Below are positions 1 to 64,000 of a stretch of DNA of 64,000 nt, one piece after another. This stretch comes from an uncultured Rhodobacteraceae bacterium (GTDB lineage: Bacteria; Pseudomonadota; Alphaproteobacteria; Rhodobacterales; Rhodobacteraceae), in contig CALBSG010000005.1 of the NCBI GenBank assembly GCA_937927675.1, forward strand, positions 21,727 through 85,726, in the 5' to 3' direction. A program made the translations under genes and the position numbers. The notes beneath the pieces are model-generated. The model ran no database searches. It was not told the origin of the DNA and saw only the letters and a program-made list of their open reading frames with translations. How positions within the stretch are numbered: the first letter of the stretch is position 1; each line of letters opens with the position of its first letter.

Positions 1-27
1 TGCCCGCATCCTCAAGGATTACTTCGC

Positions 28-447
28 ATGATGCACATCGCGGAAACCCGTGACATCGCCACCTGTCGCGCCCTGCGTCGCATCGTCTTTATCCAAGAAC
101 AGGGCGTGTCCGAAGCCGATGAGCTGGACGACAAGGACGACGAGGCCATTCATCTGCTAGCAACGCTGAACGGCAAACCGGTCGGCGCAGCACGGCTGCT
201 GACCACAGGGGGCACCGGCAAAATCGGCCGGGTCTGCGTCTTGGCAGAGGCCCGCGGCACTGGCCTTGGCGCGGCCCTGATGCGGGCGGCGGTGGAGCGG
301 TTTCGGCAGGTTCCCGGCGTGACAAACGTCAAACTTGGCGCGCAAACCCATGCACTGGGATTTTACGAGCGACTGGGGTTCACCGCATACGGGCCGGAAT
401 TCGACGATGCCGGCATTCCGCACCGCGAGATGGTGCTGGCGCTTTGA
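28..447 (+). CDS. GNAT family N-acetyltransferase
   Basis: 139-aa ORF. GNAT acetyl-CoA pocket-like segment 'RVCVLAEARGTGLGAALM' (R/Q-x-x-G-x-G/A) and C-terminal 'FYERLGF'. Confidence 0.8.
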   Translation: MMHIAETRDIATCRALRRIVFIQEQGVSEADELDDKDDEAIHLLATLNGKPVGAARLLTTGGTGKIGRVCVLAEARGTGLGAALMRAAVERFRQVPGVTNVKLGAQTHALGFYERLGFTAYGPEFDDAGIPHREMVLAL

Positions 448-501
448 CGTCCATCTTTCGCTGAGGTGGCCATGGGCGGCGGGTCGTGCTAGGCATGGCC
501 C

Positions 502-2754
502 ATGAACCCGATCCCGACCAAAGACCAGATCCGCCAATGGATCGCTGAAAACCCCGGCCTGTCGGCCAAGCGCGATATTGCCAAAGCTTTTGGCATCAAG
601 GGCGATGCCAAGATCGACCTCAAGCGCATCCTGCGTGAAATGGAAGATGAGGGGGGCCTGGAAAAGAAGGCCCGCCGCTTCCGCGAGCCGGGTGTCTTGC
701 CGTCGGTGGCGGTCTTGCAGGTGCTGGCACCGGACAGCCAAGGCGATTTGTTCGCCGTACCCTTGGAAGAAGGTGTCGACAGCACGGTACGCGTGCTGAT
801 CGTGGCCCAAAAAGGTGATCCCGCCTTGGGGGCCGGAGATCGCATTCTGGGCCGCCTGACGCCCGTAAAAGCCGAAAGCCACAGCTATGAGGCACGGCTC
901 ATCCGGCGGCTGGGGTCGAACCCGCTCAAGGTTCTGGGGATTTACCGCGAAGGTCACGAAGGCGGCCGGATCGTGCCCATCGACAAAGGGCAAGACAAGG
1001 AATGGCGGGTGGCGCGCGACGCCGCGAACGGTGCGCGCGACGGCGAACTGGTTGAGGGCGAGGCGGTTGGCAATCGTCGTCTTGGGCTGCCGCAAGCGCG
1101 GATCGTGGCCCGGCTGGGCGATCCTTCGGGCGCGCGGGCCGTCAGCCTGATCGCCATTCATCAGCATGGAATTCCCGACCAATTCCCCGATGCCGTGATT
1201 GCCGAGGCAGACAAGGCGGAAGCGGTTGGCCTCAAGGGCCGCGAAGATCTGCGCGACCTGCCCTTGGTCACCATTGATCCCATCGACGCGCGCGACCGGG
1301 ACGATGCGGTTTATGCCGAGGCCGATATCGAACCGGGCAACCCCGGCGGCCATGTGATCTGGGTCGCGATTGCCGATGTGTCGCATTATGTCACGCCGGG
1401 ATCCGCTCTGGATCGCGAAGCCCGGCGGCGGGGCAACTCGACCTATTTCCCCGACCGGGTGGTGCCGATGCTGCCCGATATCCTGTCGGGCGATTTGTGC
1501 AGCTTACACGAACATGTTGACCGCGCCTGCATGGCGGTGCGGATGCGAATTGATGCGCATGGCAACAAGCTGTCGCACCGCTTTACCCGTGGGCTGATGC
1601 GGTCGAAGGCATCGCTGCATTACGGGCAGGTGCAGGGGGCCATCGACGGACAGGCGGATGAAAAAACCGCCCCCCTGCTGGAGCCGGTCCTGAAACCGCT
1701 TTACGCCGCCTATGCCGCCTTGGTGCAGGCCCGGGCGGCGCGACAGCCCTTGGACCTTGATCTGCCCGAGCGCAAGATCGTGCTGGATGACAGCGGCAAG
1801 GTGACCTCGGTCGCCTTCTACGAGCGTTTTGACGCCCATAAGCTGATTGAGGAGATGATGATCCTCGCCAATGTCGCCGCGGCCGAGGAATTGATCGGAC
1901 TGAAGCGTCCCCTGCTGTTCCGCGTGCATGAGGAACCTTCGCCCCTCAAGCTGGAATCCCTGCGTGAGGTGGCTGAGGCTTCGGGTATGACGCTGGCCAA
2001 GGGGCAAGTGTTGAAGACCGCGCATCTCAATCGGCTCTTGTCCCAAGCCGAGGGCACCGAGTTTGATGAGCTGATCAACCTGACGACGCTGCGCAGCATG
2101 ACGCAGGCCTATTACAATGCCGAAAACTTTGGCCATTTCGGGCTGGCACTGCGCAACTATGCGCATTTCACCTCGCCCATCCGGCGCTATTCCGACCTGA
2201 TCGTGCATCGCGCCCTGATTGCCGGACATGGCTGGGGCAAAGATGGGCTGTCGGCTTGGGACGTCGAAAACCTTGATGAAACCGCCAAGCTGATTTCCGA
2301 AGCCGAGCGACGGTCGATGGCGGCTGAGCGCGACACCACGGATCGCTATCTGGCCGCGTTCTTGGCCGACCGGGTCGGCAGCACCTTTACCGGGCGGATT
2401 TCCGGGGTGCAGCGTTTTGGTCTGTTCGTGAAGTTGGATGAAACCGGGGCGGATGGGCTGGTTCCAATCCGGGCGGTCGGGCGCGAGTTTTTCCATTTTG
2501 ACGATAGCAGCCAAACCCTGACAGGCGCCGATACCGGCATGACCATTGGGATCGGGCAGCGGGTCACGGTCAAACTGGCCGAAGCTATTCCCGTCACCGG
2601 TGGGCTGGTTCTGGAACTGCTGGAACTTGACGGCGCGGGTCTTCCGGCCGGCAGATCCCGCAAGGGCGGGCGGTTCAACCCGCGCAAGCCTGCGGCAGCA
2701 AAGGCCAAGGCGTCAAAGCTGGCCCGCAAGATCGTGCGCAAACGGCGGGGCTGA
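502..2754 (+). CDS. rnr: Ribonuclease R (RNB-family 3'-5' exoribonuclease)
   Basis: 750-aa ORF. RNB motifs 'IDPIDARDRDDAVYAE', 'TYFPDRVVPMLP', 'HFGLALRNYAHFTSPIRRYSDLIVHR'. C-terminal S1 fold 'GRISGVQRFGLFVKLDETGADGLVPI' and Lys/Arg-rich tail. Confidence 0.93.
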   Translation: MNPIPTKDQIRQWIAENPGLSAKRDIAKAFGIKGDAKIDLKRILREMEDEGGLEKKARRFREPGVLPSVAVLQVLAPDSQGDLFAVPLEEGVDSTVRVLIVAQKGDPALGAGDRILGRLTPVKAESHSYEARLIRRLGSNPLKVLGIYREGHEGGRIVPIDKGQDKEWRVARDAANGARDGELVEGEAVGNRRLGLPQARIVARLGDPSGARAVSLIAIHQHGIPDQFPDAVIAEADKAEAVGLKGREDLRDLPLVTIDPIDARDRDDAVYAEADIEPGNPGGHVIWVAIADVSHYVTPGSALDREARRRGNSTYFPDRVVPMLPDILSGDLCSLHEHVDRACMAVRMRIDAHGNKLSHRFTRGLMRSKASLHYGQVQGAIDGQADEKTAPLLEPVLKPLYAAYAALVQARAARQPLDLDLPERKIVLDDSGKVTSVAFYERFDAHKLIEEMMILANVAAAEELIGLKRPLLFRVHEEPSPLKLESLREVAEASGMTLAKGQVLKTAHLNRLLSQAEGTEFDELINLTTLRSMTQAYYNAENFGHFGLALRNYAHFTSPIRRYSDLIVHRALIAGHGWGKDGLSAWDVENLDETAKLISEAERRSMAAERDTTDRYLAAFLADRVGSTFTGRISGVQRFGLFVKLDETGADGLVPIRAVGREFFHFDDSSQTLTGADTGMTIGIGQRVTVKLAEAIPVTGGLVLELLELDGAGLPAGRSRKGGRFNPRKPAAAKAKASKLARKIVRKRRG

Positions 2755-2756
2755 CT

Positions 2757-4007
2757 GTGAACAAGGGGGCGCCGAGGTTTCTAGCCCTTGTGCTGGCTTT
2801 GGCCACCCCTGCCCATGCGGGCCCGCAAGACACCGAAGCCGCCATGAGCGAAACCATCGGGGAGGCGATGTTGACCGAAGGAACCGGCACGCAAGACGGG
2901 CTTGACCAATGGCTGGCGACCTTTAGCGACCGCGCTTTGGCGGCGGGTATTGCTTCGGGCACGCTAGAGGCATTGGCGGGTACGGAGTATCTGCCAAAGG
3001 TCGTCCATAATGATCGCCACCAGAATGAATTCACCAAAACCATCTGGGATTATCTGGACAAGGCCGTGTCGGACGACCGCATCACCGGTGGTGTTGCGGC
3101 CCTGGAAAAGTACAATAACACCCTGACGCGGATCGAGACGACCTATGGCGTGGACGCTGAGATTGTCACCGCCATCTGGGGATTGGAAAGCGCCTATGGC
3201 GCGGTGCGGGGCGATTTGCCGACGCTGCACGCCTTGGCAACGCTGGCCTATGACGGGCGGCGCGGCGCGTTTTTTGAGGGTGAGTTGATTGCCGCACTGA
3301 AGATCATTCAGGCGGGTGACGCCACGGTGGAAACCCTGCGCGGATCATGGGCCGGGGCGATGGGGCATACGCAGTTCATGCCATCGTCTTGGCATGCTTT
3401 TGCGGTGGATTTCACCGCTGATGGCAAGCGCGACATCTGGAGCGATGATCCGACCGATGCCTTGGCATCAACCGCCGCCTATCTGGCGGGCAAGGGATGG
3501 ATCAAGGGCGCGCCATGGGGCGTGGAAATCACCCTGCCGCCGGGCTTTAATTATGATCTGACGACCGAGCGGGTGAAAAAGCCCGTGTCGGAATGGCAGG
3601 CCATGGGGGTCAGGCTGGCCACGGGCGGCGATTTGCCGGATCATGGCGCGGCCTCGGTCCTGTTGCCCGGCGGGCATAAGGGCGCGGCGTTTCTGATTTT
3701 CCAAAACTTCCATGTGATCGAAAGCTATAACACCGCCGACGCCTATGTGATCGCCGTGGGTCATCTGGCCGACCGGCTAAAGGGCGGCGGGCCGATCCTG
3801 TCGCCGTGGCCGCGCGAAGAACGCGCGCTGTCCTTTGATGAGCGGGTCGCCCTGCAAAAAAGGCTGACAGCGGCGGGGTTTGACACCGGAGGCGTCGACG
3901 CCAAGATGGGGCCAAAGACAGTGGCCGCGCTGAAAGCGTTTCAAAAGGCCAAAGGGCTGGTCCCTGATGGCTTCCCCACACTGTCGGTGCTGCGCGCGCT
4001 AGAGTAA
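2757..4007 (+). CDS. Lytic murein transglycosylase (MltB-like) with C-terminal peptidoglycan-binding domain
   Basis: GTG start 3 nt after the rnr stop. Signal peptide ending 'ATPAHA'. Motifs 'IWGLESAYG' and 'GHTQFMPSSW'. C-terminal PG-binding repeat 'MGPKTVAALKAFQKAKGLVPDG'. Confidence 0.85.
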   Translation: MNKGAPRFLALVLALATPAHAGPQDTEAAMSETIGEAMLTEGTGTQDGLDQWLATFSDRALAAGIASGTLEALAGTEYLPKVVHNDRHQNEFTKTIWDYLDKAVSDDRITGGVAALEKYNNTLTRIETTYGVDAEIVTAIWGLESAYGAVRGDLPTLHALATLAYDGRRGAFFEGELIAALKIIQAGDATVETLRGSWAGAMGHTQFMPSSWHAFAVDFTADGKRDIWSDDPTDALASTAAYLAGKGWIKGAPWGVEITLPPGFNYDLTTERVKKPVSEWQAMGVRLATGGDLPDHGAASVLLPGGHKGAAFLIFQNFHVIESYNTADAYVIAVGHLADRLKGGGPILSPWPREERALSFDERVALQKRLTAAGFDTGGVDAKMGPKTVAALKAFQKAKGLVPDGFPTLSVLRALE

Positions 4008-4053
4008 AAACTCTGTGACCAGCGGAATCTCAGACCAAAGTCCATATCGCATG

Positions 4054-4079
4054 GTCAAAGCTTGCCAGTAGGCTTTGAC
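4054..4079. promoter_or_regulatory. Perfect 8-bp inverted repeat GTCAAAGC-N10-GCTTTGAC upstream of cytochrome c-prime (possible operator)
   Basis: Arms at 4054-4061 and 4072-4079. The right arm overlaps a TTGACA hexamer (4075-4080) followed by TAGAAT (4081-4086). It lies 27 nt upstream of the ATG at 4106. Confidence 0.3.
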
Positions 4080-4105
4080 ATAGAATCCATTCATCGACCC
4101 AGACC

Positions 4106-4558
4106 ATGGAGAGCCAGATGAAAACCTTTGCCAAAACGCTTTTGATCGGCGTGCTTCTGACCACCGGCGCCGTTTACGCCGAAACCGAGGCCACCACGCC
4201 AGAGGTGAAGGCACGTCAGGAGTTGATGAAATCCTTTGGCGGTGCAGCCAAGACACTGGGTGGCATGGCCTCGGGCGAGATGGCCTATGATGCCGCCGCT
4301 GCAGAAGCCGCGAAACAGACCCTTGTGACGGGGGCCGCCGAGATCGAGGCCAAGTTCACCGCCAATGTCGAAGACGCAGGATCTGAAGCCAAGCCCGAGG
4401 TTTGGACCGGCTGGGATGCATTCCTTGCCAAGGCCAAAGGGCTGGGCGATGCGGCCACCGGGCTGGATGTTGCCTCGGCTGAAACGATCGGCGCGGGGAT
4501 GAAGAACATCGGCGGGGCATGCAAGGCCTGCCACACCGACTATCGCGTGGCGGATTGA
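4106..4558 (+). CDS. cycP: Cytochrome c-prime (class II c-type cytochrome)
   Basis: Signal peptide (...GAVYA/ETEA), Ala-rich helical body and a single C-terminal heme motif 'CKACH'. The alternative ATG at 4118 sits closer to GGAGAG (4108-4113). Confidence 0.88.
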   Translation: MESQMKTFAKTLLIGVLLTTGAVYAETEATTPEVKARQELMKSFGGAAKTLGGMASGEMAYDAAAAEAAKQTLVTGAAEIEAKFTANVEDAGSEAKPEVWTGWDAFLAKAKGLGDAATGLDVASAETIGAGMKNIGGACKACHTDYRVAD

Positions 4559-4585
4559 AACAGAGTTCAATGGTGCAAGGTTATC

Positions 4586-4612
4586 CCCCGGCGTCACCGC
4601 CGGGGTTTTTTG
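4586..4612. terminator. Rho-independent terminator between convergent cycP and an I78-like gene
   Basis: CCCCGGCG-tcac-CGCCGGGG stem followed by TTTTTTGTTT on the plus strand. Confidence 0.8.
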
Positions 4613-4614
4613 TT

Positions 4615-4872
4615 TCAGCCACAGGCCACGCGGAAAATCGTGCCGGCCTCATCGATTTCGATGTTCAGGCGATCCTCACGGTAGTCCATGGTCACGGCCA
4701 TGCCGGGATGAGTGATCCGCACCGGGCTGCCAAATTTCATGTTCTGCAAAACCGTTTCGGACTGACCGACCAGATCTTGCAAGGCGGGCGCGCCGCAGGT
4801 TCCGGCGGTTGGGACCGTCTCATCGACGCAGGCCGCAAAGGCAAAGGGCAACAACAGGGCAAAGCGGCGCAT
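4615..4872 (-). CDS. Peptidase-inhibitor I78 family lipoprotein (copy 1)
   Basis: 85 aa. Lipobox 'FAFAAC'. 'LVGQ...', 'RITHPGMAVTMDYREDRLNIEID' and terminal '...RVACG' match my recollection of the Inhibitor_I78 pattern. Confidence 0.7.
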   Translation of the reverse strand: MRRFALLLPFAFAACVDETVPTAGTCGAPALQDLVGQSETVLQNMKFGSPVRITHPGMAVTMDYREDRLNIEIDEAGTIFRVACG

Positions 4873-4884
4873 CAGTAGGCTCCT

Positions 4885-5181
4885 TTAACCACACATCAGC
4901 CGCAGGATGCGGCCGGTCACATCAACCTCGGCGTTCAGGCGCGCGGGGATCACCTCATGTGTAATCTCTTGCCCCGGCCAAAGCACGCGCAGCGGGCCGA
5001 TCAGGCGGAAATCGGCCAGTTGGGCCATCGGCGCGCCTCGCAGATCCGGCAGCGCCGCCAATCCGCAACGGTCGGGCTGGGGCGGCAACATGTCGTCCAC
5101 CGGGCCCATGCGCATTTGCCCCGCCAACGGGAAACATCCCGCCAGCACGCCGATCACCAGACCGAGTGCGATCAGCCGCAT
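4885..5181 (-). CDS. Peptidase-inhibitor I78 family lipoprotein (copy 2, tandem paralog)
   Basis: 98 aa. Lipobox 'VLAGC'. 'RVLWPGQEITHEVIPARLNAEVD' and terminal '...RLMCG' parallel copy 1. Confidence 0.65.
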   Translation of the reverse strand: MRLIALGLVIGVLAGCFPLAGQMRMGPVDDMLPPQPDRCGLAALPDLRGAPMAQLADFRLIGPLRVLWPGQEITHEVIPARLNAEVDVTGRILRLMCG

Positions 5182-5381
5182 GACAGCCGATCAGCCCGCC
5201 ACACAGCATCGACATCGAGATCATCGACCCACATCAATTGCGGTTTACACGTGCGAGCCGAAAGGCCTTGAAACCGGCCGAAAATCGGGAGAATTGCCTT
5301 CATCAAATGTCGTTTCCTGCGTTGCAATTTCAACCGTTCTGGCACAGCCTGCGCGCGTTGATAAGGGGGAGGAATTCCATA

Positions 5382-6518
5382 ATGCGCACCCGTGCCGCCG
5401 TTGCCGTTGCTGCTGGCCAGCCTTTGCAGATCATGGAGGTCAATCTTGATGACCCCAAGGAAGGCGAGGTTCTGATTGAGATTAAGGCCACCGGAATTTG
5501 CCACACCGACGAATTCACCCTGTCGGGTGCCGACCCTGAAGGGATTTTCCCCTCGATCCTTGGCCATGAAGGTGCGGGCGTCGTGGTGAAATGCGGCCCC
5601 GGCGTGAAATCGCTGAAGCCGGGCGATCATGTGATCCCGCTTTACACCCCGGAATGCCGCGAATGCCCGTCCTGCCTGTCGCGCAAGACGAACCTCTGCA
5701 CCGCGATCCGCGCCACCCAAGGCCAAGGCCTCATGCCCGATGGCACCACGCGCTTTTCGATGCTGGATGGCACCCCGATCTATCACTACATGGGTTGCTC
5801 GACCTTTGCTCAGCACACCGTCATGCCGGAAATCGCGCTGGCCAAGGTGCGGGAAGACGCGCCCTTCGACAAGATCTGCTATATCGGCTGTGGCGTCACC
5901 ACCGGCATCGGTGCGGTTCTGAACACCGCCAAGGTCGAGCATGACGCAACCGCCGTGGTCTTCGGTCTGGGCGGCATTGGTCTGAACGTCATTCAGGGCC
6001 TGAAAATGGCCGGGGCGCGGATGATCATCGGCGTTGATCTGAACGACGACAAGGAAGAATGGGGCCGCAAGTTCGGCATGACCCACTTCATCAACCCGAA
6101 GAAACTGGCCGAAGGCACGAGCGTGGTGCAGGCGATAGTTGACCTGACCAAGACGCCTTTCGACAAGATCGGCGGCGCGGATTATTCGTTTGACTGCACC
6201 GGCAACGTCAAGGTGATGCGCGACGCGCTGGAATGCACGCACCGTGGCTGGGGCCAGTCGATCATCATCGGTGTGGCACCCGCAGGGGCCACCATCGAAA
6301 CACGGCCCTTCCAGCTGGTCACAGGCCGGGTTTGGAAAGGCACCGCATTCGGCGGCGCGCGTGGTCGGACGGATGTGCCGACGATCGTCGATTGGTACAT
6401 GGACGGCAAAATCGAGATCGACTCGATGATCACCCACATCCTGCCGCTGGAACGTATCAACGAAGGCTTCGATCTGATGCACGCCGGCAAGTCAATCCGC
6501 GCGGTCGTGGTCTACTGA
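5382..6518 (+). CDS. frmA: S-(hydroxymethyl)glutathione dehydrogenase / class III alcohol dehydrogenase
   Basis: The ATG at 5382 is preceded by AGGGGGAGG (5364-5372); the track ORF start at 5238 is an upstream extension. Zn-ADH motifs 'GICHTDEF' and 'GHEGAGVV'; NAD fold 'GLGGIGLNVIQG'. Confidence 0.92.
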   Translation: MRTRAAVAVAAGQPLQIMEVNLDDPKEGEVLIEIKATGICHTDEFTLSGADPEGIFPSILGHEGAGVVVKCGPGVKSLKPGDHVIPLYTPECRECPSCLSRKTNLCTAIRATQGQGLMPDGTTRFSMLDGTPIYHYMGCSTFAQHTVMPEIALAKVREDAPFDKICYIGCGVTTGIGAVLNTAKVEHDATAVVFGLGGIGLNVIQGLKMAGARMIIGVDLNDDKEEWGRKFGMTHFINPKKLAEGTSVVQAIVDLTKTPFDKIGGADYSFDCTGNVKVMRDALECTHRGWGQSIIIGVAPAGATIETRPFQLVTGRVWKGTAFGGARGRTDVPTIVDWYMDGKIEIDSMITHILPLERINEGFDLMHAGKSIRAVVVY

Positions 6519-6537
6519 GACCTCAGAACGAACAAAC

Positions 6538-6572
6538 AAAAAGGCCTGTGGGAAACCCCGCAGGCCTTTTTG
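6538..6572. terminator. Bidirectional terminator between frmA and rlmN
   Basis: AAAAAGGCCTG-tgggaaacccc-CAGGCCTTTTT. The stem is flanked by an A-run and a T-run, so it can terminate both convergent genes. Confidence 0.85.
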
Positions 6573-6574
6573 TT

Positions 6575-7759
6575 TTAACCGGCCTTCGTCTCGGCCTCGA
6601 TCTGCGCCTTTGACTTGCGCGACCGTTCGGTGGCCGATTTCAACTGGCCGCAAGCCGCCATGATATCCTCGCCGCGCGGGGTGCGGATGGGGGTGGCATA
6701 ACCGGCCTTATAGATGATGTCGGCAAAGGCGTGGATGCGGTTGCCGGACGACCGTTTATAGGGCGCCCCGGGCCATTCGTTGAACGGGATCAGGTTCACC
6801 TTGGCCGGGATGCCTTCCAGCAGCTTCACCAGACGGTGCGCGTCTTCCTTGGTGTCATTCACGCCGTCCAGCATGACATATTCAAAGGTGATCCGTTCCG
6901 AATTTGACAGGTTCGGATAGTCTTTCAGTGCCGCCAGCAGGGTTTCGATGTTCCACCGCTTGTTGATCGGCACCAGAACGTCGCGCACCTCATCGGTGGT
7001 CGCGTGGAAGCTGACAGCCAGCAGGCAGCCAATCTCCGTCGCGGTGCGGGCGATTTCTGGCACAACGCCGCTGGTCGACAGCGTGATGCGGCGACGGCCA
7101 AGGGCGATGCCCTCATTGTCCATCACCACCTTCATCGCGTCACGGACGTTTTCAAAATTATAAAGCGGTTCGCCCATGCCCATCAGGACGATGTTCGACA
7201 CCAGCCGCACTTCTTCTTTCGGCGCGCCCGGCACCGGCCATTCGTTCAGGTCATCACGGGCCAGCATCACCTGCCCGACAATTTCCGCTGCGGTCAGGTT
7301 ACGCACCAGTTTCTGCGTGCCGGTGTGGCAGAAGGAACAGGTCAGCGTGCAGCCGACTTGGGACGAGATGCACAGCGTGCCACGGTCAGTTTCGGGGATA
7401 TAGACCACCTCCACCTCATGCCCGCCGGCGATGCGGACCAGATATTTCCGCGTGCCATCTTCGGAAATCAGGCGGGTGACAACCTCAGGCACCTCCAGCA
7501 CAAAGTTATCGGCCAGCAGCGCGCGATAATCCTTGGCAAGGTTGGTCATGCGGTCAAACTCGCGCACGCCCCAATGGTAGACCCATTGCCAAACCTGCCC
7601 CACCCGCATCTTGGCCTGCTTTTCCGGCGTGCCAGCCGCGATCAGCGCCGCGCGCATCTGGTCGCGGGTCATGCCCACCAGATTGGCTTTGCCGCCCTCG
7701 GGCAGCTTGCGCGGCAGGGTCATAACATCTTGGGTGATCGGGGTGGTGGCGTCGGTCAT
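6575..7759 (-). CDS. rlmN: 23S rRNA/tRNA adenine-C2 methyltransferase RlmN (radical SAM)
   Basis: 394 aa. Radical-SAM cluster motif '[11 protein letters not shown]' (CX3CX2C); 'MGMGEPL'; C-terminal 'AACGQL'. Confidence 0.93.
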
Positions 7760-7804
7760 GGCAGAATCCGGGTTGGGCAGCTTTGGGCATATAGGGCATC
7801 TGGC

Positions 7805-7842
7805 CCAAAAACAAAAGCGCCCCGACCTTGCGGCGGGGCGCC
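7805..7842 (-). terminator. Rho-independent terminator of the IalB-like gene
   Basis: On the minus strand: GCGCCCCG-ccgcaaggt-CGGGGCGC followed by TTTTGTTTTT. Confidence 0.8.
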
Positions 7843-7862
7843 TGATGGAAATGCCAGAAAAA

Positions 7863-8381
7863 TTAGCCGCAGCGCTTGGCGGCGTCTTCCATCGCAGCGG
7901 TGAACCCGCGCAAGGAGAACGTGTCTTTGGTCTGGGTGCCTTTGCCTGATTTCGCGGTCAGCACAGCCGTGGTGCCTTTTTTCAAGGCCGACAAGATCGC
8001 CGCATCGTCATCCTTGGTGCCCGGCCAAGCCCATTCGCCATCGGTGATCAGGTCATAGGTCGTGCCATCGACATCCAGCTTGACGGTAGAACCGCCCGCA
8101 AACGGATAGCCGCCCGCAAAGGAAATCTCGCCCGAGGCACTGGGACGGAAGGTGACAAACAACAAAATGTCGCCGCGTCGCACCTGAACCGGGTTGCCGT
8201 CCTTGGTGTTGACGGTTTCCTTGGGGCTGGACACGCCCCAGCACTCTTTCGGGCTTTCTTCGACAAAGACGCTCCAATCGGTCATCGTCGCCACAACGTT
8301 GCTCGACTCTTGCGCCTGAAGCGCGGTCGCGCCCAATGCAAGGGTCATCCCCAGAAGGGTGCGGGTCATCCAGCTTGCCAT
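7863..8381 (-). CDS. Invasion-associated locus B (IalB)-like periplasmic protein
   Basis: 172 aa from the ATG at 8381. Signal peptide '[12 protein letters not shown]'. The long upstream part of track ORF 7863..9173 is Arg/Pro-rich and non-genic. The size and two-Cys pattern fit the IalB family (from memory). Confidence 0.65.
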
Positions 8382-8551
8382 GTCAACAGCCTCCAAGCTG
8401 CGGTTGCCTCTGCCCTGCCAAGCCCGCTTTATGATGCGGTTTTTCCTGTGGCGTAGGGCCATTTCACTCGATATCCCATTCATTACCGAAAATGACCAAT
8501 CCGCGAAAGCCCCTTGGGCATAAAATCGCGCATCCGTGACGGGAGAAGACG

Positions 8552-9544
8552 ATGGCTGAAGCGGCTGAGATGGTAGAACTGTGGCGTGGCGGGCTTTTGG
8601 AAAGCACACATCGCGGCCATGCAGTTTTATGCGATGAAACCGGGCAGATTGTTGAGGCTTGGGGCGATCCGGGCCGCGTGGTCTTCCCGCGCTCATCCTG
8701 CAAGATGTTGCAGGCGCTGCCCTTGGTCGAAAGCGGGGCCGCCGATGCTTTTGGCCTGACCGAGGCGCATCTGGCCTTGTCCTGCGCCAGCCATCAGGGG
8801 GCCGCGCTGCATGTGAACATGGCGCGCGACTGGTTGGCGGGACTGGGCCTTGGCGAGCCTGATCTACGCTGCGGATCGCACGAGCCCTATGACCGGGCCG
8901 AACGCGACCGGCTGATCTGCGACCACGAAGGGCCGTGCCAACTGCACAACAACTGCTCGGGCAAACATTCGGGGTTTTTGACGACGACAAAGCACCTGAA
9001 AGCCGGTCCGGAATATGTGGAACTGGACCATCCCTTGCAAAAGGCAATCCGCGCCGCGACCGAGGAGGTGACGGGTGAAACCGCGGCCGGATACGGCATC
9101 GACGGCTGTTCCGCACCGAATTTCGCGATGTCCATCGCCGGTCTTGCACGCGGGATGGCGAAATTTGCGGCAACCGACGGCAGCGGCACGCGCGGCCGGG
9201 CCATGCAACGTTTGACGCGGGCCATGGCGACCTACCCAGAACTGGTCGCAGGCGAGGGCCGTGCCTGCACAGAGTTGATGCGGGCGATGGGCGGTCGGGT
9301 GTCGATCAAGACGGGGGCCGAGGCGGTGTTTGTGGCCATCATCCCGGAAAAGAAACTGGGATTGGCGCTGAAGATCGAAGACGGCAATTCGCGTGCCTCT
9401 GAGGCGGCTTTGGTCGGAATTCTGACCCGCCTTGGCGTGCTGGATATCGCGCATCCGATGGCGCAAAAACGGCTTCCAGCACCGCAAACCAATTGCCGAG
9501 GCCTGACCGTCGGCGAGTTGCGGCTGTCAGAAGGGTTCCTTTAA
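8552..9544 (+). CDS. Asparaginase-II (Rhizobium-type) family protein
   Basis: 330 aa. N-terminal 'ESTHRGHAVLCDETGQIVEAWGDPGRVVFPRSSCKMLQALPLVESGA' resembles the PF06089-type family pattern as I recall it. Confidence 0.7.
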   Translation: MAEAAEMVELWRGGLLESTHRGHAVLCDETGQIVEAWGDPGRVVFPRSSCKMLQALPLVESGAADAFGLTEAHLALSCASHQGAALHVNMARDWLAGLGLGEPDLRCGSHEPYDRAERDRLICDHEGPCQLHNNCSGKHSGFLTTTKHLKAGPEYVELDHPLQKAIRAATEEVTGETAAGYGIDGCSAPNFAMSIAGLARGMAKFAATDGSGTRGRAMQRLTRAMATYPELVAGEGRACTELMRAMGGRVSIKTGAEAVFVAIIPEKKLGLALKIEDGNSRASEAALVGILTRLGVLDIAHPMAQKRLPAPQTNCRGLTVGELRLSEGFL

Positions 9545-9568
9545 CCCGCCCCACGACGGGCTTGATTC

Positions 9569-9928
9569 ATGACATATCTGCGATACAGTTTTGTCATGAA
9601 CGCGCCGGTGCCCTTTCCGCATGCCCCTGCCGAGGTCGTCAGTTTTGGCCGCGTCGAGTTGGGGTTGATCCTGTCGCTTTACGGCCGGATGGTCGCGGCA
9701 GGCGAATGGCGCGACTATGCGATGAGCTTTCAGCCCGAGGTCGCCACGTTCTCAATCTTTCGCCGCACCGCTGAAGTGCCGCTTTACAGGATTGAAAAGC
9801 GCCCCAAACTGCGGATGCGACAAGGGATCTATGCGGTTTTGGGCGGCGAAGGGCAGGTTTTGCGGCGCGGCCAAGATCTGGCCGCTGCGCTGCGTGTGCT
9901 GGAAAAACCTTTGCGGCCGATCGACTAA
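9569..9928 (+). CDS. DUF2794-like small conserved protein
   Basis: 119 aa. 'VSFGRVELGLILSLYGRMVAAGEWRDYA' matches my recollection of the DUF2794 family. An alternative start is at 9596 (MNAPV). Confidence 0.55.
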   Translation: MTYLRYSFVMNAPVPFPHAPAEVVSFGRVELGLILSLYGRMVAAGEWRDYAMSFQPEVATFSIFRRTAEVPLYRIEKRPKLRMRQGIYAVLGGEGQVLRRGQDLAAALRVLEKPLRPID

Positions 9929-9950
9929 AGCGTGTCAGATTTGAATGGAA

Positions 9951-9984
9951 TCGAAAAGCGCTGCCTCTCGCATGCGCTTTTCGA
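9951..9984. terminator. Bidirectional hairpin between convergent genes
   Basis: Perfect 11-nt arms TCGAAAAGCGC (9951-9961) and GCGCTTTTCGA (9974-9984), nested in an outer repeat GTCAGATTT/AAATCTGAC. Confidence 0.75.
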
Positions 9985-10014
9985 TAAGATATGATCCAAG
10001 TAAAATCTGACCCG

Positions 10015-10836
10015 CTAAAGCAAACGGCGGCGATGCGTAACCGGGCGGCCTTCTTGCGCTATGATCCGGTCGATGCAGGCCTGCACCGGCTCATACGCGA
10101 CCGACATGGTGTGACCGTTGGCATGGATCAACCGCGCCGCATCAACGATCAGCGCGACATGGCCCTTCCAAAAGATCAGATCCCCGCGTTGCAAGGGCGC
10201 ATCTGCGGGAACCTCTTGGCCAGCACCTTCTTGCAGATCGCTGTCACCTGGAATGGCGATCCCGCAAGCCCAATAGGACAGTTGCGCCAGGCCCGAACAA
10301 TCAATCCCACCGCGCGAATTGCCACCCCACAGATAGGGCGTGCCAAGAAGGCTTTCCGCCACGCTGACCGCATCGGTCCGCCAATCGCCCAATGGCCGCA
10401 GATGCGGGGCCGGGATAAAGCCTTGGGTGGTTTCCAACCATTTTCCGTGATCGGCGGTAATCGCCACCTGCGCCCCCAATGGCAGGGCGCAAACCTCGGG
10501 CGCCTGCACACGGGGTTCGGGATAAAGATGCGTGCCGGGTGTTGCGACCCAATGGGTCGGCGTCGGGCCGCGCGACAGGGCCGCATCGGGCAGCCAACCG
10601 CAATAGCCGTCTTTGCCCGCAAAACCAAAAGCGTGACCTTCGTTGCGGTCAATCACGGTAAAGGCCTCGCCCAACAAAAGTTGCCGCTCCCGTGCGCCAT
10701 TCGGGGCGCGCAGCAGATCTACCACGGGCTGCGCTACATGCATTGGCGTGCCATCGGTAAAGACAGGAACCTCGATCCGGCCCTTCATCGAAGAATGGGC
10801 GATGCGCGGCGTGGCAGGGGTCAGGCGGCGATCCAT
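10015..10836 (-). CDS. NlpC/P60 (C40) cell-wall peptidase with N-terminal SH3-like region
   Basis: 273 aa. Catalytic Cys context 'GGIDCSGLAQLSY' and His context 'GDLIFWKGHVALIV'. Confidence 0.85.
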   Translation of the reverse strand: MDRRLTPATPRIAHSSMKGRIEVPVFTDGTPMHVAQPVVDLLRAPNGARERQLLLGEAFTVIDRNEGHAFGFAGKDGYCGWLPDAALSRGPTPTHWVATPGTHLYPEPRVQAPEVCALPLGAQVAITADHGKWLETTQGFIPAPHLRPLGDWRTDAVSVAESLLGTPYLWGGNSRGGIDCSGLAQLSYWACGIAIPGDSDLQEGAGQEVPADAPLQRGDLIFWKGHVALIVDAARLIHANGHTMSVAYEPVQACIDRIIAQEGRPVTHRRRLL

Positions 10837-12246
10837 TTACAGCCCCAAAATGGCAGGAAGTGCGTGCAAAACCGCGCGCGCGCCTTGGCCTGCACCGCCC
10901 TTGGGCCGGGCAGGCAGGTCGGCAGGTGTGTGGCCGTAAATATCAAAGTGCATATAGCGCGGCCCTTCAACAAAGCGACGCAGGAACAGCGCGGCAGTGA
11001 CAGAGCCAGCAAAGCCCCAACCCGGCGCGTTATCAAGATCGGCGATGCCCGGCTCAATGATATGTTCATAAGGCGTCCAGAAGGGCAGCCGCCAGACCGG
11101 ATCAAAGCCCTGCTTCGCACCATTTTCCAAGGCCAAAGCCATCGGGTCGTCATCGCAGTAATAGGGCGCAAGATCGGGGCCAACGGCGATACGGGCCGCC
11201 CCTGTCAGCGTGGCCATAGAGATCACCGCATCGGTGGGCGTCTCGCAGGCATAGGCCAGCGCATCCCCCAGTACCAAGCGGCCTTCGGCGTCGGTGTCGT
11301 TCACCTCAACCGTCAGGCCCTTGCGGCTGGTCAGGATATCCTTTGGTCGTTGGGCGTCGCCTGCGATCACGTTTTCGACCGCTGGCACCAGAACCCGCAG
11401 GCGCAAGGGCAGGCCCAACCGCATGATCATATGGGCAAGCCCCATGACGGTCGCAGCCCCGCCCATATCTTTCTTCATCAAAAGCATGCCCGAGGACGGC
11501 TTGATGTTCAGCCCACCAGTATCAAAGCACACGCCCTTGCCGACCAGCGTCAGATGCGGGCCGGTGCTGCCCCAGTTCATCTCCAACAGGCGCGGCGCGC
11601 GGGTCGAGGCGCGGCCAACCGCATGGATCATCTGGAAGTTTTGCTCCAATAGGTCATCCCCCCGAATGACCTTGGCCTTCGCACCAAAACTGTCGGCCAG
11701 CGTCAGGAAGGCGGCCTCCAATTCTGCAGGCCCCATATCCAACGCCGGAGTGTTGATAAGGTCGCGGGTCAGAAATTCGCCCTCCACCATGGCAAGCAGC
11801 CGGAGGGCGTCAATGCCCTCGGGGGCTTTCAGCACGGCAGGCGTGGCGGGTGGTTTTCCGGGGCGATAGCGGTCGAAACGATAGGCTTGCAGCAAAAAGG
11901 CGAGCGCCGCTTCGGTCTTGTCTGCCGCGCTGAGATCACCCTCAAGGTGCCAAGCACCGTCGGGCAGTCCTGCCGCCGCGCGGGCCAGATGAAAGCGCCC
12001 CCGCGCGCGGGCCTTGGCGCTGCCCAAGCCCGCAACGGCGGCCAGCACTGTCCCATCCGCGCCGGGGATCAGACGCAGATCACCCGGTCCGGCCTCGAAC
12101 CCCGTCGCCTTCAGCCATGCCGTCATGGCAGAGGGTTCCCCCGCAAGAAAGGCGTCCAGCCCATCAGGCGTGACAACATGCAAAGGGCGCGAGGGGGCAT
12201 CGGGGGCGGCAAAGGCGGGCGTGGGCATGGCATCCTGCGGCATCAT
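10837..12246 (-). CDS. M17 leucyl aminopeptidase family protein
   Basis: 'VGKGVCFDTGGLNIKP' and 'NDTDAEGRLVLGDAL' metal-site motifs. The start was chosen at the internal ATG (MMPQD); the track start at 12300 is possible. Confidence 0.88.
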   Translation of the reverse strand: MMPQDAMPTPAFAAPDAPSRPLHVVTPDGLDAFLAGEPSAMTAWLKATGFEAGPGDLRLIPGADGTVLAAVAGLGSAKARARGRFHLARAAAGLPDGAWHLEGDLSAADKTEAALAFLLQAYRFDRYRPGKPPATPAVLKAPEGIDALRLLAMVEGEFLTRDLINTPALDMGPAELEAAFLTLADSFGAKAKVIRGDDLLEQNFQMIHAVGRASTRAPRLLEMNWGSTGPHLTLVGKGVCFDTGGLNIKPSSGMLLMKKDMGGAATVMGLAHMIMRLGLPLRLRVLVPAVENVIAGDAQRPKDILTSRKGLTVEVNDTDAEGRLVLGDALAYACETPTDAVISMATLTGAARIAVGPDLAPYYCDDDPMALALENGAKQGFDPVWRLPFWTPYEHIIEPGIADLDNAPGWGFAGSVTAALFLRRFVEGPRYMHFDIYGHTPADLPARPKGGAGQGARAVLHALPAILGL

Positions 12247-12407
12247 GGAATTGATACGGCCAAGCCTAACCCATCCCGCGCGACCCGCAAGGGCGCGCAA
12301 TGCACCCGAACGCCAGTCAGGTTTGAGCTGACCCGAAAAGCGCGGCCTTTCGCACAGGCTCGAACGCGCTTTTTGATGCGGTCTCTTTCAGAAACCCCCG
12401 ACAGGCC

Positions 12408-12797
12408 CTAGCTGAAAGTCTGGTCCAAAAGCGCCTTGTCCGGCGCGAGAGAGCGCTCCGCGACCCGCACCAGCCGCGCCCACACGGCAGAAAAGGCCGT
12501 TACATCGCTACGCTCAAGGCAAGTGCGCACATCGCCTGCGACCAGCCCCAGACTGACCATGCCAAGATTTTCCGACATGCGCTGCAAGCGGCGCAATTGA
12601 CGCGACAAATCCTGCATTTCGCGTTCGCGCACCTGTGCGGCCAGCCCGGCCATGGTCAGCGCAAGTTCGCCCAGCGCCCGTGTGACTACCTGTTCCGCAG
12701 ACGAGGTTCCCAAATTCCGATAAATCGTGGCAATCGGTTCGGAATCTTGCCGAACCCGTTCCTTGACCCGCAAGGCCACCAAATTTTCACCCAACAT
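12408..12797 (-). CDS. Hypothetical helical protein (129 aa)
   Basis: ORF with good GC3 bias, divergent from the carbonic anhydrase gene. I recognise no motif. Confidence 0.45.
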   Translation of the reverse strand: MLGENLVALRVKERVRQDSEPIATIYRNLGTSSAEQVVTRALGELALTMAGLAAQVREREMQDLSRQLRRLQRMSENLGMVSLGLVAGDVRTCLERSDVTAFSAVWARLVRVAERSLAPDKALLDQTFS

Positions 12798-12957
12798 GAC
12801 ACACCCTTTCTTCTACACCCAAGACCGATCATCGCGGATCGTGCTGAAGAAAAGGTTCACCCCAACGCAGAAAAGCGAGGATGCGGCGCATAAACCCCCT
12901 CGCATTTTCTGCGAATGCAGCCTAACTCGTGACCAGCATCACAGAAGGAAGCCGACG

Positions 12958-13608
12958 ATGACCGTCACCGCCCGCCCCCTTCCCGCCTATCTGGTCAGCC
13001 GCTTCAATGGATGGCGCGCCACCAGCTATCAGGACAACAAGGCCTGGTATCGCCGTCTGGCCGAAAGCGGCCAGCACCCCCGCGCCATGGTGATTTCCTG
13101 CTGCGACAGCCGCGTGCATGTCACCTCGATCTTTGGGGCCGATGAGGGCGAATTCTTCATCCACCGCAACATCGCCAATCTGGTGCCGCCCTATAACCCG
13201 GACGGCGAACGCCATGGCACCTCGGCCGCGGTGGAATATGCAGTCACCTCGCTGGGCGTGGCGCATATCATCGTGCTGGGCCATTCGGGCTGCGGCGGGG
13301 TCAAAGGTTGCCATGACATGTGCGCTGGCCATTCGCCGGAGCTGGAAGAAAAGACCAGCTTCGTCGGCCGTTGGCTGGACATTCTGAAGCCCGGCTATCA
13401 ACGGGTGTCTGCGCTACCGCAAGCCGACATCCTACGCGCGCTTGAAAAACAGGCCGTGCTGGTATCGCTGGAAAATCTGATGACCTTCCCCTTTGTCCGC
13501 GATGCGGTGGCCGATGACCGGCTGACGCTGCATGGGCTGTGGAACAACATTGGCGCGGGCGAGCTGGAGCAATATGATCCGGCCCGCGACGACTTCTCCC
13601 CGATCTGA
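12958..13608 (+). CDS. can: Beta-class carbonic anhydrase
   Basis: ATG at 12958 after AGGAAG. Zn ligand motifs 'SCCDSRV' and 'GHSGCGGV'. Confidence 0.9.
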   Translation: MTVTARPLPAYLVSRFNGWRATSYQDNKAWYRRLAESGQHPRAMVISCCDSRVHVTSIFGADEGEFFIHRNIANLVPPYNPDGERHGTSAAVEYAVTSLGVAHIIVLGHSGCGGVKGCHDMCAGHSPELEEKTSFVGRWLDILKPGYQRVSALPQADILRALEKQAVLVSLENLMTFPFVRDAVADDRLTLHGLWNNIGAGELEQYDPARDDFSPI

Positions 13609-13620
13609 CAGGAGCCTGCG

Positions 13621-13983
13621 ATGACGCCCGATTTCGCCACCCACCTTGCACTGGCCCAGATGGACATCGGCGCGTTCGTCCCCAAGGCAACGTCGTTTGA
13701 GGGGGCCCAGAAAGAGGCCTCGGTCGATCTGTGGGTTTCGGCCGATGGAAGGGTGTCCTTGGGGGTCTGGGAATGCACGCCGGGCCGCTTCACCGCTGAC
13801 CGCTCCGGCTCGACCGAGTTTTGCCATTTCCTGTCGGGCAAGGTCGAGATGACCCATCCGGATGGCACGGTTCAGGTCTTTGGGCCGGGCGATGCGATCA
13901 CCCTGCCGCAAGGCTGGAAGGGCATCTGGCATGTGGTGGAACACGTCCGCAAAATCTATGTCATTACGCTGAAAGACGTCTAG
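13621..13983 (+). CDS. Cupin domain protein (DUF861/EutQ-like)
   Basis: 120 aa. 'GVWECTPGRF...EFCHFLSGKVEMTHPDG...GDAITLPQGWKGIW' cupin beta-barrel pattern. Confidence 0.7.
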   Translation: MTPDFATHLALAQMDIGAFVPKATSFEGAQKEASVDLWVSADGRVSLGVWECTPGRFTADRSGSTEFCHFLSGKVEMTHPDGTVQVFGPGDAITLPQGWKGIWHVVEHVRKIYVITLKDV

Positions 13984-14047
13984 GCACGGCGACCGGTGGC
14001 CCTGCCGCCGTGTGATGTAAACTTGTGTTGTAAAGAGGACCAAGGTT

Positions 14048-15868
14048 ATGCCCCCCTTTGCCGTCAGCGTCGTTCATCGCAAACATGTCTGGATCGCTGG
14101 GGCTTTGCTCATTGCCTTGCTTGGCCTGTCGATGTTCGCCCTTGCCCCCCATGCCAGAACGCTGCTGGTGCAGGGCGACAATGACGACATCATGCGCTGG
14201 ATGTCCGTCAAGGCTTGGTTGGCTGGTCAAAGCTGGTTTGACATGACCCAATACCGCGTCGAGCCGCCCTTGGGGCTGTCGATGCACTGGTCGCGCTATC
14301 TGGATGCCGCCCTTGCCGGGCTTTACAGCCTGCTTGCCTTGGGGCTGTCGCCCGAGGCGGCAGAGCGGTGGACCTTTGCCCTTTGGCCCAATCTGTTGCT
14401 TTTGGCCCTGCTCGGCTTGGTTGCCAAAGGCACAGGGCGGCTTTTGGGGGCGGGAGCGGCCCTTTTTGCGATGGCGCTGGTCATGACTTGGATGCCGATC
14501 CGCGGCATCACCTTTGCCACCGGCCGGATTGACCATCACAATGTGCAAATTCTGCTGACCACGATCATGGCGATGGCGATGATCCTGCCCGGCCGGGCTT
14601 GGCTGATGGGCGCTGCAGCGGGGCTTGCGGCAGCGCTGTCGCTGGCGATCGGGCTGGAAACGCTGGTCTTTGTGGCAGCGGGCGGCCTTGTCCTTGTCGC
14701 ACGGGCCGCCGTTGAGGCCGAAGGCGCAAGGGGGCGGCTAATTGGGTTTTGCAATGCCTTACCGGTTGGCGCGCTGGTGTTTTTTGCCGGACAAACCGCC
14801 CCGCAGGATTGGCTTGTCCCCCATTGCGATGCGCTCGCGACGCCGATTCTGGCGATCCTTGTGATTGCCAGCACCAGCAGCCTTGCCCCGCTGGCGCTTT
14901 ACAGCCGCGTGTCCTCCCCCGTAGCGCGGCTGGCTGCTGTTGCGGGGCTTGCCCTGTTCGGCGTCTGGATGTTTGTGCCGCTGCTTACGCCCTGTCTTGC
15001 CGGACCCTATGGCATGCTCCCGCCCGAGGCACAGGACTTCATCACCTCGCGCATTTCCGAAGCCCTACCGGCGTTGGCCTTCGCCACCCTTCGGCCTTTG
15101 ACCTTTGCCAATGTGCTTTTGCCAATCCTTGTCATAACCGCACTGAGTTCGCTGTTTTGGCTGCGCAATCGCGGCAGCTATGACAAAGCGCAACGCGCGG
15201 CGGTTGGGCAAATGCTGATCTTCGGCTGGCTTGGGCTGATCGGCAGCCTTGTGCAGGTGCGGATGAACATCATTGCCGCCCCCGCCCTGCCATTTTTGGC
15301 GGGCCATGTCGGGGCAGAGCTGTTGCGCCGCTGGACCACCCGACGCAGCCTTGCCGCGTTTCTGACCGCGGCGGTTGTCGGGCTTGCTGCCTTTGGCACG
15401 CAGTATCTGAACCGCCCCGCCATGACGCTGGCCAGCCGTCTGGCCGGAACCGATCTGTCACAACGGTTCGAGCAACCCTCGTTCGATCACGGTTGCCGCA
15501 CAGAAAAAGCGCTTGCCGAGCTGAATACCCTGACAAAAGCGCGGCTTTTGACCACGCTGAACCTTGGCGCGCCATTGCTCCTTGTGACTCATCACGACGC
15601 GCTGTCCGTGCCCTATCAACGCGGCGCGCACACCTTCTGGAACGGCTCTTTCCCCTTCCGTTCAGAGGCGCTGATGCTGCAAGCCATCCGGCAAAGCGCA
15701 CCGGACTACGTGGTGATCTGCCGAGAGGCCACCTATGACGCCGAACATGGCTTTGCACGGGCGCTGAACGAAGGGCGCCTGCCCGGCTGGCTGATCCCGG
15801 CAGACATCGGATCGACGCGTTGGCTGGTGCTGGCCCTGCGGCCAGAGGCGATGCCTCCCAGCCCCTAA
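14048..15868 (+). CDS. Polytopic membrane protein, GT-C-like (ArnT/STT3-style) candidate glycosyltransferase
   Basis: 606 aa with at least 10 hydrophobic segments. Acidic 'GDNDD' loop directly after TM1. Soluble C-terminal ~130 aa. Converges on a GT2/GtrA operon. Confidence 0.5.
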   Translation: MPPFAVSVVHRKHVWIAGALLIALLGLSMFALAPHARTLLVQGDNDDIMRWMSVKAWLAGQSWFDMTQYRVEPPLGLSMHWSRYLDAALAGLYSLLALGLSPEAAERWTFALWPNLLLLALLGLVAKGTGRLLGAGAALFAMALVMTWMPIRGITFATGRIDHHNVQILLTTIMAMAMILPGRAWLMGAAAGLAAALSLAIGLETLVFVAAGGLVLVARAAVEAEGARGRLIGFCNALPVGALVFFAGQTAPQDWLVPHCDALATPILAILVIASTSSLAPLALYSRVSSPVARLAAVAGLALFGVWMFVPLLTPCLAGPYGMLPPEAQDFITSRISEALPALAFATLRPLTFANVLLPILVITALSSLFWLRNRGSYDKAQRAAVGQMLIFGWLGLIGSLVQVRMNIIAAPALPFLAGHVGAELLRRWTTRRSLAAFLTAAVVGLAAFGTQYLNRPAMTLASRLAGTDLSQRFEQPSFDHGCRTEKALAELNTLTKARLLTTLNLGAPLLLVTHHDALSVPYQRGAHTFWNGSFPFRSEALMLQAIRQSAPDYVVICREATYDAEHGFARALNEGRLPGWLIPADIGSTRWLVLALRPEAMPPSP

Positions 15869-16668
15869 GGCGCAAACCGGCCAAAGGCGGCGGCAAAGGT
15901 TTGGCGCAAGATGGACAGCTTGCCGCCAAATCCGGCAATCTTGGTCGGCGTCGCCTCTTGCCGGGGATAGCTGCGCCGCACCGGGACATGCGCCACCTTC
16001 ATGCCGATCTGGCCGGCGCGAACCGTCAGATAGAACAGCAATTCATAACGCATGAAGATCGCACGAAATGGCTGCACCCGCGCGTCCAAGAGATAACGCC
16101 GCGAATAGGCCCGAAAGCCGTTGGTCGTGTCTGTAAACCAATGACGACCCGCAAGGCTAAGCACCGGGGCATGGATCAGCCGGTTCGCCACGGTCCGCTC
16201 CAGCGGGGTGTTTTCCGCCTGCCCGCCGGGCAAATAGCGCGAGCCCTGCACATAGTCACAACCGCGATCCAGCTCGGCAACCATGGCATCAATCGCGTCA
16301 ATGCCATCCTTGCCATTGCCATCCATGGTGACAATGCCCTCATAGCCTTGGCGCAGACACCACGCATAGGCCATGCGCAATTGCGCGCTGAGTTTGCCCG
16401 GCCCGCGCCTTGTCAAAAGCGCCCGTAGATCGCAATTGCGCAGAAAGTCGGGATCCAACGAGCCGTCGGTTGATCCGCCATCGGCAATGACAACGTCGAC
16501 CGCAGGCCGTGCGGCCGCGATCTTTTGCAACTGCCCCCGGATACGGTCGCCTTCGTTGATGACCGGAATGACAAGGGCATAGCGCGCGGCGGCATCGCGC
16601 AGCACCAGTTCGGAAAACTCTGGCACCTCCCACGCGGCCGTGGGATCCAGATTGTCTGGCCCGGTCAT
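15865..16668 (-). CDS. Family-2 glycosyltransferase, polyprenyl-phosphate sugar synthase-like
   Basis: 'ALVIPVINEGDRI', 'ADGGSTDGS', 'IVTMDGNGKD' GT-A motifs. The ATG at 16668 overlaps the GtrA stop (ATGA). Confidence 0.75.
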   Translation of the reverse strand: MTGPDNLDPTAAWEVPEFSELVLRDAAARYALVIPVINEGDRIRGQLQKIAAARPAVDVVIADGGSTDGSLDPDFLRNCDLRALLTRRGPGKLSAQLRMAYAWCLRQGYEGIVTMDGNGKDGIDAIDAMVAELDRGCDYVQGSRYLPGGQAENTPLERTVANRLIHAPVLSLAGRHWFTDTTNGFRAYSRRYLLDARVQPFRAIFMRYELLFYLTVRAGQIGMKVAHVPVRRSYPRQEATPTKIAGFGGKLSILRQTFAAAFGRFAP

Positions 16669-17066
16669 CGCCCCTCTCCCTGATCTGCGGGCTCGGCAAA
16701 GACCCATGATCTGGCCAAAAGAAAACTTGCGCAGAACGACAGCGCCACGCTGGGCAGCAGCACCGCCAACGCACCCTGCCCCGCACCAAACAACCGTTCA
16801 AACCCAAGGATCGCCAAAAGCCGGACCGCCGCCGTCAGCCCCAGCGACATCAGATAGCGGCCAAACCGACCAAAAGAGCGGCGGTTCTGGCCACCCCAAA
16901 AGGTCCATGCCTCATGCAAGAGATAATTCAAGAGCGCCGCCGCCAAGAACCCCAAGGCCCCCGCCAGCCACAAGGACAGGCCAAGGCCCGTCGCCAGAGA
17001 CCAGGCCAGCCCGATATCCAGCGCGACCCCGACCCCCGACACCGCCAAAAAGCGCACAGATTGCAT
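16665..17066 (-). CDS. GtrA family membrane protein (lipid-linked sugar translocation-associated)
   Basis: 133 aa with 4 TM segments. 'LLNYLLHEAWTF' GtrA-type signature. Confidence 0.8.
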   Translation of the reverse strand: MQSVRFLAVSGVGVALDIGLAWSLATGLGLSLWLAGALGFLAAALLNYLLHEAWTFWGGQNRRSFGRFGRYLMSLGLTAAVRLLAILGFERLFGAGQGALAVLLPSVALSFCASFLLARSWVFAEPADQGEGR

Positions 17067-18211
17067 CAGACAGCCCGCCCCACCACAAACCCATCGTGGG
17101 CGGCCGCAAACTCTGGCTCGGTCTGCCGCACCAGATCAAAGAGGTCATAGATATTGTCGATCTTCGCCCCAAGGATCGAAATGACCCGGCTTTCACGCGG
17201 ACGGCGCTGAAACAGGATGGGCCGACCATCGTCCCGCTCATTCTTCAACAGCACAGCCTTCACCTCGAAAAGCGAGGAGCGATAGCTGGCGCGGCCCAGC
17301 GCCGGCACATAGCGTTTACCGTCCAGCAGCATATGCATCACTTGGGTTGCCTGTGCAGATTGATCCAAGCGTGCATAGGGTGGCGTTCCGCCGTCGCCCG
17401 TCCAACTGTCTTGCGGCGTATAGCGCACATGGGTCAGTGAATGGAGACCGGCTGCGGGATAAGGCATGCAGGAAAAGAAAGGCCCGTCCATCACGGTGAT
17501 GCCAAAGGGGCGCAACTCCTCGGGTGGCTCGATCAGGGCGAGTTCGGCCAGTTCGTATTTCAACTGTGCAGGTGGCAGCCCGGCCGATTTCAGAACGTCA
17601 TTGATCTGGGCATAGGTGACGTTAAAGGCATAACGCGCCGGAATTTCGGCCCCATCCGCAAGCTGCACCACCACCGTATCCGGGCGGTCGAAAACACCCA
17701 AGACCCGCGCGCCAAGTCGCATCTCGACGCCCGCCGCTTGCAACCGGTCCAGCATCAGCCGTTGCAACACCGAATAGTCGAAAGCCACCTCGCGGCAGGC
17801 AAAGGCCGCTTCGATCAGATCGCCGTCAAACAGCGCCGCCTGACTGGCCGATGCGGGTTGAATAGGCGCGCCAAGATCCCGAAAGATTCGGTAAAACCGC
17901 TTGGCCGACACTTTGGACCGCCGCGCGGCGATGGCATAAAGCATCTGGAAATCGCTGCAGATCGCTTCGGGGAAATCCTTGGCAAAGCGGTCGTGCAGGA
18001 TCAGCGACTTTACCGCTGTCAACGCCGAGCGAGGATAGTGAAAGCCGGTATGAACCCGCGCCTGATTGACCCGCGAGGCACGGGACAACAGCCGATCCTC
18101 CGCCTCAATCAGCAGCACCTTGCGAGAGATGGAGCGTAAGAACAGCGCCAGACAGCAGCCGTAAAAGCCGCCCCCGATGATGATATGGTCAAAGCGAACG
18201 CCTGCCGTCAT
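17066..18211 (-). CDS. FAD-dependent oxidoreductase (DAO-like)
   Basis: 381 aa. N-terminal dinucleotide fold 'HIIIGGGFYGCCLA...LLIEAE'. Start and stop overlap the neighbouring genes. Confidence 0.75.
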   Translation of the reverse strand: MTAGVRFDHIIIGGGFYGCCLALFLRSISRKVLLIEAEDRLLSRASRVNQARVHTGFHYPRSALTAVKSLILHDRFAKDFPEAICSDFQMLYAIAARRSKVSAKRFYRIFRDLGAPIQPASASQAALFDGDLIEAAFACREVAFDYSVLQRLMLDRLQAAGVEMRLGARVLGVFDRPDTVVVQLADGAEIPARYAFNVTYAQINDVLKSAGLPPAQLKYELAELALIEPPEELRPFGITVMDGPFFSCMPYPAAGLHSLTHVRYTPQDSWTGDGGTPPYARLDQSAQATQVMHMLLDGKRYVPALGRASYRSSLFEVKAVLLKNERDDGRPILFQRRPRESRVISILGAKIDNIYDLFDLVRQTEPEFAAAHDGFVVGRAV

Positions 18212-19209
18212 TGCCCGGAACTTATGGTGCGGGTGCCATCAACTTCGACATTCAGATCACGCGCGACGCTGCCGAACAGATCCACCCGGTTAACCTCGGC
18301 AGAAACATCGTCAAAGCTGCTGCGGTCAACCCGGCTGAGAATATATTGCATGCCAAGACACAGGCCGCTGGACACACAGCCCAGCATGAAGCCGGTCGCA
18401 CTCAGCATGCCAGACAGCGTCAGCCAGCCCGGCGCAATCACCGGCTTAAAGGCCCAGACACCCACAACATAAACGGCATAAAGCAGCGACAAGAGCGCGA
18501 TCATCATCGAAATCAGCGTCACCGATTGCAGAAGTCGCGGGGCCAGATTGATAAGCAGCAACTGCGCCAGCGTCACCCGCCGGCCGAAATCACGCAGCGC
18601 CCGTGCCTTGCGGGTTCCGGTCTGCGCGGCAAAGGGCACCTGCCCAAGCCCCTCATCCCGAGGCAGAAAACGCAAGGCAAGTTCCTTGGCCGGGTGGGCC
18701 AGAATCTGGTTCAGCAGGGTTCGCGGAAAGGCAATCGTCTGCATCTCACGCCCGCTGACCTGAAACCCGGCCCAATGGCCAAAGGCAACCCAAGGCCCGG
18801 CCAAAAGCCGGTCCAAGGCCGGAGGGTCCGTAAGGCGGCCCACAACAACCACCTCTTGCGCCGCCGCCTGTTCGATCATCGCCATGATGTCCAACGCCCC
18901 GATCTCATCAATCGAGGTCAGCACCGCCACATCGCCAATCGCCTCGGCGGCGGCAATGGCGCGGCGGCGATAGTATTCGGCGCCACTGCGCACCGAAATC
19001 AGCCGCAAGTTGGGAATGTCGCGGACCAACGCCAGCAGGGGTGTCACCTCATCCGACAGGCTGACAACAATGATTTCCCAAAACCGATACCCCCCCGCCA
19101 ACCGGGCCGCGGTCTGACGCAAGGCGTCAAAGGCGGCAGGGGTGTTCGGCACCTCGCCAAAGCAGACCGAGACAAGGATGTTTTCGCGCAAGGTGGCGGC
19201 AGCGGTCAT
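18208..19209 (-). CDS. Membrane protein with N-terminal GT-A-like (possibly degenerate) domain and two C-terminal TM helices (GtrB-like architecture)
   Basis: 333 aa. Soluble N-terminal ~220 aa, then two long hydrophobic helices ('LLINLAPRLLQSVTLISMMIALLSLLYAVYVVG', 'WLTLSGMLSATGFMLGCVSSGLCLG'). Translationally coupled on both sides. Confidence 0.5.
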   Translation of the reverse strand: MTAAATLRENILVSVCFGEVPNTPAAFDALRQTAARLAGGYRFWEIIVVSLSDEVTPLLALVRDIPNLRLISVRSGAEYYRRRAIAAAEAIGDVAVLTSIDEIGALDIMAMIEQAAAQEVVVVGRLTDPPALDRLLAGPWVAFGHWAGFQVSGREMQTIAFPRTLLNQILAHPAKELALRFLPRDEGLGQVPFAAQTGTRKARALRDFGRRVTLAQLLLINLAPRLLQSVTLISMMIALLSLLYAVYVVGVWAFKPVIAPGWLTLSGMLSATGFMLGCVSSGLCLGMQYILSRVDRSSFDDVSAEVNRVDLFGSVARDLNVEVDGTRTISSGQ

Positions 19210-20036
19210 TGGGCAAGGCCCGCCTTTGCCTGTGCCGCCAATACCACAGAAAGCCGCCCCTCAAGCGCCACCAGCCCCGCCGCATCCCGCTTCATTTCAA
19301 TGGAAACCGCGCCCGGATAGCCCGCCCGCGCAAGGCCCTGCAAAAGTGCGGCCGTCGGCGCCACTTCGGCCGGTGCGGGCGCAAGATAGGGTTCGCTCAG
19401 ATGCACATGACCCAACCAGGGGGAAAGAAGGGCAAGATCAACAACATCTTGGTTCATACGCACTGCACCGGTATCCAACACAACTCTGACTGCAGGCTCT
19501 GCCAAGCGGTCCACAAAGTCTAGCGTTTCGCCAAGCGTGTTCAGAAAATTCGTCCCATAACCGGCGGGGTTTGCCTCGACCGACAGGGTCGTTCCGTTGG
19601 CCTGTGCCGCGTTGCCCCATGCCCTGAACCGTTCCAGCGCCAGATCCCACGCCTGCGCTTGCGGCATGTCCTGTGGCACCACACGCTGACGCGGCGCGCC
19701 GAACACCAGATTGGGAATTCCAAAGCGGCCCGCAAAATTGATGGCGCGACGCATGGCGTTTTCAAAGCGCGCTCGCTCTTCAGCGGTGCCGAACAGCGCG
19801 GCCCCCTCGACGCCGAACAAAACCGCCTGCATCGAGGTCAATTGCAACCCTGCCGCCGCGATTTCTTGCAACGCCTGCCGGGCCACGGCGGGGGCAGGGT
19901 CGAACACATCTGCCTGCCCGGCGAAAAGGACACCCGGTGCAATTTCCAGCCCGGAGATCCCGAAGCGCTGCAAAAGGGCATAGGCCTCCAGCCGTTCGCC
20001 ATGGGTCCAGGCGATATTCGACACCGACAGCTTCAT
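19206..20036 (-). CDS. Xylose-isomerase-fold TIM-barrel protein (sugar phosphate isomerase/epimerase family)
   Basis: 276 aa. 'GISGLEIAP', 'VHLSEPYL', 'YPGAVSIEM' pattern typical of the AP_endonuc_2 fold. Confidence 0.65.
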   Translation of the reverse strand: MKLSVSNIAWTHGERLEAYALLQRFGISGLEIAPGVLFAGQADVFDPAPAVARQALQEIAAAGLQLTSMQAVLFGVEGAALFGTAEERARFENAMRRAINFAGRFGIPNLVFGAPRQRVVPQDMPQAQAWDLALERFRAWGNAAQANGTTLSVEANPAGYGTNFLNTLGETLDFVDRLAEPAVRVVLDTGAVRMNQDVVDLALLSPWLGHVHLSEPYLAPAPAEVAPTAALLQGLARAGYPGAVSIEMKRDAAGLVALEGRLSVVLAAQAKAGLAQ

Positions 20037-21004
20037 GCGGTCGCCTCGGCATAGAACCGCCGCAGACGCGTCAGGCAGTCAGCCTTGTCCATCAGATAGG
20101 GGCCGGACCTTGACCAAAGCCCGGTATGGGCGGACCGCATATCCTCGTGGTGCAGCCTTGCCTCCGAGGCGGGCATCGGCCCCCCGGTCAGCGCTTGATG
20201 CACCGCGCCTGCCACAAGCGGTTCGGGGGCAAGATGGATCACCGAAAGCCCGGCCGCCTGCGCCACCTGCACATCAGCCCAAAGCCGGGTCATGTCGTAA
20301 AACTGAAATCGGCTTTCAGGATGGGTAAAGCCCAGCGCCGAAAATCCCGCCGCTGTGACACAGCGCTCCAACGCGGGGCGCAGGGTGGATTGGTTCAGCG
20401 CAGGCCGGTCCAGCACATACATGCCTAAGGCAGGATCATGGGCAAAGACCGCCACCGCCAAGGACTGCAAGGGCTGCGGCAGCACGGCGATCAAAGCGTC
20501 GTATCGCGTCGCCGGCAGCATGGAAGGCACGGGGTTCAAGAGATCAAAGAGGAAGTTCTTGCGCAAGCCCGGACCGAATAGCGCAGGCAACCGCACGATC
20601 AGGCAGTCCGCAAAATGCGCCGCGCAGAAGGTTTCCAGTCGACGGCGGTTCACACCATAGGCAATCCCGGTCTGAAACGCGGTCGTTGTCTCGGTCGCCT
20701 GCCCGTCAAAACGATCCAGCACCGCAATGGTCGAGATCAGCACAAAACGCCCTGCGCGCACCCCCGACAGCCGGTTGATCAGCCGATCAATCGCCTGTGC
20801 ATCCCGGTCGGGAAAGCGGTTTGCCTCGAACATTGAGCCGGGCGCGGCCGCGCAAACGACCGTCGCGTAATCTTGGTCAGTGGCGCTGTGGATGTTTGCC
20901 GAATTGAACCGTGATGCAAAATGATGCTGGCGCGACAGGGTTTGACCGACAAAACCGGTGTGCCCGATCAAGGCATCCTGCATGGGCGTCCTCATAATAA
21001 TCAA
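20033..21004 (-). CDS. NAD(P)-dependent epimerase/dehydratase-like (extended SDR) protein
   Basis: 'ALIGHTGFVG' Rossmann motif near the N-terminus. First gene of the operon. An alternative start is at 20983. Confidence 0.6.
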   Translation of the reverse strand: MIIMRTPMQDALIGHTGFVGQTLSRQHHFASRFNSANIHSATDQDYATVVCAAAPGSMFEANRFPDRDAQAIDRLINRLSGVRAGRFVLISTIAVLDRFDGQATETTTAFQTGIAYGVNRRRLETFCAAHFADCLIVRLPALFGPGLRKNFLFDLLNPVPSMLPATRYDALIAVLPQPLQSLAVAVFAHDPALGMYVLDRPALNQSTLRPALERCVTAAGFSALGFTHPESRFQFYDMTRLWADVQVAQAAGLSVIHLAPEPLVAGAVHQALTGGPMPASEARLHHEDMRSAHTGLWSRSGPYLMDKADCLTRLRRFYAEATA

Positions 21005-21194
21005 ACCAATATGGCACGATCACTAACAGGATTTGCCGGCTCTGCCATCGGTTTTCTCGCATATGGTAAGCGCAACCTTGTTGGGCACCTTCCAAACCCG
21101 CGCCGGTTCTGACGGATTCCACGCGCGCGTTCAGGAGAGACTGGCCGGGAACCTTGGCCACCTTATCCCGGTCTTGCTGGCCGGTCGGCCATGG

Positions 21195-21216
21195 AAAAGG
21201 GGGGCCGCAGCCCCCC
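21195..21216 (-). terminator. Rho-independent terminator of the 66-aa stress protein gene
   Basis: On the minus strand: GGGGGGC-tgcg-GCCCCCC followed by TTTT. Confidence 0.75.
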
Positions 21217-21239
21217 GATCCGGCATAGCGATCGGTCAG

Positions 21240-21440
21240 TCACTTTTGGCCGTCGCCCTGCTGCTGATCGGTGCGGCCCGCTGGCTTTTCAGTGCCCATC
21301 TGGCCCGGACGATCCTTGGCCCCGGCACCCTGTTTCGGGTCGCCCTGCGTGGCTTGTGCAGTGCCACGGTCATTGGCCAGTTCTGTTTCCTTGGTCTGCC
21401 CCGTCTTTGATCCGGGACCCTGCTTGTTTTCCATGGTCAT
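21240..21440 (-). CDS. Small hydrophilic, Gly/Gln/Lys-rich stress-type protein (66 aa)
   Basis: ATG at 21440 preceded by AAGGAGAA. Low-complexity hydrophilic sequence 'MTMENKQGPGSKTGQTKE...'. EcfG-type motif upstream and its own terminator. Confidence 0.7.
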   Translation of the reverse strand: MTMENKQGPGSKTGQTKETELANDRGTAQATQGDPKQGAGAKDRPGQMGTEKPAGRTDQQQGDGQK

Positions 21441-21483
21441 GATGTTCTCCTTCATGCGGCGGCCAATCCGCCGATGCAGACAG

Positions 21484-21508
21484 AACCTGCCAAACACCGC
21501 AATGTTCC
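21484..21508 (-). promoter_or_regulatory. EcfG-type promoter motif GGAAC-N16-GGTT (minus strand) for the 66-aa gene
   Basis: Plus-strand GTTCC at 21504-21508 and AACC at 21484-21487, with a 16-nt spacer. It lies ~45 nt upstream of the ATG at 21440. Confidence 0.45.
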
Positions 21509-21514
21509 CGCCAC

Positions 21515-21539
21515 GGAACCCAAACTCCCGACCCACGTT
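21515..21539 (+). promoter_or_regulatory. EcfG-type promoter, perfect GGAAC-N16-CGTT
   Basis: GGAAC at 21515-21519 and CGTT at 21536-21539. It lies ~48 nt upstream of the ATG at 21587. Confidence 0.6.
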
Positions 21540-21586
21540 TAGATTCTGCAGCAAAGGGGCTGCATGATCTGAGATGAGGGATACTT

Positions 21587-21661
21587 ATGCGCAGCATCAT
21601 CTATCTTGTCGGTCTGGTGGTGGTCGTCATGGCGATCCTGTCCCTGTTCGGATTGCGGTGA
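21587..21661 (+). CDS. Unannotated 24-codon single-TM peptide MRSIIYLVGLVVVVMAILSLFGLR
   Basis: ATG at 21587 is 6 nt after GAGGGA (21575-21580); TGA at 21659-21661. Basic-hydrophobic-basic topology. A perfect EcfG motif lies upstream. It is below the 60-aa cutoff of the ORF track. Confidence 0.5.
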   Translation: MRSIIYLVGLVVVVMAILSLFGLR

Positions 21662-21854
21662 GGGCAGGATATGGCACATGTGGCAACCTTGGCGCCGCCC
21701 GCCGCACCGATCGATCTTGCGGGTGCGGTATGGGATCTTATCCTGATTGGGCGGTCTTGGGGCTGACGGTCAATTTGCGTCGCATCCGGCGCAATCAGGA
21801 AGCGGTTTTGCAAACCTTTGGTCAAAAGAGATCGCGCGCCCTTCGGGGGCATCG

Positions 21855-21879
21855 GGAACCAAATGGGGACGCCTGCGTT
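21855..21879 (+). promoter_or_regulatory. EcfG-type promoter, perfect GGAAC-N16-CGTT
   Basis: GGAAC at 21855-21859 and CGTT at 21876-21879, 33 nt upstream of the ATG at 21912. Confidence 0.6.
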
Positions 21880-21911
21880 GTCTCGGGAAGCCTTTGCCAC
21901 AGGAGACCATC

Positions 21912-22169
21912 ATGAAATCCATCGTTCTGCTTCTTGGCCTTATTGCGGCCCTTCCAGCCTGCATGCCGACCACGGATCCCGTCGTCGGCGGCGCCCTGAC
22001 CGGAGCAGTCCTCGGCGCAGCCGTCTCAGATGACGGCGACCGCGTTGAGGGTGCGCTAATTGGCGCGGGTGTGGGCGGCATTGCGGGCTCGCTCATCGGT
22101 CAATCCAGCCGGCCCGGCTATTGTGTCTATCGCGACATCAACGGCAACCGCTACACCGCGCGCTGCTAA
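21912..22169 (+). CDS. Glycine-zipper outer-membrane lipoprotein (17-kDa antigen / YMGG-like)
   Basis: ATG at 21912 after AGGAG (21901-21905). Lipobox 'LPAC'. Glycine zipper 'GGALTGAVLGAAV...GALIGAGVGGIAGSLIG'. Confidence 0.8.
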   Translation: MKSIVLLLGLIAALPACMPTTDPVVGGALTGAVLGAAVSDDGDRVEGALIGAGVGGIAGSLIGQSSRPGYCVYRDINGNRYTARC

Positions 22170-22322
22170 GGCGCGGGGTCGGGCAAATCTGGCCCAAAGC
22201 AAAAAGCGCCCAAATGCCGCATTGTGACAGGCAGCCCAACCTCCTGCGGGGTTGATCCCGAGGCGGCAGGGCCGGATCTGCGCGCATCGCAAAAGGGCAA
22301 TGGTCACATTGAAGCGAGGGCC

Positions 22323-22508
22323 TTACCGGCGCGGTGGGGCCTGATCACCGCAGGGCCGTTCGGCCTCGCTTGATTTGCCCACACCGTCTGGTCCGGCCTT
22401 TGCCAAACGCAGCAAGGCCCGGTCGAGCTTGTCCGAACCGCCCACAGGGATTGGGTAGGCCTGGGACAAAGGCCCCTGCAGATCCGTGACGAAATCTTGC
22501 GGGTTCAT
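22323..22508 (-). CDS. Hypothetical small protein (61 aa)
   Basis: ATG at 22508 preceded by AAAGGAAAAG. Reasonable GC3. EcfG-like motif ~80 nt upstream. No recognisable domain. Confidence 0.4.
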   Translation of the reverse strand: MNPQDFVTDLQGPLSQAYPIPVGGSDKLDRALLRLAKAGPDGVGKSSEAERPCGDQAPPRR

Positions 22509-22586
22509 GGCTTTTCCTTTCGTACCCGGATCGCGGCGCAATGCCGGGCCAATGCCTGTCATCGAAATCAAAAGCTTGCCCCTATG

Positions 22587-22611
22587 AACCCGGACCGTCC
22601 GAGATGGTTCC
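22587..22611 (-). promoter_or_regulatory. EcfG-type promoter motif GGAAC-N16-GGTT (minus strand)
   Basis: Plus-strand GTTCC at 22607-22611 and AACC at 22587-22590, with a 16-nt spacer. Confidence 0.4.
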
Positions 22612-22770
22612 TGCCGACCCGACCAGACCACACAGCGAGGGTCCCGCTGTTGCTAAAAGGGAACAGCACCCTGCGTCGGCGGCTCCCTGCCAAACCCTTT
22701 TGACGCTCGCGGAGCGCCCGTCATGGCGCCGCGTTTTTTCCACGATCCCATAAAGAAACCGGAGGCCCGT

Positions 22771-23340
22771 ATGGCGGCCGAGACTTTTTCGACTGAACTT
22801 GTCGACGTCATCCCCAGCCTGCGCGCCTATGCCCGCGCACTGACCCGCAATGCGGCTGATTGTGACGATCTGGTCCAAGAAACCTTGGCCAAGGCGCTGA
22901 AGAACCAGAGCCGATTTGAACACGGCACGCGGCTGAAATCTTGGCTGTTCACCATCATGCGCAACACCTTTTACACCGCCGCAAAGAAGTCTGCGCGGGA
23001 ACGGCCGGGGCTGGAGGACTGCGTGTCCGCCAGCGTGCTGGTGGAACCCGTGCATGATGCTGTCATCACCCACAAACGCCTGTTGGCGGCCATCGAACGC
23101 CTGCCGCAACAGTATCGCGAGATGCTGATCCTCGTCGTGATGCTGGGAGAAACCTATGAAGACGCCGCCCGCATATGCGGTTGTGCGGTCGGCACGGTCA
23201 AAAGCCGGGTCAACCGGGCGCGCAGGATGGTGATGCAAGAGATGGAGGAGGGGTCGCCAGCGCAGCCGCGAAACAAAGTGATACTTGCGAATCAACAAAT
23301 TGGCGCCGTGCCTCGGCAGGTCCAAATGCGACGGCCCTGA
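22771..23340 (+). CDS. ECF sigma factor, EcfG-like paralog (second copy)
   Basis: ATG at 22771 after GGAGG. 'LRAYARALTRNAADCDDLVQETLAKAL', 'WLFTIMRNTFY' and 'GTVKSRVNRARR' align by eye with the sigma at 31492. No adjacent NepR-like gene. Confidence 0.85.
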   Translation: MAAETFSTELVDVIPSLRAYARALTRNAADCDDLVQETLAKALKNQSRFEHGTRLKSWLFTIMRNTFYTAAKKSARERPGLEDCVSASVLVEPVHDAVITHKRLLAAIERLPQQYREMLILVVMLGETYEDAARICGCAVGTVKSRVNRARRMVMQEMEEGSPAQPRNKVILANQQIGAVPRQVQMRRP

Positions 23341-23360
23341 CACACGGCGCAATTTGGTGA

Positions 23361-23385
23361 AACGCGGTTGTCGCCGAATGGTTCC
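23361..23385 (-). promoter_or_regulatory. EcfG-type promoter, perfect GGAAC-N16-CGTT on the minus strand, pointing into the 3-prime end of the sigma gene
   Basis: Plus-strand AACG at 23361-23364 and GTTCC at 23381-23385, with a 16-nt spacer. It lies 21 nt downstream of the sigma stop codon. Confidence 0.45.
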
Positions 23386-23562
23386 CCCGAAAACGTCGCC
23401 CGCGCGGTATAAGGATTGGGCCACGACGTTGCGGGCGTCCTCATGGTGCGAAAACGGCGTTTTGCCGCTGGCCTATCGCGGGAAGGTTGTGACCCGAAGC
23501 GGATTTCACGCTAACGTGAGCCGAAGGTCCGTCTCAGGGCCTGCGAAGGGCGGAAAGTCAGA

Positions 23563-26500
23563 TTGGACAGCAATGCCATGATGGACGAGCCGGGTCTTGG
23601 GCGCGCGGATACCCCTGTGCGGCTGTTACAAGAGCGACTGTATCGCGCAGGTCAAGCAGCGCAGATGTTCCTATGGGAACATGACATGCGGACGGGGCGC
23701 CAAACTTGGGATGGGGCAGCTGCGGCCGTGATCGGCTGCGCCGAGGTGGATCTGCCCGACAGCGCGGCGGCGGCGTTGTTCTTTGTAGATCCTGCGGATC
23801 ACGGCCGGCTGACGGCCTTGTTCGCGGCCGCTATGGCCAAGCACCTTTCCAGTTTTGCCGCCGAGTTTCGCGGCATCGATGGGCGAATTTTCCACTCCGA
23901 GGCGCGGATTGAGTATGACGACACCGGCACGGCGATCCGCACCACCGGCGTGACGCGCGATATCACCGCCGAGGCAGAGGCACGACGCCGCCTTGCAGAA
24001 AGCGAAGCGCGGGCCCACCAACAGGCGGACGAGCTTCGCACGATTTACGAAGCGGCTCCGATCGGGCTTTGTGTGCTTGACCGTGACTTGCGGATCTTGC
24101 GGGTCAATGAGGCGATGCTGCACATGCATGGCCGGACCGCAGACGATTTCGTGGGACTGGGCCTTGCCGACGCGATGCCTGAAATCGCGCACGCGGCGGG
24201 TGACCGTATTGGACGGGTGCTGCAAGGCGAAAGCCTTCGCGGCCAGATCATCGCCTTGTCTTTACCGGACGATACGATTGGCGCGGCGGTGCCCGCCACC
24301 GTTCGCGTCAACTGGGTGCCGCTGCACGACGCCGCCGGGTGCGTACAAGGTGCTGTACTGACCACGGAAAACCTGACCTTGGAACGCAGCGCCGAGCAGG
24401 CGCTTGCCAATCGCGAGGCATTGCTGGCGGCCGTGGGCGACAGTTCCCCCGAAATCATCTATGCCAAAAACACCGAAGGCCGGATGCTTTATGCCAATGC
24501 CGCAACCTTGGCGATGGTCGGCCTGCCGCTCGATCAGGTGCTGGGCCGTACCAGCTATGAATTGATGCCGAATTCCGGCGGCAAGACACGGCTGATGTCC
24601 GATATGAAGGTGATGGCCACCGGACGCACCACCCGGCGAGATGAATCTGTCACCACGATAGACGGGCGTCACATGGTGCTGCACACCATCCGCGCGCCCT
24701 TGCGTGACGCCCAAGGCAAGCTCATCGGCCTTGTCGGCCTTTCCAGCGATGTAACCGCCCAGCGCGCCGCCGAAGCGCGGCAAGTGTTTTTGCTGCAACT
24801 GGCCGATCAGTTGCGCAGTGATCGTCGCGCTGCCTGGGTAACAGTACGCGCCTTGGGGCGGTTTTTTGGCGTGACGCGGGCGGGCTTTGCCAGCCATTCG
24901 GCCGATCATTCTGGCGAGCCAACCCTCTCAGATGCCTTTTTTGAAGAATGGAGTGACGGGATTGCCCGCAGCCTGACCCCGACCCAGGGGCTGACCAATC
25001 TGGGAGATTGGATCCGGGGCGAGCTGGCCCAAGGTCGCATCATCGAAATCGCCGATGTGCTGCACGACAATCGCATCAAAACCCCCGCTGCCTTTTTGGA
25101 ACATGGAACCCGCGCGGCCTTGATTGTGCCTTTGCTGCGCGATGGCGTCGTGGTCGCAACCTTGTATCTGGCCGATGCGCAGCCGCGCGACTGGCAGGCA
25201 GCAGACATCGCACTTGTGCGCGATGTGGCCGAGCGCAGTTGGGCCGCCGTGGAACGGGAACGCAGCGAACGGGCATTGCGCCAAGCCGAAGCCCGTCATC
25301 GCACGGTTCTGGAGGCCTCCGCTGCGGTGGTTTGGTCCACCGACACTGCGGGCGGTTTTGCGACACCGCAACCCAGTTGGGCCGCCTATACCGGGCAGAA
25401 CTGGCCGGACCATGCCGGACAGGGTTGGACCCGAATGATCCACCCCGATGACCTGCCGCGCCTGATGGACGACTGGCAGGCCGCGCTGGTCAAGGGCGGC
25501 GGGCATTACCAGTCGGGGGGCCGGATCTGGCACGGCCCAAGCGGGCGCTGGCGGCATTTTGTGGTGCGAGGTGCACCACTTGTCAGCCCGCTTGATGGCA
25601 AAGTGCAGGAATGGATTGGCGCGGTCACCGACATCGATGACCAGCGCAGAGCCGAAGATGACCTGCGCCTGAGTGAAACCCGGCTGCGGCTGGCGAAGGA
25701 GGCGGCTGGGCTGGGCATCTTCGAACTGGACCTTGGCAGCGGAGAACTCAGCTGGGATGCGGCCAGTCTGGCCATCTTGCGTGACAGCGGCAAAGGTCCG
25801 CCAACGCTGAATAGTTTTCTGCAACGTATTCACCCAAACGACCGCGCGGCGCTGCGTTCCGGCCTCGAAGGGGCGTTAAACGCACCCGCCGAAGGCCGCA
25901 TGTCGATTGAAATCCGCATTGACAGCGGGATGAACCTGCGGCCGATCTGGCTTTCGGTGATGGCGCAGGTCAGCCCTTGGCCCGCCCCAGAGCGCGGCCA
26001 AACCTCTGGCCCGGATCAGCCGCGGCAACCCAACAGTCCGCAGCGCAGAGATATCCGTCGGCTGGTTGGCTCTCTGCGTGACATCACCGCCCGCAAGCAC
26101 AAAGAAATCGCCTTGCAATCGCTGAACCGTCGCTTGGCCGACCGCATGGAACAGGCCGCGGCCGAGCGCGATCGGTTGTGGTCGGTGACAGACGACTTTC
26201 TGGCCACCACCGACAGCGCGGGCGTGTTGCACGAAGTCAGCGACAGTTGGGCGCGGATGCTGGGCCGCGCGCCCGGACAGCTGATCGGCAGGCCCTATGC
26301 CGCGATTTTTCACCCCGACGATCTGCCCCGGATCGAAGCGGCGCAGCACGAACTTTTCAAGCACGGCGGCTCTGCCTTTGTCGAGGCGCGGATACAGGCC
26401 GCTGATGGCGAATGGCGGCCCGTCAACTGGCGGCTCACGTCAGAACCTGATGTGGATCGGCTTTACGCGGTTGGTCGCGACATGACGGCCGACCATGCCC

Positions 26501-27687
26501 AAGCCCGCGCGCTGTCCGAGGCGCAGGCGCAGTTGCACGAGGCACAGAAGATTGAAACCATCGGCCAGCTGACAGGTGGTGTGGCGCATGATTTCAACAA
26601 CCTACTGGCCGCGATTCTGTCCAATCTTCGGGCGGCGCAGACCCGCACGACCGACCCGCGGCTGGCCCGTCTGGTTGCTGGCGCGATGGAGGCCGCAGAA
26701 CGCGGCGCCCTGCTGACAGGTCGGCTCTTGGCGTTTGCCCGGCGGCAAGAACTGTCCTCCACCGTGATTGACCTTGCCGCCATGATTGCGGGGCTGCACG
26801 ACCTTTTGGAAGGATCTCTTGGGCCGCAGATCACACTCTGCGATCAATTACCGGCCGATCTGCCACCGATCCGTGGCGATCTGAACCAGTTGGAACTTGC
26901 GCTTTTGAACCTTGCGGTGAACGCCCGCGACGCGATGCCCCAAGGTGGCACGCTGACGATCACGGCCCGCGCTGTCTCCATCTCGGCCAATGCAGCGCCC
27001 CTTTCGGACGCTGGCGATCTTCGGTTGGCACCCGGCGCCTATGTGGTTCTGGCGGTCACCGATACCGGCAGCGGCATGGATGAAACCACCCGTCGCCGCG
27101 CCACGGAACCCTTCTTCACCACCAAGGGGGTCGGCAAGGGCACCGGTCTTGGTTTATCGATGGTTTACGGGCTTGCCGTGCAATTGGGCGGCACAATGCT
27201 GCTGGAAAGCTTGCCGGGCCAAGGCACAACTGTTGCGCTTTGGTTGCCCGTGAATACCGAAGGCACGCAGGCCCCCGGCCCGGCACCATCCGGCACCCAG
27301 ACAGAAAATGACCAGCCTGCCGCCAGCCGGTTGTGCATCATGGTGGTCGACGATGATCCGCTGGTCGCGATGGGCACAAGTGCCATGCTGGAAGACTTGG
27401 GCCACCAGGTCGTCGAGGTGAACTCAGCGGCGGCTGCGTTGGATTTTCTGGCGAGCGCAGATCAGGTTGATCTGGTGCTGACCGACCATGCCATGCCCGG
27501 CATGACCGGCACCCAACTTGCCGCCGAGATGCGGGCTCGGGGCTGGCAGATCCCGGTCGCCCTTGCCACCGGCTATGCGGAGTTGCCGCAAAGCGAAGAC
27601 GATGTGCTGCCCCGGCTGGCCAAGCCCTTTGGCCATCAGGATCTGGTGCAGCTGATCCAGCGGCTCTGCGGTGCCAGTCGGGGCTGA
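23563..27687 (+). CDS. Multi-PAS/GAF hybrid sensor histidine kinase with C-terminal receiver
   Basis: 1374 aa with several PAS-like repeats and a GAF-like segment. H-box 'GGVAHDFNNLLAAI'. ATPase boxes 'NLAVNARDAM', 'DTGSGMD', 'GTGLGLSMV'. Receiver 'IMVVDDDPLV...DLVLTDHAMPGMTG...LAKPF'. Confidence 0.9.
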   Translation: MDSNAMMDEPGLGRADTPVRLLQERLYRAGQAAQMFLWEHDMRTGRQTWDGAAAAVIGCAEVDLPDSAAAALFFVDPADHGRLTALFAAAMAKHLSSFAAEFRGIDGRIFHSEARIEYDDTGTAIRTTGVTRDITAEAEARRRLAESEARAHQQADELRTIYEAAPIGLCVLDRDLRILRVNEAMLHMHGRTADDFVGLGLADAMPEIAHAAGDRIGRVLQGESLRGQIIALSLPDDTIGAAVPATVRVNWVPLHDAAGCVQGAVLTTENLTLERSAEQALANREALLAAVGDSSPEIIYAKNTEGRMLYANAATLAMVGLPLDQVLGRTSYELMPNSGGKTRLMSDMKVMATGRTTRRDESVTTIDGRHMVLHTIRAPLRDAQGKLIGLVGLSSDVTAQRAAEARQVFLLQLADQLRSDRRAAWVTVRALGRFFGVTRAGFASHSADHSGEPTLSDAFFEEWSDGIARSLTPTQGLTNLGDWIRGELAQGRIIEIADVLHDNRIKTPAAFLEHGTRAALIVPLLRDGVVVATLYLADAQPRDWQAADIALVRDVAERSWAAVERERSERALRQAEARHRTVLEASAAVVWSTDTAGGFATPQPSWAAYTGQNWPDHAGQGWTRMIHPDDLPRLMDDWQAALVKGGGHYQSGGRIWHGPSGRWRHFVVRGAPLVSPLDGKVQEWIGAVTDIDDQRRAEDDLRLSETRLRLAKEAAGLGIFELDLGSGELSWDAASLAILRDSGKGPPTLNSFLQRIHPNDRAALRSGLEGALNAPAEGRMSIEIRIDSGMNLRPIWLSVMAQVSPWPAPERGQTSGPDQPRQPNSPQRRDIRRLVGSLRDITARKHKEIALQSLNRRLADRMEQAAAERDRLWSVTDDFLATTDSAGVLHEVSDSWARMLGRAPGQLIGRPYAAIFHPDDLPRIEAAQHELFKHGGSAFVEARIQAADGEWRPVNWRLTSEPDVDRLYAVGRDMTADHAQARALSEAQAQLHEAQKIETIGQLTGGVAHDFNNLLAAILSNLRAAQTRTTDPRLARLVAGAMEAAERGALLTGRLLAFARRQELSSTVIDLAAMIAGLHDLLEGSLGPQITLCDQLPADLPPIRGDLNQLELALLNLAVNARDAMPQGGTLTITARAVSISANAAPLSDAGDLRLAPGAYVVLAVTDTGSGMDETTRRRATEPFFTTKGVGKGTGLGLSMVYGLAVQLGGTMLLESLPGQGTTVALWLPVNTEGTQAPGPAPSGTQTENDQPAASRLCIMVVDDDPLVAMGTSAMLEDLGHQVVEVNSAAAALDFLASADQVDLVLTDHAMPGMTGTQLAAEMRARGWQIPVALATGYAELPQSEDDVLPRLAKPFGHQDLVQLIQRLCGASRG

Positions 27688-27733
27688 GCCTGCAGCACTC
27701 TGCACACCTCCGCGGCGGCGTGCCCGGCTGAAG

Positions 27734-27759
27734 GGAACCCGACCGTGCATCCGGGCGTT
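27734..27759 (+). promoter_or_regulatory. EcfG-type promoter, perfect GGAAC-N17-CGTT
   Basis: GGAAC at 27734-27738 and CGTT at 27756-27759, 40 nt upstream of the ATG at 27799. Confidence 0.6.
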
Positions 27760-27798
27760 TCCTGATGGCTGACCATAGCACAACAGCAGGAGTGCAGC

Positions 27799-28278
27799 AT
27801 GACCAACACACCATTGAAAACCAAAATCGCCGAAACGGCAGAGTTGGCGGCCGGGAAGGCGCGTGAGGGTCTGGGCGCGGCGGCCGACAGGACAAAAGAT
27901 GCCGCAAAAACCATCAAGCAAGAGGCCTCTGCGCGGGTCACCAACACTGCAGAGGCGCTGCGCGAAGCAACCTCGGCGCGCGTCGACGACGCCCGCGAGA
28001 CCTTGGTGACCACCGGCGAACGTCTGGCGCGCAGTTTGCAAGACAGCGCCGAAGATCTGGATGGTCTGCAATCGCGGGTGCTATCGGGTTTGGCAGATGG
28101 CGTCACAGGCGCAACGGATCGCCTGCGACGCCACAGCCCCGGCGATCTCTTGTCGCGGACCCGCCGCCTTGCGCGCGACAATCCTGGTCTCTTTGCGGCA
28201 GGCGCGGCTTTGGCCGGATTTGCCTTGGCCCGGTTCCTGCGATCATCAGCTGAAGGCAAGGGTGGACCCTCGCCATGA
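27799..28278 (+). CDS. Tail-anchored helical stress protein (ElaB/YqjD/DUF883-like architecture)
   Basis: 159 aa. Ala/Glu/Arg-rich helical repeats with a C-terminal TM 'GLFAAGAALAGFALARFL'. First gene of a 3-gene unit. Confidence 0.55.
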   Translation: MTNTPLKTKIAETAELAAGKAREGLGAAADRTKDAAKTIKQEASARVTNTAEALREATSARVDDARETLVTTGERLARSLQDSAEDLDGLQSRVLSGLADGVTGATDRLRRHSPGDLLSRTRRLARDNPGLFAAGAALAGFALARFLRSSAEGKGGPSP

Positions 28279-28691
28279 CAACGGCCGACCACCATGATCG
28301 CCCCGACACCCTCACCGAGATTCTGGGCGAGGTGATGGCCGGGATAATGCGCTTGATCCGAGGAGAAGTTGCTTTGGCACAGGCCGAGGCGGCGGCAAGT
28401 GCCCATAAGGCGGCCTCTGCGCTGGTGCTGTTGGGCGTTGCGGCGATCTTTATCATGGCCGGGATCACCTGCCTTGCCGCTGGGGCGGTGTTGGGGCTGG
28501 TCACCGCCGGGCTGGCCCCGGTCTGGGCGACCTTGCTGGTCGGCGCGCTGCTTGCGCTTTTGGGTTGCGGCTATGGCCAGCATGCCCGCCGCTTGCTTTT
28601 GGATGCGACACGGGGCGCCCGCCGCCCGGCACGCAACCTTCAGCAAGATCTGGAAACCTTGCAAACCAGGGGGAAATCCGATGGCCTATGA
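28275..28691 (+). CDS. Holin-X / YqjE-like two-TM membrane protein
   Basis: 138 aa. 'RLIRGEVALAQAE' amphipathic N-terminus followed by two TM helices. Start overlaps the upstream stop. Confidence 0.55.
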   Translation: MTTADHHDRPDTLTEILGEVMAGIMRLIRGEVALAQAEAAASAHKAASALVLLGVAAIFIMAGITCLAAGAVLGLVTAGLAPVWATLLVGALLALLGCGYGQHARRLLLDATRGARRPARNLQQDLETLQTRGKSDGL

Positions 28692-29562
28692 CACGGACGA
28701 CATTGAACGCGAATTGCAAGCAGAGCGCGCGCGCCTTGGCGATAACCTTGGGAAGCTGAGGGATCGCTTGACCGCCAACGCGCTGCTGGAGGAGCTGAGC
28801 TGTACCTTGCGTGCGCACCTTGGCCCTCTGGCGCGGGGCGCCGACCAAGCGATCCGCGACAATCCCTTTGCGGCCGCGTTGACGGCTGCGGGACTGGCCT
28901 GGCTGGTCTTTGGCCGCACGCCCCGCCCCATCGTGCGAAGCGGCGAGATTTTGGCGGGGACAAAATACGAAGCCCTATCGCGCTGGGAAGACGAGGGTGG
29001 CCCGGTTGCGCCCTTGAAAGACCCCGATCTGAATTGGATCAGCGAAACCGACAGTCTGCGCGCCAAGGCAAGCGCGGCGCTTCGCCGTCTCGATCGCAAT
29101 GTTCGGGGCAAATCGACCACGGCCGCAGATGCACAGGCCCAGCGGGACCGCATCCTGAAAGAGCTTGCCCGCGACGCGAATACCGCATTTCGGCAGGGGC
29201 TGGAAACCTTGCCGCCCGAGGCCCAGACCCGCATCGCAACCGCCCGCGAGACGGCTTATCTTGCAGGGCAAAGCTTGGGGCGCAGGGCGGTTGCCACCGT
29301 TGAAGAAAGCCCCCTTTTGACGGGCTGTCTGGCACTGGGTCTGGGGGCCGCGCTGGCATCTGTCTTGCCGCAAAGTCAGATCGAGAACCGGGTTTTGGGG
29401 GCAGAGCGGGACCGATTGATGAAACAGGCCGATGATCTGCTGCGCAGCGAAAAGGCCCGTGCGGCCGACGTTCTCAGCGGTCTGGCCAATGCCATGCGCG
29501 AGGATTTTTCCGAAGCAACCACAACTCTGACCAAGGGCAATACCCAAGGTCGCACCGGTTAG
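28681..29562 (+). CDS. DUF3618-like protein
   Basis: The ATG at 28681 overlaps the upstream stop. N-terminal 'DTDDIERELQAERARLGDNLGKLRDRL' is typical of DUF3618 as I recall it. The track ORF start at 28369 is an out-of-context extension. Confidence 0.6.
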   Translation: MAYDTDDIERELQAERARLGDNLGKLRDRLTANALLEELSCTLRAHLGPLARGADQAIRDNPFAAALTAAGLAWLVFGRTPRPIVRSGEILAGTKYEALSRWEDEGGPVAPLKDPDLNWISETDSLRAKASAALRRLDRNVRGKSTTAADAQAQRDRILKELARDANTAFRQGLETLPPEAQTRIATARETAYLAGQSLGRRAVATVEESPLLTGCLALGLGAALASVLPQSQIENRVLGAERDRLMKQADDLLRSEKARAADVLSGLANAMREDFSEATTTLTKGNTQGRTG

Positions 29563-29591
29563 GCGGGTCGCAAAAAAGTTCCTCCAAGGTG

Positions 29592-29616
29592 GGAACCCAT
29601 CTGTGGTCTGAAGGTT
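29592..29616 (+). promoter_or_regulatory. EcfG-type promoter motif GGAAC-N16-GGTT in a non-coding gap
   Basis: GGAAC at 29592-29596 and GGTT at 29613-29616. No credible CDS lies downstream before the terminator at 29689-29732. Confidence 0.4.
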
Positions 29617-29622
29617 TCTCCG

Positions 29623-29732
29623 GCAGACGGTTGCAAGAAAGTCCCTGTCCTGCCGTCTGCAAAGGGTGCTTCCCTTCCCCCTTGCTCTGGCGCCGACAGT
29701 CTACCCTGGGGGTCGATGTCGGCGCCTTTTTT
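29623..29732 (+). ncRNA. Candidate GSR-dependent small RNA (~110 nt)
   Basis: Predicted architecture: 5-prime hairpin GCAGACGG (29623-29630) / CCGTCTGC (29653-29660); single-stranded C/U-rich linker 'CTTCCCTTCCCCCTT' (29670-29684); GC-rich terminator plus T6. The 5-prime end is inferred from promoter motif spacing only. Confidence 0.4.
29689..29732 (+). terminator. Rho-independent terminator
   Basis: GGCGCCGACA (29689-29698) / TGTCGGCGCC (29717-29726) followed by TTTTTT (29727-29732). Confidence 0.85.
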
Positions 29733-29781
29733 ATGCTCGCACACAGACGGCGTGGCGCCGGCCAGCGACGGGCGCCCAGCG

Positions 29782-30270
29782 CTATTCCAGCTTGCTGACA
29801 ATCGCTTGGGCAAAGGCTGCAATCATCGCATCATAGTAGACGCGGGTATCGGCTGGCAGGGTTTCCAGACTGACATCTGATGAGATCATCGGCTTGGCCT
29901 GATTGACGTCCACCAACAATTGATAAAAGCGGTTTTGCGATTTGTCGTCGTCGTTGCGCATGGTCACATCGCCGATGATCCGGGTGTCGGCCAGACCGAT
30001 TGCATCGGTAAAGCCGTTCGACAATTCAACCTCGGCAATGTCGATACTGATGTCGACGCCCTTTGTGGCAATCCTGTCGCCCAGCCGCGATGCAATCGCG
30101 CCCTCCAAGTCTTCATCCAGACGTGCCCAATAGGTGGCGGCGGTCGGGTTGGCGACAGCGGCAAGGTCGGTTGTCACATCAACCGATTTCACAGTCCAAG
30201 GGTCGGCCGCAAAGGCCATCGGAACCACAGCGAGGTTCACCGTGACAGCAAAGATCATGGAACGCAGCAT
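29782..30270 (-). CDS. Secreted hypothetical protein (162 aa)
   Basis: Signal peptide 'AVTVNLAVVPMAFA/ADP', acidic mature part, own perfect EcfG motif upstream. No recognisable domain. Confidence 0.65.
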   Translation of the reverse strand: MLRSMIFAVTVNLAVVPMAFAADPWTVKSVDVTTDLAAVANPTAATYWARLDEDLEGAIASRLGDRIATKGVDISIDIAEVELSNGFTDAIGLADTRIIGDVTMRNDDDKSQNRFYQLLVDVNQAKPMISSDVSLETLPADTRVYYDAMIAAFAQAIVSKLE

Positions 30271-30317
30271 AAGAAGCTCTCCTGTGTCATCGGGGGCCTC
30301 TGCCCCCTCGACAGGTT

Positions 30318-30342
30318 AACGCCGCTTGAGCGCAAGGGTTCC
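30318..30342 (-). promoter_or_regulatory. EcfG-type promoter, perfect GGAAC-N16-CGTT (minus strand)
   Basis: Plus-strand AACG at 30318-30321 and GTTCC at 30338-30342. It sits between the phyR stop (30361) and the 162-aa gene start (30270). Confidence 0.6.
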
Positions 30343-30360
30343 CCTTTGTACCCCGCGAGA

Positions 30361-31212
30361 TCAGGCGGTCAGCGTCTCGGTGCTGGCAAAGAACATCGCC
30401 TGTGACACGGCAGAATAGATCTGCTCTTCGGTAAAAGGCTTGGTGATAAGAAACGTCGGTTCCGGGCGCGTGCCGGTCAACAGTCGTTCAGGGAACGCGG
30501 TGATAAAGATCACCGGCAGCGCATTGAATTGCGACAGGATGTCATTGACAGCATCAATCCCCGAGGAGCGGTCCGCAAGCTGAATATCGGCGAGGATGAG
30601 ATCGGGGCGATCGCGAAGCGCCAGACTGACGGCTTCGCTGCGGGTGGCGGCAATGCCGGTCACTGCATGGCCCATTTCCTGCACGATGGTCGACAGGTTC
30701 ATCGCAATGATGGCTTCGTCCTCGATGACAAGCACCTTGCCCGCAACCGAGGCCTCCATTTCCTGCAAGGCGACCTGAATCAAATGGGCGACGTCCTTGG
30801 TTCCAATCTGCATGATCGCCGCGATTTCTGGCTGCGCAAACCCCTCGATCACATTCAAGAGCAAGGCTTCGCGTGTGTTCGGGGTCAGCATCGCCATATG
30901 GGCCTGCGCTCTGGCCGACAGCGGGGTGTCGGCATCGCCCACGGGCGCACCGGCACTGGCCCAGACCAGATGAAAAGCATGAAACAACCCGACCTTGGGA
31001 TCATCACCGGCACGCAGCACAGACGGATCTTCCAGAACGGCTTCAAGCGTGGCGGCGGCAAAGGAATCACCGCTGGTCTGACTGCCGGTCAAGGCACGGG
31101 CATAGCGGCGCAGATAGGGAAGATGGCCTGCGACAAGGCTGGCCAGATCAAGCCGCGGGCGCGTCGGCATCCCCTGCGCAGCCGATGACCCGGTTTGCGG
31201 CGCTGACGTCAT
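30361..31212 (-). CDS. phyR: PhyR anti-anti-sigma factor (sigma-like domain + receiver)
   Basis: ATG at 31212 after GGGAGAA. N-terminal ECF-sigma-like region ('LPYLRRYARALTGSQ...', 'REALLLNVIEGF') plus C-terminal receiver ('VLVIEDEAIIA...DLILADIQLAD...ITA'). Divergent from nepR-ecfG. Confidence 0.9.
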   Translation of the reverse strand: MTSAPQTGSSAAQGMPTRPRLDLASLVAGHLPYLRRYARALTGSQTSGDSFAAATLEAVLEDPSVLRAGDDPKVGLFHAFHLVWASAGAPVGDADTPLSARAQAHMAMLTPNTREALLLNVIEGFAQPEIAAIMQIGTKDVAHLIQVALQEMEASVAGKVLVIEDEAIIAMNLSTIVQEMGHAVTGIAATRSEAVSLALRDRPDLILADIQLADRSSGIDAVNDILSQFNALPVIFITAFPERLLTGTRPEPTFLITKPFTEEQIYSAVSQAMFFASTETLTA

Positions 31213-31239
31213 GATTTTCTCCCTTGGCGAACTTTTCTG

Positions 31240-31272
31240 GGAACCAAACACTGGGAAGATGAGTTTGGTTCC
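31240..31272. promoter_or_regulatory. Divergent, interlocked EcfG-type promoters of phyR and nepR-ecfG within the palindrome GGGAACCAAAC-N11-GTTTGGTTCCC
   Basis: Plus: GGAAC 31240-31244, N17, AGTT 31262-31265. Minus: GGAAC (plus-strand GTTCC 31268-31272), N17, TGTT (plus-strand AACA 31247-31250). Confidence 0.6.
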
Positions 31273-31297
31273 CTATAGTTAGAAAGATGCGTGAAAA

Positions 31298-31495
31298 ATG
31301 ATGGACACTGACATGTCTGACAAAGCGCCCAGATCCAGAATCAAGGATCAGATCGACGCGAACCTGAAGCGCATCTATGACGATATCACGAAAGAAGAAG
31401 TGCCGGAACGGTTCCGGCTTTTGCTGGACCAACTGCGCACAAAATCGCTGGAGGAACCTGCCCCGCCGCCCCACAGGACTGGGGATGAGCCATGA
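31298..31495 (+). CDS. nepR: NepR anti-sigma factor
   Basis: 65 aa. Core 'QIDANLKRIYDDITKEEVPERFRLLLDQL' matches the conserved NepR helix pair. Stop overlaps the ecfG start. Confidence 0.85.
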   Translation: MMDTDMSDKAPRSRIKDQIDANLKRIYDDITKEEVPERFRLLLDQLRTKSLEEPAPPPHRTGDEP

Positions 31496-32106
31496 CAAGG
31501 CAGCGGAACGACGCCGTATGTGACCCCGCTGCCGCGGCAGCCGACAAACCGGTGGAAGATTTCCGCGATCATCTGGTTGACCATCTTGGGCCGCTGCGGG
31601 CCTTTGCGCTCAGCCTGACACGCAGCAGGCCGGCCGCCGATGATCTGGTGCAGGATACCATCGTAAAAGCGTGGACCAATGCCGAGAAATTTGCGCCGGG
31701 CAGCAACCTTCAGGCTTGGCTTTTCACCATCCTGCGGAACACTTATTTCTCGACGATCCGCAAGCGCCGCCGCGAAGTGAGCGATCCCGATGGCAGCTAT
31801 GCCCTGCGCCTTTCCGTCAAACCCGATCATGATGGTCGTCTGGCCTACAGTGATTTTGAACGTGCCTTTGCCAAGCTTTCGGACGAACATCGCGAAGTGT
31901 TGATGCTGGTCGGTGCCTCCGGTTTTTCCTGTGAAGAGGCTGCCGAGATGATGGGCGTCGCCGTGGGCACCGTGAAAAGCCGGGCAAGCCGAGCCCGGTC
32001 GCGGCTGGCAAGATTGATGGGGCTGGCAGAGGGCGAAAGCGTGCTGACCGATGCGGATCAAACCACGATGGCGGTGACAGGACGACCCGGGGCGCATGCG
32101 GCATGA
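31492..32106 (+). CDS. ecfG: ECF sigma factor EcfG (general stress response)
   Basis: 204 aa. 'DLVQDTIVKAW', 'WLFTILRNTYFS', 'GTVKSRASRARSRL'. Synteny: phyR / nepR-ecfG-kinase. Confidence 0.9.
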   Translation: MTRQRNDAVCDPAAAAADKPVEDFRDHLVDHLGPLRAFALSLTRSRPAADDLVQDTIVKAWTNAEKFAPGSNLQAWLFTILRNTYFSTIRKRRREVSDPDGSYALRLSVKPDHDGRLAYSDFERAFAKLSDEHREVLMLVGASGFSCEEAAEMMGVAVGTVKSRASRARSRLARLMGLAEGESVLTDADQTTMAVTGRPGAHAA

Positions 32107-33857
32107 CGGCCGGGCGGGGGTCACGCGCGCAACCGGGCCAAGGCCGCCTTGCCTCGCGTTTTGCCGTGATCCTTGCGCTGGCACTGTTGCCGATCGGCGC
32201 GGCATCGGTGATGCAGACCCGCACACTGGAAGACGAATTGCGCAATCGGGCCGAAAGCGGATTGCTTGGTGCAACGCTGCAGGTCGCAGAACACGAAACC
32301 AGCATGATCCGCGCCGCGCAGGGCATGGTGGCCGCTTTGGCCCAAGCGCTGCCTGACGTTGCGGGCGACGCGGCACGCTGCCAGGATTTGATGCGGCGGC
32401 TGAAGGGAGAGATGCCACAAGCCACCCTGATCGCCTTTGTGCCGATGGACGGGCAGATGCGGTGTTCTTCTGTTGGGCGTGCCCATGACTTCACCGACAA
32501 TCCGAATTTCCTGTTTTTACGCGATCAGGAAAAGCCGTCGCTGCGGGTCAGCCGCAAGGGCAGCATCTCGCAGACCTCGATTCTGGCGGTGACCCATCCG
32601 GTGCGCGATGCGGCAGGGAAAAAGACCGGATACGCCGTCATTTCGCTGCCTCATAGCGCGTTGGAGGCCCAGCACGGTCACCTGTCACCAGACCCTCAGG
32701 GGCAACAGGACTTGCTGTTTTTCTGGAGCTTTGATCGCACTGGCGAGGTGATGACCGCCAACATTGATCTTGATGAGGCCGCCCGCCGTCTGCCGGCAGA
32801 ACCGCCGCTTGCCGAATTGGTTGGCCAGTCACGGCAGGTCTTTCAAGCACTGTCTCGGCTGGGAAACCTGCGCACCTATGCTGTCGCCCCGGTCATTAAG
32901 GGCGAACTTTACTTGATGAGCAGTTGGCGCAACGACGATAATCGGTTGATCGCGCAGGTGCGGCTGGCAAATTATCTGACCCCGCTCCTGATGTGGAGTG
33001 TCGGGCTTTTGGTGGCCGCTTGGGCCGCAGAACGGCTGGTCACGCGCCATGTGCGCACGTTGCACCGGGCGATCACCCGCTTTGCCCAAGGTGACAGGCG
33101 GTTGGAGCCGCCCCGGCTGCGCAGCGCCCCTGCTGAATTGCGCGATCTGGGTGCGGCTTACCGGCTGATGACCGAAAACATCACCCGCGGCGAGGCGGAA
33201 CTGGAAGACCTTTTGCACCAAAAGGAAGTCCTGCTGCGCGAGGTGCATCATCGGGTGAAGAACAACCTGCAACTGATCGCCTCGATCATGAATATCCAGA
33301 TTCGCAAAACCACCAGCCAAGAGGCCAAGTCGCTGCTGAAAGATCTCCGCGACAGGGTGATGAGCCTCGCCACCATCCACCGCGGCCTGTATCAGACCTC
33401 GGGGCAAGCCGACGTCACCGTGCGTGAATTATTTTCTGAAATCATTCGGCAAATCAGCGGCTTGCAATCCCCCGCCGGTGCGGCCGTCCATGTCGCGCTG
33501 GATGTTGACGAGCTGCGGCTTGCGCCGGAACAGGCGGTGCCCTTGGCGCTTTTGATGACCGAGGCCGTATCGGCAGCGCTGAATCAGCCCAACCGGCCAG
33601 AGCGGATCAGCGTGGCGCTGCACCAGTTGGACGAAAGCACGGCCAAACTTGAAGTAAACGCCGAGTATCCCGATGGCGTCGGGTCGGCGCAAAATGCGGA
33701 TACCGGGATTGGCCTGCAACTTATGACGGCGTTTGCACAACAACTGGGTGCAACACCAATGATCGAGGACCGACCGACACAAAGGGCAACCTGCGTGACG
33801 TTCCACCTTCAGGCCCTGCGGCGGCAAACGACACCTGACGAGCACCCCATAAAATAA
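32103..33857 (+). CDS. HWE/HisKA_2-type sensor histidine kinase (PhyK-like)
   Basis: 584 aa. TM, periplasmic domain, TM and HAMP-like linker. H-box 'HHRVKNNLQLIASIMNIQ'. ATG overlaps the ecfG stop. Confidence 0.85.
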   Translation: MTAGRGSRAQPGQGRLASRFAVILALALLPIGAASVMQTRTLEDELRNRAESGLLGATLQVAEHETSMIRAAQGMVAALAQALPDVAGDAARCQDLMRRLKGEMPQATLIAFVPMDGQMRCSSVGRAHDFTDNPNFLFLRDQEKPSLRVSRKGSISQTSILAVTHPVRDAAGKKTGYAVISLPHSALEAQHGHLSPDPQGQQDLLFFWSFDRTGEVMTANIDLDEAARRLPAEPPLAELVGQSRQVFQALSRLGNLRTYAVAPVIKGELYLMSSWRNDDNRLIAQVRLANYLTPLLMWSVGLLVAAWAAERLVTRHVRTLHRAITRFAQGDRRLEPPRLRSAPAELRDLGAAYRLMTENITRGEAELEDLLHQKEVLLREVHHRVKNNLQLIASIMNIQIRKTTSQEAKSLLKDLRDRVMSLATIHRGLYQTSGQADVTVRELFSEIIRQISGLQSPAGAAVHVALDVDELRLAPEQAVPLALLMTEAVSAALNQPNRPERISVALHQLDESTAKLEVNAEYPDGVGSAQNADTGIGLQLMTAFAQQLGATPMIEDRPTQRATCVTFHLQALRRQTTPDEHPIK

Positions 33858-34028
33858 GTTTTCAAAACCGGGAACCTTTCGCCGCGTTGAGGCATTTCCT
33901 CGTCACCTAACACAAGTCAAGAACCGCGGAATTCGTTCGGGCTAACGTAGCTTGGCGGCCCACCTGCCGATTTGAGGAATGAACGCTCCGGGACTGCGGG
34001 GGACGCCGCGGGATAGCTCGATCAAAGG

Positions 34029-34499
34029 TTGGAAATGCGCCTTCGCTTTCTGCTTTGGATATTTCTGTCGATGGCCCTGGGTCTGGCGGGGGCGGCGCGA
34101 TCTTCCATGCTTGCGACAGCGGGCTTCCATCAGATTCAGATCTGCGCGAATGGCCAAGAACAGGACCTTTTGCTGGATGCCGCTGGCAAGCCCGCCGCGG
34201 ATCGGCCCGCCTGCGGGCATTGCCCGGACTGTGTGCCCAGCCCACTTGCCTTGACCGAAACCCTTCCCGGCCTTTCACCTGTCACCACCGTCCGCGCGCT
34301 GCGCCCCCTGCGCCGTCAGCCACAGCCACCCAAGCAACACCGGGCGCCGCAACCACGCGGCCCCCCAACGCCATCCAACATCCGGCGAGTTTTCAACCGT
34401 CGCTGCGGGTATTCCCTGTCCCACCTGACTTTGGTCAAGTGGGATGCGGCACAGCCGTGGCAAAGCTCCGGGTGTATCCATTTGGACACCCGCCGATGA
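34029..34499 (+). CDS. NosC-like small Cys-motif protein
   Basis: 156-aa ORF with an N-terminal hydrophobic segment and a 'CGHCPDC' cluster. Stop overlaps the nosR ATG (ATGA, 34496-34499). Its position equals nosC in Paracoccus-type clusters. The C-terminal half is Pro/Arg-rich, so the extent is uncertain. Confidence 0.45.
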   Translation: MEMRLRFLLWIFLSMALGLAGAARSSMLATAGFHQIQICANGQEQDLLLDAAGKPAADRPACGHCPDCVPSPLALTETLPGLSPVTTVRALRPLRRQPQPPKQHRAPQPRGPPTPSNIRRVFNRRCGYSLSHLTLVKWDAAQPWQSSGCIHLDTRR

Positions 34500-36718
34500 C
34501 CTATGCCTTGCCCCAACTTCGCCGTCTTGCCCGGATTTTCGCAGCCCTTGCAGCGCTTTGGCTGACAACGCTTCCGGTGCAGGCCGAAAGTGTGCTGGAA
34601 AAATTCCTGACCGAAGTTGCCGCCGCGGATCTGGTGCCGGGCGCAGATGGCTATGGTCCGTTGCGCGATGACGTTCCGGTTGCACCCGTTCTGAAGGGCG
34701 GCGAAACAATCGGCTGGGCCTTTGTCACCTCGGATTTCGTGGGCACGACCGGCTATTCCGGCAAACCGATTCACACGCTGGTCGCCCTAGACCCGCAGGC
34801 GCATGTCATGGGCGTGCGGTTGGTCAAACATTCCGAACCCATCGTGCTGATCGGGATCCCCGAAGCCAAGGTGAAAGCCATGGTCGAAGGCTATATTGGT
34901 CTTGATCTGGTGGCCGAAGCACAGTCAGGCGGCGAAAGCCATGATGTAGATATCATCTCGGGTGCGACCGTTACGGTGATGGTGATTGACGACAGCATCG
35001 TGCGCTCGGGGCTGAAGGTGGCGCGCGCACTGGGGCTGGGTGGGCTGAAGGTAGAGAACACCGCTGCTGGCCCGGCCTTTGAAATCAATCCCGACGCCGT
35101 GGCACCTAAAGACTGGACCGCGATGGAAGGCGACGGGACGCTGCGGCGTCTGGCGTTGGATGTCGGACAGGTGAACACCGCCTTTGCCGGCTTGGAAGAC
35201 AAACGCGCCGCCGAACGCGCCCTGACCGAGCCGCCCGAAACCAATTTCATCGAAATGCAAACCGCGCTCGTATCGGTTCCGGCCATCGGCAAGGCGGTTC
35301 TGGGTGAGGCAGAGCAGGCCAATCTGGCTGCATGGTTGCAACCGGGGGATCACGCCATCGTGGTCGTCGGGCGGGGGATCTATTCGTTCAAAGGCTCGGG
35401 CTATGTGCGCGGCGGCATCTTTGACCGCATCGTGCTTATTCAGGACGACGTCTCGGTGCGGTTCCGTGACCGGATGCACAAGCGACTGGTTTCGGTTGTC
35501 GCCAATGGCGCCCCAGAGTTTACCGAGGCTGATCTGTTCAAGATCCCGGCCGATACCGGTTTTGACCCCACAAAACCCTTTCGCCTGCAGCTGTTGGTGC
35601 AGCGGGAGGTCGGGCCGATTGAAAAGCTGTTCACCACCTTTGATCTTGGCTACCAACTGCCGCAAAGCTATCTGCGGGCGGTTCCCAAAGCCTCACCTGC
35701 CGAGCCCAGCGCCGCAGAAACGCTGGCCGATGCCGACGAAGACAGCGCGCAAGCCGCCCTGTGGAAAAAGATCTGGGCCGACAGCAAGCCCGAGATCATT
35801 GGCCTTGGCCTCATGCTGTTCGTCCTGACAGCGGTGTTCTTTTTCCAAGGCATCGCGACCCGCAATGCCCGCGCCTTTTTCTGGTTCCGCATGGGGTTCC
35901 TGACTGTCACGCTGGTCTTTCTTGGCTTTTGGGCCAATGCGCAGCTTTCTGTCGTCAACCTGATGGCGCTGTTTGGGGCGCTGATGAACGGGTTCAGCTG
36001 GCAAGCCTTCCTGTTGGACCCGCTGACCTTTATCCTGTGGTTCTCGGTGGCCGCCGCGCTGCTGTTCTGGGGCCGCGGCGCCTATTGCGGCTGGCTGTGC
36101 CCCTTTGGCGCGTTGCAAGAGCTGACCAACCGCATCGCCCGCGCGCTCCACATTCCGCAATGGACTCTGCCTTGGGGCCTGCACGAGCGGCTTTGGCCCT
36201 TGAAATACATGATTTTCCTTGGCCTGTTCGGTGTCAGCCTGATGAGCATCGAACAAGCCGAACATCTGGCCGAGGTCGAACCGTTCAAGACCGCCATCAT
36301 CCTGAAATTCGTGCGCGCTTGGCCCTTTGTTGCCTATGTGGCGGCACTTCTGATCGCCGGGCTGTTCGTCGAACGGTTCTACTGCCGCTACCTGTGCCCG
36401 CTTGGCGCGGCGCTGGCCATCCCGGCCCGGATCCGCATGTTCGACTGGCTGAAGCGCTATAACGAATGTGGCAGCCCCTGCCAGACCTGCGCGAACCAAT
36501 GCCCCGTTCAGGCGATCCATCCGACGGGCGAGATCAACCCGAACGAATGCGTGAACTGCCTGCATTGTCAGGTGCTCTACCAGTCCAAGACCCTGTGTCC
36601 TGTGGTCATCAAGAAACTGAAGCGGCGCGACGCCGTTGCAGCCAGTCCGGCGCGCGATCTGTCGAACCATCCCAATATCGCGGCCAAGCTTGCCACCCCT
36701 CCAAACCTTACTCATTAA
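34496..36718 (+). CDS. nosR: NosR, membrane FMN/Fe-S regulator and electron donor for N2O reductase
   Basis: 740 aa from ATG 34496 (signal 'LWLTTLPVQA'). FMN-binding region 'ISGATVT'. TM block with 'CGWLCPFGALQE' and 'CRYLCPLGAALA'. C-terminal ferredoxin motifs 'CGSPCQTCANQCP' and 'CVNCLHCQVLYQSKTLCP'. Confidence 0.93.
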   Translation: MTYALPQLRRLARIFAALAALWLTTLPVQAESVLEKFLTEVAAADLVPGADGYGPLRDDVPVAPVLKGGETIGWAFVTSDFVGTTGYSGKPIHTLVALDPQAHVMGVRLVKHSEPIVLIGIPEAKVKAMVEGYIGLDLVAEAQSGGESHDVDIISGATVTVMVIDDSIVRSGLKVARALGLGGLKVENTAAGPAFEINPDAVAPKDWTAMEGDGTLRRLALDVGQVNTAFAGLEDKRAAERALTEPPETNFIEMQTALVSVPAIGKAVLGEAEQANLAAWLQPGDHAIVVVGRGIYSFKGSGYVRGGIFDRIVLIQDDVSVRFRDRMHKRLVSVVANGAPEFTEADLFKIPADTGFDPTKPFRLQLLVQREVGPIEKLFTTFDLGYQLPQSYLRAVPKASPAEPSAAETLADADEDSAQAALWKKIWADSKPEIIGLGLMLFVLTAVFFFQGIATRNARAFFWFRMGFLTVTLVFLGFWANAQLSVVNLMALFGALMNGFSWQAFLLDPLTFILWFSVAAALLFWGRGAYCGWLCPFGALQELTNRIARALHIPQWTLPWGLHERLWPLKYMIFLGLFGVSLMSIEQAEHLAEVEPFKTAIILKFVRAWPFVAYVAALLIAGLFVERFYCRYLCPLGAALAIPARIRMFDWLKRYNECGSPCQTCANQCPVQAIHPTGEINPNECVNCLHCQVLYQSKTLCPVVIKKLKRRDAVAASPARDLSNHPNIAAKLATPPNLTH

Positions 36719-36730
36719 AGGAGATTAAAC

Positions 36731-38689
36731 ATGTCAGACGATCCTAAACCCGGCCTGTCCCGCCGCGCGCTTCTGGGGGCAACCGCTGGCGGCGCTGCCG
36801 CGGCAGGTGCCTTTGGCGGCGGCCGTTTGGCGCTGACCGGGGGGCTTTTTGGCCTTGGCGGTAGCTTGGCAACAGCGGGAGCCGCACAGGCCGCCACGGC
36901 CGAGGGATTCGAAGTGGCCCCCGGCCAATTGGACACCCATTATGGCTTTTGGTCGTCGGGTCAGACCGGCGAGATGCGCATCCTTGGTATCCCGTCGATG
37001 CGCGAATTGATGCGGGTTCCGGTGTTCAACCGCTGTTCGGCGACTGGCTGGGGGCAAACCGATGAATCGGTGCGCATCCATCAGCGCACGATGACCGAAA
37101 AGACCAAGAAACATCTGGCTGCCAACGGCAAGAAGATCCACGACAACGGCGATTTGCACCACGTTCACATGTCGTTCACCGACGGCAAATATGACGGGCA
37201 ATACCTGTTCATGAATGACAAGGCGAACACCCGCGTCGCCCGTGTGCGCGCTGATGTGATGAAGTGCGACGCCATTCTGGAAGTTCCCAACGCCAAGGCC
37301 ATTCACGGCATGCGGCCGCAGAAATTCCCGAAGACCACCTATGTCTTCTGCAACGGCGAGGATGAGGCCCCGCTGGTCAACGATGGCTCGACCATGAATG
37401 ATGTGTCGACCTATGTGAACATCTTCACCGCCGTCGATGCCGACAAATGGCTGCCGGCTTGGCAGGTGATGGTGTCGGGCAACCTCGACAACTGCGATGC
37501 CGATTACGAAGGCAAATGGGCCTTTTCGACCAGCTACAACTCGGAAATGGGCATGACGCTGGCGGACATGACCGCCGCCGAGATGGACCATGTGGTGATC
37601 TTCAACATCGCCGCGATTGAGGCCGCCGTTGCAGCCGGCGAAGGGCAAGAGTTGAACGGTGTGCAGGTTCTGGATGGCCGCAAGGACGCCAACAGCAACT
37701 TCACCCGCTATATCCCGATCGCCAACAACCCGCATGGTTGCAACATGGCACCGGACAAAAAGCACCTGTGCATCGGCGGCAAGCTGTCGCCCACCGTCAC
37801 CGTGCTGGATGTGACCAAGTTCGACGCGCTGTTTGAAAAGCCCGCTGCCGAGGTTGACCTGCGCAGCCCCGTGGTTGCCGAGCCGGAACTGGGTCTTGGC
37901 CCGTTGCACACCGCCTTTGACGGCAAAGGCAATGCCTATACATCGCTCTTCCTCGACAGTCAGGTGGTGAAGTGGAACATCGAGGACGCGATCAAGGCCT
38001 ATGCCGGCGAAAAGATCGACCCGATCAAGGACAAGCTGGACGTGCAATACCAGCCCGGCCACCTGAAAACCGTGATGGGCGAGACGCTGGAAGCCGAAAG
38101 CAAATGGCTGGTCTGTCTGTGCAAATTCTCGAAAGACCGCTTCTTGAACGTTGGTCCGCTGAAGCCTGAGAACGATCAGCTGATCGACATTTCCGGCGAC
38201 AAGATGGTTGTGGTGCATGACGGCCCGAACTTTGCCGAACCGCACGACGCCATTGCCGTAGCTGCCGCCAAGATGACCAACATCCGTTCGGCATGGGACC
38301 GGCAGGATCCGATGTGGGCAGAAACCCGCAAGCAAGCCGAAGCCGACGGCGTCAATCTGGACGAATGGGCCGACAAGGTTGTGCGCGATGGCAACAAGGT
38401 GCGGGTCTATATGACCAGCCAAGCGCCGTCCTTCAGTCTGGAAAGCTTCACCGTCAAGGAAGGCGACGAGGTCACGGTCATCATCACCAACCTTGATGAC
38501 ATCGACGATCTGACCCACGGCTTCACCATGGGCAACCATGGCGTGGCGATGGAAATCGGGCCGCAGGCGACCAGCTCGATCACCTTCGTTGCGGCCAATG
38601 CCGGGGTTTACTGGTACTATTGCCAGTGGTTCTGCCACGCCCTGCATATGGAGATGCGCGGCCGGATGTTCGTTGAGCCAAAAGCCTGA
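36731..38689 (+). CDS. nosZ: Nitrous-oxide reductase (clade I, Tat-exported)
   Basis: 652 aa. Tat signal '[12 protein letters not shown]', seven-bladed propeller His ligands, CuA motif '[12 protein letters not shown]'. Confidence 0.97.
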
Positions 38690-38692
38690 TCC

Positions 38693-40021
38693 ATGTGGAA
38701 ATCTCTGGCCCCCTTGCTGATTGCTCTTGCCGCGCCGGTTTCGGCGGCGGATGTGGCCGTGCAGCCGGGGGCCGGAAGCCTTGCCAATGCCATCGCCGGG
38801 GCAGCCCCCGGCGATGTGCTGACCCTTTCTGACGGAATTTATGACGGCCCCATCACCATCGACCGCACACTGACCCTAACCGGCACTGCCGGCACGGTGA
38901 TTGACGGCGGACACAAGGGCACGGTTGTCACCATCACCGGCGATGATGTGGTCTTGCGCGGGGTGACCGTGACAGGATCGGGTGGGGTGAACGCCGATCT
39001 CGACTCCGGCATCAAGATTGTGAAAGGCGCCGACCGCAGCCTGATCGAGGGCAACCGGCTGACCGACAATATGCACGGCATTGATGTGCATGGCGGGCTG
39101 GACAGCATCGTGCGCCACAATGTCATCGAAGGCCGCCAGAACGCCCGCATGAACGAGCGCGGCAACGGCATCTACATCTGGAACGCGCCGGGCACCGTGG
39201 TTGAAGAAAACACGGTGCGCTGGGGGCGGGATGGCATCTTCTCCAACGCCTCACGCAAAGGCACCTACCGCAACAACCTGTTCCGCGACCTGCGGTTTGC
39301 GGTGCATTACATGTATACCCACGACAGCGAAGTTTCGGGCAACATCTCGATCGGCAACCATCTGGGCTTTGCCATTATGTATTCCAATCGGGTGATCGTC
39401 GCCGACAACCTGTCCTTGGGTGACCGCGAACATGGGGTCATGCTGAACTATGCCAACAATGCCGAGGTGCATGACAATCTGGTGCGCGGCGGCACGAAGA
39501 AATGCACCTTCATCTATAACGCCCACAAGAACCTGATCTACCGCAACCGCTTTGAAGGCTGTGGCATCGGCATCCATTTTACCGCCGGGTCTGAGCGCAA
39601 TGTGCTGACCGAAAACGCGTTCATCGGAAACCGTGAGCAGGTGAAATATGTCGGCACCAAGCATATCGAATGGAGCTTTGAGGGGCGCGGCAACTTCTGG
39701 TCTGACCATCCAGCCTTTGATCTGAACGGCGATGGCATCGCCGATGCGGTATTCCGCCCCAATGACCTGATGGACCATATCCTGTGGTCGCAACCCGCAG
39801 CCGCCCTTTTGACCGGCGCACCCGCCGTGCAACTGGTGCGTTGGAGCCAAAAGAGCTTTCCCGCCACCCTGCCCGGTGGGGTGTTGGACAGCTTTCCGTT
39901 GATGAGCCCGGTCGACAAGACCGTCCCGCCCGACATTGCCGCGATGGAGGCCGAAGTGGCCGGTCGCTGGGCAACAGGAAATTATGATGACATCGACCCT
40001 GACGATCTCGAATCTCACTAA
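38693..40021 (+). CDS. nosD: NosD periplasmic beta-helix copper-centre maturation protein
   Basis: 442 aa, signal peptide, repeated 'N.I..N..GI' parallel beta-helix repeats. Synteny after nosZ. Confidence 0.92.
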   Translation: MWKSLAPLLIALAAPVSAADVAVQPGAGSLANAIAGAAPGDVLTLSDGIYDGPITIDRTLTLTGTAGTVIDGGHKGTVVTITGDDVVLRGVTVTGSGGVNADLDSGIKIVKGADRSLIEGNRLTDNMHGIDVHGGLDSIVRHNVIEGRQNARMNERGNGIYIWNAPGTVVEENTVRWGRDGIFSNASRKGTYRNNLFRDLRFAVHYMYTHDSEVSGNISIGNHLGFAIMYSNRVIVADNLSLGDREHGVMLNYANNAEVHDNLVRGGTKKCTFIYNAHKNLIYRNRFEGCGIGIHFTAGSERNVLTENAFIGNREQVKYVGTKHIEWSFEGRGNFWSDHPAFDLNGDGIADAVFRPNDLMDHILWSQPAAALLTGAPAVQLVRWSQKSFPATLPGGVLDSFPLMSPVDKTVPPDIAAMEAEVAGRWATGNYDDIDPDDLESH

Positions 40022-40883
40022 GACCTTTGACAGCTTCACCGCGCTGGACGCGGTGTCGTTGTCGGTCGCCCCCGGCGCACGGGTGGCGCTCTTGGGCCAT
40101 AACGGGGCTGGCAAGTCGACGATGATGAAGATCATCCTTGGCCTCATTCCCTATGACAGCGGAGAGGTCACCGTTTGCGGTGCGCAACCGGGATCGGCAC
40201 AGGCGCGGGCGCAGGTGGCCTATCTGCCGGAAAACGCCGCCTTTCACCCCGCGCTGACCGGATTGGAGCAGATTGGGCATTACCTGTCGCTGCGCGGTGA
40301 AAACCCACGTCTGGCGATGGAGTTGTTGGAGCGCGTCGGCCTGCATGGCGCGGCGCGGCGACGGATTGGCACCTATTCCAAAGGGATGCGCCAACGTGTC
40401 GGTCTGGCGCAGGCGCTGATCGGCAAACCGCGGCTTTTGGTGCTGGATGAACCCACCAGTGGGCTTGATCCGGTGTCGCGGCGCGATTTCTACGCGCTTC
40501 TGGATGGGCTGGCGGCCGAGGGCGCCTCAATCCTCTTGTCCAGTCATGCCCTGACCGAGGTGGAGGCGCGGACCGACCGCATCTTGATCCTGTCAGGTGG
40601 GCGCATGGTGGCCAGCGGCAGCTTGGCCGACCTGCGGCAAGGTGCGGCCCTGCCGGTGGCGCTGCATGTCACGGCGCGCAACGGCTATGCCAGCGACATC
40701 GCCGCCGCCCTGCCCGGCGCTATCCGGGTGGACGGCGAATTGCGCCTGACCTGTGCCCAAGAGGACAAGCTGCCACTCTTAGCTCGGATTACAGGGTTTG
40801 GTGACAAAGTGGCCGATATCGAAGTGCTGCCGCCCAGTCTGGAAGATATTTACAGCCATTTCAGCCGGAGGGACGGGCAATGA
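39984..40883 (+). CDS. nosF: NosF ABC ATPase
   Basis: Walker A 'GHNGAGKST', signature 'YSKGMRQR', Walker B 'LLVLDEPTSGLD'. The start at 39984 overlaps the nosD end by 38 nt. Confidence 0.9.
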   Translation: MMTSTLTISNLTKTFDSFTALDAVSLSVAPGARVALLGHNGAGKSTMMKIILGLIPYDSGEVTVCGAQPGSAQARAQVAYLPENAAFHPALTGLEQIGHYLSLRGENPRLAMELLERVGLHGAARRRIGTYSKGMRQRVGLAQALIGKPRLLVLDEPTSGLDPVSRRDFYALLDGLAAEGASILLSSHALTEVEARTDRILILSGGRMVASGSLADLRQGAALPVALHVTARNGYASDIAAALPGAIRVDGELRLTCAQEDKLPLLARITGFGDKVADIEVLPPSLEDIYSHFSRRDGQ

Positions 40884-41704
40884 TGACCCGAATTCTTGCC
40901 ACCGCGGGTACCGAATTTCGCATCGCGCTGCGCAACCGCTGGGTGGCGATTGCGGTGGTGCTGATGGCGCTGTTTTCGCTGGTTTTGTCGGCGGCCGGTT
41001 CTGCGCCGACCGGGGATCTGGGGGTAGATCGGCTCTCGGTCACGGTGGCCTCGCTCACCTCTTTGGCGGTCTATCTGGTGCCACTGGTCGCGCTGTTGAT
41101 GAGCTTTGATGCCATCGCAGGTGAGGTGGAGCGCGGCACGCTGCCCTTGTTGCTGACCTATCCGGTGGGGCGGGTTGAAATCCTGCTCGGCAAGCTCTTG
41201 GCGCATCTGGCCGTGCTGACGCTCGCGGTTGCGGTGGGCTATGGGTTGGCCGCGCTCGCCGCTTTTTGGGCGGACGGCGATGCGCTGTCGGGCCTGCCTG
41301 CACTGCTGCGGTTGACGTGGACCTCGATCCTTTTGGGCGCCACCTTCCTTGGCGCGGGCTATGCGCTGTCGTCGTTGGCGCGGCGGCCCTCTGGGGCGGC
41401 AGGGCTGGCGATGGGGCTGTGGCTGGGGGCGGTGGTGCTTTATGACCTTGGCCTTTTGGCTGCCGTGGTTGCCGACAATGGCGGCTGGTTCACCACCTCG
41501 GTCTTTCCTTTTGCGTTGTTGGCCAATCCGGCCGATGCCTTCCGTCTGTTCAACCTTGCCGCATCTGAGGCGACCGCGGCTGCGGCGGGCGTCGCCGGGG
41601 CCGCAAATTCGATCCCGCTTTGGCAATCGGCCGCTTCGGTTCTGCTTTGGCCACTTCTGGCACTGGCACTGGCCACCGCCGCCTTCCGAAAGGTGTCGCC
41701 ATGA
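40880..41704 (+). CDS. nosY: NosY ABC-2 type permease
   Basis: 274 aa with 6 hydrophobic segments, translationally coupled to nosF and nosL. Confidence 0.9.
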   Translation: MMTRILATAGTEFRIALRNRWVAIAVVLMALFSLVLSAAGSAPTGDLGVDRLSVTVASLTSLAVYLVPLVALLMSFDAIAGEVERGTLPLLLTYPVGRVEILLGKLLAHLAVLTLAVAVGYGLAALAAFWADGDALSGLPALLRLTWTSILLGATFLGAGYALSSLARRPSGAAGLAMGLWLGAVVLYDLGLLAAVVADNGGWFTTSVFPFALLANPADAFRLFNLAASEATAAAAGVAGAANSIPLWQSAASVLLWPLLALALATAAFRKVSP

Positions 41705-42279
41705 AACGCGTTCTGCTTTTGGTTTTGGCCCTTGCCGCGTGCAAAGAGGAAACCCAAGACCTTTCCCCCATTGCTTTGACGCCGGAATCCACCGGGCATT
41801 ACTGCCAGATGAACCTTTTGGAGCACCCCGGCCCCAAGGCACAGGTGCATCTGGAGGGGCTGCCCGGCATGCCGCTGTTCTTTTCTCAGGTCCGGGATGC
41901 CGTGGCCTATGCCCGTCTGCCGGAACAGGATGGCGTGATTTTGGCCACCTATGTCAGTGACATGGGCGCGCCCGGCGCCACATGGGAGGAACCCGGCGCA
42001 ACCAACTGGATCGCTGCCGAATCCGCCACCTATGTGATGGGTTCAAGTGCCGAGGGTGGCATGGGTGCGCCAGAACTGGTGCCCTTTGCCGATCCCGCCG
42101 CCGCGGCCGCCTTTGCCGCCGAAAAGGGGGGGAAAGTGGTGCAACTGGCGCAGGTGCCGGACCGTGAAGTGATCGCCCCCGTGGCGCTGGAAGGCGACAT
42201 CGGGGCCGAGGATGACACGGATTACGACGACCGGCTCAAGGGTCTGTCGCGCAGTCTGAATGACCAGACCGGAGGATGA
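41701..42279 (+). CDS. nosL: NosL copper-chaperone lipoprotein
   Basis: The ATG at 41701 overlaps the nosY stop. Lipobox 'LALAAC'. 'HYCQMNL' motif. Confidence 0.88.
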   Translation: MKRVLLLVLALAACKEETQDLSPIALTPESTGHYCQMNLLEHPGPKAQVHLEGLPGMPLFFSQVRDAVAYARLPEQDGVILATYVSDMGAPGATWEEPGATNWIAAESATYVMGSSAEGGMGAPELVPFADPAAAAAFAAEKGGKVVQLAQVPDREVIAPVALEGDIGAEDDTDYDDRLKGLSRSLNDQTGG

Positions 42280-42280
42280 C

Positions 42281-43195
42281 ATGCTGACGCGTCGCCGCTT
42301 TATGACAATCACCGCCACCGCGCTTGCGCTGGGGGCGACCCGCGCCGGGGCAACCCCGCGGCAGGTCTGGGCAGGCCAAGCCTTGGGCGCGCGCGCCTCG
42401 ATCCGGCTTGACCATCCTGACGCGGCCGCAATTGCCGCCCGCGCCGCGAATGAGATCAGCCGTCTGAGCAGAATCTTCAGCCTTTATGAGCCGACCTCGC
42501 AATTGGTGCAGTTGAACCAGACCGGGCGGCTTGACGGCCCCGCGCCGGAATTGCTGGAATGTCTGACCTTGGCCGGCGCGGTGCATGATGCCTCGGGCGG
42601 GTTGTTCGACCCCACGATACAACCGCTTTGGGCGCTTTGGGCAGAGCGGGTGAGTATGGGCCTCCAACCGACAGCGGCAGAGCTGGCCGAAGCGCGCGGT
42701 AGGGGCGGCTGGTCTGATCTGCGGCTGGACGCTGCGGCGATCACGCTGCGCCCCGGCATGGGCCTGACACTGAACGGCATTGCGCAGGGCTATATCGCCG
42801 ACCGCATCGCCGCTTTGCTAAGTGAAGAGGGTCTGACCAACATCCTGATCGACACTGGCGAGCATCGGGCGCTTGGCCAGATGCCCGAAGGCAGACCTTG
42901 GCCCGTGACCTTGGCGCAAGGCGGCAGCGTCCCGTTGCGAGACCGCGCCTTGGCAACGTCGGCGCCCTTGGGCACTGTTTTTGATGCCGAGGGCCGGTTT
43001 GGCCATATCCTGCACCCCGCAACCGGCGCACCTGCAACGGTGCGCTGGTCAGGGATCAGCATCAGCGCCCCGCGCGCGGGGCTGGCGGATGCGCTGTCAA
43101 CGGCGGCCTGCCTTGCGGCAGACCGAAGGGCGATAGACGCCATCCTTGCGGCCTTTCCAGAGGCCACCTGCCTATCGGCGCGTCAGGCTGCCTGA
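42281..43195 (+). CDS. nosX: NosX / ApbE-family FAD:protein FMN transferase
   Basis: ATG at 42281 after GGAGGA. Tat signal 'TRRRFMTITATALALGA'. ApbE motifs 'LTLNGIAQGY' and 'ILIDTGE'. Confidence 0.88.
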   Translation: MLTRRRFMTITATALALGATRAGATPRQVWAGQALGARASIRLDHPDAAAIAARAANEISRLSRIFSLYEPTSQLVQLNQTGRLDGPAPELLECLTLAGAVHDASGGLFDPTIQPLWALWAERVSMGLQPTAAELAEARGRGGWSDLRLDAAAITLRPGMGLTLNGIAQGYIADRIAALLSEEGLTNILIDTGEHRALGQMPEGRPWPVTLAQGGSVPLRDRALATSAPLGTVFDAEGRFGHILHPATGAPATVRWSGISISAPRAGLADALSTAACLAADRRAIDAILAAFPEATCLSARQAA

Positions 43196-43199
43196 GGCC

Positions 43200-44198
43200 T
43201 TAAAGCAGGCTGGCAAGCCGAACGGGCGCGCCGGTTTTGGCCGATTGGGTTGCGGCTTCGGCCATGGCCAAGGCGGCGACGCCATCGGCCAAGGTCACCG
43301 GCAAGGCGGAACCCGAATTGACGGCCTGCACAAAGGCCGCCCATTCTGCCGCATAGGCGGGCATGTAGCGTTCAAGGAAGAAATAGGTGGGCTTCGCACC
43401 GGTCACACCGGCCGTCGTCGATTTCACGACGGTATTTTCCAGCATGTTCTGCGCCTGCAAGAGCCCTTCCGAGCCCAAAAGCTCCAGTCGCTGGTCATAG
43501 CCGTAGACCGCGCGGCGCGAATTCTTGATGACCGCGATGCGCCCGTCGGCATAGGTCAGCGTCACCACGGCAGTATCCACATCGCCCGCCGCCCCGATCT
43601 CTGGATCGACGATGGAGGTGCCGACAGCTGACACCGTAACGGGGGCCGCGCCCATGATGAAATTGGCCATGTCAAAGTCGTGGATCATCATGTCGCGGAA
43701 CAGACCACCCGACACCTTGATATAGGCGACCGGCGGCGGCGCGGGGTCGAAAGAGGTGATCGACAGAAGCTCGGTCTTGCCAATCTCGCCTTTGTCGGCG
43801 GCGGCTTTCAGGGCGGCAAAGTTCGGGTCAAACCGGCGGTTGAAGCCGATCATCACAGGTTTGCCGTTCTGCGCGACGGCCTTTTGGCAGGCTTGCGCAC
43901 GGGCCAGCGACAGATCCACCGGCTTTTCGCACAGCACCGCCTTGCCCGCCGCCGTTGCCCGTTCGATCAGGTCGGAATGGGTGTCGGTCGAGGTGGCGAT
44001 CAGGACCGCGTCAATCGTGGGGTCGGACAGGATAGCGTCGGTGGCCCGCGCTTCGGCCCCGTATTGCGCGGCAAGTTTGGCAGCCGCTTCGGTGTTGATG
44101 TCACTGACCGCAACAAGGCGCGATCCGGGGTTGGTGGAAATGGCGGTGGCATGCACGCCCGCAATGCGGCCTGCGCCAAGAAGTCCGACGTTCAGCAT
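43200..44198 (-). CDS. Gfo/Idh/MocA family dehydrogenase (inositol 2-dehydrogenase-like)
   Basis: 332 aa. 'VGLLGAGRIAGVHA' Rossmann fold, 'VLCEKPV' and 'GFNRRFDP' family motifs. Confidence 0.85.
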   Translation of the reverse strand: MLNVGLLGAGRIAGVHATAISTNPGSRLVAVSDINTEAAAKLAAQYGAEARATDAILSDPTIDAVLIATSTDTHSDLIERATAAGKAVLCEKPVDLSLARAQACQKAVAQNGKPVMIGFNRRFDPNFAALKAAADKGEIGKTELLSITSFDPAPPPVAYIKVSGGLFRDMMIHDFDMANFIMGAAPVTVSAVGTSIVDPEIGAAGDVDTAVVTLTYADGRIAVIKNSRRAVYGYDQRLELLGSEGLLQAQNMLENTVVKSTTAGVTGAKPTYFFLERYMPAYAAEWAAFVQAVNSGSALPVTLADGVAALAMAEAATQSAKTGAPVRLASLL

Positions 44199-44212
44199 GG
44201 GTCTGATCCTGA

Positions 44213-45022
44213 TTATTGGCCGAGAGCGGCCTTGAAGGTGGAAAATTCATCATCGCTCATCGCGACGTTGTGGCGAGGTTCGGGATAGGCGGCGCTGTCA
44301 ACATCGCTGCGGAATTCGCGGAAGGCGGCGATGCGTTCGGCCTGCAACCGGGCGAATTCGGCGGCGAAATTGCGATAGGTCTTGGCATGGCGCGGTTTGT
44401 GGCCATCGGTGCAGCCCAGCACATCTTCGGCAAACAGATATTGCGCATCGGCACCGGGGCCAGCCCCCATGCCCAACATCAGCATCGGAGTATTGGCACT
44501 GATGAAGGCACCCAATTGGTCCGGCACACATTCCAATTCGGCCCCGAAGGCGCCGATGGCTTCCAGCGTTTTGACATGGTCCCAGACCACGCGGGCCTCG
44601 GTCGCGGTTTTGCCGACAGCGCGCCATCCAGTCCAGGTGATGTAACTGGGGATCAACCCGACATGGGCCACGATCGGCACATGGTTGTCACAAAGGGTCT
44701 TCTGGATGTCGAGCGACGCCGCGCAGTAAAAGCAGTCGCCCCCCATGGCCGTAAAGTGAAAGGCGGCGCGCAGGTAATCTTCGGCGGTCGCCAGCTTGCC
44801 GTAAGGACCATAGGGCAGACCGACCTGCACAAAGCAGTTGCCAGCCGCCTCACGCATTTCTGGGCTGAAAAAGCGCCCCTCAATCGACAGCATATGAATG
44901 CCCGCCGCATCGGCCGCCGCCGCTTCGTCCAGCGTGGTGACGTAAAGCATCGAAATCTTTTGCCCGCGCGCCTTCATGGCGCGCATATCATGGACAGAGG
45001 GGCGAGCGTTCTTGTGGACCAT
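44213..45022 (-). CDS. PanB-like (3-methyl-2-oxobutanoate hydroxymethyltransferase family) enzyme, copy A
   Basis: 269 aa. 'HVGLIPSYITWTGWRAVGKT', 'ELECVP' and 'GMGAGPGADAQYLF' parallel the PanB active-site regions. Embedded in a catabolic operon, not a pan operon. Confidence 0.75.
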   Translation of the reverse strand: MVHKNARPSVHDMRAMKARGQKISMLYVTTLDEAAAADAAGIHMLSIEGRFFSPEMREAAGNCFVQVGLPYGPYGKLATAEDYLRAAFHFTAMGGDCFYCAASLDIQKTLCDNHVPIVAHVGLIPSYITWTGWRAVGKTATEARVVWDHVKTLEAIGAFGAELECVPDQLGAFISANTPMLMLGMGAGPGADAQYLFAEDVLGCTDGHKPRHAKTYRNFAAEFARLQAERIAAFREFRSDVDSAAYPEPRHNVAMSDDEFSTFKAALGQ

Positions 45023-45024
45023 GA

Positions 45025-45798
45025 TTACACCGTGAAGGCCGTGCGGAAGGCTTCAAGGGCAGCCTCCTCATCGCCCTTGGCGAAGGCTTCCATGCCGACG
45101 GGGCCGCTGTAGCCCATGCCCTTCAAGGCGCGGGCAACGCCGGCATAGTTGATCTCGCCGGTTCCCGGTTCGCAGCGACCGGGGTTGTCCGCAACCTGCA
45201 CTTCGCCGATCCACGGCAGGCAGGCCTCGGTCCAGCGGATCAGGTCACCCTCGCCGATCTGGGTGTGGTAAAGGTCCAGATTGATGCGCAACTCGGGCCG
45301 GTTCACCGACGATACCAACGCCAACACATCGGCGGTCGCACCAAAGGGGCAGCCGGGATGGTCGATCGGGTTCAGGTTTTCCAGCGTGAATTGAACACCC
45401 TCCGACGCAGCCAGATCGCAAATCCGGTGCAGGGTATCGCGGGCGCGGGTCACCATGCCGGGGGCAAATGACCCGATCTGCGGGATCGGCACGCCCATGT
45501 CGCCCAACCCCGTGCCATGCAGATTCAGCCGCTGCACGCCCAGACGCTTGCCGACCTGAACCGTCTCACGCGCCGAGGCGAGCAGCATGTCGGCCCCTTC
45601 GGCATCGGTCAGGCGACCCTGAAGATAGCCGTTCATGATGGTAAAGGTTGCCCCGGTCTTCACCAGCGCATCCACATCCCAAGCGGGCCAGTTCCACAGG
45701 CCAACGCCAAAGCCCATTTCTTTCAGGCGCGCGGCGCGCCAATCCATTGGGCGGTCGCGCCACAGCATTTCGGCGCAGGCGGCAAGTTGAAAGCTCAT
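45025..45798 (-). CDS. Hydroxypyruvate-isomerase-like TIM-barrel protein
   Basis: 257 aa from the ATG at 45798 (MSFQLAACAEMLW). 'LNLHGTG', 'FTLENLN', 'INLDLYHTQI', 'GEVQVAD' are xylose-isomerase-fold metal motifs. Confidence 0.8.
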   Translation of the reverse strand: MSFQLAACAEMLWRDRPMDWRAARLKEMGFGVGLWNWPAWDVDALVKTGATFTIMNGYLQGRLTDAEGADMLLASARETVQVGKRLGVQRLNLHGTGLGDMGVPIPQIGSFAPGMVTRARDTLHRICDLAASEGVQFTLENLNPIDHPGCPFGATADVLALVSSVNRPELRINLDLYHTQIGEGDLIRWTEACLPWIGEVQVADNPGRCEPGTGEINYAGVARALKGMGYSGPVGMEAFAKGDEEAALEAFRTAFTV

Positions 45799-45799
45799 G

Positions 45800-46111
45800 T
45801 CAGATCTCGATGTAAACCGCACCGTCTTCCACTTTTACGGGAAAGGTGCGGAGGTTGACGCAGGCGGGCGCGCGTTTGGCCTCGCCGGTTTTGTAGCAGA
45901 AGGTGGCGTTGTGCTTGGGACATTCGACAGTGCCGTCCATCACGAGACCATCGCAGAGATGCACCTTTTCATGGCTGCAAATGCCGTCCATGGCGTGGAA
46001 GGTGTCATCCTCTGAGCGTACGATGATGAAGGTCTGGCTCCCGTGGTCAAAGCGGATCAGGTCATCCAGTTCGATGTCGTCCGGGGCGCAGGCGCGTATC
46101 CAGTTGGGCAT
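45800..46111 (-). CDS. Rieske [2Fe-2S] ferredoxin (MocE-like), copy A
   Basis: 103 aa. 'CSHEKVHLCDG...ECPKHN' = CxH...CxxH Rieske ligands. ~60% identical by eye to the 57630 copy. Confidence 0.88.
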   Translation of the reverse strand: MPNWIRACAPDDIELDDLIRFDHGSQTFIIVRSEDDTFHAMDGICSHEKVHLCDGLVMDGTVECPKHNATFCYKTGEAKRAPACVNLRTFPVKVEDGAVYIEI

Positions 46112-46125
46112 GGGTATCAGGTCCG

Positions 46126-46944
46126 TTATGCAGCAGGGGGAGGCGGGTGGCCGTTGTGGCTGGCCATGTACCCTTCGATTTCGGCTTCAAGGCTGGCCAT
46201 CGAGGCACCGCCCGCCATCAGGTCGGTGATCTCTTCGCGGGTCTTTTCGCCCTTTTTGAAATCCGCCGCGACGGCGCCGCGGATCAACACGGCAAAATGG
46301 TCGCCCACCGCCATGGCATGCATCACCTGATGGGTGATGAAGATCACAGCCAGACCCCGGCGCTTGGCCTCGTTCACGATGCGCAAAACGTGTGTCGCCT
46401 GTTTGACGCCCAAAGCGGCCGTCGGTTCATCCAAAATCAGCACCCGCGCCCCGAAATGCACCGCGCGGGCAATGGCGAGCGATTGCCGCTCCCCGCCTGA
46501 CAGCCCGCCGACCAGACGGTCGCCGTCGGTGATCCGGGTAATGCCCATGTCCTGCACGGCCTTTACCGCAATCGCATTGGCGCGTTTCCGGTCATAGACC
46601 CGGAACGGCCCCCAGCCCTTGGTCGGCTCAACGCCGACGAAAAAGCTGCGCCCGATGGACATCAGGGGAAAGGTGCCGCCGAACTGGTGAACGGTGGAGA
46701 TGCCTGCCTCGGCCGCCACGCGGGGCGTGGGGAAGCTGACGGGTTGGCCATCCATCTCGATCACGCCGCTGGAAGGCTGATGCACCCCCGACATGATCTT
46801 GATGAGGGTCGATTTCCCCGCGCCATTGTCACCCAGAAGGCAGAGCACTTCGCCGGGCTTCACCTCCAAGGTGATGTCATGCAGCACATCAATCGGACCA
46901 AAGGATTTGTTCACACCCCGCAGGGCCAGGATCGGGGCGGTCAT
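46126..46944 (-). CDS. Sugar-type ABC transporter ATPase (single ABC domain)
   Basis: Walker A 'GDNGAGKST', signature 'LSGGERQS', Walker B 'VLILDEPTAAL'. Confidence 0.9.
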   Translation of the reverse strand: MTAPILALRGVNKSFGPIDVLHDITLEVKPGEVLCLLGDNGAGKSTLIKIMSGVHQPSSGVIEMDGQPVSFPTPRVAAEAGISTVHQFGGTFPLMSIGRSFFVGVEPTKGWGPFRVYDRKRANAIAVKAVQDMGITRITDGDRLVGGLSGGERQSLAIARAVHFGARVLILDEPTAALGVKQATHVLRIVNEAKRRGLAVIFITHQVMHAMAVGDHFAVLIRGAVAADFKKGEKTREEITDLMAGGASMASLEAEIEGYMASHNGHPPPPAA

Positions 46945-47951
46945 GCTTTGGCGCCTTTCTTCTTGGTTGTGGCCGACAGCGCCATCTTGCGGAAGGTGTT
47001 GTTCATCAAAACGGCACCCAACAGCAGGACACCGATGATGAGCGAGGACCAGTTCCGATCAAAATCGGTGTAGTAGATGCCTTGGGTCACGATGGCGAAG
47101 GTGATGGTGCCAAAGAAGATGCCGACAACCGACCCAAAACCCCCTGTCAGCAAGACCCCCCCGACCACGACCGAGATGATGGCGTTGAAGATGAACGATT
47201 GCCCACCGGCAACCTGGGCCGAGTTGTAAAGGATCGCCTGCGACATGCCGACAAAAGCAGCAGAGGTGGCCGACAAGACGAACAGGATGATGGTCAGCCG
47301 GTCCGTCGGAATTCCGGCATTGCGCGCCGAAACCTTGTCGCCGCCCATGGCAAAAATCCAGTTTCCGAAGGGCGAGAAGTGGACAAAGAAGATGTAAAGC
47401 GCAGTCAGTCCCAGCCACCACAGGGCCATGACCTGCAACTGCCCCCCAAAGAGGAAATCGCCGAACATCGCCTTGGCCGGGCCTTCCACACTCAACGCGA
47501 CAGAGGTGGATTTGGTGATAAGGACCGTCAGGCCCAGCACGACACCTTGCACCGCAAACAGGCTGCCCAGCGTCACGATCAGCGAGGGAACGGCGGTTTT
47601 CACCACAAGGATGCCATTCACCAGCCCAACGATCACACCAAAGGACAGGGCCATCGCGACGCCCAGCCAGATCGGCATATCGTAATGGCCCGAGACCACA
47701 GCGACGGTCATCGCGCCAAAGGGCACCATGGCACCCACGGAAATATCAAGTTCGCCGGCAATCATCAAAAGACCCAGCGGGATAGCGATCACCCCCAAGT
47801 TCGCCGCGACATTCAGCCAGCTGGCCATGCCTGCGGGTTTCAGAAAGGTAACCCCGCCGAAGAAGGCGAAGAAGATCAGGACGGCAATCAGGCCAAGGGC
47901 GGCCCCGGCTTCGGGGCGGCGCAAGAGGCCACCTAAGGAAGTGCTGGACAT
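46941..47951 (-). CDS. Sugar-type ABC transporter permease (RbsC/FrcC-like)
   Basis: 336 aa with ~9-10 TM segments. Stop overlaps the ATPase start. Confidence 0.88.
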   Translation of the reverse strand: MSSTSLGGLLRRPEAGAALGLIAVLIFFAFFGGVTFLKPAGMASWLNVAANLGVIAIPLGLLMIAGELDISVGAMVPFGAMTVAVVSGHYDMPIWLGVAMALSFGVIVGLVNGILVVKTAVPSLIVTLGSLFAVQGVVLGLTVLITKSTSVALSVEGPAKAMFGDFLFGGQLQVMALWWLGLTALYIFFVHFSPFGNWIFAMGGDKVSARNAGIPTDRLTIILFVLSATSAAFVGMSQAILYNSAQVAGGQSFIFNAIISVVVGGVLLTGGFGSVVGIFFGTITFAIVTQGIYYTDFDRNWSSLIIGVLLLGAVLMNNTFRKMALSATTKKKGAKA

Positions 47952-47975
47952 GGGTCAGCCCCGTATCATGTGAGG

Positions 47976-48010
47976 AAAAAAGGAGGGGACCAGCGGCAAA
48001 GCCGGTCCCC
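47976..48010 (-). terminator. Intercistronic hairpin/attenuator after the SBP gene
   Basis: On the minus strand: GGGGACC-ggctttgccgct-GGTCCCC followed by TCCTTTTTTCC. Confidence 0.6.
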
Positions 48011-48018
48011 GATCAGGT

Positions 48019-48990
48019 TTAGCGCGCGCCGAGCTTTACGCCCGCAAGCGTGGCGTCGATGTTGGACGCATCTACGATCCCCGGGCCCGTCAGGACCGGG
48101 AAGACCGGCAAGTCGGTGCCAAAGTCGATGCTCGAGGCCAGAAGGCTGACGGCAAGATAGGATTGCAGATAGGGCTGCTGGTCGATGGCAAAGGCTTGGG
48201 TGCCCGCCTTGATCCGATCAAGCCCAGCCTGGTTCATGTCGAACGACCCCAGTTTCGTCGCCCCGGTCTTGCCAGCCTGCTCGACGGCAATCGCGGCGCT
48301 GTCGGCGTCGCCTGCCGAGATGGTGATGACACCGTCAATGGTCTCATCTTTCAGCAGTTCCGCCTTGATCGCTTCGGCCACGGCCGTCGCATCGCCGAAA
48401 GAGGTCGACGGCAGCGGCAGTTGCGCGCCCTTGCCACCCTTGCCGGTGACGCCATCGATCACGCCTTTGCAGCGCGCTTCGATGTTGGCGGTGCCGGGCA
48501 GGGTGTTGATGCACAACACGTTCTTTTGGCCAGCGCCGGCGAAATATTCGCCGCCCGCAACACCGGCGACATATTCATCCGAGCCGACATAGTTGATGGC
48601 GCCCAGTTCAGTGGCTTTGTCCGCGCCGCCTGCGTTCATCAAGATCACCTTGATGCCGGCCGCCATCGCGTCTTTGATCGCCGGATCTTCCGCCTCGGGC
48701 ACCCAGTTCGGGATCACCAGACCGTCAACTTCCATGGAAATGGCGGTGCGGATCAGCTGCACAACGTCGGGCGCGAAGTTGTCGTAGTTTACCAGACGCA
48801 GATAAGTCACAGTGCCGCCATTGGCCTCGACCGCCGGGGTGGCATCGTCGATGCCCTTCTTGATGATGTTCCAAAAGGCGTCATCGTTCGACCCGCCGAC
48901 CACCGCGATATCTGCCGCCATTGCGGCCGAACCTGCGGCGACCAGTGCTGTCGTTGCCAGTGCTTTGGCCATGGATTTCAGAAATGCCAT
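48019..48990 (-). CDS. Periplasmic sugar/polyol-binding protein (RbsB/MocB-like), module A
   Basis: ATG at 48990 after GGGAGGA. Signal 'ALVAAGSAAMA/ADI'. Periplasmic binding protein type I pattern. Confidence 0.85.
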   Translation of the reverse strand: MAFLKSMAKALATTALVAAGSAAMAADIAVVGGSNDDAFWNIIKKGIDDATPAVEANGGTVTYLRLVNYDNFAPDVVQLIRTAISMEVDGLVIPNWVPEAEDPAIKDAMAAGIKVILMNAGGADKATELGAINYVGSDEYVAGVAGGEYFAGAGQKNVLCINTLPGTANIEARCKGVIDGVTGKGGKGAQLPLPSTSFGDATAVAEAIKAELLKDETIDGVITISAGDADSAAIAVEQAGKTGATKLGSFDMNQAGLDRIKAGTQAFAIDQQPYLQSYLAVSLLASSIDFGTDLPVFPVLTGPGIVDASNIDATLAGVKLGAR

Positions 48991-49091
48991 TCGTCGTTTC
49001 CTCCCTTGGTCCGCCTCTCCCGGCGGGTTGTTGAACTTTGGTCTTCCCCTCCGCCCGGCCTCCTCTGCCGTGCGAAGGGCGATCGTTTGCG

Positions 49092-50105
49092 TCAAGCGCT
49101 GGATTTTGCGTTCATCCGGGCTTTCTTCTTTTCAAAACGCGCATTCATCCGCGCGTCGCCTTCTTTCGAGCCATCGTGCCAGTAGCCGAACCACTTATCC
49201 AAAGGGATCAACCCGTCGCCGCCGTAGTTCACCTCGAAGTATTTGTGATGCAGGTAGTGGGCGTAGGCATGGCTATCGAGCGTGCGGTCCTCGGTCAGTT
49301 CCAGCTTGTCAAAACCGATGTGCCCATTCACCGCGCCAAATCCTGCAAGGTGCAGCTGGAACATCGCCACAATCGGGTTTGACGGGATCACAAGGTGCCA
49401 AAGCGCTACGGCGTGATAGAGGAACCCTTCCACCGGATGCATCGAAAGCGACGACCACGGCGATGGGTTGACCGAGTTGTGGTGGACCGAATGGATCCAC
49501 TTATAGAGGATCGGCACATGGATCAGCCGGTGGATCAGGAAGAAATGCACCTCATGGATGGCCGGGCAAAGCAGCGTCAGCACAACCAGCCACAGCCAAT
49601 TGTCCGACCATGAAAGCCACGGCACATAACCCGAGGCAAAAGCATGCAGAAAGATCACCTGCACCAGCGTCCACAGCGGGATCGAGATGAAGAAAGATCG
49701 CAGGAAGTTGTCGATGTTCTGGCTTTTGAACCAGAACACGTCAGATGGCTGCTCGGCCGGGAATTTCCCGTTGTATTTGAACCGCGAGCCCTGCTTTTTC
49801 TTCACATACCAGAACAGTTCAATTGCGCCGTAAAAGACAAAGATCGCTGCGGCATTGACTGCGTATAGCCACAGCGCCCAGCCCCAGCTCAGGGTTTTCA
49901 GAACCTCGACATCGGGAACCACATAGGCCCACCACAGAAGCGCTGTTGCCATGTGAAAGGCGTTCCACGGCCAGAGATATTCCGGAATCCATGCCAGAAC
50001 CTTGGGCAGGCTCAACGGTTTTTGCCAAAACGGCGGCAGGGACAGATGGGCAAACGGGGCCCAGTCACCGCGCTTGTTGCGGGTTCCGAACTTGAGATCA
50101 TCCAT
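49092..50105 (-). CDS. Fatty-acid-hydroxylase/sterol-desaturase superfamily membrane di-iron oxygenase
   Basis: ATG at 50105 after AGGAGG. His boxes 'HEVHFFLIHRLIH', 'HSVHH', 'HYLHHKY'. Several TM segments. Confidence 0.85.
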   Translation of the reverse strand: MDDLKFGTRNKRGDWAPFAHLSLPPFWQKPLSLPKVLAWIPEYLWPWNAFHMATALLWWAYVVPDVEVLKTLSWGWALWLYAVNAAAIFVFYGAIELFWYVKKKQGSRFKYNGKFPAEQPSDVFWFKSQNIDNFLRSFFISIPLWTLVQVIFLHAFASGYVPWLSWSDNWLWLVVLTLLCPAIHEVHFFLIHRLIHVPILYKWIHSVHHNSVNPSPWSSLSMHPVEGFLYHAVALWHLVIPSNPIVAMFQLHLAGFGAVNGHIGFDKLELTEDRTLDSHAYAHYLHHKYFEVNYGGDGLIPLDKWFGYWHDGSKEGDARMNARFEKKKARMNAKSSA

Positions 50106-50377
50106 CTGCGCCTCCTGTGTTTCACCGTCCACGGGGCAGAAAGACACCGGCACCTACGGGCCACACCCGCAGATACCGCCCCCCCCCGCGCGGGAGCCGC
50201 CTTTTGCCTGTTGGACGTCTGTTGCTGTGGGCAGGAGGTCAAACTCCGATCCTGCCGCGATGTCTGCAGATAAGCGCCTTGACGCAGATCAAATCAAGCG
50301 CCCATGATAGCGTAAACATGAATTCGTCTCATTCGTATCAGTATTGGTTCTGAATGATATGAAAAGGATCAAATCGC

Positions 50378-51400
50378 ATGCACCGCCCCACCATCCCCGA
50401 CCTTGCCAAAACCGCAGGCGTCTCGGTCGCCACTGTAAACCGCGTCCTGTCCGGGGCGGCCAATGTCCGGCTGGCAACGCGAGAGCGGGTTCAAAAGGCG
50501 GCCGAGGAAATCGGTTTTTACGGCGTGGGCAGCATCCAAGCCCGCGTTGCGGCGGCCCGTCCGCGCCTACGCTTTGGGGTCTTGTTGCTGCAACCCCATC
50601 GCCCCTTTTATCAAAACGTCGCGCAGGCGTTGGAAGACGCCGCCGCCAATGCCGTGGGGGCTGACATTGATCTGCGCGTTGAATTTCTTGAAGATCTCTC
50701 GCCCCAGAATGTGGCCAACCGTGCCCTTGATCTGGCGGAAACCTGCAATGCCATCTGCGTGACCTCTGCCGTGCACCCGGTCGTCACCGAAGCACTGGAG
50801 CAAATTCAGGCACGGGGGATTCCGGTGTTCGCCCTGATCTCGCAGATTTCGGTGACGGGGCAGATGTCTTACGTCGGCCTCGACAACTGGAAAGTCGGCC
50901 GCACCTCCGGCTGGGCCTTTGCACACATCTGCAAGAAACCGGGCAAGATCGGCATCCTGATGGGCAACCCGCGCTATCGGAATCAGGAAATGAACGAGAC
51001 AGGCTTTCGGTCATTCTTCCGCGAATGCGCGCCGGATTTCACCCTGCTGGAACCGATCACCACCTTCGAATCAGCCGCCGTTGCGCAGGAGTTGACGGAA
51101 AAGCTGCTGGCCGAGCACCCCGACCTTGCCGGACTTTACATCTCGGGCGGTGGCATCAGCGGGGCGCTTGCCGCACTGCGCGCCACAGGAAGGGCCGGGT
51201 CGCTGGTGGTGGTCGGCTATGATTTGACCGACGTCACCCGTGCCGCCCTGCTGGACGGCACGATGACGCTGCTGCTGTCGCACCCGCTGGCACGGCTTGC
51301 CCGCGACGCGATTGATGGAATGATTCGCGCCTGCGGTAACCCGAGCAGCAATCAAACCAGCATCGCCCCGTTTGAAATCTACACCCGCGAAAACATCTGA
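50378..51400 (+). CDS. LacI family transcriptional regulator (module A)
   Basis: N-terminal HTH 'TIPDLAKTAGVSVATVNRVLSG' plus a periplasmic-binding-fold effector domain. Confidence 0.9.
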   Translation: MHRPTIPDLAKTAGVSVATVNRVLSGAANVRLATRERVQKAAEEIGFYGVGSIQARVAAARPRLRFGVLLLQPHRPFYQNVAQALEDAAANAVGADIDLRVEFLEDLSPQNVANRALDLAETCNAICVTSAVHPVVTEALEQIQARGIPVFALISQISVTGQMSYVGLDNWKVGRTSGWAFAHICKKPGKIGILMGNPRYRNQEMNETGFRSFFRECAPDFTLLEPITTFESAAVAQELTEKLLAEHPDLAGLYISGGGISGALAALRATGRAGSLVVVGYDLTDVTRAALLDGTMTLLLSHPLARLARDAIDGMIRACGNPSSNQTSIAPFEIYTRENI

Positions 51401-51413
51401 CGCGCCGCCTATT

Positions 51414-52178
51414 TCACGCGGCCGCCTCAGCATTTCCTTTGACGCCGGTGATATAGCTGACGATGTCATTTCCGTCGGTTTCGTCCTTGCGCAAGGAGGC
51501 GACGATGCGGCCGCGGCGGAAGACGACGATGCGGTCCACGAGGTCGAAGACCTGCCGCAGGTTATGGCTGATGAGGATCATCGGGATGCCGCGGTCTTTC
51601 AGGCCGCGGATGATGTTTTCCACCTGCGCGGTTTCCTGCACGCCCAAGGCCGCCGTCGGTTCGTCCATGATGACCAGTTTCGAGGCAAAGGCCGCCGTCC
51701 GCGCGATGGACACGCATTGCCGTTGGCCTCCGCTCATGTTGCGGATCGGGTTGTCGACGTTGGGGATCTTCACCGCCGTGGTCTTCAACGCCTCCAGCGT
51801 GCGGTCGCGCATCGCCTTGCGGTCCAGCCAGGAAAACGGACCAAGGCGGAACTTGAAGAGCTCGCGGCCCAAAAACAGGTTCGACGGCACATCCAGATCA
51901 TCGGCCAAGGCCAGCGTCTGGAACACCGTCTCGATGCCCGCCTCGCGCGCCTCGAGCGGCCCTGCGAAGTTGACCGGCTGGCCGTCGAAAAACACCTCCC
52001 CGGCCGAGCGCTGCTCCACTGCCGTCACCTGCCGCACAAAGGTCGATTTGCCCGCGCCATTGTCGCCCACAACGGCCACATGCTCGCCCTCATGCAGGAT
52101 GAAATTGGCATCCTCCAGCGCATGCACCCCGCCATAGCGTTTGGTCAGCCCGCGCGTTTCCAGAATGATCTTGCTCAT
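51414..52178 (-). CDS. Sugar-type ABC transporter ATPase (single ABC domain), module B
   Basis: Walker A 'GDNGAGKST', signature 'MSGGQRQ', Walker B 'LVIMDEPTAAL'. Start at 52178 (MSKIILE). Confidence 0.9.
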   Translation of the reverse strand: MSKIILETRGLTKRYGGVHALEDANFILHEGEHVAVVGDNGAGKSTFVRQVTAVEQRSAGEVFFDGQPVNFAGPLEAREAGIETVFQTLALADDLDVPSNLFLGRELFKFRLGPFSWLDRKAMRDRTLEALKTTAVKIPNVDNPIRNMSGGQRQCVSIARTAAFASKLVIMDEPTAALGVQETAQVENIIRGLKDRGIPMILISHNLRQVFDLVDRIVVFRRGRIVASLRKDETDGNDIVSYITGVKGNAEAAA

Positions 52179-52183
52179 GGCCG

Positions 52184-53296
52184 TTACCCCCGCGCCCGCT
52201 TGCCTTGCCGCCACTGGTCCAAGACGACCGCGCCGACGATGATCACGCCCTTCACCATCTCTTGGTAATAGGCGTCGAGTTGGATCGAGGTGAACCCCGA
52301 GATGATGACCGAAAAAATCATCGCCCCGAGAACCGTGCCAAGGATCGAGCCACGCCCGCCGGTCAGCGACACCCCGCCGATCACCGCCATGGCGATGGCG
52401 TCGAGTTCATACATCATCCCCATACCTGCCTGCGCGGTCAGGTTTTTGGAGGTGAGCAGCACCGCCGATACCCCGGCCAAGAGGCCCGCGATGCTATAGA
52501 CCAGCACCTTGTGACGGTCGGTGTTGATCCCCGACATCCGCGCCGCCGCCTCGTTCGAGCCGATGGCATAGGTGCGCTTGCCGTACAGCGTGAAGCTCAT
52601 CAGCACCCAAAAGAGCAGCGCCAACAGGATGAACACCACCGCCGGGTTCTGGCCCTTCCAGCTGAGCAGGCCAAAGCTCAGGCTGCCCAGCACATCGCCA
52701 TTCGACAGCGCGCCATAGCTTTCTGTCGGGAAGCTGACCGGCTGGCCATTCGACCACCAGCGCGAGGCGCCGCGCGCCGCCACCATCATGCCCAGCGTGG
52801 CAATGAAGGGCGGGATGCGGGTGTAGGCGATCAGCAATCCATTGATAAGGCCAGCAAACGCCCCGCAGGCAAGGCCGATGACGATCGGCACCAGCACCGG
52901 CAGATCCATCGCCCAGGCCCCAAAGATCGCCTTGGGGTTGGGGTTGCCATTCACCAGCGCAGTTTGTGCAAAGCTCATCGCCACCATCGCCGTGACGCCC
53001 ACAACCGAGCCAGACGACAGATCAATCCCACCGATGATGATGACCTGCGTCACCCCCAGCGCGATAATGCCCACGATGGCGACCTGCAGCATCATGATGT
53101 CCAGCCGCTGCATGTTGAACAGGCTGTCCACCCCGTCGCGCATGTTGAACAAAAACGACCCGCCCTGCAGACGGTTCAACCCCTCAAAGACCACAACCAT
53201 GATCACCAGCGCCAAAAACACATTCCACTCCGGCGCCCGCGCGCGACGCGCAGGATCATACTTCAGACCTCCAAGGCCATGTGCTTCTTGTGACAT
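52184..53296 (-). CDS. Sugar-type ABC transporter permease, module B
   Basis: 370 aa from the ATG at 53296; multiple TM segments. Confidence 0.88.
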   Translation of the reverse strand: MSQEAHGLGGLKYDPARRARAPEWNVFLALVIMVVVFEGLNRLQGGSFLFNMRDGVDSLFNMQRLDIMMLQVAIVGIIALGVTQVIIIGGIDLSSGSVVGVTAMVAMSFAQTALVNGNPNPKAIFGAWAMDLPVLVPIVIGLACGAFAGLINGLLIAYTRIPPFIATLGMMVAARGASRWWSNGQPVSFPTESYGALSNGDVLGSLSFGLLSWKGQNPAVVFILLALLFWVLMSFTLYGKRTYAIGSNEAAARMSGINTDRHKVLVYSIAGLLAGVSAVLLTSKNLTAQAGMGMMYELDAIAMAVIGGVSLTGGRGSILGTVLGAMIFSVIISGFTSIQLDAYYQEMVKGVIIVGAVVLDQWRQGKRARG

Positions 53297-53321
53297 CCGC
53301 TTGCCTTCACCCAAATCGACC

Positions 53322-53350
53322 AAAAGGCCCGGCCATGGGAGAGGCCGGGC
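53322..53350 (-). terminator. Intercistronic hairpin/attenuator after the SBP gene
   Basis: On the minus strand: GCCCGGCC-tctcccat-GGCCGGGC followed by TTTTGG. Confidence 0.6.
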
Positions 53351-53389
53351 AAGGGGGCGGCAGCACCGCCCGGATGACTGATCTTCAGA

Positions 53390-54331
53390 TCAGTTCTTGG
53401 CCAGATAGTCTGCGACGTTGGCCGGGGTGACAAGTTCGAACGGCACATAGACCTTTTGATCCACCGCCTCGCCTGCAGCGAGTTTGGTCGCCGCATCCAG
53501 CGCGCCCGACCCTTGCGCGGCCGCGTTCTGGAACACCGTCACATCCAGATCGCCTGCCTGCATGGCGGCAAGCGCGTCTTGCGTCGCATCCACACCGCCG
53601 ACCTGAACGGTGGCCATGTCGATGTTCGCAGCCTTCATCGCCTGAATGGCACCGATCGCCATTTCGTCGTTATTGGCAATCACACCGTCAAAGGCTTTGC
53701 CGGTCGACAGCCAGTTGGTCATCAAGGTCTGAGCCTGATCGCGGCTCCAGTTGGCGGTCTGTTGGTCGATCACGTTGACTTTGACCTTGCACTTGCCGGC
53801 CTCGATCACGTCATAGATGTCTTGGGTCCGCTGCACAGCGGCTTGGTTGGAAAGCTCGCCCTGCATGACAAAGACGTTGACGTCGGTCTTGCCCTCAGCC
53901 GCCCAGTTGTCGCACATCTGAATGGTTTCCAGCGTGCCAGATTCCACTTCATTCGAAGCAACGAAGGCCTGATTGTCGGGCAGCGTATCAACATTCACCG
54001 GCTGGCGGTTGACATAGACCAGCGGGATATTGGCAGCAGCCGCGGCATCCGACATGGCTTGGGTCGCGCTGGTGTCAACCGGGTTGACGATGATCGCCGT
54101 AACACCCGAGGCGATGAAATTGTTGATCTGATCCAATTGCTTGGCCACATCGTTCTGTGCGTCTTCAATCTGCACTTTCAACCCGCCGGCATCGGCCTGA
54201 GCCTGAATGCCGTTGCGCAGAACCGTCAGGAAGTTGTCGTCAAACAGCGCCATCGACACGCCAATGCCGTCGGCCATCGCGGTGGTGGTCATCAGTGCGG
54301 AAAAGCCCGCAACCAGAAGTGCCTTTTTCAT
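53390..54331 (-). CDS. Periplasmic sugar/polyol-binding protein, module B
   Basis: ATG at 54331 after GGGAGAG. Signal 'LMTTTAMA/DGI'. RbsB-like fold pattern. Confidence 0.85.
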   Translation of the reverse strand: MKKALLVAGFSALMTTTAMADGIGVSMALFDDNFLTVLRNGIQAQADAGGLKVQIEDAQNDVAKQLDQINNFIASGVTAIIVNPVDTSATQAMSDAAAAANIPLVYVNRQPVNVDTLPDNQAFVASNEVESGTLETIQMCDNWAAEGKTDVNVFVMQGELSNQAAVQRTQDIYDVIEAGKCKVKVNVIDQQTANWSRDQAQTLMTNWLSTGKAFDGVIANNDEMAIGAIQAMKAANIDMATVQVGGVDATQDALAAMQAGDLDVTVFQNAAAQGSGALDAATKLAAGEAVDQKVYVPFELVTPANVADYLAKN

Positions 54332-54410
54332 GTCTCTCTCCCTTGTTGGATGCCGGCTCATCCGTTCTGTTGGCCGGGGGCTCTCTCCCAGAGCCCGCAT
54401 CACACACAGA

Positions 54411-55229
54411 TCAGGCGGCCTTGCGGGCCAACCCGTCGCGGATGAATTGCATAGAGGCGGCAAGCTGCGCCTTGGGGTCGGCAAAGCCGTGAACCTGCGG
54501 CGCAAACGCCTCGAAGCTGACGGGGCCGTTCCAGCCAAGCCCTTGAAGATCGGCAATCTGCGCGATGTTGCCCAGCCGGTCGCCTTCGGTCACCAGAACA
54601 CGGTGGGCGTCCTGCATCTCGGCAACACTGACGCCGGGATCGGTGACACCCGAGATGTGAACGATGCCGGTATGGTCGGGGAAATACGGCCCCCCATGCG
54701 CCAGCGTGTGGTGGAACGTGTCATGCACCAGCTTAAAGCGCCCCTTGGCGCCCAGCGCCTCGATGGCCTCGACCGCTTCGGCTTTGTAGCGCAACGCACA
54801 GATTTCAAAGCCCAAAGGTTCGACCATGCCGATCAGACCGTGATCTTCCAGCATCGGGCTCAGGGCCTTCAGGGCCACCCGCAGGGCCGCCTGTCGTTCG
54901 CCATTGCCCATGCCAAGATTGTCATTGCGGGGGATCAGACTGACGGCCTCGGCACCGGCGGCTTTGGCGATCTTCATCAGCGCCAGCGCCTCGGCGGCCT
55001 TATCATCGGACCAGTCGTTGAAGCGCTTTACCTCGGCCACGGCCAACAGACGCAAGCCTTTGGCGCGGATCATCTCGCCTGCCGTGACCGGGTCCAACCC
55101 GTCAAACAGCGGTTGCGGCAGGTCGTTACGGACCTCGATCCCGACGCAGCCCAGATCCGCTGCAAGAGCGACAAGCTCGGCAAAGCCAAGCCGCGCCACC
55201 GTCATGTGGTTGAGTGCAAACTGGACCAT
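54411..55229 (-). CDS. IolI-like TIM-barrel inosose isomerase / sugar phosphate isomerase-epimerase
   Basis: 272 aa from the ATG at 55229 after GGGAGG. 'GIEVRND', 'MVEPLGF', 'LVHDTFHH', 'VSFEAF' metal-site pattern. Confidence 0.75.
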   Translation of the reverse strand: MVQFALNHMTVARLGFAELVALAADLGCVGIEVRNDLPQPLFDGLDPVTAGEMIRAKGLRLLAVAEVKRFNDWSDDKAAEALALMKIAKAAGAEAVSLIPRNDNLGMGNGERQAALRVALKALSPMLEDHGLIGMVEPLGFEICALRYKAEAVEAIEALGAKGRFKLVHDTFHHTLAHGGPYFPDHTGIVHISGVTDPGVSVAEMQDAHRVLVTEGDRLGNIAQIADLQGLGWNGPVSFEAFAPQVHGFADPKAQLAASMQFIRDGLARKAA

Positions 55230-55357
55230 GTGAAACCTCCCGAGCCGTGTTGCCATTGCGGTCGGACCCTGCGGCGGCGGGGTGATTCCGTCAATTGCAG
55301 GGCGCGGCTTTTCGTCACAGATGACGAAATAGCGCAGGAAGTTTTGATGGCTTTACG

Positions 55358-56395
55358 TCAAACTGACTCGGGCAAATAGAGATCGGGGGGCAGGAAATGC
55401 TGCCCCTGAACCGACGTGATACCCTGTGCGACGGCCTCGGCCGAAAGGGTCACCAGATCAGCGCAAAGCCGTGGCAGCGGGGTGGCGATGGCCATGGTGA
55501 CATAGCGTGAAATCAGCGCGGCCCGGCTTTCCGGCGTCAATTCGTTGACCACCAAGGCCACCTCACCGGGTGGGCGCGCCTCGCGGAGAGCGGCAATCGC
55601 CCCCTCCATCCCACCACCCGCGCAGTAGATCCCGCGTAAATCTTTGTGACGGTTTAATAAATCTAGCGTCGCCTCATAGGTCAATTGCCGGGTTTCCAAG
55701 TTTACCAGCGTATCCAGCACCTGAAATTGCGGGCCGTGTTCGCGAAAGTAGCTGCGGACCCCGGTTTCGCGTAATTCGTGCCCATGCCAGCGATAGCCGC
55801 CGACAAAAATCGCAATCTTCCCAGCATGATGCGTAGCGGTTGCGATCATATGGGCAGCAATCCGACCAACTTTCAGATTGTTCAAACCAAGATAGTTTTG
55901 CCGCACACCCTGACCAAAGTCGTTCAGCAAGGCAAAGACCGGAATTCCCTTGGCATTCAAACGAATAACGGCCTCCGTGACCTCGGGATGCGTCACCGCC
56001 GTGGCCGCAATTGCATCGACACGGCCCACCAAAGCCTCCATCTGCGCAACAAAATCGCCGGGGCTTTGCGATGGCGCAAAGACCACCGTGACGCTGGCCC
56101 GGACACCGCTGGCCTGAGCCACCGCACGCTCAATCTCGGTTTTGAAATTCTGGTAAAACGCCTGCTTTTCCTTGTGCAGAACGACCCCCAATCGCAGGCG
56201 CGGCAGATCGGCCTGCATGCGTTGGCCAATCAGTGAGGCAGCGTGATAGCCAATCGCCCTTGCCGCCTCATAGACCTTGCGCGCCGTTTCCTCGCGCACC
56301 GCTTCGCGGCCGTTCAGCACCCGATCAACGGTGGCCGTCGAAAGCCCCGCCGCGCGGGCGACATCTTGAATGGTGGGTCTGCCTGCCATCTTCAT
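55358..56395 (-). CDS. LacI family transcriptional regulator (module B)
   Basis: HTH 'TIQDVARAAGLSTATVDRVLNG'. Start chosen at 56395 (MKMAGRP). Confidence 0.9.
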   Translation of the reverse strand: MKMAGRPTIQDVARAAGLSTATVDRVLNGREAVREETARKVYEAARAIGYHAASLIGQRMQADLPRLRLGVVLHKEKQAFYQNFKTEIERAVAQASGVRASVTVVFAPSQSPGDFVAQMEALVGRVDAIAATAVTHPEVTEAVIRLNAKGIPVFALLNDFGQGVRQNYLGLNNLKVGRIAAHMIATATHHAGKIAIFVGGYRWHGHELRETGVRSYFREHGPQFQVLDTLVNLETRQLTYEATLDLLNRHKDLRGIYCAGGGMEGAIAALREARPPGEVALVVNELTPESRAALISRYVTMAIATPLPRLCADLVTLSAEAVAQGITSVQGQHFLPPDLYLPESV

Positions 56396-56534
56396 TCCTG
56401 ACGAAAAAACATCAATACACGCCTTCATCGTGACGATTTTTGATGCGTTCTGCAAGCTCCCCTCTTTGTAACCAGAGCAAGCTGTGGCTATCGACAGAAA
56501 AGGCCCGATGCGCCCCAGAACAAAGGAGACCCCC

Positions 56535-57626
56535 ATGGCCAAACGCGATTACAGCCCGTTCGGCGCCGATGCCCGGCAGGCAGTGGAAAGCGGCCTGACG
56601 GCGGCGGAATGGTATCATACCGAGGTGCCGCGCAAGGTGATGAAGGATCTGATGGCCCGGTCCGATAGCCCGGCCATTCGCGATACGATCCTGCTTTACG
56701 GGCTGATGATTGTTTTTGCCATCGGCGGGATTGCGACGTGGGGCAGCGTGTGGGCCGTACCCTTCTGGCTGGCGTACGGCGTGCTTTACGGTTCGGCCAG
56801 TGACTCGCGCTGGCATGAATGTAGCCACGGCACCGCCTTTCGCACGCCTTGGATGAACAATGCGGTCTATCAGATCGCCAGCTTCATGATCATGCGCAAT
56901 TCAGCCACCTGGCGCTGGAGCCATACGCGCCACCATTCAGAAACCTATTTCGTCGGTCGCGACCCCGAGATTGCGGTGATGCGACCGCCAGAATTGGCCA
57001 AGTTGATTCTGAATTTCTTTGGCGTGATCGACGTTCTGAAGTTCTTTCCGAACCTGATCCAGAACGCCCTTTTCGGACCGACGAAAACCGAGAAAACCTT
57101 TGTGCCACAGTCGGAATGGGGCAAGGTGCAGCGAGTCGCTCTGGTGCATCTGGCGATCTATCTGGCCACGATTGCCCTTGCCGTCTGGATGGGGTCGATC
57201 CTGCCCTTGATGGTGATCGGTCTGCCGCGGATGTTTGGGGCATGGCATCACATCATGACTGGGCTTTTGCAGCACGGCGGCCTTGCGGACAATGTCATCG
57301 ATCACCGGCTGAATTCGCGCACGGTCTACATGAACCCGATCAGCCGTTTCATTTATTGGAACATGAACTACCACGTTGAACATCACATGTTCCCGATGGT
57401 GCCATACCATGCGCTGCCGCGGCTGCATGAGGCGATCAAGGCCGATCTGCCAGCACCCAATCGCTCTATCGCCGAAGGCTTTGCCGAAATGTGGCCCGCG
57501 TTGAAGCATCAGCTCGCCTATGAGGACTATTTCCTCAAGCGCGCCTTGCCTGCCAGCGCCAAACCCTATCGCGAAGATTTCCACCACTATGTGCCGGGCA
57601 TGACGCCCCCGAAAGCTGCGGAGTAA
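56535..57626 (+). CDS. Fatty-acid-desaturase/AlkB-type membrane di-iron oxygenase (MocD-like)
   Basis: ATG at 56535 after AAAGGAG. His boxes 'HECSH', 'HTRHH', 'HVEHH'. TM segments. Confidence 0.85.
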   Translation: MAKRDYSPFGADARQAVESGLTAAEWYHTEVPRKVMKDLMARSDSPAIRDTILLYGLMIVFAIGGIATWGSVWAVPFWLAYGVLYGSASDSRWHECSHGTAFRTPWMNNAVYQIASFMIMRNSATWRWSHTRHHSETYFVGRDPEIAVMRPPELAKLILNFFGVIDVLKFFPNLIQNALFGPTKTEKTFVPQSEWGKVQRVALVHLAIYLATIALAVWMGSILPLMVIGLPRMFGAWHHIMTGLLQHGGLADNVIDHRLNSRTVYMNPISRFIYWNMNYHVEHHMFPMVPYHALPRLHEAIKADLPAPNRSIAEGFAEMWPALKHQLAYEDYFLKRALPASAKPYREDFHHYVPGMTPPKAAE

Positions 57627-57629
57627 GAC

Positions 57630-57941
57630 ATGCCCTGGATCGACGCCTGCGCCACCGATGACATCGACCCCGAAGACCTGATCCGCTTTGACCATGCGGA
57701 CCAGACCTTTGCGATCTATCACGCCCCCGATGGCACGTTTTACTGCACCGAAGGCATGTGCAGCCATGAAAACGTTCATCTGTGCGACGGGCTGGTGATG
57801 GATCACCTGATCGAATGCCCCAAGCACAATGGCCAGTTTGATTACCGCACGGGCGAGGCGATGCGTGCGCCGGTCTGCGTGAACCTGAAGACCTTCCCCG
57901 TAAAGGTTGACGGCGACCGCGTGTTCATCGAGGTGGCCTAA
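57630..57941 (+). CDS. Rieske [2Fe-2S] ferredoxin (MocE-like), copy B
   Basis: 103 aa. 'CSHENVHLCDG...ECPKHN'. Starts 3 nt after the oxygenase stop. Confidence 0.88.
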   Translation: MPWIDACATDDIDPEDLIRFDHADQTFAIYHAPDGTFYCTEGMCSHENVHLCDGLVMDHLIECPKHNGQFDYRTGEAMRAPVCVNLKTFPVKVDGDRVFIEVA

Positions 57942-57942
57942 G

Positions 57943-58740
57943 ATGGCACGGCTGACGGTCAAAGATCTTTTGGATCAACGCGGCAAGCACCAGTTTGCCA
58001 TGCTGCGAGTCGAAACCCTTGAGGAGGCCGAAGCCGCCGCCCGCGCCGGGGTAGAGCTTTTGTCGGTGCCGCCGACCATGGTCTATGATCGATGTTTCCG
58101 CGAGGTGGCCCCCGACGCCTTTATCTTCCCCGGTGACAATTTCTATGAAATCGGCACCACCGATGATTTTCTGCACTGGGCCTTTCCGCTCTATAAACAC
58201 GGAGCGGATGCGTTTTATTGCTCGGGCTCATTGGCGACGATCCGCGCGATGGCCGACCACGGGCTGCCAGTTTGCGGCCATGTCGGGCTGATCCCGTCGA
58301 AACGCACTTGGACAGGCGGGTTCAAGGCCGTGGGCAAGACGCTTGAAACGGCGCAACTGGTTTGGCAGCAGGTCAAGGCTGCGGAGCAGGCCGGCGCCTT
58401 TGCCGTCGAGATTGAGGTGGTGCCGCATTCGATCACCCAAGCCATCGCCGAGAAGACCAACCTTTTCCTGATCTCGATGGGGGCCGGGGCGGCGGGCCAT
58501 GCGCAGTATCTGTTCAGCGATGACGTACTGGGCCAGAACCGCGGCCGTGTCCCCCGCCACGCCAAGGTCTATGCCGATTTCGCGGCAGAACAAGACCGCC
58601 TGCAAACCCTGCGGATCGAGGCGATGGGCCGCTTTGCCCGCGATGTGCATCGGGGCGATTACCCTGCCCCGCAATACCTGGTGGATTGCGACAGCGAGGT
58701 TGTCCAAGCATTCCGTGATTGGCTGGACGGAACTGGCTGA
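57943..58740 (+). CDS. PanB-like enzyme, copy B
   Basis: 265 aa. The ATG at 57943 is 1 nt after the Rieske stop. 'HVGLIPSKRTWTGGFKAVGKT', 'EIEVVP', 'SMGAGAAGHAQYLF'. Confidence 0.75.
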   Translation: MARLTVKDLLDQRGKHQFAMLRVETLEEAEAAARAGVELLSVPPTMVYDRCFREVAPDAFIFPGDNFYEIGTTDDFLHWAFPLYKHGADAFYCSGSLATIRAMADHGLPVCGHVGLIPSKRTWTGGFKAVGKTLETAQLVWQQVKAAEQAGAFAVEIEVVPHSITQAIAEKTNLFLISMGAGAAGHAQYLFSDDVLGQNRGRVPRHAKVYADFAAEQDRLQTLRIEAMGRFARDVHRGDYPAPQYLVDCDSEVVQAFRDWLDGTG

Positions 58741-58759
58741 CCTGCGACAGCCGCACAAC

Positions 58760-58790
58760 GGGGCGCACGTCGCCCCATTGTTTGCGCTTT
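58760..58790 (+). terminator. Rho-independent terminator of the oxygenase-Rieske-PanB-like operon
   Basis: GGGGCG-cacgt-CGCCCC followed by the T-rich ATTGTTTGCGCTTTT. Confidence 0.7.
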
Positions 58791-58958
58791 TGCTGCAAAT
58801 CAGCCTCAAGAAGGCCGATCGAAGCGGATCCGGATGCAGTCACTGTGCGATCCTTGAATTTAAACGTAAAATGATGCTATCGCGGGACATTACCGCAAAG
58901 CGCACCCGTCTTTCTGGACACGGTGCCCAAGATAGCTTTTTACGCCACTGAGGATCAG

Positions 58959-59528
58959 ATGCAGCTAGAACCGACCGCCCTGCCCGACGTTCTGGTTTTG
59001 ACGCCGCGCCGGTTTGGTGATGCGCGGGGGTGGTTCAGCGAAAGCTGGAACGCCCAGACCTTTGCCGCAGCCGGGATCACCTTGGATTTCGTGCAGGACA
59101 ATCATTCCTATTCGGCACAGAAAGGCACGCTGCGGGGGCTGCACTACCAATCCGCACCGCATGCACAAGACAAGCTGGTGCGTTGCACGCGGGGTGCGAT
59201 TTTCGATGTCGCCGTGGATTACCGGGTGGGTTCCCCCCATTTCGGCCAATGGGTCGGGGTGGAGCTGACGGCGGACACCGGCAAACAATTGCTGGTGCCA
59301 AAGGGCTTTCTGCACGGCTTCCTGACCCTGACACCGGACACAGAGGTGCAGTACAAATGCACTGATGTTTATGCGCCGGCCTGCGATGGCGCGGTGCGCT
59401 GGGATGATCCTGATCTTGCGATCGACTGGCCCTTGGGCGGCGCGACGCCCCACCTGTCAGACAAGGATGCGGCGGCCCCCTTTGTTGCCCAGACCAAATC
59501 CCCATTCCTGTGGGAGCGCCGGGTATGA
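58959..59528 (+). CDS. rfbC: dTDP-4-dehydrorhamnose 3,5-epimerase
   Basis: ATG at 58959 after GAGGA. '[10 protein letters not shown]', 'LRGLHYQ', '[16 protein letters not shown]'. Confidence 0.93.
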
Positions 59529-60565
59529 AACTTCTGGTCACGGGAGGAGCGGGGTTTATTGGGTCTGCCGTGGTCCGCTTGGCGATTGGCCGCGGGCATG
59601 AGGTGGTCAACCTTGATGCGCTGACCTATGCCGCCTGTCTGGAGAACGTCGCCAGCGTGGCAGGGTCGAACCTTTATTCTTTTGAACACGCCGATATCCG
59701 TGACCGGGCTGCACTGGACCGCATCTTTGCCGCCCACAAACCCGACGCGGTGATGCATCTGGCCGCGGAAAGCCATGTCGATCGGTCGATCGACGGCCCT
59801 GCGGATTTCATTGCAACGAATATCCTTGGCACCTTCAACATGCTGGAGGCCGCGCGCAGCTATTGGGCGACCGCGGGCCGGCCCGCCGGGTTCCGTTTTC
59901 ACCACATCTCGACAGATGAGGTGTTTGGCTCGCTTGGCCCCACAGGCCAGTTCACCGAAACCACGCCCTACGATCCGCGCAGTCCCTATTCCGCCAGCAA
60001 AGCCTCGTCCGACCATCTGGTGCGGGCTTGGGCCGAAACCTATGGCCTGCCGGTCGTGATGACCAATTGCTCCAACAATTACGGCCCGTTCCACTTTCCG
60101 GAAAAGCTGGTGCCGGTGGTCATTCTGAACGCGCTGGCCGGGCGGCCAATCCCGGTTTACGGCGCGGGCGACAATGTGCGCGATTGGCTTTATGTCGAAG
60201 ATCATGCCGACGCGCTGCTCTTGGTCCTGCAAAAGGGCGTTCTGGGGCGCAGCTATAACATCGGCGGCGAGAATGAGCGCAGCAACATTGATCTGGTGCG
60301 CACAATCTGCGCGGTGCTGGACCGGCTCCGCCCCAAGACAACGCCCTATGCCGACCAGATCACCTTCGTGACAGACCGACCGGGCCATGATGCCCGTTAT
60401 GCCATCGACCCGACCCGCATCCGCACCGAACTCGGTTGGCGCCCGTCGGTCACGGTAGAGCAAGGTCTGGAGCGCACGGTGCAATGGTATCTCGACAATG
60501 AGGCGTGGTGGAAACCGCTGTTGTCGCGCGCAGGCGTCGGCACCCGGTTGGGAACCAAGGCATGA
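59525..60565 (+). CDS. rfbB: dTDP-glucose 4,6-dehydratase
   Basis: '[10 protein letters not shown]', '[10 protein letters not shown]'. The ATG overlaps the rfbC stop. Confidence 0.95.
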
Positions 60566-61407
60566 CGGCGCTGGTCTTTGGCTCCACGGGTCAGGTGGCG
60601 TTGGAGTTGCAGCGGCGGCTGCCCGATGCTGTGTTTCTGCCCCGCGCTGCGGCTGATCTTGCGGACCCGGCCGCCTGCGCCGCTGCGATCCGGGCGCAGC
60701 GGCCCAGCCATGTCATCAATGCGGCCGCGTGGACGGCCGTCGATCGCGCGGAAACCGAAGAGGCGGCGGCGACCGTGGTGAATGCCGATGCGCCTGCGGC
60801 CATGGCCCAAGCCTGCGCCGATTTGGGTATCCCGTTTTTGCACATCTCGACCGATTATGTCTTTGACGGCAGCGGCACCCGGCCCTTTACCCCCACTGAC
60901 CCCACCGCCCCGATTGGGGCCTATGGCCGCTCCAAGGCCAAGGGCGAGGCGGGAGTTCGCGCCGCGGGTGGGGCGCATCTGATCCTGCGCACCAGTTGGG
61001 TCGTTTCGGCGCATGGGACGAATTTCGTCAAGACGATGCTGCGGCTGGGGGCGACCCGCGAAACGCTGTCCGTGGTCGCGGACCAGATCGGCGGGCCAAC
61101 CCCGGCGGCGGATATCGCCCAGACCCTGATCGCGGCAGCCCAAGCCATGCGGCAAGGCCATGTCGGCGGCACCCACCACCTCAGCGGTGCGCCCGATACC
61201 TCTTGGGCCGATTTCGCCCGGGAGATCATGGCGCGGGCCGCCCTGCCCTGCCAGATCCTTGATATTCCGACCAGTGCCTATCCCACCCCCGCCCGCAGAC
61301 CGCTGAACAGCCGTATGGATTGCAGTAGCCTGCACGCCGCCTTTGGGGTCAGCCGACCCGACTGGCAGCAGGGACTTGACCGCATTCTCAAGGAGCTTTC
61401 GATATGA
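60562..61407 (+). CDS. rfbD: dTDP-4-dehydrorhamnose reductase
   Basis: '[10 protein letters not shown]', 'YGRSKAKGE'. ATGA overlap with rfbB. Confidence 0.92.
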
Positions 61408-62294
61408 CACGCAAGGGCATCATTTTGGCCGGCGGCTCTGGTACCCGGCTTTATCCCATCACCTTTGGCGTCTCGAAACAGCTTCTGCCGGTCTATGACA
61501 AACCGATGATCTATTATCCGCTGTCGGTGCTGATGCTGGCCGGCATCCGCGAGGTCGCGATCATCACCACACCCCATGATCAGGACCAGTTCCGCCGCGC
61601 GCTTGGCGATGGGTCGCAATGGGGAATGTCCTTCACTTTCATCGCCCAACCCTCGCCCGATGGGCTGGCACAGGCTTTTATCCTCGCCGAGGATTTTCTG
61701 GACGGCGCGCCATCGGTGCTTGTCTTGGGCGACAACATCTTCTTCGGCCATGGCTTGCCCGAAATCCTGCAGATGGCGGATCAACAAGACACCGGCGGCA
61801 CCGTCTTTGCCTATCGCGTCAGCGAGCCGGAACGCTATGGCGTGGTGGGGTTTGACGCCGAAAACAAAGTCACCAAGATCGTGGAAAAGCCGGTAAACCC
61901 ACCGTCCAACTATGCAGTGACCGGGCTGTACTTTGTCGATGGCACAGCCCCCGCCCGCGCCAAAACCATCAAACCATCGCCCCGCGGCGAGGTCGAGATC
62001 GTCGATCTTCTGCAATCTTACCTGGATGAAGGCACGCTGACGGTCCGCCAGATGGGGCGCGGCTATGCCTGGCTTGACACCGGCACCCACGGCAGCCTGC
62101 TGGACGCCGGAAACTTCGTCCGCACGCTGCAATCACGGCAGGGTCTGCAAGTCGGTTGCCCCGAAGAAATCGCCTTCCATGCAGGCTGGATCACCCGCGA
62201 CGAGTTCGAAAAATGCGCAACCGTCGCGGCGAAATCGACCTATGGCCAGCACCTGATGAGCCTGCTGGCCGACGACAAACATCTGGAGCGTTAA
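61404..62294 (+). CDS. rfbA: Glucose-1-phosphate thymidylyltransferase
   Basis: 'GIILAGGSGTRLYPIT', 'KQLLPVYDKPMIYYPLS'. Confidence 0.95.
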   Translation: MTRKGIILAGGSGTRLYPITFGVSKQLLPVYDKPMIYYPLSVLMLAGIREVAIITTPHDQDQFRRALGDGSQWGMSFTFIAQPSPDGLAQAFILAEDFLDGAPSVLVLGDNIFFGHGLPEILQMADQQDTGGTVFAYRVSEPERYGVVGFDAENKVTKIVEKPVNPPSNYAVTGLYFVDGTAPARAKTIKPSPRGEVEIVDLLQSYLDEGTLTVRQMGRGYAWLDTGTHGSLLDAGNFVRTLQSRQGLQVGCPEEIAFHAGWITRDEFEKCATVAAKSTYGQHLMSLLADDKHLER

Positions 62295-62599
62295 GCAGCC
62301 CTATCGCGCGATGCCCGTTCTTGGATCATCGCCAGAACAGGATGATTACGGCGAGAGGCGCGACCAAACGGAAGGCATTAAGACACCCAAACTGACCACG
62401 AATGGGTTTCGAGGGGGGTATCGGGGGCGTCGTGTTTAGCGGGGCTACACCTGATCTTCAGCCAGAGGGCATGGGGTATTGCCCTTTCCTCCAAACCAGT
62501 CTGCCGCGTCGTGGCAGTCGATCATCAACATTCGTGAAGGCATGCCGTTTGGTACGCATGTCACATTTGGTCCATCCGATCCGCGGGTTCCATCTTGTT

Positions 62600-63256
62600 T
62601 CACCCGCGATGCGCCAACCTTGTCACCAGACGGTCACCAATCCACTGGATGCTGCAGACAAGCGCGATCAGCACCGCGACCACGGCCAGCATGGTGGCGG
62701 TCTCGAACCGTTGATAGCCGTAGCGGATGGCAATATCGCCAAGCCCGCCAGATCCCACCGCCCCGGCCATGGCCGAGGCGCCGATCAGCGTCACGATGGT
62801 GACGGTAAAGCCCGAGACCAGCCCCGGCAGGCTTTCCGGAATCAGCACTTCGCGGATGATTTGCAGGCGTGACGCCCCCATGGCGCGGGCGGCGTCGATC
62901 AGCGCCGCGTCCACTTCGCGCAGGGACACTTCGGCGATGCGGGCGAAATAGGGGGTGGCAGCGATGGTCAAAGGCACAATCGCCGCCGCCATGCCAATGG
63001 CGCTGCCCACCAATAGCCGCGTTAACGGGATCACCGCGACCAACAGGATGACAAAGGGCAAAGAGCGCAGGCCGTTCACTACAGCACCAAGGATGCGGTT
63101 CAGCGCGAGGTTTTCGTAAATTCCGCCCCGGTCGGTGGTCACCAGCACCAGCCCCAAAGGCAGACCGAAGGCAAAGGACAAGGCCCCGGAAACGCCGGTC
63201 ATCAGCACGGTTTCCCAAAGCCCCTTGCCAATCAGTTCAATGAGTTGTGCGGACAT
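62600..63256 (-). CDS. metI: Methionine ABC transporter permease
   Basis: 218 aa from the ATG at 63256, 5 TM segments. EAA-type loop 'IDAARAMGASRLQIIREVLIPESLPG'. Confidence 0.88.
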   Translation of the reverse strand: MSAQLIELIGKGLWETVLMTGVSGALSFAFGLPLGLVLVTTDRGGIYENLALNRILGAVVNGLRSLPFVILLVAVIPLTRLLVGSAIGMAAAIVPLTIAATPYFARIAEVSLREVDAALIDAARAMGASRLQIIREVLIPESLPGLVSGFTVTIVTLIGASAMAGAVGSGGLGDIAIRYGYQRFETATMLAVVAVLIALVCSIQWIGDRLVTRLAHRG

Positions 63257-64000
63257 GACCCACCACCTTTGCATCCAAAGTTTCCGCCCGCAGCCGCGCC
63301 AAAACGGCCTGCACGCGGGTTTGATCCACTGGCCCCAGCGCCAGAAACAGCCGCCCGAAGGGCTGGCCCTGCACATCCGACAAACCGCCATGCAGCAGGC
63401 GTGGGGCCTGTCCGGTGGCGGCCTGCACCCAGGCCAGCACCGGCGCGCGGGCCAGATCGCCCACCAGATCAAGCTGCAAGATCGGCTCGGTTCCCTGCCC
63501 CGGCTGCACCAGTGCCGCCCGAAGATCGGCAGGCAGTTCCGGCACCAGCCCGCGGATCAGGCTTTCGGTCACGGCGTGGCGCGGGGCAAGCAGCACCCGC
63601 GCCACGTCGCCCTGTTCGACAATCCGCCCCGCATCCAGCACGGCAACCCGGTGGGCGATGCGGCGGACCACCTCCATCTCATGCGTGATCATCAGAATGG
63701 TCAGGCCAAGCTGGCGGTTCAGCCGCTGCAACAGGTCCAGAATGGACGCCGTGGTTTCAGGGTCCAAGGCCGAGGTCGCCTCATCCGACAACAGAAGAAC
63801 AGGATCGGTCGCCAAAGCCCGCGCGATACCGACGCGCTGCTTTTGCCCGCCCGACAGCCGCTGCGGATAGGCGGCGGCCTTGTCCGAAAGGCCGACAAGC
63901 TCCAACAACTCCGCCACCCGGTCCCGCCGCCGGGCCAGTGGCACCCCGGCAATCTTCAACGGCAGGCCGACGTTTTCCGCCACAGTGCGCGACGACAAAA
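63237..64000 (-). CDS. metN: Methionine ABC transporter ATPase (5-prime end outside the window)
   Basis: The frame is open to the window edge. 'LSGGQKQRVGIARALA', 'LLLSDEATSALDP' and a C-terminal NIL-type domain. The N-terminal ~85 aa, including Walker A, are missing. Confidence 0.88.
   Translation of the reverse strand, partial: LSSRTVAENVGLPLKIAGVPLARRRDRVAELLELVGLSDKAAAYPQRLSGGQKQRVGIARALATDPVLLLSDEATSALDPETTASILDLLQRLNRQLGLTILMITHEMEVVRRIAHRVAVLDAGRIVEQGDVARVLLAPRHAVTESLIRGLVPELPADLRAALVQPGQGTEPILQLDLVGDLARAPVLAWVQAATGQAPRLLHGGLSDVQGQPFGRLFLALGPVDQTRVQAVLARLRAETLDAKVVGHVRTTH

Follow-up and report, generated by a model that had tools for sequence, protein, structure and literature searches.

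The PanB reaction is a hydroxymethyl transfer with 5,10-methylene-tetrahydrofolate (methylene-THF), and canonical PanB is, to our knowledge, the only relative of the proteins described here with a known reaction. MocDEF is an oxygenase system proposed for the catabolism of the rhizopine 3-O-methyl-scyllo-inosamine in Sinorhizobium and Rhizobium. In heterotetrameric sarcosine oxidase and in dimethylglycine and sarcosine dehydrogenases, a methyl group is oxidized and the C1 unit is caught on THF and not freed as formaldehyde; the genes of such THF-coupled oxidative demethylases often cluster with purU and folD. Here, we compare with these systems two gene modules, A and B, each encoding a PanB-like protein, which are located in a 64-kb stretch of DNA (the window).

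A sequence-only reading had placed one PanB-family protein in each module. Both open reading frames were recovered at the same coordinates (Table 1), and their products match the Pfam family Pantoate_transf with 116 bits for protein A and 118 bits for protein B (cut-off, 28.7; E value, 1e-33). The two proteins are 41% identical to each other. Against the panB equivalog model TIGR00222, they scored 79.9 (A) and 85.5 bits (B) at a cut-off of 207.55, and against NF001452 they scored 104.5 and 104.9 bits at a cut-off of 272. The AlphaFold model of A (pLDDT, 93.8) has the PanB fold: in a Foldseek search, the top matches among solved structures were all PanB (3vav, 1m3u, 1o68, and 1oy0), and ranks 29 to 50 belonged to the ICL/PEP-mutase (ICL/PEPM) superfamily. 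The possibility had been raised that such copies form a clade of their own, and this is what the phylogeny revealed: PanB-like proteins and canonical PanB, which share 21 to 34% identity, were separated in 97 of 100 bootstraps. A and B are PanB-family proteins, not vitamin B5 enzymes, and represent a widespread, misannotated sister family.

Next to this separation stands a loss of active-site residues. We aligned 33 PanB-like sequences with three canonical PanB sequences (E. coli, Marinovum, and Rhizobium; E. coli numbering). Residues D45, D84, K112, and E114 were missing from all 33 PanB-like proteins and present in all three canonical ones. We take D45, D84, and E114 to be the Mg2+ ligands and K112 to be the anchor of the 2-oxoacid carboxylate in PanB. 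The PanB-like family has lost the D45/S46 loop and E114, and carries G or A in place of D84 and Y in place of K112; the four positions read G, G, Y, gap in A and P, G, Y, gap in B. Alignments with PDB structures gave the same losses for both proteins. The equivalents of H136 and E181 were invariant in all 36 aligned sequences. Invariant throughout the PanB-like family are H119, E161, E163, GxG 185-187, D199, and R210-H211, of which E161 and R210-H211, along with the motif TWxGGxRAVGKT, are specific to it. In the AlphaFold model, the invariant residues map to the C-terminal tips of the barrel strands or close to them, or to the loop that follows strand 8. The family as a whole keeps the residues that face the active site, the counterparts of E181 and H136 among them; this argues for catalysis, and judging from the model the PanB-like proteins are likely still enzymes.

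It is hardly credible that A and B are ordinary or spare panB genes serving pantothenate synthesis, as they are now annotated. PGAP and JGI do call such genes 3-methyl-2-oxobutanoate hydroxymethyltransferase, and A has, in its predicted structure, the PanB fold. Against this stand the scores far under the equivalog cut-offs, the missing metal and substrate residues, and the lack of linkage to panC, panD, and panE (PanC is encoded near a PanB-like gene in just 1 of 80 loci, L037). Genetic data point the same way. The sequence-only reading had held that complementation of a panB auxotroph would mark the genes as ordinary panB, and the R. etli homologue RHE_PE00443 neither supports nor complements pantothenate synthesis: in R. 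etli, a panB mutant stays auxotrophic although it has this gene, also when the gene is expressed constitutively (PMC3082293). RHE_PE00443 belongs to the same subclade as A and B and is 52 to 55% identical to them (54.6% for B). A canonical panB next to panC had also been suggested as a thing to look for, and in related species (Marinovum algicola and Rhizobium) such separate panB-panC pairs coexist with the PanB-like genes. The PanB annotation is almost certainly wrong for the PanB-like clade, and it is carried by thousands of database entries named PanB, to which PGAP adds a pantothenate GO term.

Table 1. Genes of modules A and B and their divergent regulators and arms in the 64-kb window
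Feature	Position	Strand	Family or score
IolG, inositol 2-dehydrogenase (last gene of module A operon)	43200-44198	-	TIGR04380 equivalog, 430 bits (cut-off 355)
PanB-like protein A, 269 aa	44213-45022	-	Non-canonical PF02548 member
TIM barrel, xylose-isomerase-like (AP_endonuc_2)	45025-45798	-	PF01261
MocE-family Rieske [2Fe-2S] ferredoxin, module A	45800-46111	-	TIGR02377, 154 bits (cut-off 136.15)
ABC transporter, module A, whole	46126-48990	-	Pfam
ABC ATPase, module A	46126-46944	-	
ABC permease, module A	46941-47951	-	
ABC binding protein (SBP), module A	48019-48990	-	
Membrane di-iron oxygenase, module A, 337 aa	49092-50105	-	FA_hydroxylase/sterol desaturase family, PF04116
LacI-family regulator, divergent from module A operon	50378-51400	+	PF00356 and PF13407
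Module B divergent arm, whole	51414-56542	-	Pfam
Sugar ABC ATPase, module B arm	51414-52178	-	
Sugar ABC permease, module B arm	52184-53221	-	
Sugar ABC binding protein, module B arm	53390-54331	-	
TIM barrel, module B arm	54411-55229	-	
LacI regulator, module B arm (ORF)	55358-56542	-	
Membrane di-iron oxygenase, module B (start codon uncertain)	56484-57626	+	FA_desaturase, MocD-like; PF00487, 133 bits
MocE-family Rieske ferredoxin, module B	57630-57941	+	TIGR02377, 162 bits (cut-off 136.15)
PanB-like protein B, 265 aa	57943-58740	+	PF02548

Module A, for which the Pfam annotation was taken from the identical contig L001, reads in the order FA_hydroxylase, SBP, permease, ATPase, Rieske ferredoxin, TIM barrel, PanB-like protein, and IolG. 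The oxygenase contains the histidine boxes HRLIH, HSVHH, and HAYAHYLHH along with hydrophobic segments, the CxH...CxxH motif of the ferredoxin is complete, and IolG has GFO_IDH_MocA domains. The TIM barrel, whose C-terminal part weakly resembles hydroxypyruvate isomerase, 2-oxo-tetronate isomerase, and IolO, is probably an IolI-like isomerase or epimerase of keto-cyclitols. The top NCBIfam match of the SBP is the rhizopine binding protein NF052284 with 158 bits; because this is under the 420-bit equivalog cut-off, rhizopine is probably not the substrate. The divergent orientation of the LacI regulator is kept in related loci.

The gene context of module B was established by Pfam scans. Its oxygenase (histidine boxes HECSH, HTRHH, and HVEHH) is 71% identical to the MocD-like protein of R. 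etli p42e. The genes follow each other as FA_desaturase, Rieske ferredoxin, and PanB-like protein with gaps of only 3 nt and then 1 nt, in agreement with the earlier claim that PanB-like protein B is encoded in one operon with the oxygenase/ferredoxin pair. In related rhizobial loci, a LacI and TIM-barrel pair repeatedly adjoins mocDEF-like genes (PMC3538637). The 64-kb window contains no homologue of purU, folD, the MocF reductase, or PanC.

Whether the association with an oxygenase is conserved was addressed by a genome scan using an alignment of eight PanB-like sequences as a query. Neighborhoods were counted in 60 genome loci for which 6 kb or more of sequence upstream was available. A MocE-like Rieske ferredoxin was encoded in 50 of these loci, in 43 of them directly upstream and on the same strand. 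The di-iron oxygenase was likewise present in 50/60 loci, and the two occurred together in 48/60, bearing out the co-occurrence that the sequence-only reading had put forward for checking. MocF was found in 18/60 loci, and IolE in some. Type B operons, with the layout FAdes-MocE-(MocF)-PanBlike, contain no dehydrogenase. Pairs of oxygenase and PanB-like genes recur: the window has two of them, L062 has two of the FAhyd-PanBlike kind, and L162 has five MocD-like genes alongside three PanB-like ones. A crude comparison of PanB-like subtype with oxygenase type gave no clean pattern. Seven loci with neither oxygenase nor Rieske ferredoxin were inspected; purU is adjacent in L087, a GFO dehydrogenase and a TIM barrel are encoded in L070, and LacI, a TIM barrel, and purU in L038, the others being uninformative.

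Searches with the two copies returned 4581 and 2979 relatives, and such loci occur in Paracoccaceae, Rhizobium, Mesorhizobium, Labrys, Comamonadaceae, Chloroflexi, and Actinomycetota, among other taxa. Legume symbionts have the modules most often: 183 Rhizobium and 91 Sinorhizobium plasmids gave a match. The operon is also present in R. etli CFN42 and in S. meliloti 1021, where the PanB-like gene follows SM_b20820. The PanB-like family is not uniform, because a distant marine branch has different neighbors (DUF1907, an ApbA-like reductase, and an HpcH aldolase). Apparent fusions (P0244, P0330, P0344, P0282, and P0329) were rejected as a tandem duplicate, frameshift-like products, or uninformative extensions, and no fusion with a Rieske protein was among them.

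Genes of folate C1 metabolism join these loci. A purU gene, identified by TIGR00655 with 311 to 333 bits at a cut-off of 286, was present in 12/60 loci, and folD in five, namely four of the 60-locus set plus L055, a short contig; often the genes share one operon. The gene order is FAhyd-MocE-TIM-PanBlike-IolG-PurU-FolD-MocF in L052, PanBlike-FolD-PurU in L057, and PanBlike-PurU-MocE-MocF in L050. In all, purU and in some loci folD are found beside or in the operon of the PanB-like gene in several independent lineages. We know of no other family encoded within these operons than PanB that uses methylene-THF. The transfer of a C1 unit to THF, which had been conjectured from the window, gains support from this linkage.

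On the balance of this evidence, which we regard as about even, the two modules would catabolize methylated cyclitols, most likely O-methyl-inositols, D-pinitol or ononitol for example, and the PanB-like protein would pass the C1 unit to THF. That THF is used, what kind of methyl group is oxidized, and which substrate carries it are our inferences. In the first step of the proposed mechanism, the membrane di-iron oxygenase, of the FA_hydroxylase type in module A and of the MocD/FA_desaturase type in module B, would hydroxylate the methyl group with electrons from the MocE-family Rieske ferredoxin, the reductase being encoded elsewhere. The PanB-like protein, in which the PanB barrel and the H136/E181 pair are kept and the Mg2+ and 2-oxoacid site is lost, would then move the resulting hydroxymethyl or formaldehyde unit onto THF, yielding 5,10-methylene-THF. 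By analogy, it might play the part of the THF-binding sites in sarcosine oxidase and dimethylglycine dehydrogenase. Finally, IolG and the IolI-like TIM barrel could turn the freed inositol into scyllo-inosose for the general iol pathway. IolG and an IolI-like barrel bring D-chiro-inositol to scyllo-inosose in B. subtilis, and O-methyl-inositols like pinitol and ononitol are the main soluble carbohydrates of many legumes and conifers. O-methyl-inositols are favored as substrates by IolG, the IolI-like barrel, the rhizopine-like SBP, the homology to MocDE(F), and the abundance in rhizobia. Homologues of mocDEF in R. mesoamericanum were switched on by a root exudate whose chief component was pinitol (PMC5789663). 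It speaks against the proposal that purU, folD, and a MocF-like reductase are all absent from the window and that purU is found in only about one fifth of the related loci; the spontaneous condensation of formaldehyde with THF and the non-uniformity of the family also count against it. In the literature on the function of the PanB-like family, we found no biochemical or genetic test and, apart from the R. etli study, nothing relevant.

The PanB-like protein might instead act without folate, which we consider doubtful. It could be an accessory, substrate-presenting subunit that lets the membrane oxygenase reach a water-soluble cyclitol, or it could catalyze another reaction of a keto-cyclitol, such as isomerization, aldol cleavage, or hydrolysis. 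PurU and FolD would then just handle formaldehyde reacting spontaneously with THF. Formaldehyde and THF do condense spontaneously, and because of this a dedicated enzyme for the step is not strictly needed. A role without folate fits the loss of half of the canonical catalytic core and the absence of purU and folD from most loci, the window included; moreover, the C-C chemistry of the ICL/PEPM superfamily, of which PanB is a member, is diverse, and the distant branch, with DUF1907, an HpcH aldolase, and an ApbA-like reductase as neighbors, hints at keto-acid chemistry in part of the family. However, the invariance of the residues that face the active site, the counterparts of E181 and H136 among them, argues for catalysis, and every other member of the ICL/PEPM superfamily known to us uses for its C-C chemistry the metal site that is missing here. 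In addition, the sole known chemistry of the family uses methylene-THF, and folate C1 genes have joined the operons in independent lineages.

The sequence-only reading had offered, as speculation, a different course, in which the oxygenase hydroxylates the C-methyl group of a cyclitol (laminitol or mytilitol, for example), a dehydrogenase, here IolG, creates the adjacent carbonyl, and the PanB-like enzyme, running in reverse, removes the CH2OH branch as methylene-THF by retro-aldol cleavage. This would give each enzyme of module A a necessary role and would account for the strict retention of the PanB-like protein with the oxygenase and for the recurring pairs, and the purU/folD linkage is equally compatible with it. 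The FA_hydroxylase/FA_desaturase relatives ERG25, XylM, and AlkB also hydroxylate C-methyl groups. C-methyl cyclitols are of algal and invertebrate origin, and we know of none from legumes, whereas the modules are commonest in legume symbionts, where O-methyl-inositols dominate. The ferredoxin and oxygenase are of the MocE/MocD type, proposed to act on the O-methyl group of an inosamine, and type B operons lack the dehydrogenase that would make the carbonyl. PanB requires its metal for enolization of the 2-oxo substrate (PMC7770189), and all metal ligands (D45, D84, and E114) and the carboxylate-binding lysine (K112) are lost; because the metal site is gone, enolate chemistry by the PanB-like protein is disfavored. 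We found no direct support for this course and judge it improbable. Equally improbable is its variant in which the C-hydroxymethyl branch goes to THF by a metal-independent retro-aldol reaction, which, if true, would be an undescribed pathway for debranching C-methyl cyclitols and a new catalytic solution in the PanB fold.

If, as we prefer, the MocDE-type oxygenase and the PanB-like protein form an O-methyl-inositol demethylase, a gap in rhizosphere carbon metabolism would be filled. In the literature found, no bacterial O-demethylase for O-methyl-inositols of the pinitol and ononitol kind is described, and one bacterial isolate was concluded to need none (PMC9788770). The PanB fold would gain a second function, and the system would be the first known coupling of a membrane di-iron oxygenase to folate, with the C1 unit conserved and free formaldehyde avoided.

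Among known systems, canonical PanB (EC 2.1.2.11; 1M3U, 1OY0, and 3VAV) belongs to the same Pfam family as A and B and folds into the same TIM barrel; A and B retain counterparts of E181 and H136, as well as the C-terminal helices and the GxGxG loop that follows strand 7. Unlike canonical PanB, the PanB-like proteins lack the Mg2+ and carboxylate residues, are not linked to pan genes, and form a separate clade. With MocDEF, the modules share MocE-family ferredoxins above the curated cut-off, and module B also has the MocD-like FA_desaturase oxygenase with its three histidine boxes; the inositol-pathway context and the rhizopine-like binding protein of the window add to the likeness, and rhizobial homologues of module B carry the mocDEF annotation. 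In contrast to MocDEF, the window has no MocF reductase, and the oxygenase of module A is of the FA_hydroxylase family. Rhizopine-specific components (the MocB equivalog, MocR, MocA, and MocC) were not recovered, the binding protein scoring under the rhizopine cut-off and the regulators in the window being LacI-type and not MocR-type. Plasmid searches with the binding protein and the supplement of PMC10107442 yielded no locus annotated as rhizopine, and in the searchable literature no PanB-like gene is mentioned together with mocDEF.

LigM, DmdA, and Fae resemble the proposed system in that the C1 unit of a catabolic methyl group or of formaldehyde is moved onto a pterin cofactor. LigM and DmdA, however, transfer the methyl group directly and without oxygen, the cofactor of Fae is tetrahydromethanopterin, and none of the three has a PanB fold. 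The THF-coupled oxidative demethylases follow the same proposed logic, and the purU/folD linkage is seen in a minority of PanB-like loci but not in the window. These demethylases, which are flavoproteins, carry a GcvT-like folate domain and have N-methyl substrates, whereas here a membrane di-iron oxygenase would be the oxidant and a separate protein with the PanB fold the putative folate component.

Both PanB-like open reading frames, A and B, are present and belong to the PanB family, as the sequence-only reading had proposed. Their PF02548 matches (see the table) are confined to the C-terminal two thirds of the profile, and the two proteins share 41% identity. AlphaFold modeled A with high confidence (pLDDT, 93.8). 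The top solved structures matching this model were all PanB (3VAV, 1M3U, 1O68, and 1OY0; 22-25% identity), followed by other barrels of the isocitrate-lyase/PEP-mutase superfamily. Gene content was taken from precomputed Pfam matches on identical metagenome contigs and from Pfam and NCBIfam scans. Module A is a single minus-strand operon. In module B, the order is oxygenase, MocE ferredoxin, PanB-like B, with intergenic gaps of 3 nt and 1 nt, confirming the suggested operon with the oxygenase/ferredoxin pair. The histidine boxes are complete in the two oxygenases, which also have hydrophobic segments, and both ferredoxins carry the CxH...CxxH motif. The closest match of the module A binding protein was a rhizopine binding protein, with a score under the cut-off. 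Canonical PanB, PanC, PurU, FolD, MetF, GcvT, and a MocF-like reductase were not found within the 64-kb window.

Features of the modules and their surroundings (window positions)
Feature	Position	Strand	Match or remark
FrmA homologue, S-(hydroxymethyl)glutathione dehydrogenase	5238-6518	+	58% identity to E. coli FrmA
Small separate cluster	17066-21004	-	
FAD-dependent oxidoreductase, small cluster	17066-18211	-	
ORF, small cluster	18208-19209	-	no Pfam match
AP_endonuc_2 TIM barrel, small cluster	19206-20036	-	third TIM barrel in window
ORF, small cluster	20033-21004	-	no Pfam match
PhyR-type anti-anti-sigma response regulator	30361-31251	-	general stress response
HWE/HisKA_2 histidine kinase	32103-33857	+	general stress response
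Nitrous-oxide reductase cluster, complete	34055-43195	+	nosR, nosZ, nosD, nosF, nosY, nosL, apbE/nosX
IolG, module A	43200-44198	-	TIGR04380, 430 bits (cut-off 355)
PanB-like A, 269 aa	44213-45022	-	PF02548 (Pantoate_transf), 116 bits
Xylose-isomerase-like TIM barrel, module A	45025-45798	-	
MocE-family Rieske ferredoxin, module A	45800-46111	-	TIGR02377, 154 bits (cut-off 136)
ABC binding protein, permease, ATPase, module A	46126-48990	-	
FA_hydroxylase-family di-iron oxygenase, module A	49092-50105	-	
LacI regulator	50378-51400		divergent from module A operon
LacI regulator, second TIM barrel, sugar ABC transporter	51414-56542		divergent arm of module B
FA_desaturase-family (MocD-like) oxygenase, module B	56484-57626	+	
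MocE-family ferredoxin, module B	57630-57941	+	TIGR02377, 162 bits
PanB-like B, 265 aa	57943-58740	+	PF02548 (Pantoate_transf), 118 bits
dTDP-rhamnose genes	58923-62294	+	rmlC, rmlB, rmlD, rmlA

The nos cluster directly adjoins module A and is not related to the modules; the rml genes after PanB-like B also appear unrelated. The host is a freshwater bacterium of the Paracoccaceae, near Cypionkella, Tabrizicola, and Gemmobacter. Given the FrmA homologue, it also has the glutathione pathway for handling formaldehyde; the window lacks an FrmB homologue.

A and B scored far below the cut-offs of both curated panB models (80 and 85 bits versus 207.55 for TIGR00222; 105 bits each versus 272 for NF001452). 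An alignment was made of 33 PanB-like sequences and three canonical PanB proteins, from E. coli, Marinovum algicola pMaD1, and Rhizobium sp. N731; in the latter two, panB adjoins panC. Residues D45, S46, D84, K112, E114, H136, and E181 (E. coli numbering) are present in all three canonical proteins. Among the 33, A and B lack the D45/S46 segment, as do most clade members; D84 is replaced by G or A in all but one, K112 is changed to Y and kept in only one, and E114 is absent throughout, whereas H136 and E181 are invariant. Alignments with PDB sequences gave the same losses. In canonical PanB, enolisation of the 2-oxoacid requires metal (PMC7770189); judged from the alignment, the half of the active site that serves this metal-dependent step is gone from the PanB-like proteins.

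The family has invariants of its own: E161, E163, G185, G187, D199, P209, and H211 (protein A numbering). R210 is shared by 90% or more of the sequences, and the closer relatives also conserve Y98 and the motif TWxGGxRAVGKT. In the AlphaFold model of A, the strand-borne invariants lie at the C-terminal ends of the barrel strands. Together, these residues and their predicted positions argue for putative enzymes with a changed substrate rather than decayed copies. The separate clade that the sequence-only reading had asked about was recovered: a neighbor-joining tree split canonical from PanB-like proteins in 97 of 100 bootstraps and grouped A and B with R. etli RHE_PE00443 and an S. meliloti pSymB protein in a single subclade. 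When plasmids were searched by tblastn, PanB-like matches had at least 35% identity over the full length, versus at most ~33% for canonical panB matches, which were mostly partial (exception, 36% over a 104-residue fragment). A panC homologue lay near a PanB-like gene in only 1 of 80 related loci (L037, Labrys okinawensis; 13248-14006, ~2.4 kb downstream), with no canonical panB beside it. One 542-aa representative protein (P0244), an apparent fusion, consists of two near-identical PanB-like units in tandem and probably arose through an error of assembly or gene calling.

R. etli CFN42 provides an experimental precedent. Its plasmid p42e encodes a second "MOHMT", RHE_PE00443, in which just 5 of the 12 active-site residues are kept and no metal site could be detected; the panB mutant requires pantothenate even though it carries this gene, and constitutive expression of the gene did not complement it (Villasenor et al., PMC3082293). 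We matched the p42e gene to RHE_PE00443 as the sole PanB-family annotation seen in that part (271 aa versus the published 270). Its product shares 54.6% identity with B and 51.5% with A, and the gene closes an operon with an FA_desaturase, a MocE ferredoxin, and an FAD-dependent ferredoxin reductase, divergent from LacI and TIM-barrel genes. The failed complementation, a test that the sequence-only reading had set for itself, indicates that the window copies are not spare panB genes. RefSeq (L089, L090, L091) names the clade 3-methyl-2-oxobutanoate hydroxymethyltransferase, with the GO term pantothenate biosynthesis. This naming conflicts with the R. etli experiment, and the clade is systematically mis-annotated.

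The pairing with Rieske and di-iron genes recurred in other genomes, as the sequence-only reading required. A one-genome-per-species scan gave at least 547 relatives. The best 80 loci were analyzed by tblastn with the window proteins, and neighborhoods were counted in the 60 that have 6 kb or more of sequence upstream of the PanB-like gene. A MocE-like ferredoxin was near this gene in 50 of the 60 (immediately upstream on the same strand in 43), a di-iron oxygenase of either type in 50 (FA_hydroxylase, 34; FA_desaturase, 18), both together in 48, and neither in 7; 18 loci had a MocF-like reductase. Hosts include Paracoccaceae, Rhizobium, Mesorhizobium, Labrys, Comamonadaceae, Ardenticatenaceae, Anaerolineales, and Actinomycetota. 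The operon is also present on S. meliloti 1021 pSymB, where SM_b20817-20820 are annotated LacI, mocD, mocE, and mocF (PMC11387232). Sullivan et al. described LacI (FixV-like) and TIM-barrel genes beside rhizobial mocDEF clusters and suggested a role in inositol-derivative catabolism (PMC3538637).

On Gemmobacter fulvus plasmid p3 (L091; NZ_CP076364.1, 34-45 kb), the nine-gene module A lies between IS110 and IS5 transposases, showing that it behaves as a self-contained unit (85.8-88.5% protein identity to the window for two proteins checked). This plasmid is mobilisable and encodes a type IV secretion system as well. The pairing of oxygenase and PanB-like genes is repeated: the window has two pairs, L062 has two adjacent FA_hydroxylase/PanB-like pairs, and a 20-kb stretch of a marine metagenome contig (L162, 20.8 kb) has three PanB-like genes and five genes for MocD-like oxygenases. 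The latter also has MocE, MocF, and ABC transporter genes and looks like an array of paired modules. Since a general formaldehyde scavenger would need no duplication, the pairing suggests that the PanB-like protein recognises a particular substrate or a particular oxygenase.

The main support for the core of the sequence-only reading, C1 transfer to tetrahydrofolate (THF), is the linkage to purU and folD, combined with the fact that, of the proteins in these operons, the PanB family alone is, to our knowledge, known to handle methylene-THF. FolD and PurU convert methylene-THF to formate and free THF, and they typically cluster with pathways loading C1 onto THF. purU (formyl-THF deformylase) was found in 12 of the 60 loci (TIGR00655, 311-333 bits; cut-off, 286); by chance, it would be expected in ~1% of 20-kb windows, given one or two purU per genome. 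folD occurred in five loci (four of the 60 and the short contig L055), and the genes often share the operon. Examples are FAhyd-MocE-TIM-PanBlike-IolG-PurU-FolD-MocF in a Comamonadaceae locus (L052), PanBlike-FolD-PurU in Mesorhizobium (L057), PanBlike-PurU-MocE-MocF (L050), and MocF, PurU and/or FolD after IolG in Rhizobium and Mesorhizobium (L019, L022, L026); purU is a divergent neighbor in L087, L056, and L078. Counting against the proposal, purU and folD are missing from the window and from most of the 60 loci, and formaldehyde and THF condense spontaneously.

The earlier proposal, in which the PanB-like enzyme removes a C-methyl branch of a cyclitol by retro-aldol cleavage, is chemically attractive, but the enolisation machinery is lost, type B operons have no dehydrogenase, and the ecology of C-methyl cyclitols speaks against it. 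The sequence-only reading is partly supported, in that the separate clade, the co-occurrence, the non-pantothenate role, and a folate link stand; C-methyl debranching is the less likely version of the chemistry. The evidence favours O-methyl-inositols as substrates, and the below-cut-off rhizopine match of the module A binding protein is one part of it. D-chiro-inositol is the demethylation product of pinitol, and in the B. subtilis iol pathway, IolG and an IolI-type barrel are needed for its conversion to scyllo-inosose; by analogy, IolG and the IolI-like TIM barrel of module A would perform the same conversion. The window has MocE-family ferredoxins and, in module B, a MocD-like oxygenase; for that system, the published model, credited to Bahar et al. 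(1998), is that the O-methyl group is taken off 3-O-methyl-scyllo-inosamine. The modules abound on rhizobial plasmids in the tblastn search, and in R. mesoamericanum, Mimosa exudate with pinitol as its main component induced mocDEF homologues 1.5- to 2.1-fold (PMC5789663). No description of a bacterial O-methyl-inositol demethylase was found in the literature searched, and the authors of a study of pinitol-degrading Erwinia concluded that a demethylase is not needed there (PMC9788770).

Within the family, a distant low-GC branch of marine origin occurs in two contexts: ~23 loci beside MocD-like oxygenases and ~24 (including L109, L112, L115, L133, L134, and L168-L170) with the order small conserved upstream ORF, DUF1907, PanB-like gene. 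The small ORF is without a Pfam match and MarR-like by eye only; nearby are an HpcH/HpaI aldolase, an ApbA/PanE-like reductase, and PhyH-type dioxygenases. An aldehyde dehydrogenase and an IolD-like enzyme, both assigned by eye, are also found there. This split indicates that the family probably has more than one function.

No assigned function for the family was found in the literature searched. Its sequences and gene neighborhoods identify it as a PanB-fold family with a predicted changed active site, putatively recruited as a core part of MocDE-type methyl-oxidising systems. The oxygenase would hydroxylate a methyl group of the substrate, and the PanB-like protein may then hand the hydroxymethyl unit, as a hemiacetal or nascent formaldehyde, to THF. 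Such a step would resemble the capture of C1 on THF by sarcosine oxidase and dimethylglycine dehydrogenase.
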